Source: a virus
Lineage: Duplodnaviria; Caudoviricetes
Strand: one strand, 5' to 3'
IMG/VR virus record: IMGVR_UViG_3300021432_000012
Location: 1 to 51,034 of that record
Length of the DNA stretch: 51,034 bases
In this document: one piece after another, positions 1 through 51,034 of the stretch
Layout of the letters: each line of letters starts with the position of its first letter
How positions within the stretch are numbered: the first letter of the stretch is position 1
Translations under genes and position numbers: made by a program
Notes under the pieces: generated by a model
The model's database searches: none
Seen by the model: only the letters and a program-made list of their open reading frames with translations
Told to the model about the DNA's origin: nothing

Positions 1-16
1 CGCAAAAATCATTGCA

Positions 17-586
17 GTGAATCAGGAAGCTTTTGATGTTTTCATGGTTCTTTGCAGTGGGAAGTTTGCAGGTCAGTTGATTATTCCTTCTGGGGTTGAA
101 ATATCGGCCCCGGCGCTGGCAAAGTGCAACGATGTGGTTGTCTGCGAAGGAGCGAGTTTCACGGTCCCGGCGCTGGCAGAGTGCAACGATGTGGTTGTCC
201 GCAAAGGAGCGAGTTTCACGGTCCCGGTGCTAGCAAAGTGCAACGATGTGGTTGTCTACGAAGGAGCGAGTTTCACGGCCCCGGTGCTAGCAAAGTGCAA
301 CGATGTGGTTGTCCGCGAAGGAGCGAGTTTCACGGTCCCGGCGCTGGCAGAGTGCGACAATGTGATTGTCCGCGAAGGAGCGAGTTTCACGGTCCCGGCG
401 CTGGCAAAGTGCAACAATGTGATTGTCCGCGAAGGAGCGAGTTTCACGGTCCCGGCGCTGGCAGAGTGCAACAATGTGTATGTCTACGAAGGAGCGAGTT
501 TCACGGTCCCGGCGCTGGCAGAGTGCAACGATGTGGTTGTCCGCAAAGGAGCGAGTTTCACGGCACCTCAACTAAAAAGGAAATGA
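17..586 (+). CDS. Tandem-repeat solenoid (LRR/L-domain-like) protein, copy A, 8 x 19-aa units; probably 5'-truncated by the contig edge
   Basis: Unit P[AV]LA[KE]C[ND][DN]V[VIY]V[CRY][EK]GASFT[VA]. The frame is open upstream of the GTG (AKIIAV...) to the contig edge and no RBS is visible. Confidence 0.85.
   Translation: MNQEAFDVFMVLCSGKFAGQLIIPSGVEISAPALAKCNDVVVCEGASFTVPALAECNDVVVRKGASFTVPVLAKCNDVVVYEGASFTAPVLAKCNDVVVREGASFTVPALAECDNVIVREGASFTVPALAKCNNVIVREGASFTVPALAECNNVYVYEGASFTVPALAECNDVVVRKGASFTAPQLKRK
110..565 (+). repeat. Coding tandem array, 8 x 57 bp
   Basis: Direct reading; consensus ccggcgctggcaaagtgcaacgatgtggttgtccgcgaaggagcgagtttcacggtc. Confidence 0.97.
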
Positions 587-598
587 TTGATAAATAGC

Positions 599-787
599 AT
601 GAAGCCAAATCATCTTATAGCATGGCAAATGACAATGAATCTCACCGCTAAATCAGCGGCAGAGCTTCTAGGAGTCAGCCGCATGAGTTATTCAAGCTGG
701 ATTAATGGCAGGCATCCTATCCCGAAATCCGTTGATTATGCGTGCACTGCTATTTTCTTCGGAATGGTTCCTTATTCAGAAAGGTAA
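599..787 (+). CDS. Small XRE/Cro-like helix-turn-helix protein
   Basis: LTAKSAAELLGVSRMSYSSWING HTH pattern; similar to 13090-13287. Confidence 0.8.
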   Translation: MKPNHLIAWQMTMNLTAKSAAELLGVSRMSYSSWINGRHPIPKSVDYACTAIFFGMVPYSER

Positions 788-791
788 AAAC

Positions 792-1088
792 ATGATGATA
801 TTTAAATTTCCGCTTCAGCCAAATTCAGAAGGTGGCTGGACGATCAGCACGGCTTATTTGAAAGAAATAGCTTCTCATATTGCCGAAAATTCCGTGTCTT
901 GGGAGGACATAGAAACTGTCCTATTAGCACTTGTGCAAATGCACGACCCTGCGCATGACAGCGATTGCTCCATGCATAATTCGCCTGCTTATCCGAATGG
1001 TTTGTGCGATTGCTCTAGAATGCATATTGGCGCATTTGAGAATGAAATGCTTAACGCTCAAGCTAAATTGAGGAAAAACGATGAGTAA
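792..1088 (+). CDS. Hypothetical protein with a His/Cys metal-binding motif
   Basis: HDSDCSMHNSPAYPNGLCDC motif; AAGG RBS before ATG 792. Confidence 0.65.
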   Translation: MMIFKFPLQPNSEGGWTISTAYLKEIASHIAENSVSWEDIETVLLALVQMHDPAHDSDCSMHNSPAYPNGLCDCSRMHIGAFENEMLNAQAKLRKNDE

Positions 1089-1377
1089 GCAATGTCCATC
1101 ATGTGGTGGCGACTGTGGAGGCACAAAACAGACAGGGTGCAAATACAAAGGCAGATTGACCGATAGTGAATTGATCCAAGAAGCTAAGTTGTACGCGCAA
1201 TATTCTTCTATCGAAGATTCACAGAAACTTGTCCCGGACATGGACATAGAGGCGGAAATAAAAGTCATGAATACCGAATACGACAAATGGGCGACAGAAA
1301 ATACGCCTGTTCGTGAAAGCATGGCGTGGCATGACGGCTTCTGCGCTGCATTGAAACTCTTGAAGAGGGAATCATGA
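1081..1377 (+). CDS. Hypothetical protein, N-terminal Cys cluster
   Basis: CPSCGGDCGG...C; GAGG RBS; overlaps its neighbours. Confidence 0.65.
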   Translation: MSKQCPSCGGDCGGTKQTGCKYKGRLTDSELIQEAKLYAQYSSIEDSQKLVPDMDIEAEIKVMNTEYDKWATENTPVRESMAWHDGFCAALKLLKRES

Positions 1378-1598
1378 CTCAGCTAAAACAAGTATCTGAA
1401 AAAGAATACGTTGATTTTGTGCAGACACTCAATCTTCAATATTTCGGTGAAGATGTTTCTCCAGATAATTACTGTACAACGTATTGGGTGAAAGGAAGCG
1501 GAAGACCATGGCATGAATCTATCGTAGCGCGCAGTTTACCTGATATTACGACAAGCAATCACCGCCAGAAAGTTTTCTACATTCATGAGGTGCCATGA
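1374..1598 (+). CDS. Hypothetical protein
   Basis: ATGA coupling on both sides, RBS present. Confidence 0.6.
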   Translation: MTQLKQVSEKEYVDFVQTLNLQYFGEDVSPDNYCTTYWVKGSGRPWHESIVARSLPDITTSNHRQKVFYIHEVP

Positions 1599-1804
1599 TG
1601 TTTAAAATAGACAGAAATATCCCCCCTCCACATAAAAAATCCAAATATCCATTTGGAGATATGAATGTTGGAGATTCAATCCTTATCCCATACAGTAAAT
1701 ATGCTACTGCAAGTGTCTCTGCGAGAAATTTCGGCAAGAAAAATGGTATGAGATTTACTACCAGGAAAAGCGAAGGTGAAGCTAGAATATGGAGAATCGC
1801 ATGA
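1595..1804 (+). CDS. Small basic putative DNA-binding phage protein
   Basis: FKIDRNIPPP...KYPFGDMNVGDS...RIWRI, a recurrent phage family. Confidence 0.7.
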   Translation: MMFKIDRNIPPPHKKSKYPFGDMNVGDSILIPYSKYATASVSARNFGKKNGMRFTTRKSEGEARIWRIA

Positions 1805-2178
1805 GCGGCCCGATTGATTCTCCCACTATCATAAAACGTGCTGGACTAGTTGAAGAACAATTGAAATATCGAGACTTGACGGTCAAGGACATCAAAAGAG
1901 TATTCTATGTCAAAAACGAATCGGCATATCAATCAGTCGTTAGGTACTTGGTCGATAACGACCTCATGCACTGCATAGGAACTGTTCCAGGAAGCAAATC
2001 ACGAGAAAAGATATACCGGCGCGGCCCTGGTGTTGAAGAATGCGTAGAGCGTCATTTAAAGTCTCCATTCAACGCGAAAAACTGCAAGAAGCAGGAATGG
2101 TGGACTCAGTTGGAATTGTGTAAAATGCTTGGTAACAATTCTAAGACTGATGTTTCGTATTGCGAAAGTATTGCGTAA
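1801..2178 (+). CDS. Hypothetical protein, possibly winged-helix
   Basis: ATGA-coupled ORF; LTVKDI...VVRYLVDNDLM...IY pattern. Confidence 0.55.
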   Translation: MSGPIDSPTIIKRAGLVEEQLKYRDLTVKDIKRVFYVKNESAYQSVVRYLVDNDLMHCIGTVPGSKSREKIYRRGPGVEECVERHLKSPFNAKNCKKQEWWTQLELCKMLGNNSKTDVSYCESIA

Positions 2179-2275
2179 GTCTAACTAGCGATAACATGTG
2201 GCTTTCACTAGTCAGCATGGGTATTTTTTTAAAAACCGCGCCAGACGGATTCTGGAAATCTTAAAAGGAAATAAA

Positions 2276-2686
2276 ATGTCTGACGAATCTATTGAAAAAG
2301 AAATAATCTATAAAGGATTGACAGCGCCGAGAGTTACGCCAAGCAAAATAGAGGCAATTATAGACGGAGAATATTACTTTACTGCATCTTCTGCAATGGA
2401 AAATAATCCAAGTATCCCAGGATTTCATAAAGAATTAGATTTATTAACTTTTTGCGTTCTTGTATTGGAAAATGGTTTTACAGTTACTGGCGAAAGTGCA
2501 TGCGCGAGTGCAGAAAATTTCGATTCAGAATTGGGAAGAAAAATTGCTCGTGAAAATGCAATACAGAAAATTTGGCCGCTTGAGGGTTATCTTTTGAAAT
2601 CAAAACTTGCAGATAAAAAATATCCTGTTCAACCTCCACAAGACAATGCGCATGTAGGGGATGGATGCGAGAAATTCATAGAATGA
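2276..2686 (+). CDS. Phage Gp49/Gp66-family protein
   Basis: TAPRVTP...LTFCVLVLENGFTVTGESACASAENFDSELGRKIARENAIQKIWPLEGYLLK; AAGGA RBS before ATG 2276. Confidence 0.88.
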   Translation: MSDESIEKEIIYKGLTAPRVTPSKIEAIIDGEYYFTASSAMENNPSIPGFHKELDLLTFCVLVLENGFTVTGESACASAENFDSELGRKIARENAIQKIWPLEGYLLKSKLADKKYPVQPPQDNAHVGDGCEKFIE

Positions 2687-2691
2687 TTTAG

Positions 2692-2731
2692 TGAAATTCT
2701 AAAGTGAAATATTGCATTCTTTAGAATTTCA
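2692..2731. terminator. 13-bp intergenic stem-loop (terminator or processing site)
   Basis: tgaaattctaaag / ctttagaatttca inverted repeat just after the gp49 stop. Confidence 0.5.
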
Positions 2732-2756
2732 TTAAATACATATTTCAGGAGACAAT

Positions 2757-3095
2757 ATGTCAATGCTTATCCAGCAGTTAGAACAGCAGCTAGCACAGTT
2801 AAAAGCTACCGCAGCAGCCGCGCAGGCGATACCTACAGCCTTAGCACGCCCTGATATTCAGGCTATGATTGCTGCTGAAGTGTCTAAAACGTCAGTGCCG
2901 TCTGCGCAGCCGTCAGCGGTGCCTAACGAAACAGCGGTCATGATGGCATTGCTAGGATCGGCATTCACCGAGGATCAGCAGATGTGGATATCGGCTAATG
3001 TGAAATCTCTACCTGCCTTTATCGTGTCTGATGCTGGCAAGGCTTCGCTAAATAAACTGTTGTATGAGTTTCAAAGCTTTATGACGCCGAAATAG
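2757..3095 (+). CDS. Ala/Gln-rich hypothetical protein
   Basis: AGGAG RBS; N-terminal coiled coil. Confidence 0.75.
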   Translation: MSMLIQQLEQQLAQLKATAAAAQAIPTALARPDIQAMIAAEVSKTSVPSAQPSAVPNETAVMMALLGSAFTEDQQMWISANVKSLPAFIVSDAGKASLNKLLYEFQSFMTPK

Positions 3096-3097
3096 GG

Positions 3098-3184
3098 TCA
3101 TCCGTGGTTGGCAACTTTTCTGATTAATGTGCCATTTATTTCGTCGTAGTGGAATAATTCTTGAAGTTTTGCCCGAGTAAGCAT
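3098..3184 (-). pseudogene. Truncated N-terminus of a phage HNH homing endonuclease
   Basis: MLTRAKLQELFHYDEINGTLIRKVANHG* matches the typical MLTqerLkElfhYDpetG start; GGAG RBS; stops after 28 aa. Confidence 0.7.
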
Positions 3185-3263
3185 TCGATTCTCCAGTTAA
3201 GAGAGTTAAAGAATCGCGCCAGACGGTAACTAACCGTTTTTCGAATGCCTTCTAGGCGCGATT
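3181..3263 (-). promoter_or_regulatory. Structured leader RNA able to pair with the HNH start codon
   Basis: Outer stem 3212-3220/3255-3263, inner stem 3223-3237; 3241-3248 is complementary to 3181-3188, which spans the AUG. Confidence 0.55.
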
Positions 3264-3283
3264 TGAAATGCTATTTTATACCA

Positions 3284-4156
3284 TCAACGAACGCTTGTGT
3301 TAGATGATACTGGATTGCCAGAAGCAGTCATAGTTCCCAAATTTACAATGCCGTTATGGATTATCTGGTTCTGATTAATCAGAGCCTGCAACCCTGATGC
3401 AATCGTATTCAGAACTTGAAATTGCTGTTGCTGCTGAGCTTGGGCTTGGTTCTGATTGACATTTTGCGTGATCGTCAATTCAGTCTCCCTGCTATGCCGC
3501 TGGCTATTACGATCACCCTTCAGTTCGATAATCTCATTCTGAGCAGTTGCCAGCATACGATTCAACGCAGCATCATTGTTAGCGATAATCAAAGCACGTG
3601 TCTTATCGCCATCAACTTGGATAGCTTGGGAAACTGCGTACTGCGCGCCGGCGATTTGCAAAGCCGTATCTTTGAACGCCAAGGCCGAAGCTGTTCCTGT
3701 ACGCTCAACAGCCGTTGCCACAGCCGCCGTATTCAATGCAACCTGAGTTGCCAAGTCGCCGCCCACCTTCTGGACTTGAACGCCCAAAGCCGCCGCATTC
3801 AACGCCGCCTGAGTATTTGCTTCGCCTTGGCCCTTGGCGATTTCAACACCTAGCGCTGCATTGCCTACGCCAACAGCTAGTTGCGTAGCTCCTGCGGTAC
3901 GTTCTACTGCGGCCTGAATCTCGCGCTGGCTCTCTGCATCGAAACGAGCCGTTACCAAGCGCTCTAAGCTAGCTACGCGCTCATTACTGTTCATGTTGAC
4001 GCCATCTGCTGTCCCGCGATTGCCAAAAAGACCGTTACCGCCTAATAGTGCGCCTCCAAGCACGCCACCAAGTAGGCCAGCGCCTAGGCCGCCTCCGATT
4101 GCTGCGCCAGTCCCAGCGCCAGGTGTAAAAATATTGTGTACAGGTGTTCCGTCCAT
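3284..4156 (-). CDS. Glycine-zipper / coiled-coil / Q-N-rich protein of unknown function
   Basis: GGAG RBS before ATG 4156; GGGLGAGLLGGVLGGALLGG; DGDKTRALI; QNVNQNQAQAQQQQQ. Confidence 0.85.
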   Translation of the reverse strand: MDGTPVHNIFTPGAGTGAAIGGGLGAGLLGGVLGGALLGGNGLFGNRGTADGVNMNSNERVASLERLVTARFDAESQREIQAAVERTAGATQLAVGVGNAALGVEIAKGQGEANTQAALNAAALGVQVQKVGGDLATQVALNTAAVATAVERTGTASALAFKDTALQIAGAQYAVSQAIQVDGDKTRALIIANNDAALNRMLATAQNEIIELKGDRNSQRHSRETELTITQNVNQNQAQAQQQQQFQVLNTIASGLQALINQNQIIHNGIVNLGTMTASGNPVSSNTSVR

Positions 4157-4281
4157 GATTTTCTCCAGTGAATTCGAATTGCCAGAATGGCGGTTAATCA
4201 TGGATCAGTAGGCGTATTGCGTAAGTTGCTGTTTTGTATTGCTATTTTCGTTGCATATTCGTTAAAATACGTCAACTTATC

Positions 4282-4506
4282 ATGGGGCGGCATATGCAAG
4301 AGCAAAAAAAAGACGGTCGCCCGTTAATTCACCCAGAACAGGAAGTCGCCCTAGCAAATTACACGGCTAGGATAACTTTCCGGCAGGCGCGTATCGCGAG
4401 AAAGATAGGTAACGGAAACTTGAGCGAGGGATTGAGAAAATGCATAGAGAAGGCGGCGATAGACTTGCAGTTCATGCAGGCATTGCCAGTCCAAAAAAAG
4501 AAATGA
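4282..4506 (+). CDS. Putative ribbon-helix-helix regulator
   Basis: GRP...YTARIT...ARKIGNGNLSEGLRKCIE; divergent from the glycine-zipper gene. Confidence 0.65.
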   Translation: MGRHMQEQKKDGRPLIHPEQEVALANYTARITFRQARIARKIGNGNLSEGLRKCIEKAAIDLQFMQALPVQKKK

Positions 4507-4658
4507 TCCGGGCGTATTTTTACGCTCGCGGTTTTCTACGCTCGGTGATTCTTGATACTAATGATTTTGGATGGGCTAAATTAGATTTAGCTGACTGGCT
4601 TTCTGAGCATAGAATGTCGCCAACTTCTGCTGTCATGTTTGAAATATTTGTTAAATAA
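4503..4658 (+). CDS. Hypothetical protein
   Basis: ATGA-coupled short ORF. Confidence 0.45.
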   Translation: MIRAYFYARGFLRSVILDTNDFGWAKLDLADWLSEHRMSPTSAVMFEIFVK

Positions 4659-4673
4659 CAAAACTAAAATAGT

Positions 4674-4702
4674 TTGCAATTGCTCCTGAGAATTCCTATA
4701 CT
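4674..4702 (+). promoter_or_regulatory. Sigma70-type promoter
   Basis: TTGCAA-17 bp-TATACT. Confidence 0.6.
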
Positions 4703-4720
4703 ACATAGGTAATTCTAGGA

Positions 4721-4918
4721 GTGATTATGATTACGTATATTTTGTTATTGCTGATGTCGGCGGACCCTAATCCGACATTCATGATGATGGCTGAATTTCC
4801 TACGAAAAAAGCCTGTACAGATTTTGTGGAAAGCAACAATTTCACGCCTCCGCAAAAGGCCCGTCTAGTTTGTCAGGGATTCGTTCTTGAAGATGCGCCA
4901 GCCGCCCCCCCCAAATAA
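4721..4918 (+). CDS. Small secreted or membrane protein with a Cys pair
   Basis: AGGAG RBS; hydrophobic N-terminus; EFPTKKAC...LVC. Confidence 0.6.
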   Translation: MIMITYILLLLMSADPNPTFMMMAEFPTKKACTDFVESNNFTPPQKARLVCQGFVLEDAPAAPPK

Positions 4919-4996
4919 GCCAGCCTCAGAAAAGAAAAAGTGTCTAGATTTCAACGGCATGGATTGCAAGCGCTCTCGTGATATGGAAGTCGGCAT

Positions 4997-5104
4997 ATGA
5001 ATACGGAAATTAGTTTAGGCGACGTATTGGCGTTCGCCTACCTGATCGGAGTTTTGATCGGAATGGTGATTGGTTTCAAGATGGGTAGAGCGTTAAAGCA
5101 GTGA
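4997..5104 (+). CDS. 35-aa single-TM peptide
   Basis: MNTEISLGDVLAFAYLIGVLIGMVIGFKMGRALKQ* (translated by hand). Confidence 0.45.
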   Translation: MNTEISLGDVLAFAYLIGVLIGMVIGFKMGRALKQ

Positions 5105-5139
5105 TTTAAGAAATATTTGCGAAAACAAACAAATACTCC

Positions 5140-5168
5140 TTGAAATTATTGCTCTAGTAAATTAATAT
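5140..5168 (+). promoter_or_regulatory. Sigma70-type promoter for the replication operon
   Basis: TTGAAA-17 bp-TAATAT. Confidence 0.5.
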
Positions 5169-5190
5169 TGTCTTGTCTGAGCAATCAGAT

Positions 5191-5346
5191 TCGCTAACGG
5201 ATGGTGCCGAGCGATGCAAATACAGATGGAATGTGCCTCAAAGTTTTTTGGAGGGTAGTGTAGAACGTTCCCGGGACCATCTGCCCATGCAAGGAATGTT
5301 CTGCGCCACCAAGCGCCTACCCTCCAAAGGTCTTTGAGGTTTTTTT
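5191..5346 (+). ncRNA. C4/CI-like antisense RNA or attenuator with upstream complementary targets
   Basis: Nested stems 5236-5243/5332-5339, 5248-5258/5317-5327 and 5260-5271/5293-5304, then a U-run. Loop CCATCTG (5277-5283) is complementary to CAGATGG (5223-5229). Confidence 0.6.
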
Positions 5347-5779
5347 ACGCCTAAATATTTTGAATTAACTGTGCCATGACCAAATCAGCATGGCTTAAAT
5401 GGGAACGATAGGAATCTCGGCATGCAGTAAGTGAATACTGAGTATAGAGGGCACAACCGCCGAACGGCAGTATTCGAGAGTCAAGAATGACCAGTAGGAC
5501 AAGCGTGGGGTGTAGTGGTTAGAGCGTGCTGGTGGGCCGTGAGGCTTATAGTCTGACCAAATGACGGGCAATTAGCGTAGTTACTTGGATTGAAAAATAT
5601 TCAATTTAATTGTCCGGCAGCCAACCGAGGATAACTCTAAGAGTTTGACTGGGGGTGCTGTTGACTTTGGGATTCAATCCAAGAGAAAAAATAGATTCTA
5701 ATTAGTACCTAATAGGGGTCTGTTTATAGAAAAGCAATATTGGTAATTGAGAAATATTACCTGACAAGGAATAAATAAA

Positions 5780-7312
5780 ATGCAAGAAAGCTTAGTAGCT
5801 GGTTTGGAAAGTGAAAAATCTTCTTCCAATATTGTGAATGAATTGGTTCTTCGTAATTATCAAGAAGATGCCATCATACTAATCAAGAATTCCTTGGCTA
5901 ATGGGAATAAAAGAATTGTCCTTCAAGCCGCTACCGGGTCAGGTAAGAGCGCGATTTGCGAAACAATGATCGTGGGTGCCTTGAAAAAAGGAAAGCGAGT
6001 CATGTTCCTGGTGAATCGCGTTCAACTAGCCGACCAAATGTCGACCCATTTGAGCCGCGCAAAGATTGAGCATGGGATTCTACAAGGGGCAAATACTCGT
6101 GGCACTTATCACGATTGTGTGATTGCCTCAATAGATACTATTCATAAGCGGGGATATCCTGAATGCGATCTTATTCTTTGCGATGAAGTGCACGGGGCCG
6201 CTGGGTCAGAAAAATATCACAAACTCATAGAGCATTACAAAGGAATTCCTATCATTGGAGTGACTGCCACATGCATGGCAAAGGGACTTGGTAAGCAATA
6301 TAAATTCGGTAAGTTATTTGAAGATATTGTTTGCCCAATTTCTATCCAAGAATTGATAGATCAAGGTTATCTGGTTGATGTTGATATTTACGCTCCGAGC
6401 GAGCCAGATTTAAAAAATGTAAAAATAGTAGCCGGTGACTATCACGAAAAGCAGCTTGCAGAGGCGGTCGATAAACCGACACTGATTGGGGATATAGTCG
6501 ATAACTGGATGCAAAATGCAAAAGGAAAGCAAACGATAGTCTTTGCCGTAGATATCGCACACAGTAAGCACATCGTAGAGCGTTTTAATGCCGCTGGAAT
6601 CAACGCGGAGCATATTGACTACATGATGACCTATGATGAGAAGAAAGAGATTGTAGGCAGGTTTAAAGCTTCGGAATTTACAATTTTATCGAATTGTGCA
6701 TTGCTCTCTGAGGGATTCGATGCGCCAGCTACTGAAGTCATGATTTTGGCGCGTCCGACAAAAAGTAAGATCAGATATTTGCAGATGGTAGGGCGTGTCC
6801 TGCGCCCGTTTGCTGGAAAGGATAAAGCGGTATTATTCGACCATTCCGGATCAACTGCTCAGCTAGGATTCCCGACCGATGATTTTCCGATTGTTCTTGA
6901 TGATGGGAAACCTAAAAAATCATCCGGATCGGATAAGAAAAAAGAGGAAAAGTTACCGGTTAAATGTACTAGTTGCAAATATCTCCGTAAGAACGGAGGT
7001 AAATGTCCGATATGTGGATTTGTGCCGCAAAAGAAAAATTCTGTCGTGACTGCGATAGGTAGTTTGACGAAAAAGGAAAAAACAAAAAAATCAATATACG
7101 AATCTATGAACAAGCAGCAGGTTTTTTCTGAACTACGATATATTGCTAATGAAAAAGGTTATTCTGATGGATGGGTAGCAAATCAATATAGAAGTTTTTT
7201 TTCTGTCTGGCCGCGTGGTCTTGAAAATACGATGTCGGAGCCTGGAATTCTCGTGCATAACAAAGTGAAATCTAATTTCATCAGATTCGCGAAGGGCAGA
7301 AAAAATGGCTGA
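5780..7312 (+). CDS. SF2 DEAD/DEAH-box helicase with C-terminal Zn finger
   Basis: AATGSGKS, DEVH, TAT, EGFD, QMVGRVLR motifs; CTSC/CPIC. Confidence 0.95.
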   Translation: MQESLVAGLESEKSSSNIVNELVLRNYQEDAIILIKNSLANGNKRIVLQAATGSGKSAICETMIVGALKKGKRVMFLVNRVQLADQMSTHLSRAKIEHGILQGANTRGTYHDCVIASIDTIHKRGYPECDLILCDEVHGAAGSEKYHKLIEHYKGIPIIGVTATCMAKGLGKQYKFGKLFEDIVCPISIQELIDQGYLVDVDIYAPSEPDLKNVKIVAGDYHEKQLAEAVDKPTLIGDIVDNWMQNAKGKQTIVFAVDIAHSKHIVERFNAAGINAEHIDYMMTYDEKKEIVGRFKASEFTILSNCALLSEGFDAPATEVMILARPTKSKIRYLQMVGRVLRPFAGKDKAVLFDHSGSTAQLGFPTDDFPIVLDDGKPKKSSGSDKKKEEKLPVKCTSCKYLRKNGGKCPICGFVPQKKNSVVTAIGSLTKKEKTKKSIYESMNKQQVFSELRYIANEKGYSDGWVANQYRSFFSVWPRGLENTMSEPGILVHNKVKSNFIRFAKGRKNG

Positions 7313-8228
7313 TAAAAATTATCCTACTATCGAAGCGGCTCTTGGGAAATGGCATGATATTTTAATTACCCTTGGCGTAGATCAGAAGTTTTTAACGGGA
7401 CGACATACGTCATGTCCTCTATGTGGTGGGATAGATCGGTTTAGGTTCGATAATAAAGATGGAAGTGGTTCATTTTATTGCTCTCAGTGCGGGCCTGGTT
7501 TTGGAATGCAATTTTTGATGCGCCTTTATGGGTGGAGATTTTCAAATGCCGCTAAGGAAGTTGATAAGATCGTCGGTAGAATGAAAATAGGTTCTTTCGC
7601 CTCACAAAAAACAGAGCAAGAAAAAATTGCGGCAATAAAAAAAGTTTTGAAAGAATGTCGAAGAGTAGTGCATGGTGATCCTGTATGGACATACCTTAAT
7701 CGAAGAACTGGAATACAGGAAATACCTTCAGACATCAGATATCATCCTCGTTTATATCATTCTGAAGGTGAGCGTCACCCCGCAATGGTTTCAATATTGC
7801 GCGATCAATACGGAAGAGGAAGCACTTTACATCGAACATACTTGACTTTTTCTGGAGAGAAGGCGAATGTTCAGATAGTGAAAAAATTTATGGCTGGACT
7901 CTGTTTAAATGGTTCGGCAGTTAGACTATCTCTCGTTTCTGATGAAATTGGGATAGCGGAAGGAATTGAAACCAGTATTGCAGCTTCATTGCAATTTAAT
8001 ATTCCGGTTTGGGCTGCAACAAATTCTGTTTTATTGGAGCGATGGGAAGTTCCAGAAGGCGTAAAAAGAATAGTCATATTTGGAGATAATGACAGAAATT
8101 TTACAGGCCAGTCTGCGTCATATAATCTAGCTAGAAGATTGACGTTAAAAGGATACGATGTCGAAGTAAAAGTTTATCCGGAAATGGACAAGGATTTTGC
8201 CGATGCATGTTTCGAGAGAGTTTCTTAG
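7305..8228 (+). CDS. DNA primase (P4-alpha-type Zn ribbon plus TOPRIM)
   Basis: CPLCGGIDRFRFDNKDGSGSFYCSQC; AEGIET; FGDND; KDFAD. Confidence 0.92.
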   Translation: MADKNYPTIEAALGKWHDILITLGVDQKFLTGRHTSCPLCGGIDRFRFDNKDGSGSFYCSQCGPGFGMQFLMRLYGWRFSNAAKEVDKIVGRMKIGSFASQKTEQEKIAAIKKVLKECRRVVHGDPVWTYLNRRTGIQEIPSDIRYHPRLYHSEGERHPAMVSILRDQYGRGSTLHRTYLTFSGEKANVQIVKKFMAGLCLNGSAVRLSLVSDEIGIAEGIETSIAASLQFNIPVWAATNSVLLERWEVPEGVKRIVIFGDNDRNFTGQSASYNLARRLTLKGYDVEVKVYPEMDKDFADACFERVS

Positions 8229-8451
8229 AGAGTTCGCCTATTTGGCTAACTTATACAAATGGACGCCATCCGACATTGAAGAAATAAAACAGGCTACTAG
8301 AATTAGCCACGATTTAAAAAAATATTGGGAAATTTTAGCTAAGGCGCATCATGCGGGGTATGAGCAAACCGAGAACAACTGTCATATTCGCTTATACGAT
8401 TGGTGCATAGAGAATGGCAGAATGGACTTATGGAATGGGATAGAAAAATGA
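8197..8451 (+). CDS. Hypothetical protein
   Basis: ORF overlapping the primase end. Confidence 0.55.
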   Translation: MPMHVSREFLREFAYLANLYKWTPSDIEEIKQATRISHDLKKYWEILAKAHHAGYEQTENNCHIRLYDWCIENGRMDLWNGIEK

Positions 8452-8771
8452 AAATTGGAGATTTGAAGCGGCATTATTTGGCACTCATTGCTGACGGTAA
8501 AAATAGTGGCTCGCTAAAACTAATGGAATCTGATGAGGGATTTCTTGTGATCTTTAAAGATGTCCAAGCATTAGACGCTGCCAACAAGAAGCGAGAATCA
8601 GAATTGGAAGCAATAAACGCTCGATTATTAGAATCATTGTATCTGGCGTTGCCTTTCGTAGAAGATCATTTGGGAAGCGAATTGTATAAAGTAGGCATAC
8701 CTAAAAATGCGTGTGAAAAAATACGCAATGCTATTGCTGCCGCAGAGAATAAGGAGAAAATGAAATGCTGA
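8448..8771 (+). CDS. Hypothetical protein
   Basis: ATGA-coupled; LLESL...IRNAIAAAE phage-type tail. Confidence 0.6.
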   Translation: MKIGDLKRHYLALIADGKNSGSLKLMESDEGFLVIFKDVQALDAANKKRESELEAINARLLESLYLALPFVEDHLGSELYKVGIPKNACEKIRNAIAAAENKEKMKC

Positions 8772-8937
8772 TTATGAATGAGGAACAAATGTCTGAGGTA
8801 CATGACTATATCAAAGATAATTTGCGTATTAATGTGAAGACAACAAGAAAATATACCGGTGGCGACCCTCTTTATGCGGATGTCCACACTCTTCAACTTG
8901 TTTTGTGCGATGAAATTATCAGTGAGGATTCGATATC

Positions 8938-9309
8938 ATGACCAAACTAACCGAATACCAGCAAACGAAGTTTGATGAAGCGATGTTGCTTCTTCGCCTG
9001 CTCACAGATGCCGTTTCAGAGGGATGGGGAGAGCAAGAAGAAATGGATTGTAAGGAATTTCTCACGCAACTATGTGCGCAGATTGGGAAACAGAATCGAA
9101 CCTTTGTAAAACTTTCCGCCAAAGAACTTGCCGATCCTGAATACATTCAGTCCTACATAGACGAAATGTGGGAAGACATACAGATGTTCTATGCCGAGCG
9201 CGACCAACTGAAGGAAGAGAACGAGAGGCTGAAGCAGTGCACATGCCCGAAGAAAGAAATTCTCGCCAATGCGATTGTCCGCGCCTACAAAGAATTTTCG
9301 GAGGAATAA
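8938..9309 (+). CDS. Hypothetical protein, coiled-coil C-terminus
   Basis: GAGG RBS; AERDQLKEENERLK. Confidence 0.65.
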   Translation: MTKLTEYQQTKFDEAMLLLRLLTDAVSEGWGEQEEMDCKEFLTQLCAQIGKQNRTFVKLSAKELADPEYIQSYIDEMWEDIQMFYAERDQLKEENERLKQCTCPKKEILANAIVRAYKEFSEE

Positions 9310-9312
9310 GAT

Positions 9313-9861
9313 ATGGATGAATATAAACAATTATCTTGCCCGTTCTACGGCAGTGAAAATATCAGCTCAGGTGAAATACTATTTACAGATATTGCAGGCG
9401 AATCAGTAACGCAGTCCATGTGTGAAGATTTCGGCGCTCTCGGACCAGGCGCTTGTCTTGCTACTGATGAGGTTGATTATGGCGACGTGAAGGCGATAGC
9501 GGCATGGAATCGGCGCGCCCCATCCATTCCACAACCTCAATCACTGCTGAGTGATGAGGAAATAAAAGACGTTATGTGCAAAACTACATTGCGCGGCTTT
9601 GTATCTTCTTTTGATATGGTTACAATCGCTCGCGCTATCGAATCCAAAGTCCGCCAGCAAGACGAAGAGGTGCGTAGGGATGCAGAAAGGCTTATGTTTT
9701 CTTTTGAAGCCGACGGATTTGGTTGCATAGAAAAAGATAAATATGATTTTGCTATTGAAGTTGCTGCTGAAAACATGCGTGAAGTGCCAACTAAAGAAGA
9801 CGAATTAAACGGCGTTCGCAGATTGATTGATGCTGCGATCGCAAAAATAAAAGGAGAATAG
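9313..9861 (+). CDS. Lar (restriction alleviation)-like N-terminal domain with degenerate Zn knuckles, fused to other phage modules
   Basis: CPFYGS...CEDFGALGP...AIAAWNRRA. Confidence 0.65.
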   Translation: MDEYKQLSCPFYGSENISSGEILFTDIAGESVTQSMCEDFGALGPGACLATDEVDYGDVKAIAAWNRRAPSIPQPQSLLSDEEIKDVMCKTTLRGFVSSFDMVTIARAIESKVRQQDEEVRRDAERLMFSFEADGFGCIEKDKYDFAIEVAAENMREVPTKEDELNGVRRLIDAAIAKIKGE

Positions 9862-10024
9862 AAAATGAAATTTCAGAAACCACTACCAATCGAAGCAACT
9901 GAAACGCCAATCGAAAAACCGCGCAAGGAATACAAACTACCGCAGGCCATGCTAGATCAACTCAAGCGCTGCGAGGAACTGTATCCTGAGCATACGCATA
10001 TCAGGACAGTAGGGGAGAATAATA

Positions 10025-10477
10025 ATGGATAGTTCTGACAGTTACATGTCTTACTCACAAATGGAAGCATTAGCTTTTCAACAGAAACAGAGAGAATACA
10101 CACAAGAAAATACCGCAAACGTTGGTTTGCAAGACAAATTTTCTACATTAATTAATAAACAATCACCATTAAAGGTAGTGCCGCACAGATGGGCCAAGGA
10201 AATGCATGCATTCGCAGATGGGCATGAAATTGAGCAAAAATATGTAGCACAATTAGCAGAATCTATTTGGACTCCATCTCCTTCTCCAAATTTCTGTAAC
10301 TCTAGTTTTCATTTCCGCATAAAACCTGAGCCTGTTTATCCAGTTTCAAGAATGACTGTTGGTGAAATGTGTGAAGCTGCTGGGATTATGTTCAGTAGCT
10401 TCCACCCTGGACTTGCCGTCTTGTGTCAAACAGCCATCCGTCGTGCCATTGAAGACGGAGATGTAAAACTACCATGA
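10025..10477 (+). CDS. Conserved phage hypothetical protein
   Basis: PHRWAKEMHAFADGHEIE...W...P.F...FRIKPEP motif. Confidence 0.7.
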   Translation: MDSSDSYMSYSQMEALAFQQKQREYTQENTANVGLQDKFSTLINKQSPLKVVPHRWAKEMHAFADGHEIEQKYVAQLAESIWTPSPSPNFCNSSFHFRIKPEPVYPVSRMTVGEMCEAAGIMFSSFHPGLAVLCQTAIRRAIEDGDVKLP

Positions 10478-10671
10478 GTAAAGTAGAAACAGCAATTTCC
10501 AATCTTGCCGATGGATTTTGTAAGATAGGCCAAGGCAAAGAGCAGCGCGATCTATACGTTAAGGCACTTGAAAGCCTAATAAGGATGGCGATATCTGAGC
10601 ATGATCTTGCGTGTGACTTAGACTATGCTAGGTGCATGGGAATAGTAAAAGGAAATGGTGAGGAGTCTTGA
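10474..10671 (+). CDS. Hypothetical protein
   Basis: ATGA-coupled, GGAG RBS. Confidence 0.6.
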   Translation: MSKVETAISNLADGFCKIGQGKEQRDLYVKALESLIRMAISEHDLACDLDYARCMGIVKGNGEES

Positions 10672-10954
10672 AGCCACGAGTAAAAATATTCAGACCGACT
10701 GGCATCATCATCCTTTGGCGTTGCGAATGCGAAAATACTTATGGCATTGGAATTTCAGTAATGGGAGCATATCGGACATGGAAAATAAAGCGAAAATTAA
10801 TCTCAAATACGAATGTTTGAACTTGCCAAAGACGCCGGAAAGGGTGAAAATACTTTCTGAAACGCAGCAAAAGTACCAAAGACAGAAACGCACAATTGAT
10901 TCGATGTCTCAGGTTAAACTAGGATGGGGATCGAATAAAAAAGGATTGGCCTGA
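10655..10954 (+). CDS. Hypothetical protein
   Basis: ORF with AAGGA RBS. Confidence 0.5.
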   Translation: MVRSLEATSKNIQTDWHHHPLALRMRKYLWHWNFSNGSISDMENKAKINLKYECLNLPKTPERVKILSETQQKYQRQKRTIDSMSQVKLGWGSNKKGLA

Positions 10955-11179
10955 GGCTGGCACTTAATGCGAAGTTAGGCGCATGGAAGATGGCAATCTT
11001 CCCTTTGATAAAGGATGGTACTGCATTCTTACCTAATATCAGTAGACGCAGGCAAGACCTATGCTCTTGAGCCTATAAGTTCCAGTCTGAACGCGTAAAT
11101 GACATCTACGTGCAATTCGTAGTCCTTCAGGTGAGCAAGCTAAGCGCTACAGATTAGCCAAGGCGGTGAAGCCGCTAAT

Positions 11180-11253
11180 GCAGCTAAGTACAAGGTGTGC
11201 CGCATGCCCTCCAAGCATCGCAGATCAGGGTTCGACTCCCTATAGCTGCTCCA
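11180..11253 (+). tRNA. tRNA-Gly(TCC), atypical or possibly pseudo
   Basis: Acceptor GCAGCTA/TAGCTGC, discriminator T, encoded CCA, T-loop TTCGACT, anticodon loop CC-TCC-AA. Confidence 0.8.
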
Positions 11254-11270
11254 AATTCAGGAGGACTATC

Positions 11271-11426
11271 GTGTATGCAGAAAACAGCGAAATTCTCTAC
11301 AACGCAGAGCATTTATCAGCGGATGACGAGCTTTCCACTGAAACGATAGTCGGTTATATCGCAGTGAAATTCGGTATGACGACTGCGCAAGTCTTCCAAG
11401 CAATAGAAAAGGAATGCTCAAAATGA
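11271..11426 (+). CDS. Hypothetical protein
   Basis: Strong AGGAGG RBS before GTG 11271. Confidence 0.55.
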   Translation: MYAENSEILYNAEHLSADDELSTETIVGYIAVKFGMTTAQVFQAIEKECSK

Positions 11427-11626
11427 ATGATGCCAGATTCAGAGCATTGCCTTTTGGCACTGTCGCGGAAAAGATGGAGACATACGATTTGGTTGTTTAT
11501 CCTCAAAAACTTACAGACGCCGGATATGCGCAGAAATATCCAGGCTTCATTGATCTTGGAGCGATTGCAATTCTTCAAGATGCGCCAATTATTGCTTTTG
11601 ACCATATAAAAGAAATACTATCGTAA
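11423..11626 (+). CDS. Hypothetical protein
   Basis: ATGA-coupled, RBS present. Confidence 0.55.
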   Translation: MNDARFRALPFGTVAEKMETYDLVVYPQKLTDAGYAQKYPGFIDLGAIAILQDAPIIAFDHIKEILS

Positions 11627-11692
11627 TAAAGTTTTTGATAAAGATTTTGATATTGTGCTATTCTGTAATAGTTTTTAACAAAGGTGAAAATC

Positions 11693-11776
11693 ATGAATAA
11701 AATCTTCCAAGCTGGCAATGGCAGCCCTCCACCTCCTCCAACAAAAGCCCCAATCAAGAGACCTGGTAAAAAATGA
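11693..11776 (+). CDS. 27-aa Pro/Lys-rich peptide
   Basis: AAGGTG RBS; MNKIFQAGNGSPPPPPTKAPIKRPGKK*; stop overlaps the next ATG. Confidence 0.65.
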   Translation: MNKIFQAGNGSPPPPPTKAPIKRPGKK

Positions 11777-12171
11777 CTCTCAATGCCATTTTATTTTGTG
11801 TCGCTCTATGGGCTAATCGGAGTGATGCAAAATCGCTTGTGCTGACATTGATTGTCTCTTCCGGGGTCTTTGTGCCGGTGCCTTGGTATCCGGCCCCGGA
11901 AGATTGGTTTATCCGCTGTATCCTCGTGGAATTGATCGTTCTATCATGCGCTTTGATGCTCGCTGTAAAAGCGACACGAGTCATTGTGTGGTTAAGTATT
12001 ATGCTGGTAGTCGCCCACATGATAGGATGGTATGCTTGGTATCAGTCGGAAGTCTCGGAATATCGTTTTATTGCTCGGATGCTAGAGTCAGCAGAATTGC
12101 TGAGTTGCATTCTTTTCTCGACCATCATTCTTAGCAAATTACAATCATGGACCAGCCGTCTAATACGATAA
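11773..12171 (+). CDS. Multi-pass membrane protein
   Basis: About 4-5 hydrophobic segments. Confidence 0.8.
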   Translation: MTLNAILFCVALWANRSDAKSLVLTLIVSSGVFVPVPWYPAPEDWFIRCILVELIVLSCALMLAVKATRVIVWLSIMLVVAHMIGWYAWYQSEVSEYRFIARMLESAELLSCILFSTIILSKLQSWTSRLIR

Positions 12172-12515
12172 CTTTGTGGTTATGGGGTTTAGGTCTTATG
12201 TTTGGTCTGATTTCCGCGCTCCTGTCGTACCTTTGGAAAGGTCATGATGACCGCCTAAAAACGCATCAGGACGCCTTGGAAAAAAAGGCTAACCTAACCC
12301 AGCAGCAAGAAGTTGAACAACGCCTAAGCGCTGAAATGGACAGGATTCGCAACGAAAATATACGACTCGAAGATAGACAAATCAGAGAAGTAGAAGGGTT
12401 GAAACAGAATATCAACGGCCTGGCCGCCAGGTTAGGCGAAGCGATAGAACAATCAGAGCGTCGCCAATCTGATAAACTAGATATTATCCTAGACGTTTTG
12501 CGTAAAGGTGATTGA
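12147..12515 (+). CDS. Single-TM coiled-coil protein (holin/antiholin-like architecture)
   Basis: N-terminal TM, then a coiled coil ending DKLDIIL. Confidence 0.65.
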   Translation: MDQPSNTITLWLWGLGLMFGLISALLSYLWKGHDDRLKTHQDALEKKANLTQQQEVEQRLSAEMDRIRNENIRLEDRQIREVEGLKQNINGLAARLGEAIEQSERRQSDKLDIILDVLRKGD

Positions 12516-12532
12516 TTTTTAAGGGGAACGAA

Positions 12533-12757
12533 ATGAGCTTACAAGATATTAAGGCCGCTGCCGAAACCGAAGTATTGATGGCCGAAGATGTTCTGGCCCA
12601 CGCAAAAGCCAAATTTCAAGCTGCTATTGATGCAATTGACGCAGCTGCTCCACATTTGAGCCTATGGGCAGAAGTAGAAGCCGCGGCCCAGAAATATGGT
12701 GCCGAGGCATCCCAAGAGTTCCAATCGCTTGCCCAGCGCGCTCGCGCCCTGTTCTAA
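12533..12757 (+). CDS. Ala-rich hypothetical protein
   Basis: AGGGG RBS. Confidence 0.65.
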   Translation: MSLQDIKAAAETEVLMAEDVLAHAKAKFQAAIDAIDAAAPHLSLWAEVEAAAQKYGAEASQEFQSLAQRARALF

Positions 12758-12759
12758 GC

Positions 12760-13107
12760 ATGATATCCAACAAAGATATCTGGAAAGCCGCCAGCATTGC
12801 GGCTGCATCTGAATCGACCAATTCGGATTTTGTAACTTATCAACTTGATGAGCTTCTGAAACGACGGTCAGACGAAGAAATACAGCAATTGAAAAATTTC
12901 GTCCGCGACATCATTGATGTTTATCAAGATGTAAGAGACAAAGAGCCGACCGACGGAAATCTTTCAGAGCGATGGCTGGAAATGATGCGCGATCTTTACG
13001 TACCCCAGGATGATATAAGCGAAATAGCAGAAATTATTGAATCCATAGACCAAGTAGCCCCAGAGATAAAGAAGGCAGCATGCGGTAAATCAAGAAAAGT
13101 CGCTTAA
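12760..13107 (+). CDS. Hypothetical acidic protein
   Basis: ORF starts directly after the previous stop. Confidence 0.55.
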   Translation: MISNKDIWKAASIAAASESTNSDFVTYQLDELLKRRSDEEIQQLKNFVRDIIDVYQDVRDKEPTDGNLSERWLEMMRDLYVPQDDISEIAEIIESIDQVAPEIKKAACGKSRKVA

Positions 13108-13287
13108 GAAGTCACGTGCGTCTTGTTGGGAGCAAAGATAATGGCAAGCCATTCCAACGACAATAGGAATATTTGAGCCATTTACATATCTGGAATAGGT
13201 AGCACGGCTTATCCCTAAAGCAGCAGCGGCTTCCTCATAGGTATATCCCATGTCAATTTGCCACTCTCTGAGTTCTTGAGATGTCAT
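13090..13287 (-). CDS. Small XRE-like HTH protein
   Basis: MTSQELREWQIDMGYTYEEAAAALGISRATYSRYVNG. Confidence 0.85.
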   Translation of the reverse strand: MTSQELREWQIDMGYTYEEAAAALGISRATYSRYVNGSNIPIVVGMACHYLCSQQDARDFLSDFS

Positions 13288-13559
13288 TGCACGCCACCAT
13301 TCGGCATGCCTGCCTTCAGCCAATCTTGAAAGCTGCCGAAATGCAGCCGATAGAAAGAAGATGCAAGGTAGTTCCTGAAATCCTGCTTACGGGTAGCGTA
13401 CATTTTATGCCTCTTTCGATTTAGGATATTTGCCGAAAAACAAGAAATAGCATTCTTCAACTGGAATGCCGAGATAAAGACACATTTCCGCGAATCGCCG
13501 ATCACCATAGACTAAGCGCAGGACTGCTGCGAGTTTTTGGCTAGTTTGCATAGGAATGT

Positions 13560-13745
13560 CTATTTTGAAATATACTTCCGGTTGAACTGCTCAAGTTTCT
13601 GATCATAATCAGCACGTTCCTTTTGATTCTCGCGCCGGTCATGTACTCGACGTTCTATGGCGTGAGGAGCATCATGTGTGCGGCGATCTTGGGGGCGTAG
13701 AGATTCTGGGACATGCGCCAATGTGTCTTTCAGCGAATCAAACAT
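13560..13745 (-). CDS. Hypothetical protein, first gene of a leftward mini-operon
   Basis: AAGGAG RBS; DRR repeats. Confidence 0.6.
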   Translation of the reverse strand: MFDSLKDTLAHVPESLRPQDRRTHDAPHAIERRVHDRRENQKERADYDQKLEQFNRKYISK

Positions 13746-13828
13746 GATGTCTCTCCTTTATCTCAAGTTTTTTCGCACGATTCTATAACTACAGTGTAGA
13801 CTCATTTTGAGTTTTTATAAGGACTATT

Positions 13829-13857
13829 TTGATGGATTCCGCTGAATAATGTATAAT
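13829..13857 (+). promoter_or_regulatory. Sigma70-type promoter upstream of the packaging region
   Basis: TTGATG-17 bp-TATAAT. Confidence 0.55.
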
Positions 13858-14072
13858 GATACTCAGATTAAATTCTTTCCAAGTTAGCTTCCTGTGAAAA
13901 CATCTCCTGACTTATCTTTATCTTCTCTTGAAGAATTGGTAACGCAATTTATAAAAGAAGGCGGAAATATGACATTTGTGCCTGAATTGGCGGTATTCTC
14001 CCTTGCGACACTTGGCATAACTATAGAATCAGCCATGCGCGCTTCCAGTTACGCTATCTTGAAGGAGATGCA

Positions 14073-14243
14073 ATGCCATTGATTAAAAGCCCGTCTAAGA
14101 AAGCCTTTTCAACTAATATCGCGACAGAGCGCGATGTTGGCAAGCCGATCAAGCAAGCCATTGCAATTGCCGAAAGCGTTAAGCGCGAATCAATCAAGGA
14201 TTCCCTGAATAAACGGCTATCCGGATTACTCGGTGGAAAGTGA
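14073..14243 (+). CDS. Small basic phage protein (MPL.K..S.K....NI..E...GKP.KQA.AIA family), C-terminus replaced by an insertion
   Basis: AAGGAG RBS. Removing 14215-15420 restores ...DSLNKHWSQGEKKKK* (3' remnant 15421-15452). Confidence 0.75.
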   Translation: MPLIKSPSKKAFSTNIATERDVGKPIKQAIAIAESVKRESIKDSLNKRLSGLLGGK

Positions 14244-14483
14244 CAAATGATGAGTAGTCTCTTCCATGTGGAAACGGGTATTGCACTCAATGCACACGAG
14301 CAGGGCGTTCTCGACCTTGGTATGGTCGCCGTCGGTAAAGGCCCGAAAGTGCGCCAGAACCTCAGCGTCAGCATCCATCTCAGCCGGCGCGAACAGTCCG
14401 TGGCAGCACGCGCAGCGGTAGAGGCTCTTGCTCTCGGCCGCGCGCTGGGCGCGCAGCTGGCGGCCGGCCGAGAGTTTAACAGC
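14226..14483 (-). other. Start-less HNH-like ORF, in frame after the PAPS-reductase UGA
   Basis: AVKLSAGRQLRAQRAAESKSLYRCACCHGLF...VLAHFRAFTDGDHTKVENALLVCIECNTRFH... (translated by hand). Confidence 0.55.
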
Positions 14484-15332
14484 TCAGTCACCGCAAAAGC
14501 ACGAGATGGCTTCTTCATTGTTGTCAAACCCATACATGTCGGATTGGTTCCTAACGAAGTCGTACATACTGCCGTAGCCAGGCCGGTCGATGCGGAACCG
14601 GCAGCCATCCCCATGAGCAACCGCTTCGGCCTGCTTCTCCTGGGTAGCCCACCAGATGCCGCGCTCGGGCTTCTCAGCAATCAGGCTGACCAGGGAAGCG
14701 CCTGTCTTCAGGAAGCACAGGTCGCAGTTGCCGTGAATCGTCTTGCCGCCGTTGTTGGGCAAAGCAAGGTCAAAGGGCTGGGCGCGCCAGAACTCCCCCA
14801 CGCCACCGGCGGTAACGAAGGCATCGGCCAGCGGGATGCGAACGAACTCGTCCGGCGTCTCGGGATGTGGGTTGAATCTGAACTTGGCGACCCGGCGCGG
14901 CTCGTCGGCCCGGATGCCAAGCATCGTTTCCCACTCCTGGATGCCCAGGGACCGAAGGTAGCGGTGAATGGTGCGGGTCTTCAGCTCGGAGGAGCAGTAC
15001 CGGGAGCGAGGATTGGGAAGCACGCCGCCCCGCTGCCGAATAACCGCTTCGAAGGGATCACCGTTCCGGCTCGCCGTTTCGAAAGTGACAACCTCGAACT
15101 GGCCTCCCTCCCGATATTCAAGCCACGTGATGTGCACGCCCCAGTGCAGCGCGATATCTCGAATGAAGCGGAGTGTCGCCTCATCCTCCTTGCCGGTGTT
15201 GCAGAAGATGAGGAATGTGTCATCAGGGACTCCACCGTTGCTCTCGATGACTCGCTTCAGCAGGTAGGCAGAAGTCCGTCCGCCGCTGACGTTGACACAA
15301 GCTGGGCTGGCAATCTTAAAAGGGTCAAACAT
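14484..15332 (-). CDS. Phage PAPS-reductase-family (PP-loop, probable Fe-S) protein
   Basis: SGGRTS, FCNTGKE, RYCSSELK, GIRADEPRR, GNCDLCFLK, CFCGD; GAGG RBS. Confidence 0.92.
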   Translation of the reverse strand: MFDPFKIASPACVNVSGGRTSAYLLKRVIESNGGVPDDTFLIFCNTGKEDEATLRFIRDIALHWGVHITWLEYREGGQFEVVTFETASRNGDPFEAVIRQRGGVLPNPRSRYCSSELKTRTIHRYLRSLGIQEWETMLGIRADEPRRVAKFRFNPHPETPDEFVRIPLADAFVTAGGVGEFWRAQPFDLALPNNGGKTIHGNCDLCFLKTGASLVSLIAEKPERGIWWATQEKQAEAVAHGDGCRFRIDRPGYGSMYDFVRNQSDMYGFDNNEEAISCFCGD

Positions 15333-15460
15333 GATGTCCTCATTTCCACCACTTAATCCGGAATTTAATTATACTGAACAACTATGTTTTCCACCACTTA
15401 TTCCGGAGTGCCGAATAAACATTGGTCACAGGGCGAAAAGAAGAAAAAATAGGATCAATC

Positions 15461-15649
15461 ATGATTGAGGCCGTGATATTACTGGAAGTAATTGCTCTAT
15501 CACTCCTAATTGGGCTAGCACTCGCAGTATTAGCTATTTACAAGCTTCTCACTTCAGATATAGACTCGCAAGAGCGCATCATCAATGACAGCCCACCGTT
15601 ATCGCGCATCGTAGTTACCGTCCATCAACAAGATTATGAGGAATCATAA
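15461..15649 (+). CDS. Small membrane protein
   Basis: AGGA RBS; one long hydrophobic segment. Confidence 0.55.
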   Translation: MIEAVILLEVIALSLLIGLALAVLAIYKLLTSDIDSQERIINDSPPLSRIVVTVHQQDYEES

Positions 15650-15787
15650 TGACTGAAGACCAAATCAAATCCCACGAAGATGACTTGCGCGCTCGGATAG
15701 AGTCGCTATTTTCTTACGTCCATCCTGATATTGGGACAAAAGGCTTGTCGCCCACTCAAGTACACCACGTAGGCGAATAGGCACAAA

Positions 15788-16318
15788 TTGAAAAATTCCT
15801 CCTTCACCAAAGACGCATCAAAACTCACTGAGAGGCAAAAACGCTTCGCGGAGGAATACCTCATTGATCTAAACGCTACGGCAGCTTACAAGCGCGCTGG
15901 ATACGCTGGAAAGGGGAATGGTGCTGAGGTCAATGCTTCCAGGCTACTAAGTAATACTAAGGTGCAACAATATGTACAATTTCGCATGGATAAGCGGTCT
16001 GAAGACTTGGGAATTGATGCGAATTATGTCCTTGCGGCTATAAAAAGCACAATGGAGAGGTGCCAGCAAGCCGAGCCAGTTATGGTTTTCAACCATGAAA
16101 CAAAGGCTATGGAGCCTTCTGGTGAGTACAAGTTCGACTCTATGGCCGTACTGAAAGGTGCCGACCTATTAGGTAAGCATCTAAAGATGTTCACTGACAA
16201 GATAGAGCATTCTGGCCCAGATGGTGGCGCGATCCAGATAGCAGCGGTTGATATGACCAAGCTTACAGAGGCCGAATTGGCTGTATTGACGAAAACTCTT
16301 GGAAAGATAGCTGAATAA
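15788..16318 (+). CDS. terS: Terminase small subunit
   Basis: LTERQKRFAEEYLIDLNATAAYKRAGY...ASRLL...LLGKHLKMFTDKIEHSGPDGGAI. Confidence 0.95.
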   Translation: MKNSSFTKDASKLTERQKRFAEEYLIDLNATAAYKRAGYAGKGNGAEVNASRLLSNTKVQQYVQFRMDKRSEDLGIDANYVLAAIKSTMERCQQAEPVMVFNHETKAMEPSGEYKFDSMAVLKGADLLGKHLKMFTDKIEHSGPDGGAIQIAAVDMTKLTEAELAVLTKTLGKIAE

Positions 16319-16414
16319 CAGTGAAGTGGTATTATAAAGTGCCAAAAAAAGCGGGTTTATACCGATAATAGACAATACCAGTTGCATATTAAGCATTAAT
16401 TACCTTCAAAATGC

Positions 16415-18007
16415 ATGATCGACCTAAGCCGCTTCACCAAACGCCAAGCAAAAGAACTTCACGAACTCGCATTGCTTGAGCAAGAGCGACGTCACTGCAA
16501 TAAACTAATCAACTTCGTCGAACGAGCTTGGCCCATTATTGAGCCTACTGAGCCGTTTCAATATAATTGGCATCTTGATGTAATCTGCGACCATCTCGAA
16601 GCGATTACACGCGGAGAGCTTAAGAATCTGCTAATCAACGTTCCGCCAGGCACTATGAAAAGCATCTTGGTCAGCGTCATGTGGCCTGCATGGGAATGGC
16701 GGCTAGACCAATCTCTACGATATTTCTGCGTTTCCTACAGCGAAACTCTGACAATCCGCGATAGTACCAAGGTCCATGACATCATTGAATCTGATTGGTA
16801 TCATAAACTTTGGCCGAAAGTCGCGATCAAAAAGGGCGAAGATCAGAAGACCAAATATGCACTTACCGGGGGTGGTTGGCGCTTGGCTACTTCAATTGGC
16901 GGTCGCGGCACTGGTGAGCATCCTGACCGCAAGATCGTTGATGACCCGAGTAATGTCCTGCAATCCGAATCGGATGTAGAACGCCAAGGAAGTTTAGACT
17001 ATTTCGACCGCACGCTATCTACGCGGGGAGCTTCACGTAACGCTGCTACTGTTGTTGTAATGCAACGTCTCCATGAGAAGGATTTGACCGGTCACATCAT
17101 GGCGCAGGCAGACTACGAGAAGGACTGGTCACATATCTGCTTGGAAATGGAATATGAAAGTGACCGCTCCAGACCATTCATACCGTTCACCGATCCACGA
17201 AAGAATCTCGGCGACTTGCTATGGCCTTCTTTCCTGAACCGAAAAGCAGTCGAAACGATAAAGATGCGGCTTGGAAGTTATGGTACTGCTGGTCAGTTAC
17301 AGCAACAGCCTGCTCCAGAAGGAGGCGGGATACTCAAGGTTGAGAATTTCAAGACTTGGTCGAAAGACACAGAAATCCCTCCATTCTTCTACATACTCCA
17401 ATCGTATGATACGGCATTCACAGATAAAACAAAGAACGACCCTACTGGCTGCTTAGTTCTCGGGCTGTTTCGTCACAAGGGCCGAATCTGCGTGATGATT
17501 CTTGATGCGTGGGACGATTGGCTAACCTACCCAGAATTCCGAGAGAAGATTATTGCTGATTGGTCTGTCCCGTATGGCGGCAATAAAAAGTCTGAAGCTA
17601 ACAAAGCGCGCCGTCCTGATGCGTTACTTATCGAGGAGAAAGGTTCTGGCATTGCCGTCATACAAGAGTTGCGCCTAGCGGGAATCCCGGCTTTGTCTTA
17701 CAATCCAGGTAAGGCAAGCAAGGAACAGCGAGCGCATATTGTCGCCCCTATCGTAGAGCTAGGCATCATTTACGTGCTAGAATCGCAGAAATTGGGCGAA
17801 GAAGGTAAGCCTCGCACTTGGGCGCGGCCTTTCTTGGCGCAGGTAGAAAAGTTTCCAAATGCAGAACATGATGAGTATGTAGATTGTCTGACACAGGCTC
17901 TGATTCTCCTACGTGATAAGGGGATGTTTGACCTACAAGAAGTACCTGAAGACCCAGATATTGAAGTAGACTATCACGCCAAGAAACGCGGAAACCCTTA
18001 CCTATAA
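16415..18007 (+). CDS. terL: Terminase large subunit
   Basis: INVPPGTMKS Walker A, IVDDP, VMQRLH, SYDTA, IEEKGSG, FPNAEHDEYVD. Confidence 0.97.
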   Translation: MIDLSRFTKRQAKELHELALLEQERRHCNKLINFVERAWPIIEPTEPFQYNWHLDVICDHLEAITRGELKNLLINVPPGTMKSILVSVMWPAWEWRLDQSLRYFCVSYSETLTIRDSTKVHDIIESDWYHKLWPKVAIKKGEDQKTKYALTGGGWRLATSIGGRGTGEHPDRKIVDDPSNVLQSESDVERQGSLDYFDRTLSTRGASRNAATVVVMQRLHEKDLTGHIMAQADYEKDWSHICLEMEYESDRSRPFIPFTDPRKNLGDLLWPSFLNRKAVETIKMRLGSYGTAGQLQQQPAPEGGGILKVENFKTWSKDTEIPPFFYILQSYDTAFTDKTKNDPTGCLVLGLFRHKGRICVMILDAWDDWLTYPEFREKIIADWSVPYGGNKKSEANKARRPDALLIEEKGSGIAVIQELRLAGIPALSYNPGKASKEQRAHIVAPIVELGIIYVLESQKLGEEGKPRTWARPFLAQVEKFPNAEHDEYVDCLTQALILLRDKGMFDLQEVPEDPDIEVDYHAKKRGNPYL

Positions 18008-18013
18008 AGCAAA

Positions 18014-20779
18014 ATGGCTATACTACCCATCGAACAGGAATACGGCAGGCACATTGATCCTATCGTGGATGGGGAAGACGAATCGCCCGATCTACCAGAT
18101 TTGCCTAGTATGACCCAGAATCCTGATGGGTCTATTGATTTTCACGATGATGATGAAGATCAAGAAGAAAGTGGATTTCTTGATAATTTGGCAGAAATCT
18201 TAGAAGATGGCGAACTTCGTGCCATTGCCAGTGATCTTCTGGAAAAGATCGAGATTGACCGTGGAGCGCGTGAGGCACGGGACAAACAATACGCCGAGGG
18301 AATCAAACGTACGGGATTGGGTAGTGAGGCTCCAGGTGGCGCAGACTTCGAAGGCGCTAGCAAAGCTGTTCATCCGGTACTGGCTGAAGGTTGCGTAGAT
18401 TTCGCCGCTCGTGCCATCAAAGAGATTTACCCTCCTTCCGGGGCTTGCAAAACTCAGATAATCGGCAAAGTTACTGATGAAAAACTGGCGAAGGCTGAGC
18501 GCAAGAAGCAGTACATGAACTGGCAATTGACGACACAGATTGCCGAATATAGAGATGAAAAAGAGCAGGAACTGACGCAATTGCCGCTCGGTGGATCGCA
18601 GTACATGAAATGGTACTATGATCCAGTTCAGAGGCGTCCACGCGTCGAATTCATCCCAATCGACCATTTTCTCCTACCATTCTCTGTCACGCACTTCTAT
18701 TCGGCGCATCGTGCCACGCATCAGCAATTAATCAGCCGTCAGACGTTCGAGAAACGCATCGAGTCTGGTTTATATCTCGATGTGAGATATACCGATCCGG
18801 GTCAAGATGATTTAGAGACTAAGGCGCAGAAAGCAAGCAACAAGATTGAGGGCAAGGAAGAACTATTCTACAACGAGGACGGTCTGCGCACGGTCTATGA
18901 AATTTATGTCGATTATGATATCAGCGTAGAAAAAGGCGTACGACCATACATCATCAGCATTGATGAAGCAACAAGCGAAGTGCTGGCGATTTACCGAAAT
19001 TGGGATGAGGAAGACGAAAGCCACAAGAAACTTGATTGGGTGGTCGAAGATAAGTTCATTCCTTGGCGCGGGGCATACGGAATAGGATTGCCGCACTTAA
19101 TCGGGTCACTCGCTGGCGCATTGACTGGTGCGCTGCGTGCATTGCTGGATTCGGCACATATCAATACTTCCCCATCACTGGTTAAGCTGAAGGGTGGCCG
19201 TAATGCCGGAGAATCCATCTCTATTGATCCTGGCACGATAGCAGAACTAGAAGGGGTTGCCGGTGTAGATGACATTCGCAAGATGATTATGCCGATGCCA
19301 TACAACCAACCTTCTCCTGTCCTGTTCCAGTTGCTCGACTGGATCACGAATCAGGCTAAAGGAGTGGTCGGCACCGCGGAGGAACGCATTGCCGACGCTG
19401 GCAATAATATGCCAATGGGGACAGCACTTGCGCTTATTGAACAGGGTAGCGTTACTTATTCGGCGATTCATGGACGGCTGCACGCGGCTCAGAAAAAATC
19501 CTTGGAAATATTGCACCGAATCAATTCAAAGTTTCTTGATGACGAAGAAACTATAGAAGAACTTGGGGATTTGATTGTTAGGCGCGAAGATTTTCAAGGG
19601 CCAATGGATATCATCCCGGTATCTGATCCTAACATCTTCAGTGATGCACAGAGATACGCGCAGTTGCAAGCTGTCATGCAATTGGCCGATAAATACCCGC
19701 AACTTTATGACGAAGGCGAACTGAACAAGCGCGCTCTTGCGCTCCTGAACTATCCAAACGCTGAAGATATCCTAAAGACATCGCCAGATGCGCAAGAGCT
19801 TGACCCGATCATGGAGAACTACACAGCAGCAGAAGGAAAGCAGCCACTGAAGGTATATGACGATCAGGACGATTTGACTCACATGATGACACATTTGCAC
19901 TTCATGACAAGCCCAATATTCGCCCAAAATCCTATGATGAATGGCGTAATTGGGCCTTTGATGGCGCATGTTAAAGATCACTTCTTGGCTTTCTATAAAA
20001 AAGAAGCGCAAGCCGCTGTCGCTGCTACCGCGCAAGTTACGGGTACTTCAGAGGACCAAGCGCATTCGGTTGCATCTGGAGTGGGCGATGCCGTGATGGC
20101 GCAGAAGCTAGCACCAGTCATGCAAATGATGCAGCAGGTTCAGCAGTATCAACAGCAGAATCCCCCTTCTCCACCTCCGCTTGATCCGCAGTCTCAGGTC
20201 GCATTGCAGTTAGGCCAAGCAAAGATTCAGGCGCAAACCCAACAAGACCAAGCTGTCTTGGCTCAGGAAGGCCAATTAGCGCAAGCGAAGATGCAGGCAG
20301 AAGCACAAGAGAAACAGGCACAGATGGCTTTCGACCAGCAAGTGCAACAAGCACAAAGCCAGAAGGACATGATAGAAGCGCAACAAAATGCTCGTGATGC
20401 TGAACTAGCCGCACAAACTGAGGCTGTGAATGCTCACATCAAAGCGCAGACCGATTTGCAAATGAATGAGCAGGATAACCGGACGGCGATGCTTATCGAA
20501 ACGATGAAAGAGCAGCAGCAAGCGCAGATTGAACAGAATAATCATGTGCGTGACATGTTATCAATGATTAAAGATCAGGGAACGCCTAATATTGACTTGA
20601 CTCCGATCAAGGAAATGATGAGCGACCATGTGAATGCGTTGAACAACATGATGGGCCATATCAAAGACCTTGGTGCGCATCACGTTGAAATGCAAATTGC
20701 AATGCAGAAATTGAGCAAGCCTAAACGCGTTATCAGGGATGCAAATGGCGATATTGTTGGATTACACACTGAGGATTAA
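18014..20779 (+). CDS. Portal protein with long Q-rich C-terminal coiled coil
   Basis: Position after terL; GASKAVHPVLAE, PWRGAYGIGL, IIPVSDPNIFS motifs. Confidence 0.9.
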   Translation: MAILPIEQEYGRHIDPIVDGEDESPDLPDLPSMTQNPDGSIDFHDDDEDQEESGFLDNLAEILEDGELRAIASDLLEKIEIDRGAREARDKQYAEGIKRTGLGSEAPGGADFEGASKAVHPVLAEGCVDFAARAIKEIYPPSGACKTQIIGKVTDEKLAKAERKKQYMNWQLTTQIAEYRDEKEQELTQLPLGGSQYMKWYYDPVQRRPRVEFIPIDHFLLPFSVTHFYSAHRATHQQLISRQTFEKRIESGLYLDVRYTDPGQDDLETKAQKASNKIEGKEELFYNEDGLRTVYEIYVDYDISVEKGVRPYIISIDEATSEVLAIYRNWDEEDESHKKLDWVVEDKFIPWRGAYGIGLPHLIGSLAGALTGALRALLDSAHINTSPSLVKLKGGRNAGESISIDPGTIAELEGVAGVDDIRKMIMPMPYNQPSPVLFQLLDWITNQAKGVVGTAEERIADAGNNMPMGTALALIEQGSVTYSAIHGRLHAAQKKSLEILHRINSKFLDDEETIEELGDLIVRREDFQGPMDIIPVSDPNIFSDAQRYAQLQAVMQLADKYPQLYDEGELNKRALALLNYPNAEDILKTSPDAQELDPIMENYTAAEGKQPLKVYDDQDDLTHMMTHLHFMTSPIFAQNPMMNGVIGPLMAHVKDHFLAFYKKEAQAAVAATAQVTGTSEDQAHSVASGVGDAVMAQKLAPVMQMMQQVQQYQQQNPPSPPPLDPQSQVALQLGQAKIQAQTQQDQAVLAQEGQLAQAKMQAEAQEKQAQMAFDQQVQQAQSQKDMIEAQQNARDAELAAQTEAVNAHIKAQTDLQMNEQDNRTAMLIETMKEQQQAQIEQNNHVRDMLSMIKDQGTPNIDLTPIKEMMSDHVNALNNMMGHIKDLGAHHVEMQIAMQKLSKPKRVIRDANGDIVGLHTED

Positions 20780-20781
20780 TC

Positions 20782-21219
20782 ATGTCTGGATACAAAGGAA
20801 ACACATGGGCGAATAACTTGCAGAAGCTGACGTTCAATGCGACGGCTATCGCCAACATTGCCGACAACGCTGCTACCTCGCCATTGACGAATCTATACCT
20901 TTCTCTGCATACTGCTGATCCTGCATCAAGCGGTAATCAGGGGACTAACGAAACGGTCTATACGAACTATGTCAGACTGGCAGTTGCGCGAACTTCTGGC
21001 GGTTGGACGGTATCAACAAATTCCAGCACGAACGCGGCTACTGCGGCTTTTGCGCAATGCGGCGCGACCGGCGCGACGATTACGCATGTGGGTATCGGTA
21101 CGGCTTCTAGCGGGGCAGGCATTCTTCTGTACGCGGGGCCGCTCACATCCTCCTTGATCGTGAACAATGGCATTACTCCACAGTTTGCGGCATCTGGGCT
21201 GACTGTTACTGAATCTTAA
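20782..21219 (+). CDS. Virion structural (fibre-associated) protein
   Basis: LYLSLHTADP...ETVYTNYVR...ITHVGI...LLYAG...TPQFA family. Confidence 0.75.
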   Translation: MSGYKGNTWANNLQKLTFNATAIANIADNAATSPLTNLYLSLHTADPASSGNQGTNETVYTNYVRLAVARTSGGWTVSTNSSTNAATAAFAQCGATGATITHVGIGTASSGAGILLYAGPLTSSLIVNNGITPQFAASGLTVTES

Positions 21220-21221
21220 TC

Positions 21222-21674
21222 GTGAATACTATGTCAATAACTCCAGCACAATTATCCACATTTAAGACGGACATTCAGAGTAATGCTGGCGTAACAGCTT
21301 TGCTTGCTGCAAAGAATTACACAGGAATTGCGGCGTTTTATAACGGAGCAGGTACTGGTAGTGTGTGGAATCCTAGTCTGACAATAGCTCAGATAATGAC
21401 AGCTATTGTCTGGTCTGAATTCATTGCTTTAACAACTGCAAAGATGACTGCATTCCAAGTAATGACGGCTAATGGACAAATTGATGCCACAAGCGCAAAT
21501 ATTAGAAATGGGTTTTCTACAATATTCGCGGCAACTACGACATTGACGAATTTGACAGCAATCGCTTCTAAAACTCCGACTGTCTTTGAGGCTTTGTATG
21601 CATCTGCCAATGTGACGCCGGTCTATGGGTATGTTGTCCAGTTGCAAGATGTCTATAATGCGCTAGGGGTATAA
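21222..21674 (+). CDS. Putative virion structural protein
   Basis: Operon context; Thr/Ala-rich. Confidence 0.65.
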   Translation: MNTMSITPAQLSTFKTDIQSNAGVTALLAAKNYTGIAAFYNGAGTGSVWNPSLTIAQIMTAIVWSEFIALTTAKMTAFQVMTANGQIDATSANIRNGFSTIFAATTTLTNLTAIASKTPTVFEALYASANVTPVYGYVVQLQDVYNALGV

Positions 21675-21675
21675 G

Positions 21676-22155
21676 ATGACCACTAATTTTAAAGAGGCAC
21701 TAAATACCCAGAGTACATTGACGATCACTCTCGCTAGTTTGGCTGCGTCGGCGACTGCCGGGAGGCAATCTACTTTGGTGGATAACCGCACGAACTTATT
21801 CCAAGGCGCGCAGATCATGGTCAAATTTAAGACCGGGGCATCTGGCGTATCTGCTACCGGAACAGTAGTAATTTATGCAATCGGCTCTATGGATGGAGGA
21901 ACGACTGTCACTGATGGTGGTGGAGCTTCAGATGCTGCACTCACGCGGGTGAATGCGATTCCTATTGCAACAATGAACTGTACTGCGAATGCTACTACCT
22001 ATATCGGCGGTCCTTATGAAGTCGGCCCATCATTCGGCGGTGAATTGCCTGGTGAATGGGGAATTTTGCTTGTCAATAATACAGGCAGCACATCTGATAC
22101 GACGGCTGGTAATTTTTCTGTTCAATACCAAGAGTTCTACACTACTGGCGCTTAA
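21676..22155 (+). CDS. Putative beta-sandwich virion protein
   Basis: Context; FGGELP..WGI..VN.TG. Confidence 0.65.
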   Translation: MTTNFKEALNTQSTLTITLASLAASATAGRQSTLVDNRTNLFQGAQIMVKFKTGASGVSATGTVVIYAIGSMDGGTTVTDGGGASDAALTRVNAIPIATMNCTANATTYIGGPYEVGPSFGGELPGEWGILLVNNTGSTSDTTAGNFSVQYQEFYTTGA

Positions 22156-22158
22156 CCA

Positions 22159-23613
22159 ATGAAAGCGCTACGTACGTCGCAACCCGGTCAACCTGCGTTT
22201 CTTGATCTCACCAATCGCTATACACGTGGCATTCTATCAGCTTGGACGAATAATTGGATAGCCACGCCTGGCAGGATTGATCCGGCAAAGCTAGGTACTT
22301 CTGTTGCTGGCCCGTTTGGGCAGGCTAGTTCATGTAACGGCACGAGTGATGTTATTACACTTCCTGCCGGATCGCTTTCGCATGGTGGTGCTTGTACAAA
22401 ATTTGCTTTCCTAAAAATAGGAGCAGCTACTAGCACGCATTGTATTTCCGGATCAGGAAACAGCACTGTTGCTTGGCGCACTAACGTAGCCGCAATTGAT
22501 ATTGTCAATGTAGGCGTACAGGTATGCGGAAGCTTTGCTGGCGTAGTTTCAGCAAATGAGGTTTGCACACTTGCTTTTGTGGTTGGTGGAACTGGAGTTA
22601 CGGGCGACCCTATTAGTTTATATAAAAATGGTATCTTATTTGGGTCTTCAACATTAACAGTCTCCCTTCCATCTGGAGCAGGAACTCCTCAATTAGGAAG
22701 TAATGGCGCAGCAGGCCAATTTTGGGACGGCTCAATTGCGTTTCATGCTGATTTTAGCGTCGCACTTACCGCATCTGAAATTCTTGCATTGCACACAAAT
22801 GCATGGCAGGTATTTTATCAAAAGAGCAGACGTCAAAGCATTATCGTCCCGGCATCTACTGGAAGCACTGCAACAATCGCAGGGACTAGTACATTAGCAG
22901 GAACATTGGTCGGTATCGGTGCACTTTCTGCAAATATCGATTGCACATCTACACTAGCGGGAACGCTGACTGGAATTGCCGCTGCCATCGCCACAATCGG
23001 CACTACGTCATCAGTTAGTGGGACTTTGACAGGAATTGGCGCGCTTGCAATGTCAATTGGTGGTCTAAGTTCAGTCGCAGCAACATTAACCGGCATTGGG
23101 CAGTTAAATGCGACCATTGGCGCAAGTTCATCTGTCAATGCTGTCCTTGGAACTGGCAGCCAGATGGCGACTATTGCCGCTACTTCTACAGTCGCCGCTA
23201 CAATGTCAGGGTCTGGAGCTTTCACCGGACAGATAGATAATACATCCTCTGTCAGTGCGACATTATCAGCTGGTGGAACTGCACAAAGTGGAGTCACACG
23301 TGCGTTTGCGATTGAATACTACACAAAACTGATTGAAGAAAAGAATAAGAAGGAAGAAAAGAAGGTAACAGAGAAGAAGTTCAAGAAGCGCAAGCCATTA
23401 TATGAAATTGATGATGAAGAAGACGATGATTATGTGCCGCCTTCTTACGTTTTTACGCCTAGAAAGCGTGTTGATATTAACATTACAGCGATGATTGCAG
23501 ATATAATGCGCATTGGACATCCTGTAAATCAATATGGTTTTCGTCCGCAACGTTCACCGCAAGCGAGAATGCGCAACAAGCGCGATGAAGAAGCGCTATT
23601 GATGTTATTTTAG
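22159..23613 (+). CDS. Fibre-like protein: LamG-like head, beta-repeat shaft, charged C-terminus
   Basis: LYKNG...FWDGSIA...ALTASEI..L; repeated ATI.GTS.L.GTL.G; ends RDEEALLMLF. Confidence 0.7.
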   Translation: MKALRTSQPGQPAFLDLTNRYTRGILSAWTNNWIATPGRIDPAKLGTSVAGPFGQASSCNGTSDVITLPAGSLSHGGACTKFAFLKIGAATSTHCISGSGNSTVAWRTNVAAIDIVNVGVQVCGSFAGVVSANEVCTLAFVVGGTGVTGDPISLYKNGILFGSSTLTVSLPSGAGTPQLGSNGAAGQFWDGSIAFHADFSVALTASEILALHTNAWQVFYQKSRRQSIIVPASTGSTATIAGTSTLAGTLVGIGALSANIDCTSTLAGTLTGIAAAIATIGTTSSVSGTLTGIGALAMSIGGLSSVAATLTGIGQLNATIGASSSVNAVLGTGSQMATIAATSTVAATMSGSGAFTGQIDNTSSVSATLSAGGTAQSGVTRAFAIEYYTKLIEEKNKKEEKKVTEKKFKKRKPLYEIDDEEDDDYVPPSYVFTPRKRVDINITAMIADIMRIGHPVNQYGFRPQRSPQARMRNKRDEEALLMLF

Positions 23614-23623
23614 GAGAAATAGA

Positions 23624-23899
23624 ATGGCAACTCAAAGGCAACATTACACTTATGCCACTACTGGAAAAGTAGAAGGTATAAAGAAAAGTCCTACGCGTGA
23701 TGGTGGCGAAGACAGCATGAAAAAAGGTGGTCTTGTACGAGAAAAAGAAACAGGCAAGAAGGTTAACAAAAGCGGAGTTGTCCATAAAAAAGAAGGCGGC
23801 ATGATTAAGGGTCTTCCAGAAAGCCCCATTACTGTCGCAAAACGTGACAATGGCATTCCAGGTTACAAGCATGGCGGCAAGGTAAGAAGCAAAAAATGA
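23624..23899 (+). CDS. Small basic protein with three xKxGGx[VI] motifs
   Basis: MKKGGLV, KKEGGMI, YKHGGKV. Confidence 0.75.
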   Translation: MATQRQHYTYATTGKVEGIKKSPTRDGGEDSMKKGGLVREKETGKKVNKSGVVHKKEGGMIKGLPESPITVAKRDNGIPGYKHGGKVRSKK

Positions 23900-24084
23900 T
23901 TGCTCAATTAGAAAAGGCTCTCCTTAGGCTTCACGAAAAACGTGAGGAATTAGGGAAAAGCGTTTTCGATACACCGCCAGCCAATATGGAGCAGTTCAAT
24001 AAATTGCTCGGTCAGTATCTTGGATTGGGTGAGGCACTCGCGGAAATTGATTTTATTTTGAAGGGGATTGAAAATGAAATTTAA
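23896..24084 (+). CDS. Conserved small head-module protein
   Basis: EQFNKLLGQYLGL..A motif, typical upstream of phage groES. Confidence 0.7.
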   Translation: MIAQLEKALLRLHEKREELGKSVFDTPPANMEQFNKLLGQYLGLGEALAEIDFILKGIENEI

Positions 24085-24316
24085 AGTAACTTACCCATCC
24101 GGTGTTGTAGAGGAATGTGAGCACTCAGATGATAACCAAACCATAGCAGGTTTCATCAATGCGAAGTTCGGGTCTGTTGATCCTGCGGAACATGGCGTCA
24201 CAGTCGAAGAAATAAGCGAGTCTCCTACTGTAACCGAAGCCACGCCAGAAGTTGTCCCAACAATCGTCAATATGACGGCTACTGTAACCGCAGTATCTCA
24301 AGCGAGCGGAGGATAA
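24068..24316 (+). CDS. Hypothetical protein
   Basis: ORF in operon. Confidence 0.6.
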   Translation: MKMKFKVTYPSGVVEECEHSDDNQTIAGFINAKFGSVDPAEHGVTVEEISESPTVTEATPEVVPTIVNMTATVTAVSQASGG

Positions 24317-24318
24317 TC

Positions 24319-24495
24319 ATGGCTACGAAATGGATACAAGGTGCAATAAAAAAACCTGGCGCTTTACGTAAAGAATTGGGCGTTAAAGCTGGTGAAAAAA
24401 TCCCAGCAAAGAAACTCGAAAAAGCCGCAGAAAAAGGCGGCAAAGAAGGTAAGCGCGCAAGACTCGCTGAAACTCTCAAAGGATTCAAGAAATAA
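24319..24495 (+). CDS. Small basic phage protein
   Basis: MATKWIQGAIKKPGALRKELGVKAGEKIPAKKL...KRARLAETLK (translated by hand); GGAGG RBS. Confidence 0.85.
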   Translation: MATKWIQGAIKKPGALRKELGVKAGEKIPAKKLEKAAEKGGKEGKRARLAETLKGFKK

Positions 24496-24498
24496 TCG

Positions 24499-24519
24499 AA
24501 AGCGCTACGGCGCTTTTTT
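24499..24519 (+). terminator. Rho-independent terminator
   Basis: aaagcgc-tacg-gcgcttt followed by a T-run. Confidence 0.75.
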
Positions 24520-24647
24520 ATTACAAATATATATTGCGCACAACTTGATTGTTCATATTAAAGTTTAGTGCAATGCAATTGGCAGTAATCAAATTTATTG
24601 CGATTAAATTGCGAAAGTTTTATTGTAGTGCCACAAGGAGAAGACGA

Positions 24648-25127
24648 ATGTCTGCTGAATTAGTAATGCCAACATCTACCGATCTGCAAAAATATGCCGA
24701 TGTCAAGCCAGTCGTAAGGACTGACCCTATTCCACTTGATTGGTATTTCCCGAAACTTGATCCAGGCCGCAGACCATTGGGAGCTCGCGTTATTGTCCAA
24801 TTGCGCCGCACTAAAAAGACTTCCAAGGGTGGGATCATCCTGCAACATGAGACAAAAGTCACTGAGAAATGGAATGACCAAGTGGCTATGGTCGTTGCAC
24901 TTGGGCCGATTGCTTTCCGCAATCGGGAAACAATGGCTGAATGGCCCGAGGGAATTTGGACATCTCCAGGTAAATTTGTCAGTGTCCCGCGATGGGGTGG
25001 TGATCGGTGGGAGAAGAAAGTAGAAGGGGAAGAAGAAGAAGTAACCTTTGTAACTTTCAATGACCATGAACTTATTTCGGAAATTACCGAAGACCCGCGC
25101 AATGTCAACGCTTACATTTTGGAGTAG
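24648..25127 (+). CDS. groES: Phage co-chaperonin GroES
   Basis: PLGARVIVQ...TSKGGIIL...VVALGP...NDHELI; AAGGAG RBS before ATG 24648. Confidence 0.88.
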   Translation: MSAELVMPTSTDLQKYADVKPVVRTDPIPLDWYFPKLDPGRRPLGARVIVQLRRTKKTSKGGIILQHETKVTEKWNDQVAMVVALGPIAFRNRETMAEWPEGIWTSPGKFVSVPRWGGDRWEKKVEGEEEEVTFVTFNDHELISEITEDPRNVNAYILE

Positions 25128-25130
25128 AAA

Positions 25131-26075
25131 ATGAGCAACCAAACTGAACATGAAGAAGACTACGAATTAGACGAAGAACTTGACGAACATCATGAGGATG
25201 AAAACCATGATGGCGAAGAGAAGAAAGAGGATGACAATCCTGATGAACAGGAACATGATGAACGAACTGGCGATCACGATGAAGAACGTGAGGCTATTCA
25301 GGCCCGTCGCCGCAAGGAACGTCAAGATAGAAAACAACGACGCAAGGAATATGAGGATGGTCTAAAGCGGGAGATAGCCGCTGCTAGGCAACAGAACCAA
25401 ATCCTTGAGGAACGTCTAGCATCGGTCGAGAAAAAAACTACCTCCAGTGAGTTGATGCAGCTTGACCAAGCAATCAGCGAACTAAACAATCAGGCTCTTT
25501 TTTACAAGAATCAAGTTGCGGACGCTAGTACTCGCCAAGATGGCATGGCAGTAGCAGATGCGACAGAGCGCATGATCGAAGCCCGTAATAAAGCTGTTCA
25601 GCTTCAAACTATCAAGCAGAACTACAGTAAGCAGCAAGTCAATCAGCCGCGAGGATTGGATACTCGTGCTCAAGAGCTTGGGCAAAGATGGCTTTCTAGT
25701 AATACTTGGCTGAATATGCATAATACTGATGCCGATACGCAGTTGGTGAAAGATATTGATAACCAAATTGCAAAAGAAGGTTTTGTGCCTTCTACGGAGG
25801 CTTATTGGGACGAACTTACTGCGCGTGTCAATAAATATTTGCCACATAAAGCAAATGGGAATAGAATGCAAAGCAGCAACAATAAAGAAAGCCGCAACAA
25901 AACGGTTGTTACTGGTTCCGGGCGTGAGTCTTCGTCGAGTGGAACCAATACATTCCGGTTGTCCCCTGATAGGGCGAAGGCTTTGGCAGACGCCGGATAC
26001 GAACCCGGTACACCAGAGTACGCAAAAATGGTTAAAAGGTATCGTGCTTACGATACGGATAACCGTAAAAACTAA
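25131..26075 (+). CDS. Capsid scaffolding protein
   Basis: Acidic N-terminus, long coiled coil, W...N.W and YWDEL..R motifs; position. Confidence 0.8.
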   Translation: MSNQTEHEEDYELDEELDEHHEDENHDGEEKKEDDNPDEQEHDERTGDHDEEREAIQARRRKERQDRKQRRKEYEDGLKREIAAARQQNQILEERLASVEKKTTSSELMQLDQAISELNNQALFYKNQVADASTRQDGMAVADATERMIEARNKAVQLQTIKQNYSKQQVNQPRGLDTRAQELGQRWLSSNTWLNMHNTDADTQLVKDIDNQIAKEGFVPSTEAYWDELTARVNKYLPHKANGNRMQSSNNKESRNKTVVTGSGRESSSSGTNTFRLSPDRAKALADAGYEPGTPEYAKMVKRYRAYDTDNRKN

Positions 26076-26093
26076 TCAGGAAGGATAACGACC

Positions 26094-26645
26094 ATGACAC
26101 GACATTCAAACGGCTTTGTAGGCGGTGATGACCGTCTCCGCAAATCGTCCGGCGACAATCGTACAGATCGCGATTCTGCTGATTTGGACCGCATTGCGCA
26201 AGATGGAACCGCTCTAACTGCTGCGGAACGGCGTAAGCTGCTACGCGCAGAATTCACGCAAGAAATTCTACCATCCTGTCCTCCCATTCCTGGTTGGCAT
26301 CTTTGCTGGTTATCGACTAATAGCAAGGGTGACCCAATCCATGCACGCATGCGCCTTGGCTATGTTCCAGTCAAGTCAAATGAAGTGCAGGGATTGGAAA
26401 AATACGGGATGACTGGCGGAGAATGGGATGGCATGATTTCTTGTAACGAAATGCTTCTGTTTAAAATCCCCAATGAGACCTATCAAGACATGATGACATT
26501 GTTTCATCATGATATGCCATTGGAAAATGAAGAAGCAATCAGGAGCCAGATAGACGGGCAGGAAATTGCCGTGGAAGCTGAAAAAGGCGTTCCCGATGGT
26601 TTCAACCAACTCGCGCATAAAGTCCGAACCCCTACATTTATTTAA
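26094..26645 (+). CDS. Conserved head-module protein
   Basis: LP..PPIPGWHLCWLST...RMRLGYVPV...CNEMLLFKIP. Confidence 0.75.
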   Translation: MTRHSNGFVGGDDRLRKSSGDNRTDRDSADLDRIAQDGTALTAAERRKLLRAEFTQEILPSCPPIPGWHLCWLSTNSKGDPIHARMRLGYVPVKSNEVQGLEKYGMTGGEWDGMISCNEMLLFKIPNETYQDMMTLFHHDMPLENEEAIRSQIDGQEIAVEAEKGVPDGFNQLAHKVRTPTFI

Positions 26646-26660
26646 TTTCGGAGAAATATC

Positions 26661-27230
26661 ATGAGTGCAACGAGCAACCCATTTGGCTTCCGTCCTGCGG
26701 AAAGCCCAATAGGCAATTCGCGTGCAAATACGTACAATATCGCCTCTGGCTATGGTACGGCTATGTACAAAGGACAGCCTGTCATTCTGAATACTAACGG
26801 CACAATCACAGCTGGTACTTCCGCAGCCGATATTATCGGTGTATTCGCGGGTTGTGAATATGTCGATTCAACTGGACGACCACAACGGTCAACTTTCTGG
26901 CCTGCTTCCACTACTGTACTCGCAGGTACTTTGCCTGTCGCGTATGTATGGGACGACCCGAATACCGTATTTGAAGTTCAATCTGATGGATCAATAGCCC
27001 AAGTTGATATCGGTGATCAGTGCGACGTAAGTAACGTAAGCAATGCAAATACTACTGCTGGGTTGTCTCAGTGCACACTGAGCGCAACGAAAGCAGGGGC
27101 CGGCTCTCAAGGCCAATTTCGTATTCTGCGCTTCGCTGGTCAGGTAGATAATGTGGTAGGTGACGCTTTTACCGTGGTTCAGGTACAAATCGCACGTAGC
27201 CAGTATATCGCTAACAAAGTCGCCATTTAA
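26661..27230 (+). CDS. Capsid decoration / cement protein
   Basis: PFGFRP...GVFAGCEY...DDPNTVFEVQ; directly upstream of the MCP gene. Confidence 0.75.
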   Translation: MSATSNPFGFRPAESPIGNSRANTYNIASGYGTAMYKGQPVILNTNGTITAGTSAADIIGVFAGCEYVDSTGRPQRSTFWPASTTVLAGTLPVAYVWDDPNTVFEVQSDGSIAQVDIGDQCDVSNVSNANTTAGLSQCTLSATKAGAGSQGQFRILRFAGQVDNVVGDAFTVVQVQIARSQYIANKVAI

Positions 27231-27259
27231 TTAGCCAAAACTCATAAAGGAGAATTATC

Positions 27260-28177
27260 ATGGCAACTAATATTATGCGCAGTACGGACTTTAAAAGCAT
27301 CGTTGAGCCAATACTCAACGAAGCCTTTGACGGCATCTACGACCAACGTGATGACGAATACAAACAGATTTTCAAGGAAAGCATGGGTATTCCACGTGCT
27401 TATCATGAAGAACCTGTGCTGTTCGGCTTCAACGCCGCACCGGAACTTCCAGACGGCATGCCAGTCACGTATCAGGCCGGTGGTATCTTGTTCAACCAGC
27501 GCTATATCTACAAAGTCTACGGCTTGGCTTATGCCTTGACAAAAGTCTTGGTAGAAGATGGCGACCATATCCGCATCGGCAAAACCTATGCAGAGCATCT
27601 AGCACAATCCTTGATTGAAACCAAGGAACTGAATTGCGCCAACATCCTAAACCGTGCATACAATTCATCGTATAACATCGGTGACGCGACTACTTTGGGC
27701 AGTTCTTCTCATCCATTAGTGAATGGTACTTTCTCTAATATATTGTCGGTGGCAGCAGCTTTGTCACAGACATCGTTAGAGCAAATGCTGATCTTGTTAC
27801 GCACTAACGGCGTGGACAACAACGGCAAAAAAGTACGTTTGATGCCTGAAAAATTGGTAGTTGCACCTGGTAACGAATTGCAAGCAGAAGTCTTGCTCAA
27901 TTCCGTCCTGCGTACCGGAACCAATAACAATGACATCAACCCTATCAAGTCGATGGGTTATCTGAAGAAAGTGGCTGTTATCACTCGCCAGACTTCAGCA
28001 ACTCAGTGGGGTATCACTACCGATGTTAAGGACGGCTTTAAACTGTTGATGCGCCGTAAAATGGAGAAATCCATGGAAGGCGATTTTGAAACAGACAGCA
28101 TGCGCTTTAAATGCACTGAGCGTTACATCGCAGGGGTCACTGACCCACGCGTGTACTACTCTACTCCTGGCGTTTAA
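27260..28177 (+). CDS. Major capsid protein (HK97 fold)
   Basis: AYHEE...GFNAAP...ETKE..ANILNRA...H P...NDINPI...EGDFET..ERY..G..DPR. Confidence 0.92.
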   Translation: MATNIMRSTDFKSIVEPILNEAFDGIYDQRDDEYKQIFKESMGIPRAYHEEPVLFGFNAAPELPDGMPVTYQAGGILFNQRYIYKVYGLAYALTKVLVEDGDHIRIGKTYAEHLAQSLIETKELNCANILNRAYNSSYNIGDATTLGSSSHPLVNGTFSNILSVAAALSQTSLEQMLILLRTNGVDNNGKKVRLMPEKLVVAPGNELQAEVLLNSVLRTGTNNNDINPIKSMGYLKKVAVITRQTSATQWGITTDVKDGFKLLMRRKMEKSMEGDFETDSMRFKCTERYIAGVTDPRVYYSTPGV

Positions 28178-28187
28178 TGTGAAATTT

Positions 28188-28216
28188 TCTAGGAGGCTAA
28201 CCCCTCCTAGATTTTT
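28188..28216 (+). terminator. Rho-independent terminator after the MCP gene
   Basis: tctaggagg/cctcctaga followed by TTTTT. Confidence 0.85.
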
Positions 28217-28230
28217 GAAAAGGAATTATC

Positions 28231-29385
28231 ATGGCTCTCTGTTTCAATACGGGACCAAATGTCACAACAGGCAATCTTGATACTTCTCAAGTGCATGATG
28301 CTGATATCGGGCCTAATGTGGATTATCAAGGTTCTGGGCTGCTAGACCCGCGCTTTGTGGGTTCTGTCGGTGCTGCTCCAGGTTCTAAAGTATATGCAGT
28401 TTATACAAACCCATTCATTGCGATGGTTGATGCCATTCCGCAAGCTATCGGCGTAGGCCGTATTGCAGCGGCGCAGAATATCACCAATGCAACGGCAATG
28501 ACACTGGTAAGTGCTCAAGGTGCTGGTGTATCTCCAAATATGCCAGTAGTTCCTTTGGGTTCGCAGGTATCTTCTGCGAATGTGGTCAAGGCTTTGGTGC
28601 TTGATTTTGGTTTCAGTACAGGTAATACAACTGCGACATCTGCATCTGTTACCATTCCTGCTGGAGCTAGCAAGTTCTATACGCCAGGTCAGAAAATAGC
28701 AATTTCAGGTGCAGGCGCATCGGCTAACAATCCTCTTCTGACTTCAGTTGTTTCTGTCTCTGGCACAACTCTTGTAGTTAAAGACGTTGCAGGCCAGACA
28801 GTAAGCAATGCGCAGATAGGAACATTGGATTTGACAGGCACTCAAATCTGGCCTTACATCTATGCTGGCGGTGTTGCTTGTTATGACCCGACTCAAGGAT
28901 TGGCTAGGTGTGTTTCAATCACTGGTGCTGCTTCTAATGCTGGCTCTACTTTCACCGTAAAAGGTTATGACATCTATAACCAGCCGATGACTGAAGCAAT
29001 TACAGTAGGTGCTGGTGTGACTACAGCAGTGAACGGTAAAAAAGCTTGGAAGTCGATTGTTTCTGTGACTCCAAATTCCACAGATGCTCATAACTACAGT
29101 GTAGATACTACCGATATTTTCGGACTTGCTGTACGTTCTGATTTCTGGGAATACATGAACGTTTATTACAATGGTGCGTTTGTTTCTGTTAGCACTGGTT
29201 GGACTGTCGTAGACACCACAACTCCAGCGACTACCACCACAGGCGATGTACGCGGTACTTATGCAGTGCAGAGTGCATCTAATGGCACAAAACGTTTAGC
29301 GGCATTTACTTCATTGCCGATATATAATGCCATAGGTGCTAATAACCTGAATACGGTAACGCTGTTTGGTGTTACTAACGTTTAA
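28231..29385 (+). CDS. Virion structural protein
   Basis: FTVKGYDIYNQPMTE...GKKAWK...TTDIFGL...TTGDVRGTY. Confidence 0.75.
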   Translation: MALCFNTGPNVTTGNLDTSQVHDADIGPNVDYQGSGLLDPRFVGSVGAAPGSKVYAVYTNPFIAMVDAIPQAIGVGRIAAAQNITNATAMTLVSAQGAGVSPNMPVVPLGSQVSSANVVKALVLDFGFSTGNTTATSASVTIPAGASKFYTPGQKIAISGAGASANNPLLTSVVSVSGTTLVVKDVAGQTVSNAQIGTLDLTGTQIWPYIYAGGVACYDPTQGLARCVSITGAASNAGSTFTVKGYDIYNQPMTEAITVGAGVTTAVNGKKAWKSIVSVTPNSTDAHNYSVDTTDIFGLAVRSDFWEYMNVYYNGAFVSVSTGWTVVDTTTPATTTTGDVRGTYAVQSASNGTKRLAAFTSLPIYNAIGANNLNTVTLFGVTNV

Positions 29386-29449
29386 TCACACTCACCCCTC
29401 GTGCTGTATAGCATAAGGAGGGGGAAGGAAAAAATATCGGATAGAAAAG

Positions 29450-30448
29450 ATGGCTACTTCGGGGACAGTCGGCGCTACTTTCTGGGACGTTACGACGGTC
29501 TTAGAGCATGCATTTCGCAGGTGCGGAATATTGTCCACATCAATCACTGCCGAGATGCAGTTATCTGCGAAGGAAAATCTTTTCTTCCTCCTTTCTGATC
29601 TCGCAAACAGAGGTATTAGTCTCTGGTGCGTTCAAAAAAACATCATAGGACTTTCCTTAAATCAGGAAGTCTACAATCTCCCTGTAGGAACTGTTGATAC
29701 TCTTGAAGTGCTCTATCGTACTGCAAGTTTCGTAGGAACTCCCACTTCTGCTACCGCAACTACATGGTCTACTGACTCAGGATCAGGACTTACTTCTGTA
29801 GTGACTACCATTGGCGTAACTTCCGCTACCGCACAAACACTTAATTTGGCAGTTGATACATCGCCTGATGGATCGACATGGACACAGCTTGGAGGCGTCA
29901 CACAGATAATCTGTGTAGCCAATACTCCAATGTGGTTCGACATCAATAATTCGATTGCACAACGTTTTTGGCGTGTCCGCGAGACTGTCTTGGGGACTTT
30001 GACGCTCTCTAGTGCTCAATTTGGATATAGTACGAATGAAGTACTGATGGCGAAATTGAACCGTGATGATTATGTGAATCTCCCGAACAAGAATTTCGCA
30101 GGCCGTCCGCTTCAGTTCTGGTATGACAAACAGGTAACAATCCCGCGTATTTGGTTATGGCCCACGCCAAATGACGCTACTGCTCAGATAGTAGTGTGGA
30201 ATCAAAGGCAGATACAGGATGTGGGAGCCTTGACGAATCAATTGGAAATACCTCAGCGCTGGTTAGAATCTGTGATTTTCTCATTGGCACATCGGCAGGC
30301 ATTGGAAATACCGGTGTCAATGATGCCTCCCGGAAGAATGGAATATCTTGAATCACAGGCAGAAAAACATTTACAACGTGCCGAAGCTGGTGAATCAGAC
30401 GGCTCCAATATGAAAATAATGCCAAACATCAGGGCGTACACAGCATGA
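29450..30448 (+). CDS. Head-tail adaptor-like protein
   Basis: MATSGT...AFRRCG...LANRGISLW...NRDDYVNLPNK...GRPLQFW...LWPTP. Confidence 0.75.
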   Translation: MATSGTVGATFWDVTTVLEHAFRRCGILSTSITAEMQLSAKENLFFLLSDLANRGISLWCVQKNIIGLSLNQEVYNLPVGTVDTLEVLYRTASFVGTPTSATATTWSTDSGSGLTSVVTTIGVTSATAQTLNLAVDTSPDGSTWTQLGGVTQIICVANTPMWFDINNSIAQRFWRVRETVLGTLTLSSAQFGYSTNEVLMAKLNRDDYVNLPNKNFAGRPLQFWYDKQVTIPRIWLWPTPNDATAQIVVWNQRQIQDVGALTNQLEIPQRWLESVIFSLAHRQALEIPVSMMPPGRMEYLESQAEKHLQRAEAGESDGSNMKIMPNIRAYTA

Positions 30449-30699
30449 GCAAATATCTTGATACAAATGGTAAAACTAGTCTCGCAGTAGGAATATGTGA
30501 CCGTTGCCATTTCAAAATGGCGCTCGCAGATATGGTCTCCGATCCTAATTCACCGGGCCTACGTGTGCATGCTGAATGTAAAGACCAATTTGACCCATAT
30601 CGTTTAGCCGCACGACAGCCAGAAAAAATAACCGTCCGTGAGCCGCGTCCTGATGCTGATATCAGCTTACCTACTGGCGTAATACCGCCGACTCTGTAA
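30445..30699 (+). CDS. Conserved small Cys protein
   Basis: ICDRC...PGLRV..EC.D...DPY...PRPD. Confidence 0.75.
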   Translation: MSKYLDTNGKTSLAVGICDRCHFKMALADMVSDPNSPGLRVHAECKDQFDPYRLAARQPEKITVREPRPDADISLPTGVIPPTL

Positions 30700-30708
30700 G
30701 GAGAAATC

Positions 30709-31995
30709 GTGTCTTTTAGCAACGTTTTTGGAGGCCAGACACTTCAGTCAAACGACGTAGCGTATCGTGCCGTGTCTTTGACTGCGAGCATAACTCTAGT
30801 CTGGCCGCAGTTCAGTGTATCGCCAACTGATTTTGTTGCAAAAATCATGGATGTTACTCCAACTGGCGCATTCAATATTACGATGCCGCCAGCAAATCAG
30901 GTATCTACTGGTGATATCTGTTTGGTGATTAATCGTGGCGCTTCTACGATTGGTATTCTTCGTAACGACGGTGTCACTATTACTTCTGTCGCGACAGGGC
31001 AGGTTTATTATTTATATTTGACAGATAACAGCACAACGGCAGGTACTTGGCAGTCCTTCCTTTACGGGTCTGGCTCAAGTTCGCTTACAGCTTCTTCAAT
31101 TGCTGGATATGACACGATTGCAATAGGCAGCACTCTGAATGTGCAGCATCCGATTGTAACTTTCAGTGCCAATAAAAATATTGTCGCTAGTGATCGTGGA
31201 TCAGTTCAGACTTGGACGAGCGGGACAGGAACTTTGACTTTGCCTCTGCTGAGTTCATTATCAAATGCAGGTTTCTATATCTCTGTTTCTAACCAAGGAT
31301 CAGGCATTCTCACGATTGCACCTACTGGTGCAGATGTGATCGATTCGGTGACTTCTATTGCTTTGCAGCCAGGCGACACATTGATGTTACATGCTGCGAC
31401 TGCGACGAACTGGTACACGATAGGACGTGGAAGAAATACGCAATTCGCCTTTACCCAATTGACCAAGACTGTCACTGGTGGGACAACAACATTGACTCAG
31501 ACAGAAGCATCCAATGTAATCCAGAATTATATTGGCGCTTTGACGTCCAATCAAACAGTAGTTTTGCCAGCGACGGTACAGGTTTATTACATCACAAATT
31601 CAACGACAGGGAATTTTACTTTAACGTTCCAAACTCCTACGCCTGGTCTTACCGTGCAATCCGCTCAAGGCAGCTCACAGATTTTATTCTGTGACGGAGT
31701 GAATGTTACGCAAGCGAACAATTCAATTGTAAGCAATATACCTAGTCTGACACTTGGCCCTGGTTCTGTATCCAATCCTTCACTTTCTTTTCAAGGAAGT
31801 TCGACAACTGGTTTGTATCAAAGTTTGCCGGGGTATTTGGATATTTCCGGTGGTGGCATAAAAGCCTTAGAGGTTACGCCAGGTGGGCAAGTTGTTATCC
31901 CTAATGTTTTGATTACCGGTGGCTCTATTACTGGTGCTAATTTGCCTAGCGCACCTATCCCAGATTTTATACTTTACGCACAAGGAATATCATAA
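30709..31995 (+). CDS. Tail structural / fibre-base protein
   Basis: Thr/Ser/Gly-rich beta protein; GSVSNPSLSF...TGLY. Confidence 0.7.
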   Translation: MSFSNVFGGQTLQSNDVAYRAVSLTASITLVWPQFSVSPTDFVAKIMDVTPTGAFNITMPPANQVSTGDICLVINRGASTIGILRNDGVTITSVATGQVYYLYLTDNSTTAGTWQSFLYGSGSSSLTASSIAGYDTIAIGSTLNVQHPIVTFSANKNIVASDRGSVQTWTSGTGTLTLPLLSSLSNAGFYISVSNQGSGILTIAPTGADVIDSVTSIALQPGDTLMLHAATATNWYTIGRGRNTQFAFTQLTKTVTGGTTTLTQTEASNVIQNYIGALTSNQTVVLPATVQVYYITNSTTGNFTLTFQTPTPGLTVQSAQGSSQILFCDGVNVTQANNSIVSNIPSLTLGPGSVSNPSLSFQGSSTTGLYQSLPGYLDISGGGIKALEVTPGGQVVIPNVLITGGSITGANLPSAPIPDFILYAQGIS

Positions 31996-32643
31996 ATGTC
32001 TACGCAAGCACAATATGCCGTTACTCCAAAAATAGGCAACGTTGCTATTTCTACGGCAAATACGAATAGAGATGGGACAGGAACCATAGGGATTTGCTAT
32101 GTAGCAGGAAATAGCGGAGCTAGGATTGATAGGGTTCAAACTGTCGCAGCAGGAACAACTACTACTAATGTAGTGAGGTATTTCATTACTCAAGGTGCGC
32201 CAGGGCCTGCAATCGCGACGATTACTTTTTCTGGTACTACAGCGACGGTAACTACTTCGACGGCGCATGGGTTGAGTACTGGAGCTTTGGTATCAGTACA
32301 AGGTGCCTACCCTATTGATTACAACGTCTTCGGAGTGGCAATCACGGTGACATCAACAACTGCATTCACCTATACGATGTCAACTACACCTACGGTCAAT
32401 GCAACGACAACAGGGTATTTTTCATCGACTGTTGCAACACCAGTGACTAAGCTTTTCCGTGAAGTGCTTATTACCGCGAATACTCCTTCAACGTCTGTGG
32501 GTGTATTCAGTAATACGATGGCGACAAATAGCGCAACTGATATTGGATATTTCCCATTGATCCTTCCACCTGGTTATTCTTTGCGTTGTTCCACAAATAA
32601 TGCTGAGACCTATAACTGCTTTGCAGATGGAGGTGATTTCTAA
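31996..32643 (+). CDS. Tail fibre-associated protein
   Basis: ISTANTNRDGTGT; ATVTTSTAHGLSTG small beta-domain. Confidence 0.7.
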   Translation: MSTQAQYAVTPKIGNVAISTANTNRDGTGTIGICYVAGNSGARIDRVQTVAAGTTTTNVVRYFITQGAPGPAIATITFSGTTATVTTSTAHGLSTGALVSVQGAYPIDYNVFGVAITVTSTTAFTYTMSTTPTVNATTTGYFSSTVATPVTKLFREVLITANTPSTSVGVFSNTMATNSATDIGYFPLILPPGYSLRCSTNNAETYNCFADGGDF

Positions 32644-34493
32644 TGGAAGCTGGAGCTTATGGTTTCCCGCCAGGCGTCACGACGGTTAATTTTTCAAATA
32701 TCGCGTCTGCCAATGCGATAGCTACCACAAGTCTTACCTTGAGCGGGACGGCACAATATCAACCTACTCAAATGTCAGCGCTTGGTCAATCTGTGACGCT
32801 TCCGAATGCTTTGCAGTTGCCTCTTGGTGGTCCGCAATTCATCATTGATAATTCGAAGGGTACTTATCCGGTAGGACTCAGGGATAATACAGGAGCATTA
32901 TTGTTTGGAATCTCTGCTGGTGGTGTCGCTTATGCTTCATTGAGTTCAAATTCTTCTCAGGCCGGTGCATGGACAATTAATGGTACAAATCTTGAACCTG
33001 GGTTTATTACGATAGACAATACTTTCAGTAATACATTTAGCGCTACTTACAGGAATGCATTCGTTGCTTTGGACAGCAATACATCTATTCATTTTGCATC
33101 AATCGCTAGCGGATTTTCTGCGTTCATTGTAGATAATAAAGGGAAGGTCGTTTCTACCCCGGTGACAGTGGATGCTGGCGCTTCCATGCGGCCTATTATC
33201 GCTTATAAAATCGACGCGACGGACGCTATAGTTTTCTATGGCGATGGAACGACATCTAAAGTCGTTGTGTTGACATTGACAGGGGCATCTCCTACTTTGT
33301 CATTAACGGTAAATACAGCGCAGAGTACAACTGCTCCTGGTGGTTCATGGGGGGGAGAAGATTCCCAGCATTCACCAGTTCTTATACAACTTTCTAGTAC
33401 TCTGTATTCAGTCGGATATACGATTGCGGCAGTTGCTAGTACATTCGCTATTTCAGTTTCTGGAGTTAGTATAACAATTGGCGCAGCCGTCAATATGTTA
33501 GCAGCAAATGCATTAAGCAATAGTGTAACAATGTATGCGTTGACTTCAACAACTGCATTGATGCTTGTGCTAAATACCAGCACTATAAAAGTAAATGCCG
33601 CTGTCATATCAATAGCTGGGTCAACATCTTCAGTTGGAACTGTAGTAGCAACTGCATCTAGCACCACACAGACTTCTGGTAATCCGGTAGCGTCTTCTCT
33701 ATTGTCATCAACAAAAGCAGTAGTTGCTCTGGATAATAATGGAGCGGTGCAAATGAATGTTGTTCCACTTACTATCGCAGGAAATGTTATTACTGTAGGA
33801 TCAGAATTAACTGTTGAATCATCATCAATAATACAAAGTTCATGTCTTTATAAAACGGATAACGCGACCAGATTCAACCCGCATTTTTGGCTAATTTCTG
33901 CTGGAGGGTCTAATGTATTTGGCATGTGGTATTTTGATACCAATGGAGTATCTCGCGTAGTTATTCTTACTGAAAATTCAGGAACGATTACAGCAGGAAC
34001 AATTGTATATAACAGCATATCTTCCGCCGCTACTAATGCAGTCGGCAACGGAATAATGATGCAACAAGGAATAACTGAATTCTCTGCTTTACGATGTTCA
34101 TTGTCGAATACAGCGGGGTTCGGTTTATATATTTCTGCACATAAAATAAACGGAAGCACTATTACTGTAGGTGATGGGCAAAATGCAAGAGAGGCAAATC
34201 AATTGGGCCTATCTGCTCTTAATTTTGCGAAAGATTCTAGTGGTAATTATTGCGTGTTGGTTACATCAACAAATGCATCAGGATCAGTAAGGGTTCCAGT
34301 TTTCAGAAGTAATGGAGATGTTATCAATTATCGTGGCGCTTTCAGCATTCCAGAAATAAATGTTGCTGCTGGAACGACCTTAACGGCAAATCCGTCCAGC
34401 AATAGATTTGTCATCATAGGTTCGACAATCGCCGGTACAAATGGTCTCAATAGTCAGCAATTGAGATTGCTTAATGTGGAGATGGCAGCATGA
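32643..34493 (+). CDS. Putative receptor-binding protein (beta-propeller-like repeats)
   Basis: About 50-aa repeats of type LS.T...V.Y...V.ISGT.IT.G. Confidence 0.65.
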   Translation: MEAGAYGFPPGVTTVNFSNIASANAIATTSLTLSGTAQYQPTQMSALGQSVTLPNALQLPLGGPQFIIDNSKGTYPVGLRDNTGALLFGISAGGVAYASLSSNSSQAGAWTINGTNLEPGFITIDNTFSNTFSATYRNAFVALDSNTSIHFASIASGFSAFIVDNKGKVVSTPVTVDAGASMRPIIAYKIDATDAIVFYGDGTTSKVVVLTLTGASPTLSLTVNTAQSTTAPGGSWGGEDSQHSPVLIQLSSTLYSVGYTIAAVASTFAISVSGVSITIGAAVNMLAANALSNSVTMYALTSTTALMLVLNTSTIKVNAAVISIAGSTSSVGTVVATASSTTQTSGNPVASSLLSSTKAVVALDNNGAVQMNVVPLTIAGNVITVGSELTVESSSIIQSSCLYKTDNATRFNPHFWLISAGGSNVFGMWYFDTNGVSRVVILTENSGTITAGTIVYNSISSAATNAVGNGIMMQQGITEFSALRCSLSNTAGFGLYISAHKINGSTITVGDGQNAREANQLGLSALNFAKDSSGNYCVLVTSTNASGSVRVPVFRSNGDVINYRGAFSIPEINVAAGTTLTANPSSNRFVIIGSTIAGTNGLNSQQLRLLNVEMAA

Positions 34494-34942
34494 CGCAATT
34501 ACTTATTCAGGGATCATCAATATTAGCTCAAGCGCCATTGACTGACACCGGAGATGCGATTCATTCGGTTGATTGCATTTATCCCAAAACATCAATGTCT
34601 GGATGGCAGATTATTGATGTAGCCGTTCCTTCTGGGTTTGTTCCTTCTGCATATACGTGGAATGGGGCTGCGCTTGTTCAGAATTCTGTAACTTTTGTTG
34701 CGCCTGTTCCGCAGTCAGTGACGCGGTTTCAAGGAATGGCGGCATTGCAAAAAGCCGGACTACTTTCCAAGGCTCAATCTATTGTCTCTGCCAGTACTGA
34801 CCCTATGGTGTCGATTGCGTGGAACAATACATCAACTTTCGATAGAGGAAGCCCTACAGTAGCGGCGATATCGGCAGCGCTATCTTTGACTAGCGCACAG
34901 GTAGATGCCCTATTTGTTGCTGCTAGTCAGATTACTGCATAG
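34490..34942 (+). CDS. Tail fibre assembly-like protein
   Basis: VPQSVTRFQ..AAL...W....F.R.SP.V...L..AQVDALF..A. Confidence 0.7.
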   Translation: MTQLLIQGSSILAQAPLTDTGDAIHSVDCIYPKTSMSGWQIIDVAVPSGFVPSAYTWNGAALVQNSVTFVAPVPQSVTRFQGMAALQKAGLLSKAQSIVSASTDPMVSIAWNNTSTFDRGSPTVAAISAALSLTSAQVDALFVAASQITA

Positions 34943-34949
34943 GTGAAAT

Positions 34950-35576
34950 ATGGCTGAATCAATGACTTTTAATTCTCTTATCACCGATGTTGAGAATTAC
35001 TTGGAAAGGACGGATACGAATCTCATTAATTCGATTCCGAGATTTGTCATGTATGCAGAGAATAGAATTGCCGCAGAATTGAAAATTCAAGGTTTCCAAA
35101 CTCCGATTTCTGGGACATTTCAAGTCGGTATGAGTACGTTACCTAAGCCTGCTTTTTGGCGTGATACGATCAGTTTTAATTTGACGGATTTGAATGGGAA
35201 TAGGGTAGAGATACTTCCTCGTTCTTATGAATACTGCCGGAATGTATACACGAATCCGACTACACAGGCACAGCCAAGATTTTATGCTGACTATGACCCA
35301 AACAATTTCCTGATTTCTCCAACGCCAGATCAGGCATACAACTTTGAATTGCTCTATCACGCAAGATTACAACCTTTAGACGTGTCGCATCAAACAAATT
35401 GGATGACAATTACTGTCCCTCAATTACTGTTCTATGCAACGATGATAGAGGCTCAGATTTTTCTGAAGAATACCGACATGATGAATTTCTGGCAGTCGAA
35501 TTATGATCGCACAATGGCAGCGCTCAATAAAGAAAGCCAAGATCATAAAATAGATAGGACTATCATCAATGGCTGA
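34950..35576 (+). CDS. Head-tail adaptor (tail tubular protein A-like)
   Basis: YLER.D...IPRFV..AE.RI...PTPD..Y..EL.Y...NW...P.LL.Y. Confidence 0.8.
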   Translation: MAESMTFNSLITDVENYLERTDTNLINSIPRFVMYAENRIAAELKIQGFQTPISGTFQVGMSTLPKPAFWRDTISFNLTDLNGNRVEILPRSYEYCRNVYTNPTTQAQPRFYADYDPNNFLISPTPDQAYNFELLYHARLQPLDVSHQTNWMTITVPQLLFYATMIEAQIFLKNTDMMNFWQSNYDRTMAALNKESQDHKIDRTIING

Positions 35577-37338
35577 GAATGTCTACGCTATTACTAGCCA
35601 AGCTGGTATCCAGAGGGACGGCACATCACTTGATAGCCCTCTGTATTCGGATGCGCTATGGTGTCGCTTTCAACGTGGACGCCCACGCAAGATAGGTGGC
35701 TACAAGTCTATCAACGATCAATTAGCAGGACCGATACGTGGCACTTATCTTGATGCTAGGAATTCATCGTCTACTGTTCATACCTTCAGCCAAACAGGAA
35801 TAGAAAAGCTACAAATTAATGCACTTGGCTCTGCTGGTGGAATTGTAGATAGAACGCCTGCTGGATTTGTCGCTAATTCGAATTTCACATGGTCGATGTC
35901 TTCCATGTTCAGTTCAACAGGTGGCTCATATGCCGCTCTGATAGCCGCATCTACACCAGATTTAGCAGATATCTCTGCCGATATTGGAGGCGGTATTTAT
36001 GCTGGAGATTTGTCTGGGACAGGGGCATTTATTCAGATTTCAGACGGATCAGGGAATATTTTAGTTTCTGGTGGAGCGGTCGTTTTGCAACCTTTTTTAT
36101 TCGTCTATGGAAGCAATGGGTTAATACGAAATTCCAACGCGAACGACTTTTCTACTGCAACAGGTTGGACAACAGGCGGCGCAAATTTTGCCAATAGCGC
36201 GAACGTGGCAGGGACAAAAATAGTGAAAGGTCTTCCTATGCGCGGCGGCACAGTGGCTCCTGCTGGGCTATTCTGGTCACTTGATAGTTTGATTCGCGTT
36301 ACATTCGTCGGAGGTAGCGCGCTTTGGAGATACGACACAATTTCAGCATCCATTTCCGTATTATCCAAAAATTCCATCGTTGAATATGACGGCCTATATT
36401 TTTGGATCGGGATAGACCGGTTTTTTGTCTATAACGGTGTGGTGAATGAGCTTCCAAATAGTGTGAATTTGAATTATTTCTTTGATAATTTGAATTATTC
36501 TCAGCGTCAAAAAGTCTTTGCCGTGAAAGTTCCTCGCTATGGTGAAATATGGTGGATGTATCCGAGCGCAGGTCAAACCGAATGCAATAAAGTCCTGATT
36601 TACAATGTGCGAGAAAGAACATGGTATGACAATGTGATAAGCAGGTCTGCTGGTACGAATGCAAGCGTCTATCAATATCCTATCATGGCTGGTGTCGAGG
36701 ATTCATATCAATCGGTTAAAATATCTATTACTCAAACTTCCGGTACTTTTGCCATTGGCGATTCTGTCACTGGTAGTTTGTCATTAGTTGTAGGGAAGAT
36801 AGTTAAAATACTTGGTGGAAACATTAACGTTACCACGACATCACTCAATAATTACGTTAATAATGAAGTATTAACAAACCAAAATGGCTCAACTGCGCTA
36901 ATTACTAGTGCTCCAGCAAATCAGCAAATAGATGTATTGTGGCAACAAGAAACAGGCGTTGATAAAGTCCATAATTCGACAGTAACTGCTATCAGAAGCT
37001 ACTTTCAAACAACAGATTATGCTCAATTTCTTGAAGGCGCATTTACACAAGCGGACGCGGGGCCAGATCAGCAAACTAGGGCAATCCGTTTAGAGCCTGA
37101 TTTCGTCAGGTCTGGTCCAATGAATTTTTATGTCAACGGTTCATCGTTTTCGACTCCGACTGTGAAATATCCCAATGTTTTATCAAATGCTTACCCATTC
37201 CAGCCTACTGACTCTTTCATTAATCTGCGTGAGCAACGACGCATCATGCAATTGCGATTCGAAAGCAATGTGATTGGTGGGAATTACCAATGTGGCAAAA
37301 ACATACTGACTTTCGAGAAAGGCGATAGGCACGGATGA
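35569..37338 (+). CDS. Tail nozzle / stabilization protein (P22 gp10 or tubular B-like)
   Basis: GIQRDGT...W.RF.RG.PRKIGG...EIWW.YP...YN.RE..WY; position. Confidence 0.8.
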   Translation: MAENVYAITSQAGIQRDGTSLDSPLYSDALWCRFQRGRPRKIGGYKSINDQLAGPIRGTYLDARNSSSTVHTFSQTGIEKLQINALGSAGGIVDRTPAGFVANSNFTWSMSSMFSSTGGSYAALIAASTPDLADISADIGGGIYAGDLSGTGAFIQISDGSGNILVSGGAVVLQPFLFVYGSNGLIRNSNANDFSTATGWTTGGANFANSANVAGTKIVKGLPMRGGTVAPAGLFWSLDSLIRVTFVGGSALWRYDTISASISVLSKNSIVEYDGLYFWIGIDRFFVYNGVVNELPNSVNLNYFFDNLNYSQRQKVFAVKVPRYGEIWWMYPSAGQTECNKVLIYNVRERTWYDNVISRSAGTNASVYQYPIMAGVEDSYQSVKISITQTSGTFAIGDSVTGSLSLVVGKIVKILGGNINVTTTSLNNYVNNEVLTNQNGSTALITSAPANQQIDVLWQQETGVDKVHNSTVTAIRSYFQTTDYAQFLEGAFTQADAGPDQQTRAIRLEPDFVRSGPMNFYVNGSSFSTPTVKYPNVLSNAYPFQPTDSFINLREQRRIMQLRFESNVIGGNYQCGKNILTFEKGDRHG

Positions 37339-37571
37339 GCTTTTTTGTTCCCGATCCTCGATATATGGACTTTGTCCGGTGGGCAAGTGTTCTCAATGAG
37401 GAACTTTCGCAGTATAATTTAGCAATACCAACAAGCGTAGATGACTGGAAGTCATGGGCCATGCGGTTGGTAAGTACCCCTGATTTATCGGCTGATGCAT
37501 ATCCTGATCCATCTTCGTATGAAGATTGGCGAGATTGGGCTGCACAAGTCGCACTATTATCAAGCGGATAA
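37335..37571 (+). CDS. Small Trp-rich conserved tail-module protein
   Basis: DPR.M.F..WA...W..WA...PDP..Y.DW.DWA. Confidence 0.7.
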   Translation: MSFFVPDPRYMDFVRWASVLNEELSQYNLAIPTSVDDWKSWAMRLVSTPDLSADAYPDPSSYEDWRDWAAQVALLSSG

Positions 37572-37573
37572 AA

Positions 37574-39454
37574 ATGGCTGATACAACTCCTTCCAATTGG
37601 GCTGACCTATTAGGTCTCCTACAGCCTAGCTATCAAGCAAATAAATCAGCGATGGAACAATCTGGCAGAGATTCCATCAATACCCCCTATGGGATGCTGA
37701 ATGGCTCTCAGATTCAGCCGGGTTCGTGGAATGGCTCTCAGGATGTCAATGACATCAACAGTATCATCATGGGAGGAACAGGATCGAATGGAGTTCTTCC
37801 AGGATGGAACCGTACATTTATACCTGATGGCAAAGGCGGCTATACAACACATGACACACAACAGTCTGGAGGATGGGCAAGTGATCCTTCGAAATTAGCC
37901 ATGCTCATGGCAGCAGGAATTACAGCTGGCGCGGCCTCTGGTGCCTTAGGTGGTGCTGGCGCAGCGGCTGATGCCGGGGCCGGTGCTGGAGCTATTGGTA
38001 GTGGAGCGTCTTCGATTCCTTTGGATATCAGTTCTGAAATTGTTGGAGGTGCAGCGACTCCTGGATTAACCGCAAGCGAGATAGGCGCGGCAGGTGGTGG
38101 TGGCCTTAGTTCTCTTGGTTCCTCAATACCAGTGGATATTTCTAGTGAAATAGGGACAACGAATGTAGGTCAAGGTGCCTTATCTAATCTTGGCGGTGAT
38201 ATCCCCGGATATAGCCCTAGTCTTGGTGCAGATCAAGGTATGAATGAATGGAACAAATTAATCAGTCAGAATGATGCGCCGCCGGGTTCCTTGTATCAAG
38301 GGAATGTCCCTACTTATGATACAACAGGGAAATCGCTCGTTGATAAGCTGATTGATAATGGAACAAATAAGCTCCTTAATAAAGGAATTTCTTCTTTGTT
38401 AGGTGGCACTGCTGCCGGTGGCGCGCAATCAGGTGCAAGTAGCGGTGGTAGCGGAGGTCCAAACTTTTCCGCGCTGCCAAATATGATATTAGGTAAGGGA
38501 CAAGGATGGACGCCACAAATGGCATATGATCCGTCTTTACCTAATACACCACAATTTCAACAAGTACAAGGTTACGCCAATGGAGGTCTCGTGGACGATT
38601 TAGCTAGCTGGTTTGGTGGCGATAGTTCGCCCGTTTCCGATGTTGGAAGTTCGGTTTCTCCTGACCAAAATTCAAACGAATGGCTAAAACTGATAGGTCA
38701 GAATGATCCATCAGTGACTATAGATCAAGGGCCGAATGAATGGAATAAACTGGTAGATCAGAATACATCTGCGCCAAGTAGTTATGGTAGCAATGGCGGT
38801 AGTTTGGGCGATACAATAACTGGTGGACTTAGTTCGGTATGGAACACATTGAAAGGACTCGACCCTAAAACGATACAGATGATATTAGGTGGCGTAGGTC
38901 TGGCTAGTTCCTTACTTGGGAAGCACGGTCAGAACGCACAAGGAATTCCTACTTCATTATCTGGGCAACTTTCGATGCTTGGTGGGTTGAATCGTTCTCC
39001 AAGTGCAGCAAGTATGAACGACATGGCATCCTATTTCAATTCGCCCGCTTACACAAAGACGCAACAATTTATAGGGACTCCTGCGCAATATGCAAAAATA
39101 CCCTATACGAACCAAGGATCATATCAATGGTTCACGCATGCTGATGGCGGTATGGCAGACGAAGGGAAAACTGTCCGCGCTCCTATGGGCTGTCTTCATA
39201 TGATGGAACATGGGGGACATGTGAACGGCCCAGGCGATGGACAGTCCGATCATGTGCCTGCTCTATTGTCTCGTGATGAATTTGTAGTCCCAGCGGATGT
39301 AGTCTCTGCTTTGGGTGCAGGGTCTTCGTCTGCTGGCGGACATTCTCTACAACAATTAATAGACGCGGTTCGCCATGATGCTAGGTCTGGCCCTACGGAT
39401 AGGATACCTCCTGCGCCTAAATCTCCGCTTGAATACCTGAAAGGGAAACGATAA
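37574..39454 (+). CDS. Gly/Ser-rich internal virion (ejection) protein
   Basis: Low complexity; YANGG and HADGG motifs; GPGDGQSDHVPALLSRDEFVVPADVV. Confidence 0.75.
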   Translation: MADTTPSNWADLLGLLQPSYQANKSAMEQSGRDSINTPYGMLNGSQIQPGSWNGSQDVNDINSIIMGGTGSNGVLPGWNRTFIPDGKGGYTTHDTQQSGGWASDPSKLAMLMAAGITAGAASGALGGAGAAADAGAGAGAIGSGASSIPLDISSEIVGGAATPGLTASEIGAAGGGGLSSLGSSIPVDISSEIGTTNVGQGALSNLGGDIPGYSPSLGADQGMNEWNKLISQNDAPPGSLYQGNVPTYDTTGKSLVDKLIDNGTNKLLNKGISSLLGGTAAGGAQSGASSGGSGGPNFSALPNMILGKGQGWTPQMAYDPSLPNTPQFQQVQGYANGGLVDDLASWFGGDSSPVSDVGSSVSPDQNSNEWLKLIGQNDPSVTIDQGPNEWNKLVDQNTSAPSSYGSNGGSLGDTITGGLSSVWNTLKGLDPKTIQMILGGVGLASSLLGKHGQNAQGIPTSLSGQLSMLGGLNRSPSAASMNDMASYFNSPAYTKTQQFIGTPAQYAKIPYTNQGSYQWFTHADGGMADEGKTVRAPMGCLHMMEHGGHVNGPGDGQSDHVPALLSRDEFVVPADVVSALGAGSSSAGGHSLQQLIDAVRHDARSGPTDRIPPAPKSPLEYLKGKR

Positions 39455-40590
39455 TGGGTTTCCTAGATCAACTGACGACGCCAACAGGCGGGGCGTCAAT
39501 TACAAACAGCACTGCATCACAGCAGGTTATGCCTGATTGGTATAATCAGTACGTGCAGGGGCTTGCACAGAAAGCGACTCAGGCTGCGAATGTAGGGTAC
39601 ACACCTTATACGGCTCCACGTCTGGCTGGGTTTTCTCCTGACCAATTAGCGGCACAGCAAACCATAGAACAAAGCCAAGGAGCATGGAAACCTCAATTGG
39701 ACGCTGCCAATAGTGTTTTAAGCACTAATATGGGCAACGTTGATGCGCGTCTTGGTGCCGGTGCTAATTATGGTTCAGGTGCAGTTTCTGGTGCTGGTGC
39801 GGCAAACACCGCAGCCAATAGTGCAGTTGCTGGTCCTGCTCAGAATTGGACACAGAACTACAAGCAGTACATGTCTCCCTATACTGACCAAGTAGTCAAC
39901 GAAATAGGAAGACTTGGCAATCAAAACTTGATGGAGAATTTACTGCCTCAAGTGCAGTCTTCATTTTTAGGATCAGGCCAATTCGGCTCAACTCGGAATG
40001 CAGATATTTTAGGACAGACGATCCGTGGCGCTCAACAAAACATCAGCGGGCAACAAGCTGGGGCATTAGAACAAGGTTATGGGACTTCAGCGAATATTTT
40101 CGGAAACGATGCAAATCGCGCCCAGCAACAACAATCTTTGCAGGCACAAACTGCTTTGGGCGGCGGCAATTTGGTATCAAATTCAAATCTTGGTGCTGGC
40201 GGCCTAGCAAATCAAGCGGCACAGATAGGTTCCCAAGCTGCGCTAGGAACTGCTGGCGCATTGGGTAATCTTGCCGGATTAGGTAGCAATCTAATTGGAA
40301 CCGATGCGCAAAGATTGTCCGCGGTAGGAGGCCAACAGCAACAGCAACAGCAGGCCGGTCTTGATGTGAATTATCAGGATTTCCTCAATCAGCAAAACTA
40401 CAATAAAAACAATGTAGGATTCCTGAATCAGGCATTGGGTGGAATGCAGATACCGACAGGACAAGTAAATTTGATGAACCAAACAGGCGTAGGCACAAAC
40501 CCATTACAATATATCGGGGCTTTGAGCGGGTTAAATTCTTACAGCCCTACGCCTCCAGTTCAAAAAAATCCGGCTCCAGCAGGGACTTAG
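39454..40590 (+). CDS. DNA ejection / pilot protein
   Basis: YTPY...RLAGFSPDQ...YMSPY...G.FGS.R...DF..QQ.Y; Q/G-rich. Confidence 0.78.
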   Translation: MGFLDQLTTPTGGASITNSTASQQVMPDWYNQYVQGLAQKATQAANVGYTPYTAPRLAGFSPDQLAAQQTIEQSQGAWKPQLDAANSVLSTNMGNVDARLGAGANYGSGAVSGAGAANTAANSAVAGPAQNWTQNYKQYMSPYTDQVVNEIGRLGNQNLMENLLPQVQSSFLGSGQFGSTRNADILGQTIRGAQQNISGQQAGALEQGYGTSANIFGNDANRAQQQQSLQAQTALGGGNLVSNSNLGAGGLANQAAQIGSQAALGTAGALGNLAGLGSNLIGTDAQRLSAVGGQQQQQQQAGLDVNYQDFLNQQNYNKNNVGFLNQALGGMQIPTGQVNLMNQTGVGTNPLQYIGALSGLNSYSPTPPVQKNPAPAGT

Positions 40591-40598
40591 GATAAAAC

Positions 40599-42671
40599 AT
40601 GGATGATACACAAAATAGCGGGACACCTCTACCACAAGGACAGACTCAATCTTTGATGGGGGCATTAGGGAAATTAGCGGAAAATCCCGTTAATCCTTCC
40701 TTAGGAGGGTTATCGTTTGCCGCTGGCATAATGAAGCCTGCATTAGGAGGGTTCGGAGAAGCATTGGGTAGCGGATTAGGAGCGCAAGCAGAAACCCTCA
40801 AAAATCAAGAAGCTCTAAAAGCGAGCTATATCCCACATGTAACTCAGGCACTCATCCAGGCTGCACAAATGCAACGCCAGATGGCGATTGATCAAATGAT
40901 GATGGGAATGCTGAACAAGGGAAGAATTCCTCAAAATGGCGTCTCACAACAAAATCCACAACAAGTTGGACAAAGTGATAATGGGCAGCAAAATGTCGGG
41001 TCTCCTGATGCTAGTAATCCTCAGCCACAAAATGTAAATGCTGGAGTTAATAATGCTCCTGTTTCTGGTCAGATGCTCCCACAAGGACAAGCTGGAGTCG
41101 GGAATCTTGATCCTACCGATTTGGCCGTAATGAAATATTTCGGTAAGGATATGACGCCAGAATGGAAACTTGCTAAATTTGGCGAGAAACTTGACCCTAA
41201 TAGTTTCCGTGCAATGCCTGATGGCTCTACCGTTTATTTACCAGATGTGACAAAGGGCATTGGTTATGATGTGAAAACTGGCAATGCGATACAAATTCCT
41301 GGTTTTGCTGAATCTAATGCAGCAATTGAAGGAGCTAAAACGACCGCAGTTAAGAGCGCAGAGAACAAACAGACCTTGTTACCGTTGGGATATGTAGGAC
41401 CAAACGAGCGCCCTGTAGGCGGGACTATTTCCGAATATCTAGGAACTCCTGCGACTCCAGGCACTGCGAATTCTCCAGCATCTCCTCTTACGCCACATCC
41501 TTTTGTTGCCGCTGCTTCACAGGCTACAGGAATTCGCCCTTCTTTATTGAATGCAGTCATCAAGACTGAAAGCGGGGGTAATCCAAATGCCGTATCTCCT
41601 AAAGGAGCGCAAGGGCTGATGCAATTAATGCCTGATACTGCGAAACAATTAGGTATTAATCCGAAAGACCCAGCACAAAACATACAAGGCGGCGCAACCT
41701 ATTTGAAGCAGATGCAGGATAAATACGGTAGTGAACCGCTTGCCTTAGCTGCTTACAATATGGGGCCGGGAGCAATGGATTCTTGGCTGAAGAAGGGTGC
41801 TAACTGGTCTGATCTTCCGCAAGAAACGAAAGATTACGTTTCTAAAGTATCGATGAATGAAGGTTTACAAAATGCTGCACCACAAGCGGTAAATAATGCC
41901 GGAGCACAAACTGATGCTAGTGGACGTCCAATATTGCAATCTGCAACCGAAGCTGCACAAGCAGCAGCTAAAGTAGCGTTGGGCAAAGAATCTGGGTCTG
42001 CCGATATAAAGAATTTTAACGAATATAAAAATAACCTTGATAAGAGCGTCGATGAACAACGTTCATTGGTTCAACGTAATCAGGAAATTCTGCCATTACT
42101 CCAGCAATATCAGACTGGTGGCGCAGCGCCTAATGAACGTTTGGAATTAGCTTCCAAGATACAGAATACATTTCCAGGTAATTCTGTCGCTAAGGCTTTG
42201 GCTTCAAGGATTGCAGGAGGAGATGTATCTGCGGGGCAGGAATTGAACCAATTATTATCAAGCGCAGGTTTAAGCAATTTGATCCAGACATTACAAGGTC
42301 AGGGGCGCGTGAATAATGCTGAATTTAAAGCATTGCAAGCCCATGCTGAAAGCAATATGAGCGACCCGGATACTTTGCGTAGGCTGATGGATTACCAAAA
42401 TAGGCTTTATCAACAATCTTATGGAGAGCAGCAAGGCATTGCCTCTGCTCAAAAGGCTGGAACTCTAAATCCGCAAACTTGGCGCGCTGATTACTCGAAA
42501 GTTCTCAATGACAATGCACTTGGAAAACAAACTGAACCTGTCTCTGCTCCTGTCGCTGCGGTGATTGCAAATTCCAAGAATAATGGAAAACAAATTCCGC
42601 AGAAAGGAAAGTCGGCATCTGGAAAGCCCATTACTTTCAATCCTAAAACAAATCAATGGGAGTACGACTAA
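40599..42671 (+). CDS. Ejection protein with SLT lytic transglycosylase domain
   Basis: [25 protein letters not shown]...[10 protein letters not shown]...ETKDYV. Confidence 0.9.
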
Positions 42672-44866
42672 TGGGTACTCCAGTTCCTTTGAATGATCTT
42701 CCGCAAGAGATGCAGCCTATAGATCAAGGTAAGGCTGTTCCTGCGGCTGATTTGCCACGTGGAGTTGCAACTAACCCTAATGCATCTCCTAGTATTTTAG
42801 ATTATGGCAAAGCGCTTTTGACTGGTATCAATCGGGGAACGTATGCCAATCTTTTAGGGATGCCAGCGGATACTATCGCCAATGCAGAGGATTTAGCTAA
42901 GGCAGCTATTGGATATCCCTACAGTAAATTGACAGGAAAACCACCACCTGATTGGACTGCGCCTATGGATAGAGCGCAAGTCCCAGGAACGTCAGATTGG
43001 ATCGCCAATAAGATGAATGAAGGCGCTAGAAATTTAGGCGTCGTTTCTCCAGTAAACAACCCCATTCCTCAAAGTGGGTTAGGCCAAATATTGCATGCTA
43101 CTGGAACTGGAATAGGTTCTGCTGTTGCTCCTGCTTCTAGTGGTACGCAGGCATTAAAAAATGTCGCTCTTGGTGGGCTATCTGGGATGGCTGCTGGTTC
43201 TGCTGGTGCTGCTGGAGCATCCCCAGAGGCTCAAATACTCGCCGGAATGCTTCCCGGAGCCGCAGGAAAAGCCATAGGCGGAGCAACTAGACTTGCTCTT
43301 ACTGGAGGCCCAGAAAACCAACAGCGCGTAGCACAACGCGTACAAGACCTAAAGAACGCTGGTATCGAAAGTCCTTCCTTGGGGCTTTCGACTGGTAGTC
43401 CTTTGATTATGGGAATAGAAAATCTCGCATCTAAATTGCCTGGATCAGTAGGTACATTCCAAAATGCGGCAACAGGAAATATTCAAGGGATGCAAAATAA
43501 AATAAAGGCAATGCGTGATGCTGCATCTCCTAGTTACGGTGCAATTCCTGCTGGGGCTATGCTGCAAAAAGATATCACGAATTTCCCAGCGACACGAATT
43601 GATCCTACCTATAGCGGCCTTCTTGACAAAGTAATGGATATCGTAGGGCCGCAAACGCAAACAGCAATTCCTAATACTTTATCTACTGCTAGGCAATTGG
43701 CGGCTCCTAATCCGGGAGCACCAGCATCAACAAAAGCATTGATTATTCCAGCTATTGATAAAATGTCTAAGGCATTAGCATCTGACACGGCACTTTCTCC
43801 ACCACCTTCAAGCAATGCATTTATTCCAGGCGCATCAGCTTTAACTACGCCGCAAGAGCCGAGTATTCCTTTTCAGGCGTTACGTAACCTACGCACTGGA
43901 ATAGGCGCTGAGGCACGATCAAAAGATATCACTGCGACGCCAGCAGAAGCGCAATATAAAAATCTGTATGGGGCAATGAGTCAAGATATAGGGCAAGGAA
44001 CGCAAGCAGTTGATAGAGCAAATGCTACTAGATTGGGAGAATTAAGAGCGCAGGATACTTTGACGCCTAGTGAGATGAAAGAATTATCTACATTGGAAGC
44101 ATCGGCGCAGACTCCAACAGGCCAACAGCAAATGGTGCAAGCGTCTACTGGTCCATTGTCGCCATCACAAACACCTGCGAGCAATGCATGGAATCGGTCA
44201 AATGATTTTTATTCAGCAGCGATGGATAGGGTTAAGAAATTGCAGCCAATAGCAGATATGTCTTCTCCAGAAGCTGCCTATCGCGCATATGTAGGTGCTG
44301 CGCCGGGTAATGTAACCACGATGAATGCGGTTAAAAAAAGTATCACGCCAGATACTAGGTCAGCTATCGCAAGTACCATCTTGGATCAAATGGGACTTGC
44401 CTCGCCAGGAAAGCAAGATAATACAGGAAATGTTTTTTCTCCTGAAACGTATTTGACTCAATACAATAAATTAGGCGAGCCTGGGCGTCAGGCACTATTT
44501 TCTGGATTCCATGGATCGGAAAATATCAACAGCGGAACTCAGGATGTAGCTAAAGGCGCATCCATGTTACGGGACGCTTCTAAAATATGGGCAAATCCTT
44601 CTGGTACGGGAGGGAATGTCATGGCAGCAGCAGGAATGGGAGGAATTTTGTCTAACCTATTCTCCAATCCTGGCGTTGCCGCTGGTGGTGCTTTGGGCCT
44701 ATTGGGCGGGAATATCGCGGCGAGAAAATTGCTTCTCAATCCTGATTTCATTAACTATATGATAAAGCAACAACAGCCAAATTCACCTAGGATTCAAAGT
44801 GGCTTACAGACATTGATGAATAATGCGACAATGGGATTACAAGGTACTGAGGATCAATCACAGTAA
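42671..44866 (+). CDS. Large ejection (DNA transfer) protein
   Basis: Last structural gene; helical and A/G-rich; ANPSGT motif. Confidence 0.72.
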   Translation: MGTPVPLNDLPQEMQPIDQGKAVPAADLPRGVATNPNASPSILDYGKALLTGINRGTYANLLGMPADTIANAEDLAKAAIGYPYSKLTGKPPPDWTAPMDRAQVPGTSDWIANKMNEGARNLGVVSPVNNPIPQSGLGQILHATGTGIGSAVAPASSGTQALKNVALGGLSGMAAGSAGAAGASPEAQILAGMLPGAAGKAIGGATRLALTGGPENQQRVAQRVQDLKNAGIESPSLGLSTGSPLIMGIENLASKLPGSVGTFQNAATGNIQGMQNKIKAMRDAASPSYGAIPAGAMLQKDITNFPATRIDPTYSGLLDKVMDIVGPQTQTAIPNTLSTARQLAAPNPGAPASTKALIIPAIDKMSKALASDTALSPPPSSNAFIPGASALTTPQEPSIPFQALRNLRTGIGAEARSKDITATPAEAQYKNLYGAMSQDIGQGTQAVDRANATRLGELRAQDTLTPSEMKELSTLEASAQTPTGQQQMVQASTGPLSPSQTPASNAWNRSNDFYSAAMDRVKKLQPIADMSSPEAAYRAYVGAAPGNVTTMNAVKKSITPDTRSAIASTILDQMGLASPGKQDNTGNVFSPETYLTQYNKLGEPGRQALFSGFHGSENINSGTQDVAKGASMLRDASKIWANPSGTGGNVMAAAGMGGILSNLFSNPGVAAGGALGLLGGNIAARKLLLNPDFINYMIKQQQPNSPRIQSGLQTLMNNATMGLQGTEDQSQ

Positions 44867-45004
44867 GCGAATCATTGTGCCTATGATATTGAAGATGAAC
44901 AGAAGTACACCGATTGACGATATCAGGATTAAGGGACATTTGAAATCGCCTTTTTCTGAATAATTGAAAAATTCCTTATCTTGCTTGTATTCTGGCAATT
45001 TCAT
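44858..45004 (-). CDS. Small antisense membrane protein
   Basis: MKLPEY...LILISSIGVLLFIFNIIGTMIRLL. Confidence 0.45.
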   Translation of the reverse strand: MKLPEYKQDKEFFNYSEKGDFKCPLILISSIGVLLFIFNIIGTMIRLL

Positions 45005-45061
45005 TGTAAGATGAAATCCTATAATATGAGTAAGAATCATTGTAGGATAGAAAGGCATATT

Positions 45062-45286
45062 ATGCTAATAGACGAATGGAAAAAAGCGCATAAGTTCCTC
45101 AGTGTTCAGGTAACAACGATTACCGGAGTATTAGCTATGGCATATGAGTATATCCCTCAAATTCAGCAATATTTCCCTCCAGGTTGGTTTAAATACGCTG
45201 TAGGAGCAATTCTGATAGCACGCCTGTTAAGGCAACAGAAGAAAGAAGAAAATGGACATAACATTACTGATTCAGGAACTTCGTAG
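45062..45286 (+). CDS. Holin
   Basis: MLIDEWKKAHKFLSVQ...ARLLRQ; two TM segments, directly upstream of the endolysin. Confidence 0.8.
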   Translation: MLIDEWKKAHKFLSVQVTTITGVLAMAYEYIPQIQQYFPPGWFKYAVGAILIARLLRQQKKEENGHNITDSGTS

Positions 45287-45689
45287 AGATGAGGGTGTAC
45301 GCTATTCCCCTTATCTGGACAGTAAAGGCATCAAAACTGTCGGCGTTGGTCACAATATGATCGCGAATCCTCTAGTAAATGAAATTTATCCTTTGACTGA
45401 CGATCAGGTAAATGACATTCTCAGCGATGATTTAAAAAATATTTTTTCTGCGCTTGATAATAATCTACCATGGTGGTCTTCATTGGATGAAGTAAGGCAG
45501 CGCATCCTAGCGAATATGGCCTTTAATATGGGCATTCATACACTCTTAGAATTCCACAATACGTTAGGCGCAATCCAATTAGGTGATTATTTAGGAGCGG
45601 CAAACGGAATGAGAAATTCAGCATGGGCGCATCAAGTAGGACAACGTGCAGAGCGGCTTGCACAAGCAATGCAGACCGGAGTAATGTAA
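45252..45689 (+). CDS. Endolysin (T4-lysozyme-like muramidase)
   Basis: DEGVRYSPYLDSKGIKTVGVGHN with catalytic E/D/T; NMAFNMG; S.WA.QVG.RA.RL. Confidence 0.93.
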   Translation: MDITLLIQELRRDEGVRYSPYLDSKGIKTVGVGHNMIANPLVNEIYPLTDDQVNDILSDDLKNIFSALDNNLPWWSSLDEVRQRILANMAFNMGIHTLLEFHNTLGAIQLGDYLGAANGMRNSAWAHQVGQRAERLAQAMQTGVM

Positions 45690-45884
45690 ATGACATGGTC
45701 TGTTTTTACCTTTACGCATAGTCTTCCACAAGTTATTCCTGATGATGATTTATATCCTCATGAATTCCTTAATTGCAAATGTCATCCATTTGTAACTGAT
45801 GATAAAGACGATGATGAAGTTCTTGTACACAATAGTTTTGATGGGCGAGAGAACTTCGAACGTAAAGATCGATTGCCTTCATAA
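45690..45884 (+). CDS. Small His/Cys phage protein
   Basis: V.P.DDL.PH...C.C.P...VHNSFDGRE. Confidence 0.7.
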   Translation: MTWSVFTFTHSLPQVIPDDDLYPHEFLNCKCHPFVTDDKDDDEVLVHNSFDGRENFERKDRLPS

Positions 45885-45892
45885 GGAATAAT

Positions 45893-46468
45893 ATGCCAGT
45901 ATTTTTGCTGAGCTTTTTAGCCAAAGATGGATTTAAATTAATCGCCGTATTGGCTTTATTTTCAGCTCTTGCTTATGGAGAACATCGTTTCCACAAATGG
46001 GAAAAATCGCTAGTTCAGCAAGGATATGATGAAGCACGCAAAGAAGATGATGCAAAACAATCTATCGCAAATGAAAAGGCAGAACGCCTATTAATTACTG
46101 CCAACAATGCCATTGCGCAGTCGCAGCAGGAAATCCAAAATCTCAGCAATCAACTTGCATTAAGAGCCAAGGAGTTACAAGATGCAAAAGAAGAACGTCA
46201 GAAACTTGTGGCTGATTATGCTGCTGGTCTTAAGCGCATGTCAGTCCGTACCATTGGGGGTGCCAATTGTGAGGGTGGAAACTCCAAACAAAATAGTAGT
46301 TCCTCCGCTTCCCACGGAAGTAATGAAGGGCGATCCGAGCTTGTGCCAGAAGTTTCTGCTGATATTCTCGACTTCGCCGGAAGATATCAAGACAACGTGC
46401 GGAATTTAGACATTTGCATTGATGCTTATAACGGCATGCGTGAGCAGTTAAATAAAGATGAAAAATAA
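45893..46468 (+). CDS. Rz: Inner-membrane spanin
   Basis: N-terminal TM plus coiled coil; AG..RMSV...C...L..C..AY. Confidence 0.85.
   Translation: MPVFLLSFLAKDGFKLIAVLALFSALAYGEHRFHKWEKSLVQQGYDEARKEDDAKQSIANEKAERLLITANNAIAQSQQEIQNLSNQLALRAKELQDAKEERQKLVADYAAGLKRMSVRTIGGANCEGGNSKQNSSSSASHGSNEGRSELVPEVSADILDFAGRYQDNVRNLDICIDAYNGMREQLNKDEK
46182..46409 (+). CDS. Rz1: Outer-membrane spanin lipoprotein nested in Rz
   Basis: +1 frame; AAGGAG RBS; signal peptide with lipobox LSAC; Pro-rich. Confidence 0.85.
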   Translation: MQKKNVRNLWLIMLLVLSACQSVPLGVPIVRVETPNKIVVPPLPTEVMKGDPSLCQKFLLIFSTSPEDIKTTCGI

Positions 46469-46656
46469 TGGCACGACTGAATCTGGCTATACTTTATTGC
46501 GCATGGGTCACTACAATTATTTTCATCTTGATTAATTGCGATGTGCCGAAGAAGAAGCATAAAATTGCCATCATAACGATTTCTGAAAGAGTCGATGATA
46601 GGCTGTTAGAAGTAAAGAAAAAAGCAGAGCGATTAACTGGCATTCCGTTGAAATGA
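46468..46656 (+). CDS. Small membrane protein
   Basis: N-terminal TM; start overlaps the Rz stop. Confidence 0.5.
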   Translation: MARLNLAILYCAWVTTIIFILINCDVPKKKHKIAIITISERVDDRLLEVKKKAERLTGIPLK

Positions 46657-46945
46657 AAACTGATATGCACAATCTATGGACGCGGTACTGACAAACTTAT
46701 TATGCGCCTTCTTCGGTGCGTTTGTTTGGCATATTGTATGGGTATTTGCGATCCCGTTTTTAATCGCAAAGGTTATGCACCATAGATTTAAGTCTCATTT
46801 CACTTGGAAGCTTTATTTCTTCGGCAAGTGGGAATAGTGGCGAATCCGACTAGCATATGCCTTCGCGTTGCGGTCGCTGATGATGGACTGCTATTCAGCT
46901 ATAGCTAAATGATGCCGCTTGCGCGACTCCCCGGCCCACTCAGGG

Positions 46946-47275
46946 TCATCTTCCCGCAGAAACTACCGTCATAACCAAGGTTCCCGATGTCCATGCAGTG
47001 CAATTCAGGCGGACATATTGTATCGGCTGAACATAACTACCATCCGTATTTGCTGTTTTACCTGTTACTGTAGGATGATCGAACCATGTCGCATTTGCGG
47101 CCGTCACAGTGCCGTTAGTTCCGTCCCCTATGGTGTCATAGCAATGTTGCACTTTAAATGTCGCAGTGCCAGTAATAACCACGCCAAACCCTAGATTGAA
47201 GTACCCATCGTAGCTTACTTGGACTGGTGGCGTTGTCGTGACGGAGGATATTGCTGCTGTAACTTGTGCGCGCAT
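46946..47275 (-). CDS. Small beta-sandwich virion-type protein in inverted position
   Basis: F...VVITGTAT..VQH.YD...WFDHP...YVRLN...GT; AAGGA RBS. Confidence 0.75.
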   Translation of the reverse strand: MRAQVTAAISSVTTTPPVQVSYDGYFNLGFGVVITGTATFKVQHCYDTIGDGTNGTVTAANATWFDHPTVTGKTANTDGSYVQPIQYVRLNCTAWTSGTLVMTVVSAGR

Positions 47276-47345
47276 GATTGATTATCCTTGTAAATAATTC
47301 TTCGTATTTTACGCCAATTGCCCGAAAATTAGTACTTTACAGAGA

Positions 47346-47371
47346 GAAAGCCCAAGACTATTTGGGCTTTC
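47346..47371. terminator. Stem-loop terminator downstream of the protease gene
   Basis: gaaagcccaa / ttgggctttc. Confidence 0.65.
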
Positions 47372-47423
47372 AATAATATGTTTGATATGCCTGTAAAGTT
47401 ATTTTCAGTTCATATTAGCTCCT

Positions 47424-48719
47424 TTAAGAATGAATATTCCAGTGTTGCGGTAAATGTGACGCAATTCCGACTTTCACTATCTGGCATTGATTGGCATCTG
47501 AAGTTACCTGATTAAGAGTAGACCGTGCTAAATCAATGTGAGTGCCGTCTATTTGCATGGCAATGCTGTAGTACTGCCCCATATCTTGCTCGTTCAATAG
47601 ATAATCATGCGCCGCCATGTCACCACCAGAAGTTAAATTGGCTACGTAATCTGCTACTTGGGAATAGAGTGTACCTGCATTCATACCAGCGTCAAGTTTG
47701 GCAGTATAAAAAGCTTCTCCTGCTGCGTCGGCATCCCGTCCAAGCACAAAATGAAACATATCATCTACTATCTGCTTATTAGTTTCTCCAGCGTGGATAG
47801 CTTGGGCTTCTGGCGAATTCCACATGGATTGAGCAATAGTGTCGGCAGAATACGTACCTGCTTTTAACAAGTCTGTAAAAAACTTCTCGCCTCCTGCTTC
47901 CGGCAGCCTACGCATTTCTATCGCGTACAACTGAGCTATTTTGGCAGACTCTACGGAGTAAGTCTGATTCACGCCTTCAAAACCGCTTATTGCATACAGT
48001 TCCCAAACATTAGCCATGTGGTTGACAGGACTCCAGTCACCCGGGAACTCATTCATCGGGATAACCTCTAGCCCATTGTCTCCATAACCAGTACCCCATG
48101 AATTTTGGATTATTAAGGAGCCTAGCGGGTTCGCTTGGGAGGCGTCCAAACCTTTATCGTACCCTATGATAGTTGCGCAGTGGCCGCCAAGCAGACCGGA
48201 ACTTGGGGAGTTTGCAGCGTGCAGCGTGTTTAATGGGCCGTGTTCCCACGTCAGCCAATCCTTAGCATTGAAGTCCATCTGCACCGGTTTTCCTTGCTTT
48301 AACTCCCCAATAATCCAATCCAGCATGACATAGTTCTGCTGGCAAGGGGCTAGCAAGTCTGCATCGTAACCTGTAATGGTGTGCTTGGCGGCTTCTTGGT
48401 ACACTGCGTCCGGCGCTTTTGTCATTGCATTTGTATCGTTGTATGCCCACATGGATTCTGGAGCTACGCCTTTTGTTTCTAAGTCTGCCAGCACTTGCGA
48501 TGTTATTGTGCCGTAAGGTATGGAGTGATGAAGGATGTCCTCTTGGCCGTTCCAATAAACAAAATCGCGTGACCCGTTGAATGTGGCCTTACCCTGCAAT
48601 TGTTCAATTAAATTGATTGATGTCATCATTGCATTAGGAACACATGACCCTTGATCCGCTTGATCGTAAGTTTGTCCAATAAACTGTGTGAGATAGATAC
48701 TGGTAGGCGAAGTAGACAT
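47424..48719 (-). CDS. Papain-family (C1A) cysteine protease fused to a DUF4214-like C-terminal region
   Basis: DQADQGSCVPNA (Q, C), GGHCATIIGYD (H), IIQNSWGTGYGDNG (N); RLPEAGGEKFF and VLGRDADAAGEAFY repeats; AGGAGG RBS. Confidence 0.9.
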   Translation of the reverse strand: MSTSPTSIYLTQFIGQTYDQADQGSCVPNAMMTSINLIEQLQGKATFNGSRDFVYWNGQEDILHHSIPYGTITSQVLADLETKGVAPESMWAYNDTNAMTKAPDAVYQEAAKHTITGYDADLLAPCQQNYVMLDWIIGELKQGKPVQMDFNAKDWLTWEHGPLNTLHAANSPSSGLLGGHCATIIGYDKGLDASQANPLGSLIIQNSWGTGYGDNGLEVIPMNEFPGDWSPVNHMANVWELYAISGFEGVNQTYSVESAKIAQLYAIEMRRLPEAGGEKFFTDLLKAGTYSADTIAQSMWNSPEAQAIHAGETNKQIVDDMFHFVLGRDADAAGEAFYTAKLDAGMNAGTLYSQVADYVANLTSGGDMAAHDYLLNEQDMGQYYSIAMQIDGTHIDLARSTLNQVTSDANQCQIVKVGIASHLPQHWNIHS

Positions 48720-48734
48720 TTTTCCTCCTTGAAT

Positions 48735-48938
48735 TTAAATCGTGAAAGAGCCAAATATTTTTTGCAGCCAATTACGATCATCCTCTATAGTTATTTGGCT
48801 ACGCATAATAGCAGGGCCGTTAAATTTAACATGTTCTTTCTGCAATCTCTCATGTCGGTTAAGCATAGCAGTTCTTTGAACTTTCATGCGACGGTCTTTC
48901 TGTTCTTTGGCTAATTCGTGGCCTCGATTAGTTTTCAT
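48735..48938 (-). CDS. Hypothetical basic protein
   Basis: AGGA RBS; ends RNWLQKIFG. Confidence 0.55.
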   Translation of the reverse strand: MKTNRGHELAKEQKDRRMKVQRTAMLNRHERLQKEHVKFNGPAIMRSQITIEDDRNWLQKIFGSFTI

Positions 48939-49166
48939 GTCCTACTTTCTGGCATGTACTTTTTGAATTAGTAGGAGCGCTTGAAGCTTAGCAAGTGCGG
49001 CTACTAGCCTCTCCATTTCATTGATTAATTCAAGCTCAAGTTCGATTCGAGTTTTCATATATCACATTCCATATGAGAAGTAAAAGACTGGCGAATGCTA
49101 TACACAATAAAGCCAGAGGAACAATTAAAGGAAAAGCAATAAAAGATATAATCCTAAGAGCAGTTC

Positions 49167-49370
49167 TCATTTTGGCATCCATAGGTATTGAACACGAAAA
49201 CCGAATATTTCAATGTACTTCATATATCGGAATTTTATTCTGAAAATTCTCGGCCCAAAGCGAGACTTATAGAAATACAGACCAATGCGCCAAAACCTAA
49301 CCCAAGATGCATAATCACGATCAATTGTCAGACTGAGTGATCCGAATGAGTAATGCTTAATCCTCTTCAT
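49167..49370 (-). CDS. Hypothetical aromatic/basic protein
   Basis: ORF in leftward operon. Confidence 0.5.
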   Translation of the reverse strand: MKRIKHYSFGSLSLTIDRDYASWVRFWRIGLYFYKSRFGPRIFRIKFRYMKYIEIFGFRVQYLWMPK

Positions 49371-49551
49371 TTTGTAATCTCTTCACTTGCATTTCTGGCT
49401 TGCGTGACCGAACCCATGCAGCGTATGCAATAGGGTCTTTTTTATCATATGTCATAGTCCGTGTCATATGGCCTTGGTCACGCAATGACTGAGAAAGAAG
49501 ATCACTTTTCCCATCCATGTAAAAGGTAGGAGATACAGAAATAGTTTCCAT
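49357..49551 (-). CDS. Hypothetical protein
   Basis: AAGGA RBS. Confidence 0.5.
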   Translation of the reverse strand: METISVSPTFYMDGKSDLLSQSLRDQGHMTRTMTYDKKDPIAYAAWVRSRKPEMQVKRLQNEED

Positions 49552-49686
49552 TTCATTTTTCCTTATAATGCGGAGGATGATTAATGCCGCATATCACAAG
49601 ATAGCCTATTAACAGGAAAATCCCAAGGATAAAAAAGAGAGTTAGCATGCCATCCTCCGGTTATGCAAGATCGACGTTAGCGATGA

Positions 49687-50328
49687 TTATGCTGCTTTAC
49701 GTTTTACTGAGTCTAATTTTTTGATATGTGATCTGATTTTACTACCCATCAAAGACCATAGGGCTATCTTTTCCTCTTGAGAGGGTATTCCGTGCCATAA
49801 ACTGAATAGTTCATCGTCTTTCGAATCTGAGAAAAGCGCGTCAAGCTCATCCCTGATTCCAAGAAGTTTATGCTGATTTGTGGGCGAAAGTTTTTCAAAT
49901 GCACCGTCAGTTCCTGATATCGTTTCTTTCTTCTTAGTATTCGTTGCTTTCTGTCCGTCATCATCATCTTGATAGAGACCAGTGATTGCTGCTAATGAGT
50001 AGCGCCTACCATAAGTTAGTGCCGATCCAAATCCCTGCGGATCATTTTTCACTATTGGCATAGTAAGCTCACTCTCAATCCATTCACCAGAGCTATGCAT
50101 TAGCCGCGTAACAAGGCTTATATGCATATCTGACGTCTTACCAGGGCTTTGCATAAAAACTATGCCATTGCTATTTAAAGCTATTTTGACGGCATCGATT
50201 ACTGATGGCAAATCCGCGTATTTTGATTTCAAGTGCGGATTTACAGAATCCTTAATAGCAAAAGTTATTTGTTTTTGAGCCTCTAAGAAAGCTGGCAAAA
50301 ATGATGTTAATGATTCGCTAGTATTCAT
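49687..50328 (-). CDS. erf: ERF-family single-strand annealing recombinase
   Basis: KDSVNPHLKSKYADL...H.SGEWI...DPQGFGSALTYGRRYSL...DDDG; GAGG RBS before ATG 50328. Confidence 0.93.
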   Translation of the reverse strand: MNTSESLTSFLPAFLEAQKQITFAIKDSVNPHLKSKYADLPSVIDAVKIALNSNGIVFMQSPGKTSDMHISLVTRLMHSSGEWIESELTMPIVKNDPQGFGSALTYGRRYSLAAITGLYQDDDDGQKATNTKKKETISGTDGAFEKLSPTNQHKLLGIRDELDALFSDSKDDELFSLWHGIPSQEEKIALWSLMGSKIRSHIKKLDSVKRKAA

Positions 50329-50335
50329 ATTTTCC

Positions 50336-50566
50336 TCAATGATTAGCAACGTACAAGACAGTAATCGCACAGATAGCAATTACAATTCCGCTGATAATCA
50401 AACTTACATCGATACCAGGGGCTGATTCGCCAAGTATATAATCTGATTGCATATGCGCACGATTCAGCCGTGCTAATTTACGCCAAGTGCGCCAATTTGC
50501 ATACTTTATTGAGATACGCGCACTCAATAATCGGATCATTGATTGTATTATCTGTTTCACAATCAT
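50336..50566 (-). CDS. Small protein with C-terminal TM
   Basis: ATGA-coupled to repeat gene B; LIISGIVIAICAITVLYV. Confidence 0.6.
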   Translation of the reverse strand: MIVKQIIQSMIRLLSARISIKYANWRTWRKLARLNRAHMQSDYILGESAPGIDVSLIISGIVIAICAITVLYVANH

Positions 50567-51018
50567 TTCCTTTTTAGTTGAGGTGCCGTGAAACTCGCTC
50601 CTTCGCGGACATACACATCGTTGCACTTTGCCAGCGCCGGGGCCGTGAAACTACCTCCTTCGTAGACAACCACATTGTTGCACTTTGCTAGCACCGGGAC
50701 CGTGAAACTCGCTCCTTCGTAGACAACCACATCGTTGCACTTTGCTAGCACCGGGACCGTGAAACTCGCTCCTTCGCGGACATACACATTGTTGCACTTT
50801 GCCAGCGCCGGGACCGTGAAACTCGCTCCTTCGCGGACAACCACATCGTTGCACTTTGCTAGCACCGGGACCGTGAAACTCGCTCCTTCGTAGACATACA
50901 CATTGCCGCACTTTGCCAGCGCCGGGGCCGATATTTCAACCCCAGAAGGAATAATCAACTGACCTGCAAACTTCCCACTGCAAAGAACCATGAAAACATC
51001 AAAAGCTTCCTGATTCAC
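50563..51018 (-). CDS. Tandem-repeat solenoid protein, copy B, 6 x 19-aa units; probably 5'-truncated
   Basis: Same 31-aa leader and PQLKRK tail as copy A, with a different unit composition. Confidence 0.85.
   Translation of the reverse strand: MNQEAFDVFMVLCSGKFAGQLIIPSGVEISAPALAKCGNVYVYEGASFTVPVLAKCNDVVVREGASFTVPALAKCNNVYVREGASFTVPVLAKCNDVVVYEGASFTVPVLAKCNNVVVYEGGSFTAPALAKCNDVYVREGASFTAPQLKRK
50584..50925 (-). repeat. Coding tandem array, 6 x 57 bp
   Basis: Direct reading. Confidence 0.95.
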
Positions 51019-51034
51019 TGCAATGATTTTTGCG

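Follow-up and report, generated by a model that had tools for sequence, protein, structure and literature searches.

The LRR consensus is LxxLxLxxNxL, and in the LRRs encoded by plant R genes and in the VLRs of lampreys the xxLxLxx faces of the repeats are hypervariable. Among phages, an example of protein diversification is the DGR of Bordetella phage BPP-1, which acts on Mtd. Large DNA viruses also carry multigene families in which a repeat region is joined to a constant domain, such as the Ank/PRANC proteins of the poxviruses and the ankyrin proteins of giant viruses.

Here we describe a gene family found at both ends of a viral contig. The window, as we call the whole stretch of DNA that was analysed, is an entire IMG/VR virus record of 51,034 nt, which is classed there as having inverted terminal repeats and a CheckV completeness of 100. 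Judged from the sequences, the family is genuine, is out of the ordinary and bears a clear signature of diversification. The full genes encode a conserved N-terminal domain of approximately 120 aa that is DUF7666-like (the N-domain), followed by a predicted open beta-solenoid of 19-residue, LRR-like rungs.

Several known systems resemble this family in part. A partial likeness is seen to the short bacterial LRR solenoids, of which Vibrio FlrP (PDB 8Z5U) is a solved example: the spacing of the conserved residues in the phage unit (C7-V10-V12-G15-F18) mirrors the general LxxLxLxxNxL consensus, and the variable residues of the phage units lie at the x positions of the strand. The phage repeats differ from these solenoids in their period of 19 aa, in a Gly that replaces the Asn ladder, in the absence of a signal peptide, and in being phage-encoded and fused to a DUF7666-like domain. 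A 19-residue beta-helix repeat period is shared with the passengers of the autotransporters AIDA-I, TibA and Ag43; however, the sequence matches of the phage protein to AIDA/TibA are below threshold (24.3 bits versus a cut-off of 27; E 0.059), and the phage protein is small and apparently cytoplasmic, with neither a secretion signal nor a translocator barrel. With the R-gene LRRs and VLRs the family would have in common a conserved scaffold, replacements on an exposed strand and recombination of near-identical modules, but the proteins are not homologous, the phage diversity lies among germ-line paralogues and their units, and in the phage family there is no evidence for somatic assembly or for a deaminase. 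Like the DGR target Mtd, the family is phage-encoded and its variation is confined to chosen codons of a putative binding protein, although here the variable region is a tandem array of variable length without adenine specificity. As in the poxvirus Ank/PRANC and giant-virus ankyrin families, there are probably several paralogues per genome, each with one conserved domain and variable repeats; the repeat type is different, and the matches to such proteins among the BFVD models are weak leads only.

Truncated array genes at the ends of the window

Copy A is a 5'-truncated gene (positions 2-586, + strand) with a stop codon at 584-586 and an array of eight tandem 57-nt (19-aa) units at 107-562 (+). 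Copy B, also 5'-truncated, occupies 50563-51033 (- strand) and contains six tandem 57-nt units at 50587-50928 (-). A previous, sequence-only reading of this DNA had described arrays of eight and six units on opposite strands at the two ends, and this was confirmed from the sequence; the gene start that it placed at position 17 was wrong. Each of the two frames runs off its end of the contig, so copies A and B are truncated genes, and their homologues have 94 additional N-terminal residues.

The first 127 nt of the window (1-127, +) recur without a mismatch, in reverse complement, at 50908-51034, and they also match perfectly the last 127 nt (1357-1483) of a second contig, L003, which is described below. 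This stretch encodes the end of the N-domain, consisting of a helix and the first rung, together with the first part of unit 1; in the structural model of P0004, a full-length homologue, the corresponding part contains a helix at residues 101-111 and a strand at 115-122. Beyond nt 127 copies A and B differ unit by unit, they then share an identical tail, and they diverge 3 nt past the stop codon.

The tail has the sequence APQLKRK followed by the stop (563-586, + strand, in copy A), and the stop overlaps an ATG (ATGA). In the tandem copies this overlap is the start of the next gene, whereas copy A is followed only by a four-codon remnant (MIDK), apparently left behind when a tandem copy was lost or rearranged. 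The stops of both array genes overlap an ATG in this way (563-600 and 50550-50566), and MIDK corresponds to the first codons of a gene start of the type found in another contig, L004.

Directly downstream of copy A is a gene for an HTH_3 (XRE-type) regulator (600-787, +), which is followed by helicase/primase genes. Downstream of copy B is a small ORF of 76 aa with a hydrophobic C-terminal stretch (50336-50566, -), whose ATG overlaps the copy B stop and for which PHROG and Pfam searches gave no family match. The second gene downstream of copy B, as had been stated previously, encodes an Erf-like single-strand annealing protein (49687-50379, -; phrog_2324, E 1.5e-43; phrog_155, E 5.1e-39). The small and large terminase subunits and the portal are also encoded in the window, and the phage is probably terminase-packaged and of lambdoid type.

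Three other ORFs in the window may be mentioned. A 431-aa ORF in the leftward operon downstream of Erf (47424-48719, -) matches DUF4214 (E 2e-9) and, at a borderline level, the papain family (Peptidase_C1), with no PHROG match. The portal-like ORF (18014-20779, +) is unusually long at 921 aa, and its portal match extends only over residues 152-611. A 192-aa ORF inside the structural module (24549-25127, +) shows a weak GroES-like match.

Additional family members and genome organization

A scan of metagenome contigs identified three loci of one assembly, L003, L004 and L005, that carry members of the family. L003 (1483 nt) contains the end of one gene, a complete second gene and the start of a third, arranged head to tail, and at both of its tail-to-start junctions the stop overlaps the next start (ATGA). 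The whole second gene encodes P0003 (250 aa). P0004, also of 250 aa and encoded on a contig of 51,095 nt, consists of a 94-residue N-terminal extension followed by exactly copy B (residues 95-250), and P0003 has the P0004 N-terminus with a few substitutions and a different six-unit array. L004 contains early genes and then a family gene that is cut by the contig end and whose array has 12 or more units. In L005, a macro-domain gene precedes a family gene that is cut in its leader. The unit counts seen in the arrays are 6, 8 and at least 12. With three tandem genes in L003 and at least 12 units in the L004 array, the earlier description of two loci was an understatement; on the evidence of these contigs, copies A and B belong, as truncated genes, to a more numerous set of paralogues.

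The inverted terminal identity of the window is exactly 127 nt long, and every end of L003, L004 and L005 is likewise an exact 127-mer present in another contig. Positions 1-127 of L005 are the reverse complement of L004 1-127, and the last 127 nt of L004 lie inside gene 2 of L003. Overlaps of 127 nt at contig ends are what a de Bruijn graph built with k=127 leaves behind. The identical leader and tail reported in the sequence-only reading must accordingly be separated: the tail stands, and the identity of the leader is real, but because its length equals the overlap length at all of the contig ends, that length reflects the assembly. The contig stops at both ends inside the gene family because the assembly graph branches there, and the apparent inverted terminal repeat is a single graph vertex reached from two directions and not a molecular end. 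In an independent Logan assembly of a single run (X1), a 428-nt contig covers window positions 1-127 and extends 301 nt beyond position 1. The IMG/VR label of inverted terminal repeats with a completeness of 100 is probably wrong. It appears that approximately 4.7 kb of early genes plus N-domains, and possibly more tandem copies, are missing from the record, with a total of at least approximately 5 kb. More generally, such a label of a complete genome with inverted terminal repeats can arise where a contig breaks in a multicopy gene that is present in both orientations.

When the complement of L005 is joined to L004 through their overlap, the result is a segment of approximately 4.7 kb between two outward-facing family genes. 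On one side are the macro-domain gene and a family gene, and on the other an HTH regulator, a Lar-like restriction-alleviation protein, NinB/Orf, NinG/Rap, a small ORF and at least one family gene. The orientation of this segment fits what the window requires beyond both of its ends, and the segment probably bridges them. That L003-L005 and the window share one genome is the most economical reading of the common 127-mers, though not proof of it. In a genome of this kind, the copies would flank the early segment in opposite orientation, inside two divergent operons that we take to be early from the lambdoid gene order.

The macro-domain gene of L005 (2007-2513, +; Pfam Macro, E 1e-44) is located directly upstream of the family gene and is the first gene after a divergent intergenic region; its product may serve in counter-defence.

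Variation among the repeat units

Thirty-seven units were extracted from the window, L003 and L004. Among their 57 columns 15 are variable, of which 6 fall at the first, 7 at the second and 2 at the third position of a codon. The 37 units comprise 29 distinct types, and only four of these types are common to different arrays. For the 14 units of the window alone, 14 columns vary (6/6/2 at codon positions 1/2/3) and 12 units are distinct. The variable residues are at positions 1, 3, 6, 8, 9, 11, 13 and 14 of the unit, with one change at position 16, while P2, L4, A5, C7, V10, V12, G15, S17, F18 and T19 never change.

In pairwise comparisons of the units pN was 0.104 and pS 0.026, a ratio of 4.0. 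As a control, the N-domains of four copies of the same genes gave a pN of 0.017 and a pS of 0.054 (ratio 0.31), and their 14 variable columns fall at codon positions 1/2/3 in the numbers 3, 4 and 7. The previous claim that the variation is nearly all non-synonymous is upheld by this unit-wise check, and CTG/CTA is indeed the only recurrent silent change, linked to A>V. The third base of the variable codons is fixed trivially, because silent variation is nearly absent. When the column counts are compared by hand calculation with a 3:1 expectation, p is approximately 0.25 for 13 of 15 columns and approximately 0.06 when a distant family member, L014, is added. By column counts, then, the non-synonymous excess is not formally above neutrality, but ordinary purifying selection is clearly excluded.

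The four-gamete test indicates that the units are mosaics, as had been proposed, since all four gametes are present for 35 of the 55 pairs of two-state sites, although a unit is only 57 nt long. The variable residues 8, 9, 11, 13 and 14 surround the invariant V10 and V12, in agreement with the earlier placement of the variation around a C-x-x-V-x-V-x-x strand; they correspond to the x residues in a strand of the xxLxLxx type. The pattern recurs in L014, which comes from another IMG/VR phage and has rungs of 20 aa. Its full units contain seven variable sites, all of them non-synonymous, and pS is 0 for its first seven units; these sites are at homologous strand positions and have similar residue sets (e.g. 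D/Y, R/S, G/D and C/R). Fourteen other family members have five or more repeats, and by our own reading the most variable repeat columns of eight of them are on the same strand.

Proposed recombination and selection

We consider it probable that the window ends in truncated members of a multicopy early-gene family whose units recombine and are under diversifying selection. Homologous recombination within and between copies would gain, lose and exchange units, and selection would keep amino-acid diversity at the exposed strand positions 8, 9, 11, 13 and 14, as well as at 1, 3 and 6. The DNA of the units would be nearly identical, and their silent sites uniform, because recombination exchanges the units. 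Recombination genes are found nearby: Erf lies two genes from copy B, and NinB and NinG are encoded on the bridging contig. Repeats that differ almost only at amino acids predicted to be exposed suggest fast-evolving binding proteins, and we infer the recombination mechanism, an early cytoplasmic expression and a role as binders of variable host or competitor proteins. If this is true, the family would represent a second, RT-free phage route to diversified binders, built on homogenised rungs, selected face residues and early-operon paralogues. In a more elaborate and rather unlikely form of this proposal, the tandem and inverted paralogues would be donor cassettes that trade 57-nt rungs under Erf/NinB/NinG (or Bet/RecE), and the reshuffled early binders, sharing one constant effector domain, would track host defence or competitor proteins; such a system would be a germ-line counterpart of VLR/LRR diversification that operates without reverse transcriptase.

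The order of the units and the joins between arrays and flanks come from short reads assembled with k=127 through repeats of 57 nt, and some of the unit mosaics could be chimeric. It might be argued that the mosaics are mostly a product of this assembly, or of co-existing strains, and that only one or two loci are real. The contigs all end at 127-mers that are common to others, the last 127 nt of L004 fall within an array gene of L003 so that the assembly paths merge inside the arrays, and the N-domain of P0004 resembles the L005 copy in some features and the L004 copy in others. In the independent Logan set, only fragments 55-69 nt long lie on the array; a contig of 8998 nt begins at position 560, no contig spans the array, and neither variants, joints nor loose ends are listed. 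However, a single 51-kb contig takes copies A and B without a break into unique flanks that differ from each other, two tail-to-start junctions are found on L003 by itself, and the variable nucleotides must occur in the reads whichever path is right, such that chimerism may affect the order of the units but not the variant nucleotides. The Logan depth of 138 for the 428-nt N-domain/leader contig, versus 31.7 for the unique-flank contig of 8998 nt, gives a weak hint of approximately four copies of the N-domain/leader module, depth not being a copy number. We therefore regard an origin of the mosaics in assembly or strain mixture as unlikely.

Recombination between the inverted copies might have a different consequence. 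Approximately 400 nt of N-domain and leader are common to these copies, and exchange between them would invert the early segment of approximately 4.7 kb, swapping which array follows which promoter and N-domain, in a manner comparable to the sap inversion of Campylobacter fetus and the G-type switches of Mu. The inverted copies do surround a segment with divergent operons, the Erf, NinB and NinG genes are available, and the P0004 N-domain looks recombinant. Set against this, searches for Resolvase and Phage_integrase were negative for the window and for all 14 ORFs on L004 and L005, and the alternative junctions are present on no contig. As both arms carry complete genes, an inversion would switch nothing on or off. 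A flip-flop of this type is distinctly unlikely to explain the diversity, for which recombination of units among several family members is preferred.

Predicted fold of the repeat region

AlphaFold2 run without an alignment gave a pLDDT of 80-95 for the repeat part, with a 3+9-residue strand pattern in each unit. With an alignment of 90 sequences, P0004 was modelled as an open beta-solenoid (pLDDT 93.7, pTM 0.87). The repeat region had been expected to form a solenoid, and the predicted structures agree with this; AlphaFold2 tends to over-predict solenoids where repeats are near-perfect. Neither model matched a PDB entry at E <= 0.001 in Foldseek. Exhaustive structural alignment ranked beta-helices and solenoids first, the top match being a Legionella Dot protein (6x62_DX; Z 14.6, rmsd 2.5, 143 residues aligned), and putative adhesins, phage tail fibres and bactofilin were also found. 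TibA superposed with a Z of 10.6 (rmsd 3.2, 135 aligned) and Ag43 with a Z of 9.8.

The likeness to LRR-type solenoids that had been proposed earlier is partly supported by the profile of the family (alignment A2), which matches a solved LRR protein, FlrP (PDB 8Z5U), with an E of 5.2e-14. In the accessible text of its description, FlrP is part of the flagellar motor of Vibrio and is an LRR protein with a beta-solenoid fold (bioRxiv 10.64898/2025.12.04.692373). P0004 alone gave a match to TibA only (E 0.059) and none to FlrP or to a Pfam LRR, and LRR_1 was matched by 6 of the 90 relatives. Residues C7, V10, V12 and F18 fit the core spacing of the LRR, with Gly at motif position 9 in place of Asn/Cys. 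From the strand pattern and the LRR register we infer that C7, V10 and V12 form the core and that positions 8, 9, 11, 13 and 14 are the exposed x positions.

A different fold was suggested by Pfam, since the Bflower_3 profile scored 40.9 bits for copy A, 39.7 for copy B and 37.8 for P0004 against a gathering cut-off of 34. In the accessible text of PMC10584680, the beta-flower (Pfam PF21786 being the 6-fold type) is a shallow barrel that is closed and has 4-, 5- or 6-fold symmetry; its petals are hairpins, and a semi-conserved [DNEQ]xxG motif is found at the hairpin tip. The phage unit is as long as one such petal. If the repeat domain were such a barrel, the number of units would set the number of petals. 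The score of P0003 is only 25.0 bits, though, and only 2 of the 90 family members match Bflower_3. The [DNEQ]xxG motif is missing, as the only conserved Gly (position 15) has the invariant Val12 at -3. Both AlphaFold2 models predict the 3+9 strand pattern and have beta-helices as their best matches, and the range of 3 to at least 12 units in relatives fits an open solenoid. A closed beta-flower is thus improbable, and the open solenoid remains the preferred model of the repeat region.

Targeted hypermutation and true terminal repeats as unlikely alternatives

The variable codons are of the form NNC/NNT, 10 of the 15 variable columns include A, and the same strand positions vary in the distant relative L014, all of which is reminiscent of targeted hypermutation by a DGR or of another enzyme-driven process that writes the variable codons. 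The analogy with DGR codons, which the sequence-only reading had drawn, fails on several counts. The reading had noted the absence of a reverse transcriptase, and RVT_1 was not found in the window in a search whose control matched three genomes, nor did an RT turn up when the 14 ORFs on L004 and L005 were examined. No copy of the unit that could act as a template is present in the window outside arrays A and B. Seven A columns are invariant among the 37 units, 5 of the 15 variable columns never contain A, and 10 of the 15 are two-state transitions. The number of units also varies, which is not a product of template-directed replacement. With no RT found in the window or on L004 and L005, no template copy in the window and no A-specific pattern, a DGR is not supported, and we consider enzyme-driven writing of these codons very improbable in comparison with recombination and selection. 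Hardly credible at all is a genuinely linear genome whose long inverted terminal repeats hold one gene copy each, despite the classification and completeness given by IMG/VR, since the terminal identity is exactly the assembler overlap length, the genes are cut mid-domain, both the P0004 contig and the Logan contig continue past the window end, and the presence of terminase subunits, together with the failure to find a protein-primed polymerase in the window (DNA_pol_B_2, for which the positive control matched one genome, below cut-off), makes a protein-primed genome of this type unlikely.

The N-terminal domain and the wider family

A full scan of 1.84 billion representative sequences identified 370 proteins at E <= 0.001. 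Many of these relatives share only the N-domain, which is joined in them to different repeats, including rungs of 16-20 aa, one pentapeptide match and others; among them are 18- and 20-aa types, some of which match Pfam LRR_1. P0004 itself has no match to DUF7666 (PF24703) at E <= 0.01. DUF7666 was weakly matched by 19 of 90 relatives, with a best E of 1e-5 and observed scores of 25.2 and 21 bits versus a cut-off of 27. The nearest structural neighbours of the N-domain are DUF7666 Atlas clusters, which are mostly viral (TM 0.72), and the top BFVD match of the P0004 model is a DUF7666 protein (E 6.2e-5). Among the papers searched, none mentions DUF7666. If the proposed role of the family is true, it would provide the first functional handle on DUF7666, a widespread and mostly viral domain that is joined to many repeat types.

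In the Foldseek comparison with viral models (BFVD), P0004 also weakly matched phage RIIB and giant-virus 'ankyrin repeat' and DUF4116 proteins. These rows had E values of 0.018-0.28 and probabilities of 0.97-1.0 over approximately 100-136 alignment columns, with TM scores of 0.23-0.36 for the RIIB and 'ankyrin repeat' proteins. The matching stretch of the P0004 model is presumably its N-terminal 120 residues or so, which suggests, at the level of predicted structures, that a domain like the N-domain is common to very different viruses.

No match was found in GenBank phages by blastn of positions 1-700, megablast of 14000-34000 or tblastn of P0004, and NCBIfam and PADLOC searches gave no meaningful match for the family. 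IMG/VR scans with copy A and P0004 found no relative, the exact 25-nt unit core is present in no other IMG/VR contig, and none of eight IMG/VR loci with related Erf genes carries a family member in the DNA examined. For a scan of loci, a smaller alignment (A3) was used, the first one (A2) being too diverse, and this gave two viral loci and one genome locus with a single copy each.

A family gene adjoins an annealase in two of the three phage loci examined, the exception being L015. In L014 (2628-5831, +), an unrelated IMG/VR phage, the family gene is located directly after Bet-like and RecE-like genes. L016, a contig of 46 kb assigned to a Patescibacteria MAG, encodes at its end a family member with a DUF7666-like N-domain followed by rungs of the type GGYxHPLPAGLTHVGGSL, and this may be a mis-binned phage contig or a prophage.

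Follow-up and report, generated by a model that had tools for sequence, protein, structure and literature searches.

Positions 14215-15412 of the window, that is, of the whole 51,034-nt stretch of viral DNA analyzed here, very probably hold a non-autonomous element derived from an ISL3-family insertion sequence that carried a passenger gene. The element, which resides in the genome of a soil phage, is about 1.2 kb long, ends in 25-bp inverted repeats and is flanked by a perfect 8-bp duplication, GAATAAAC, the two copies of which (14207-14214 on the left and 15413-15420 on the right) were read in the sequence and by comparison with the family. Repeat analysis placed the left terminal inverted repeat, GGCTATCCGGATTACTCGGTGGAAA, at 14215-14239 and the right one at 15388-15412, and the 26-nt arms 14214-14239 and 15388-15413 (one flanking base included) are 77% complementary. 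An earlier note on this DNA had reported an extra internal repeat copy together with a minus-strand TATAAT, and both are present: the inner copy of the right-end repeat was located by repeat analysis at 15343-15362 and is 95% identical to the outer one, and the -10-like hexamer was read between the two right-end repeats at 15368-15373. Within the left end, a subterminal half-repeat, GTGGAAAC, lies at 14268-14275, and in an alignment of 11 left ends columns 50-59 are nearly invariant. The compositional shift of the interior described in the same note was equally evident, with a G+C content of 0.58-0.66 inside the element vs about 0.33-0.52 in the flanks (200-nt windows) and a foreign composition of the cargo gene.

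The 20-nt repeat core occurs three times in the 51-kb window when up to three mismatches are allowed, vs 0.01 expected occurrences, and three occurrences were reached in 0/100 shuffled sequences. That the element is real rather than a product of chance is confirmed, the strongest evidence being duplications throughout the family. Related elements were drawn from viral contigs, the cultured phages Bcep22 and Vibrio K256, one metagenome contig and bacterial genomes. Perfect 8-bp duplications were present in 24 of the 31 related elements with both ends seen, and every duplication sequence was different; by hand count, 147 of their 192 positions are A or T. The remaining seven (L007, L086, L094, L108, L132, L139 and L082/L085) had no duplication. 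The layout of the right end, consisting of the outer repeat, a 25-nt spacer and the inner repeat, was kept in all nine aligned right ends (9/9), and the doubled right end was also found in Bcep22 and Vibrio phage K256. Among the phage and metagenome copies, 14/27 carry a PAPS-reductase-like, DNA methyltransferase or DpdA-like gene in the cargo slot, which separates the right end from the start of the transposase gene.

Autonomous relatives sharing these ends, the existence of which the earlier note had anticipated, were found, and they encode ISL3 transposases. The 471-aa transposase of element L007 matched PF01610 (DDE_Tnp_ISL3) with an E value of 7e-53 as well as HTH_Tnp_ISL3 and Zn_ribbon_ISL3, and it scored 268.8 bits (E 7e-80) with the NCBIfam ISL3 model NF033550, against a cut-off of 180 bits. 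The L084 and L091 transposases are likewise ISL3 by profile, and other transposases between such ends align with these three profile-checked proteins. The 25-nt left repeat of the window is identical in L007 and L108 and recurs with GGG for GGC in L015, L011 and L013, and its 20-nt right core is found unchanged in L004 and L007. No match to the PF01610 domain was detected across the 51-kb record, which is estimated to be 100% complete. Since this domain is missing and just the last 85 transposase codons are left, the element was filed as a non-autonomous derivative and not as an insertion sequence.

The remnant of the ISL3 transposase gene was recognized by tail alignments at 14226-14483 on the minus strand and comprises these 85 codons plus the stop. 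It follows directly after the TGA of the cargo gene, in frame with it, and encodes a CxxC...CxxC tail. Its stop codon, TAA (minus strand, 14228-14226), falls within the left terminal inverted repeat, and the GTGGAAAC half-repeat doubles as code for a conserved R-F-H of the transposase tail. The remnant has 82.7% amino acid identity with the tail of L119 and 76.5% with that of L116; at the nucleotide level, its identity with L139, an element with a complete transposase gene (465 aa), is 76.5% over 255 nt. An alignment of four tails contained 14 invariant columns, the four cysteines among them. The four-cysteine C-terminal tail is without counterpart in the L091, L113 and L114 transposases. Pfam HNH matches were obtained for two of the nine tails tested (L007 and L004), both below threshold, and a structure model of the 85-residue remnant reached a pLDDT of only 62.4.

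The junction between cargo gene and remnant reads GGTGACTGA|GCTGTTAAAC. Here, GTGACTGA corresponds to the overlapping transposase start found in L117, and the bases that follow it resemble the LLFN codons which open the tail in L119 and L116. In L004, L007, L015 and L117, the transposase gene starts right at the stop of the cargo gene. An internal deletion of about 1.1 kb, with endpoints read by eye from short similarities, would have removed transposase codons ~3 to ~380 and left both ends, the cargo gene and the last 85 transposase codons. We considered whether L116 and L120 share the deletion junction of the window and rejected this: both retain a longer part of the transposase gene (VIRA...LFNDRK) and carry additional indels, which makes their truncations separate from that of the window.

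The element lies ten codons before the end of a small open reading frame upstream of the terminase genes. In its occupied form, this reading frame (14073-14243, plus strand, 56 aa) has AAGGAG 5 nt 5' of its ATG and terminates inside the left repeat, reading ...DSLNKRLSGLLGGK; its displaced 3' end, HWSQGEKKKK plus stop, lies at 15421-15453, with C15420 completing the first codon. Excision of 14215-15420, done by eye, gave ...DSLNK-HWSQGEKKKK-stop and thereby restored the reading frame with the ending that the earlier note had written. When the first 47 residues were searched against 5.8 billion proteins, the only match was the disrupted 56-aa form itself (3 contigs). As the reading frame is without homologue, the statement that the element was inserted into a gene rests on an open reading frame with a good ribosome-binding site. 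A scan of viral contigs for an empty site by means of the small terminase yielded 62 loci, the best of them 45% identical, and tblastn of the four flanking small reading frames against the loci collected, those 62 included, gave no meaningful match. Contigs from one sequencing run, probably that of the source sample, contained the occupied form and no empty joint, although contigs drop rare variants. The cassette had no DNA match in the INPHARED phage collection, and a second copy of the transposase-less cassette was found neither in the viral contigs nor in seven loci from one metagenome scan. Having neither an empty site nor a second cassette copy, we deduced the insertion event from the anatomy of the element and the family pattern only.

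The ancestral element would have consisted, in this order, of a right end carrying a promoter between two repeats bound by the transposase, the cargo gene, a transposase gene starting from the cargo stop, and the left end. Entry into the phage probably occurred by DDE transposition into the A+T-rich GAATAAAC, duplicating the 8 bp. The earlier note had proposed a cassette mobilized in trans between phages. In this reading, the transposase would have been lost before landing, and a full-length relative, present either in the host or in a co-infecting phage, would have supplied the transposase that moved the cassette between replicons. We give this order of events somewhat less than an even chance. 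Both ends are intact, subterminal repeats included, and the duplication is perfect, as would be expected of a cassette mobilized in trans; however, a perfect duplication cannot separate the two orders. Transposase-less relatives with perfect duplications do exist, namely L008 (869 bp, with an N6/N4 methylase), L083 (406 bp), L096 and L106, as well as two small elements, L097a and L097b, in one Paenibacillus contig. Full-length elements share the repeats of the window copy (the left 25 nt in L007 and L108, the right core in L004 and L007), and mobile insertion cassettes are a class recognized by name in PMC6199540. Against loss before landing, no second copy of the window cassette was found elsewhere; the nearest cargo among the viral contigs shows 59% identity and is not accompanied by the repeats. 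Moreover, the gene remnant and a deletion that begins at the cargo stop suit deletion in place equally well. Loss of the transposase in place after landing fits the data equally well as mobilization in trans.

Two further explanations are highly improbable. The G+C-rich block could stem from a chimeric assembly or from recombination that brought in a gene (a "moron"), the repeats being incidental, for which the metagenome assembly origin and the sharp compositional difference of the block might speak, but a chimera does not produce an 8-bp duplication, the repeat, the duplication and the double-right-end layout recur in the cultured phages Bcep22 and K256 and in many contigs, and a separate assembly of one run (probably the source sample and thus not independent data) spans 13600-16000 on one contig with no differences. 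GG-starting repeats and 8-bp duplications occur in the IS1595 (ISPna2-like) and IS6 families, and the earlier note had proposed an origin from one of these; apart from these general features nothing favors it, because each transposase profiled between such ends is ISL3, with none of IS1595 or IS6 type among those checked by Pfam or NCBIfam, the remaining ones align with them, and the remnant in the window itself aligns with an ISL3 transposase tail. What stands of that proposal is that the cassette is mobile, lacks a transposase and has terminal inverted repeats as well as an 8-bp duplication; the assignment to IS1595 or IS6 does not stand.

The cargo of this ISL3-derived cassette is encoded at 14484-15332 on the minus strand, with a GAGGA ribosome-binding site at 15337-15341, 4 nt 5' of the ATG. 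By profile and modeled fold, its predicted 282-aa product belongs to the PAPS-reductase family of PP-loop proteins. It matched phrog_424 with an E value of 3.9e-43 and scored 21.5 bits with Pfam PF01507, below the cut-off of 22.5 bits; many close homologues carry a precomputed PF01507 match. The structure model (pLDDT 86.7) has a PP-loop fold, with CysH (6vpu) as best fold match (E 2.4e-5, TM 0.41/0.49); a sequence search of the PDB gave no match. The PP-loop motif SGGxxS appears near the N-terminus as SGGRTS (residues 16-21), and S16, G18, R19 and S21 are invariant in 35 sequences. Two homologues, P0003 (encoded on a 58-kb contig) and P0004, are 95% and 89% identical. Relatives from Burkholderiales bear the name PAPS reductase or Nin-like, and NinC-like is used in some records. 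The gene thereby resembles the PAPS-reductase-like genes of phages (lambda NinC; DndC/SspD homologues), with which it shares phrog_424; 537 phage records match, some of them annotated as NinC. Such phage genes sit in variable regions, and one reportedly helps a phage to evade Dnd, as stated in PMC13551039 with reference to its ref. 56. Unlike the other phage genes of this kind, the copy in the window travels within a transposon. Partner genes of the DndA/B/D/E or SspB/C/E type were not found in the cassette. When the PAPS-like cargoes of the window, L004 and L108 were compared with each other by BLASTP, no match reached E 1, so that these cargoes look like separate captures. By analogy with its family and with the methylase and DpdA-like genes that sister elements hold in this slot, the cargo probably acts in DNA modification or counter-defence.

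The cargo gene may stem from a high-G+C background and would be transcribed against the direction of the phage genes, from a promoter that the element itself carries in its right end. The TATAAT (minus strand, 15373-15368) lies 36 nt 5' of the ATG (15332) of the cargo gene. At this position L015 and L117 read TACAAT and Bcep22 reads TATACT. The hexamer at the -35 position, TGGTGG, is poor, and for this reason the TATAAT between the right repeats went uncalled in a consensus promoter scan. We infer that the right end has promoter activity and that this activity is repressed by the transposase; with the transposase gone, the promoter would be unrepressed.

Among known systems, the closest are insertion sequences of the ISPst2 type. 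ISPst2 is an ISL3 element that has GGGTATCCGGAATTTCTGGTTGAT as its repeat, produces 8-bp duplications and carries two passenger genes (PMC6305408, Table 3 and text). The window cassette shares with these transporter insertion sequences the repeat type GGGTATCCGGAAT..TGGT.GA., A+T-rich 8-bp duplications and internal passenger genes (PMC6305408), and the ISL3 transposase that its full-length relatives encode. Unlike ISPst2, the window copy is transposase-less and phage-resident, its cargo is a phage-type PAPS-reductase-like gene instead of an ArsR/permease pair, and its nearest relatives add the C-terminal four-cysteine tail to the transposase. A second counterpart is the insertion sequence of Burkholderia phage Bcep22 (NC_005262, gp32-gp34), the ISL3 transposase of which is 49.5% identical over the full length to that of L007. 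Its right end is likewise doubled, the 25-nt spacer containing a -10-like hexamer; the element is flanked by an 8-bp duplication, GTTCTTCT, holds two small genes in the cargo slot and adjoins the small terminase gene. Unlike the window element, the Bcep22 copy is autonomous, and it carries cargo genes without an assigned function; the record annotates only a "putative insertion sequence boundary". PMC3091744 simply counts Bcep22 among phages with one insertion sequence, and no description of the cargo slot was found. The window element also resembles mobile insertion cassettes of the MIC231 type and MITEs in having the terminal repeats of an insertion sequence family and a target duplication and no transposase, and it resembles mobile insertion cassettes in its passenger gene. 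MIC231 derives from IS231; unlike it, the window cassette is ISL3-derived and retains a remnant of the transposase gene. Mobile insertion cassettes and MITEs are presumed to move with transposase supplied in trans (class named in PMC6199540). Passenger-carrying ISL3 elements and mobile insertion cassettes are thus known kinds, and the window element is a variant of these.

Insertion sequences are relatively rare in wild-type phages according to PMC3091744, and the papers listed in literature searches, judged by titles and the beginnings of abstracts, included none on ISL3 elements with DNA-modification cargo in phages; a paper on a Serratia phage (PMC7556043) deals with an IS3 element and has no bearing here. 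A tentative and on balance rather doubtful idea is that a phage-dwelling ISL3 lineage serves as a shuttle for DNA-modification and counter-defence genes. Methyltransferases, PAPS-reductase-like and DpdA-like genes would have been captured repeatedly in a fixed slot between the repeat-framed promoter and the transposase start, and transposase-less cassettes would be moved between phages in trans, their cargo being constitutive as the repressor is absent. The exchange of counter-defence genes among phages is an active question, and here one insertion sequence lineage is found repeatedly, with one gene layout, among viral contigs and in cultured phages, and roughly half of what it carries is of the DNA-modification type. 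As the present analysis defines the cargo and the ends as well as candidate partner transposases, the idea is directly testable at the bench. If these elements move between phages, they would provide a transposon route for the spread of anti-restriction functions alongside recombination, and, if the idea is true, the forms lacking a transposase would amount to compact gene cassettes that drive their own expression.

The structure that the earlier note had described, from the repeats to the restored ORF, was confirmed in the window sequence. Read from the sequence, the 8-bp target-site duplication GAATAAAC (14207-14214 and 15413-15420) encloses a 1198-bp block, which opens with the left terminal inverted repeat GGCTATCCGGATTACTCGGTGGAAA (14215-14239) and closes with a right terminal repeat (15388-15412) that is an imperfect reverse complement of the left one. 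In a repeat search of the window, the two arms, each with one flanking base, formed a 26-nt pair with 77% complementarity. An inner copy of the right repeat (15343-15362) is 95% identical to the outer copy, and a minus-strand TATAAT (15373-15368) lies between them. With up to 3 mismatches allowed, the 51-kb window contains three occurrences of the 20-nt repeat core (0.01 expected), a number reached in 0 of 100 shuffles. The G+C content, in 200-nt windows, is 0.58-0.66 for the block and 0.33-0.52 for its flanks. Upon in-silico excision of 14215-15420, the ORF starting at 14073 was read by eye to end in ...DSLNKHWSQGEKKKK; the occupied form stops within the left repeat, with the terminus ...DSLNKRLSGLLGGK.

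Related elements were collected by scanning IMG/VR for the repeat core (13 loci), by a left-end pattern scan (11 viral loci and 28 bacterial genome loci), by a narrower pattern in which the window's own left repeat was fixed (7 metagenome loci) and by using four aligned transposases as the query (24 further viral loci). At locus L007 the 25-nt left repeat is identical to that of the window and the right end is likewise doubled. Its 471-aa protein matched DDE_Tnp_ISL3 (E 7e-53), HTH_Tnp_ISL3 and Zn_ribbon_ISL3 as well as NF033550, 'ISL3 family transposase' (268.8 bits, cut-off 180), and a C-5 DNA methylase gene lies upstream of the transposase gene. Loci L004 and L015 have the same build. According to an excerpt of PMC6305408, two passenger genes lie in the ISL3 element ISPst2, whose repeat is GGGTATCCGGAATTTCTGGTTGAT and whose duplications are 8 bp long. 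Since the relatives with the same ends encode ISL3 transposases and the ISPst2 repeat is alike, the window element belongs to ISL3 and not to IS1595 (ISPna2-like) or IS6, with which kinship had been proposed. The earlier interpretation recognised the kind of element correctly, a cargo cassette that lacks a transposase and probably has a promoter of its own, and erred on the family. The L007 repeat ends themselves lack a duplication; a 9-mer, TATTTCGGC, at the left junction reappears 28 nt past the right end, preceded by a hairpin-like stretch (8822-8858), and this recurrence may reflect a rearrangement or a co-mobilised flank.

In all nine right ends that were aligned, exactly 25 nt separate the outer 25-nt repeat from its inner counterpart, and the alignment is free of gaps. 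At positions 15-20 of this spacer the window has TATAAT, both L015 and L117 have TACAAT and Burkholderia phage Bcep22 has TATACT; the hexamer is weaker in the others. The -35 hexamer of the window, TGGTGG, is a poor one that lies inside the outer repeat, and a consensus promoter scan did not call the TATAAT site between the right repeats. Left ends have in common, by alignment, the 25-nt repeat and a subterminal GTGGAAAC. In L004, L007, L015 and L117 the transposase gene begins directly at the stop codon of the cargo or overlaps it; the two genes therefore make up a single operon, read from the right end. Many IS transposases bind the promoter-containing end and so repress their own promoter. 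By analogy, it is a reasonable inference that the right-end promoter of the present ISL3 lineage would be repressed by its transposase. In the transposase-less elements L008 (9851-9945) and L083 (5030-5122) the cargo ORF begins in the right-end spacer and continues through the inner repeat, the N-termini being similar (MTEQLQKPEYRVET and M(N)TEMQKPEQRVES).

Elements with both ends visible numbered 31, each insertion being counted once. A perfect 8-bp duplication flanks 24 of these (the window, L004, L008, L015, L083, L084, L096, L097a, L097b, L106, L113, L114, L117, L124, L128, L129, L131, L133-L137, Bcep22 and Vibrio phage K256), and seven are without one (L007, L086, L094, L108, L132, L139 and L082/L085, which has a weak right end). 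L091 was left out of the tally because its contig is the element. The duplicated octamers are each different and A+T-rich (147 of 192 positions, counted by hand). The G+C content of the elements is steady at 0.53-0.60, that of the flanks running from 0.49 to 0.65. Ten of the 31 elements are transposase-less (the window, L008, L083, L086, L082/L085, L094, L096, L097a, L097b and L106). Judged by coordinates and 70 cargo residues, the same 1864-bp element, with a 153-aa cargo and a transposase, lies between different flanks in two viral contigs (L132 and L133), with the duplication GATATATC in one and none in the other. A Paenibacillus xylaniclasticus contig (L097) carries two small ISL3-type elements 140 bp apart (5207-5704, 498 bp; 5845-6160, 316 bp), each within a perfect 8-bp duplication; the larger has a gene for a cysteine-rich protein of 104 aa.

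Beyond the TGA of the window cargo, 85 codons continue in the same frame to a TAA within the left repeat, and this stretch aligns to the C-terminal tail of ISL3 transposases. At the junction, GGTGACTGA|GCTGTTAAAC..., the GTGACTGA corresponds to an overlapping transposase start as in L117, and the bases that follow resemble the LLFN codons opening the tail in L119 and L116. The simplest reading would be an internal deletion that removed roughly codons 3 to 380 of the transposase gene (~1.1 kb). The remnant has 82.7% protein identity to the L119 tail (44 codons identical, 26 differing only synonymously and 13 non-synonymous) and 76.5% DNA identity to L139, which has a full 465-aa transposase and a methyltransferase cargo. 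Transposases of the L139 or L007 type are therefore candidate partners. The deletion may equally have followed insertion, as a decay in place that limits on packaging perhaps promoted, or have preceded it, in which case the cassette would have moved in trans; this latter course, which the earlier note had proposed, is unproven. We found no second copy of the cassette in the viral contigs and seven metagenome loci, and no empty site among viral small-terminase loci, in a protein search with the interrupted ORF or in the contigs of one sequencing run. Internal truncation seems frequent in the lineage of the window, L116, L120 and L119. The left ends of these three metagenome contigs (L116 1880-2382, L120 10129-10613, L119 1-537) are 83-85% identical to the first ~250 nt of the cassette, and the transposase gene is truncated differently in each. 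The genes beside the remnant in L116 and L120 are presumably protocatechuate-dioxygenase-like.

The tail itself is an extra C-terminal ~85 residues on transposases of an ISL3 subgroup (window 14226-14483, minus strand; L007 6593-6862; L139 4611-4895; 15 other loci), and its CxxC...CxxC pattern is invariant in all 18 sequences; the L091, L113 and L114 transposases are without it. Pfam HNH gave only below-threshold matches, in two of nine tails tested, and Escherichia phage Fraca has a homologue that bears the annotation 'protein with HNH endonuclease domain'. The structure model of the window remnant was poor (pLDDT 62.4). An HNH-derived zinc domain on a DDE transposase may be relevant to binding of the ends or to cleavage of the second strand.

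The window cargo is a 282-aa ORF (14484-15332, minus strand) preceded by GAGGA. It matched PHROG 424, 'phosphoadenosine phosphosulfate reductase' (E 3.9e-43), fell slightly below the 22.5-bit cut-off of Pfam PF01507 (21.5 bits) and contains the PP-loop SGGRTS. Its structure model (pLDDT 86.7, built from 35 sequences) is closest in fold to CysH PAPS reductase (best E 2.4e-5, TM 0.41/0.49) and similar also to the PP-loop sulfur transferases LarE and TtuA. Homologues number in the thousands, one at 95% identity; those with a named source include proteins of Paraburkholderia (69%) and of a Burkholderiales MAG ('Nin-like protein', 66%), consistent with the high G+C content of the block. Matches occur in 537 phage records, some annotated NinC. 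An excerpt of a review (PMC13551039) treats phage PAPS reductases as DndC/SspD homologues grouped in anti-defence hotspots, one of which aids Dnd evasion. The role of the cargo in the host phage of the window is one that we infer, and the proposed function as a DNA-modification enzyme is unproven.

The cargo slot could be read in 27 elements from phages, viral contigs or metagenomes. It holds a PAPS-reductase-like gene in six (window, L004, L135, L137, L143, L144), a DNA methyltransferase gene in seven (L007, L141, L086, L008, L131, L139, K256), a DpdA-like 'queuine tRNA-ribosyltransferase' gene in one (L136) and other genes or genes without assigned function in the remaining 13. The PAPS-like proteins of the window, L004 and L108 gave no pairwise BLASTP match at E <=1 and, by sequence, look like separate captures. 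In the viral contig L136 (2444-4867) the slot contains the DpdA-like gene (phrog_887, E 5.8e-70), of the 7-deazaguanine DNA-modification type and here on a transposon, together with a 90-aa gene. Elements of the same type in bacterial genome contigs carry type I M and S genes, PIN and HipA toxin-antitoxin pairs, or PadR with an MFS transporter.

Cultured phages have such elements as well. The Bcep22 ISL3 transposase gp32 is 49.5% identical over its full length to that of L007, has two small genes upstream and is accompanied by annotated 'putative insertion sequence boundary' features; the element has a doubled right end like that of the window and the duplication GTTCTTCT, and adjoins the small terminase gene. 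In K256 a DNA methyltransferase gene precedes the transposase gene, and direct reading showed that the right end is doubled and contains TATAAT and that the duplication is GAAAAGAG; other Vibrio phage records have the same annotation under the match. Pseudomonas phage vB_Pae_HB2107-3I (L149 1-4262) carries two tandem ISL3-like transposase genes, gp02 and gp04, each with a gene in the same orientation just before it.

The window record is a 51-kb phage genome (estimated completeness 100%) whose ends IMG/VR classes as inverted terminal repeats and which encodes a helicase, primase, Erf, small and large terminase, portal and Rz-like spanin. The plus strand carries nearly all its long ORFs, to which the cargo is antisense. 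The cassette separates early genes from packaging genes and is located 370 bp upstream of the small terminase gene. ISL3 elements with passenger genes are already known, as are mobile insertion cassettes and the IS in phage Bcep22. Among the titles and abstract openings covered by our literature search, we found no description of a phage ISL3 lineage with DNA-modification cargo. What appears to be new is that ISL3 elements recur in phages as a lineage whose fixed cargo slot is rich in DNA-modification genes; the derivatives of this lineage that lack a transposase, and the four-cysteine tail of its transposases, likewise appear new.
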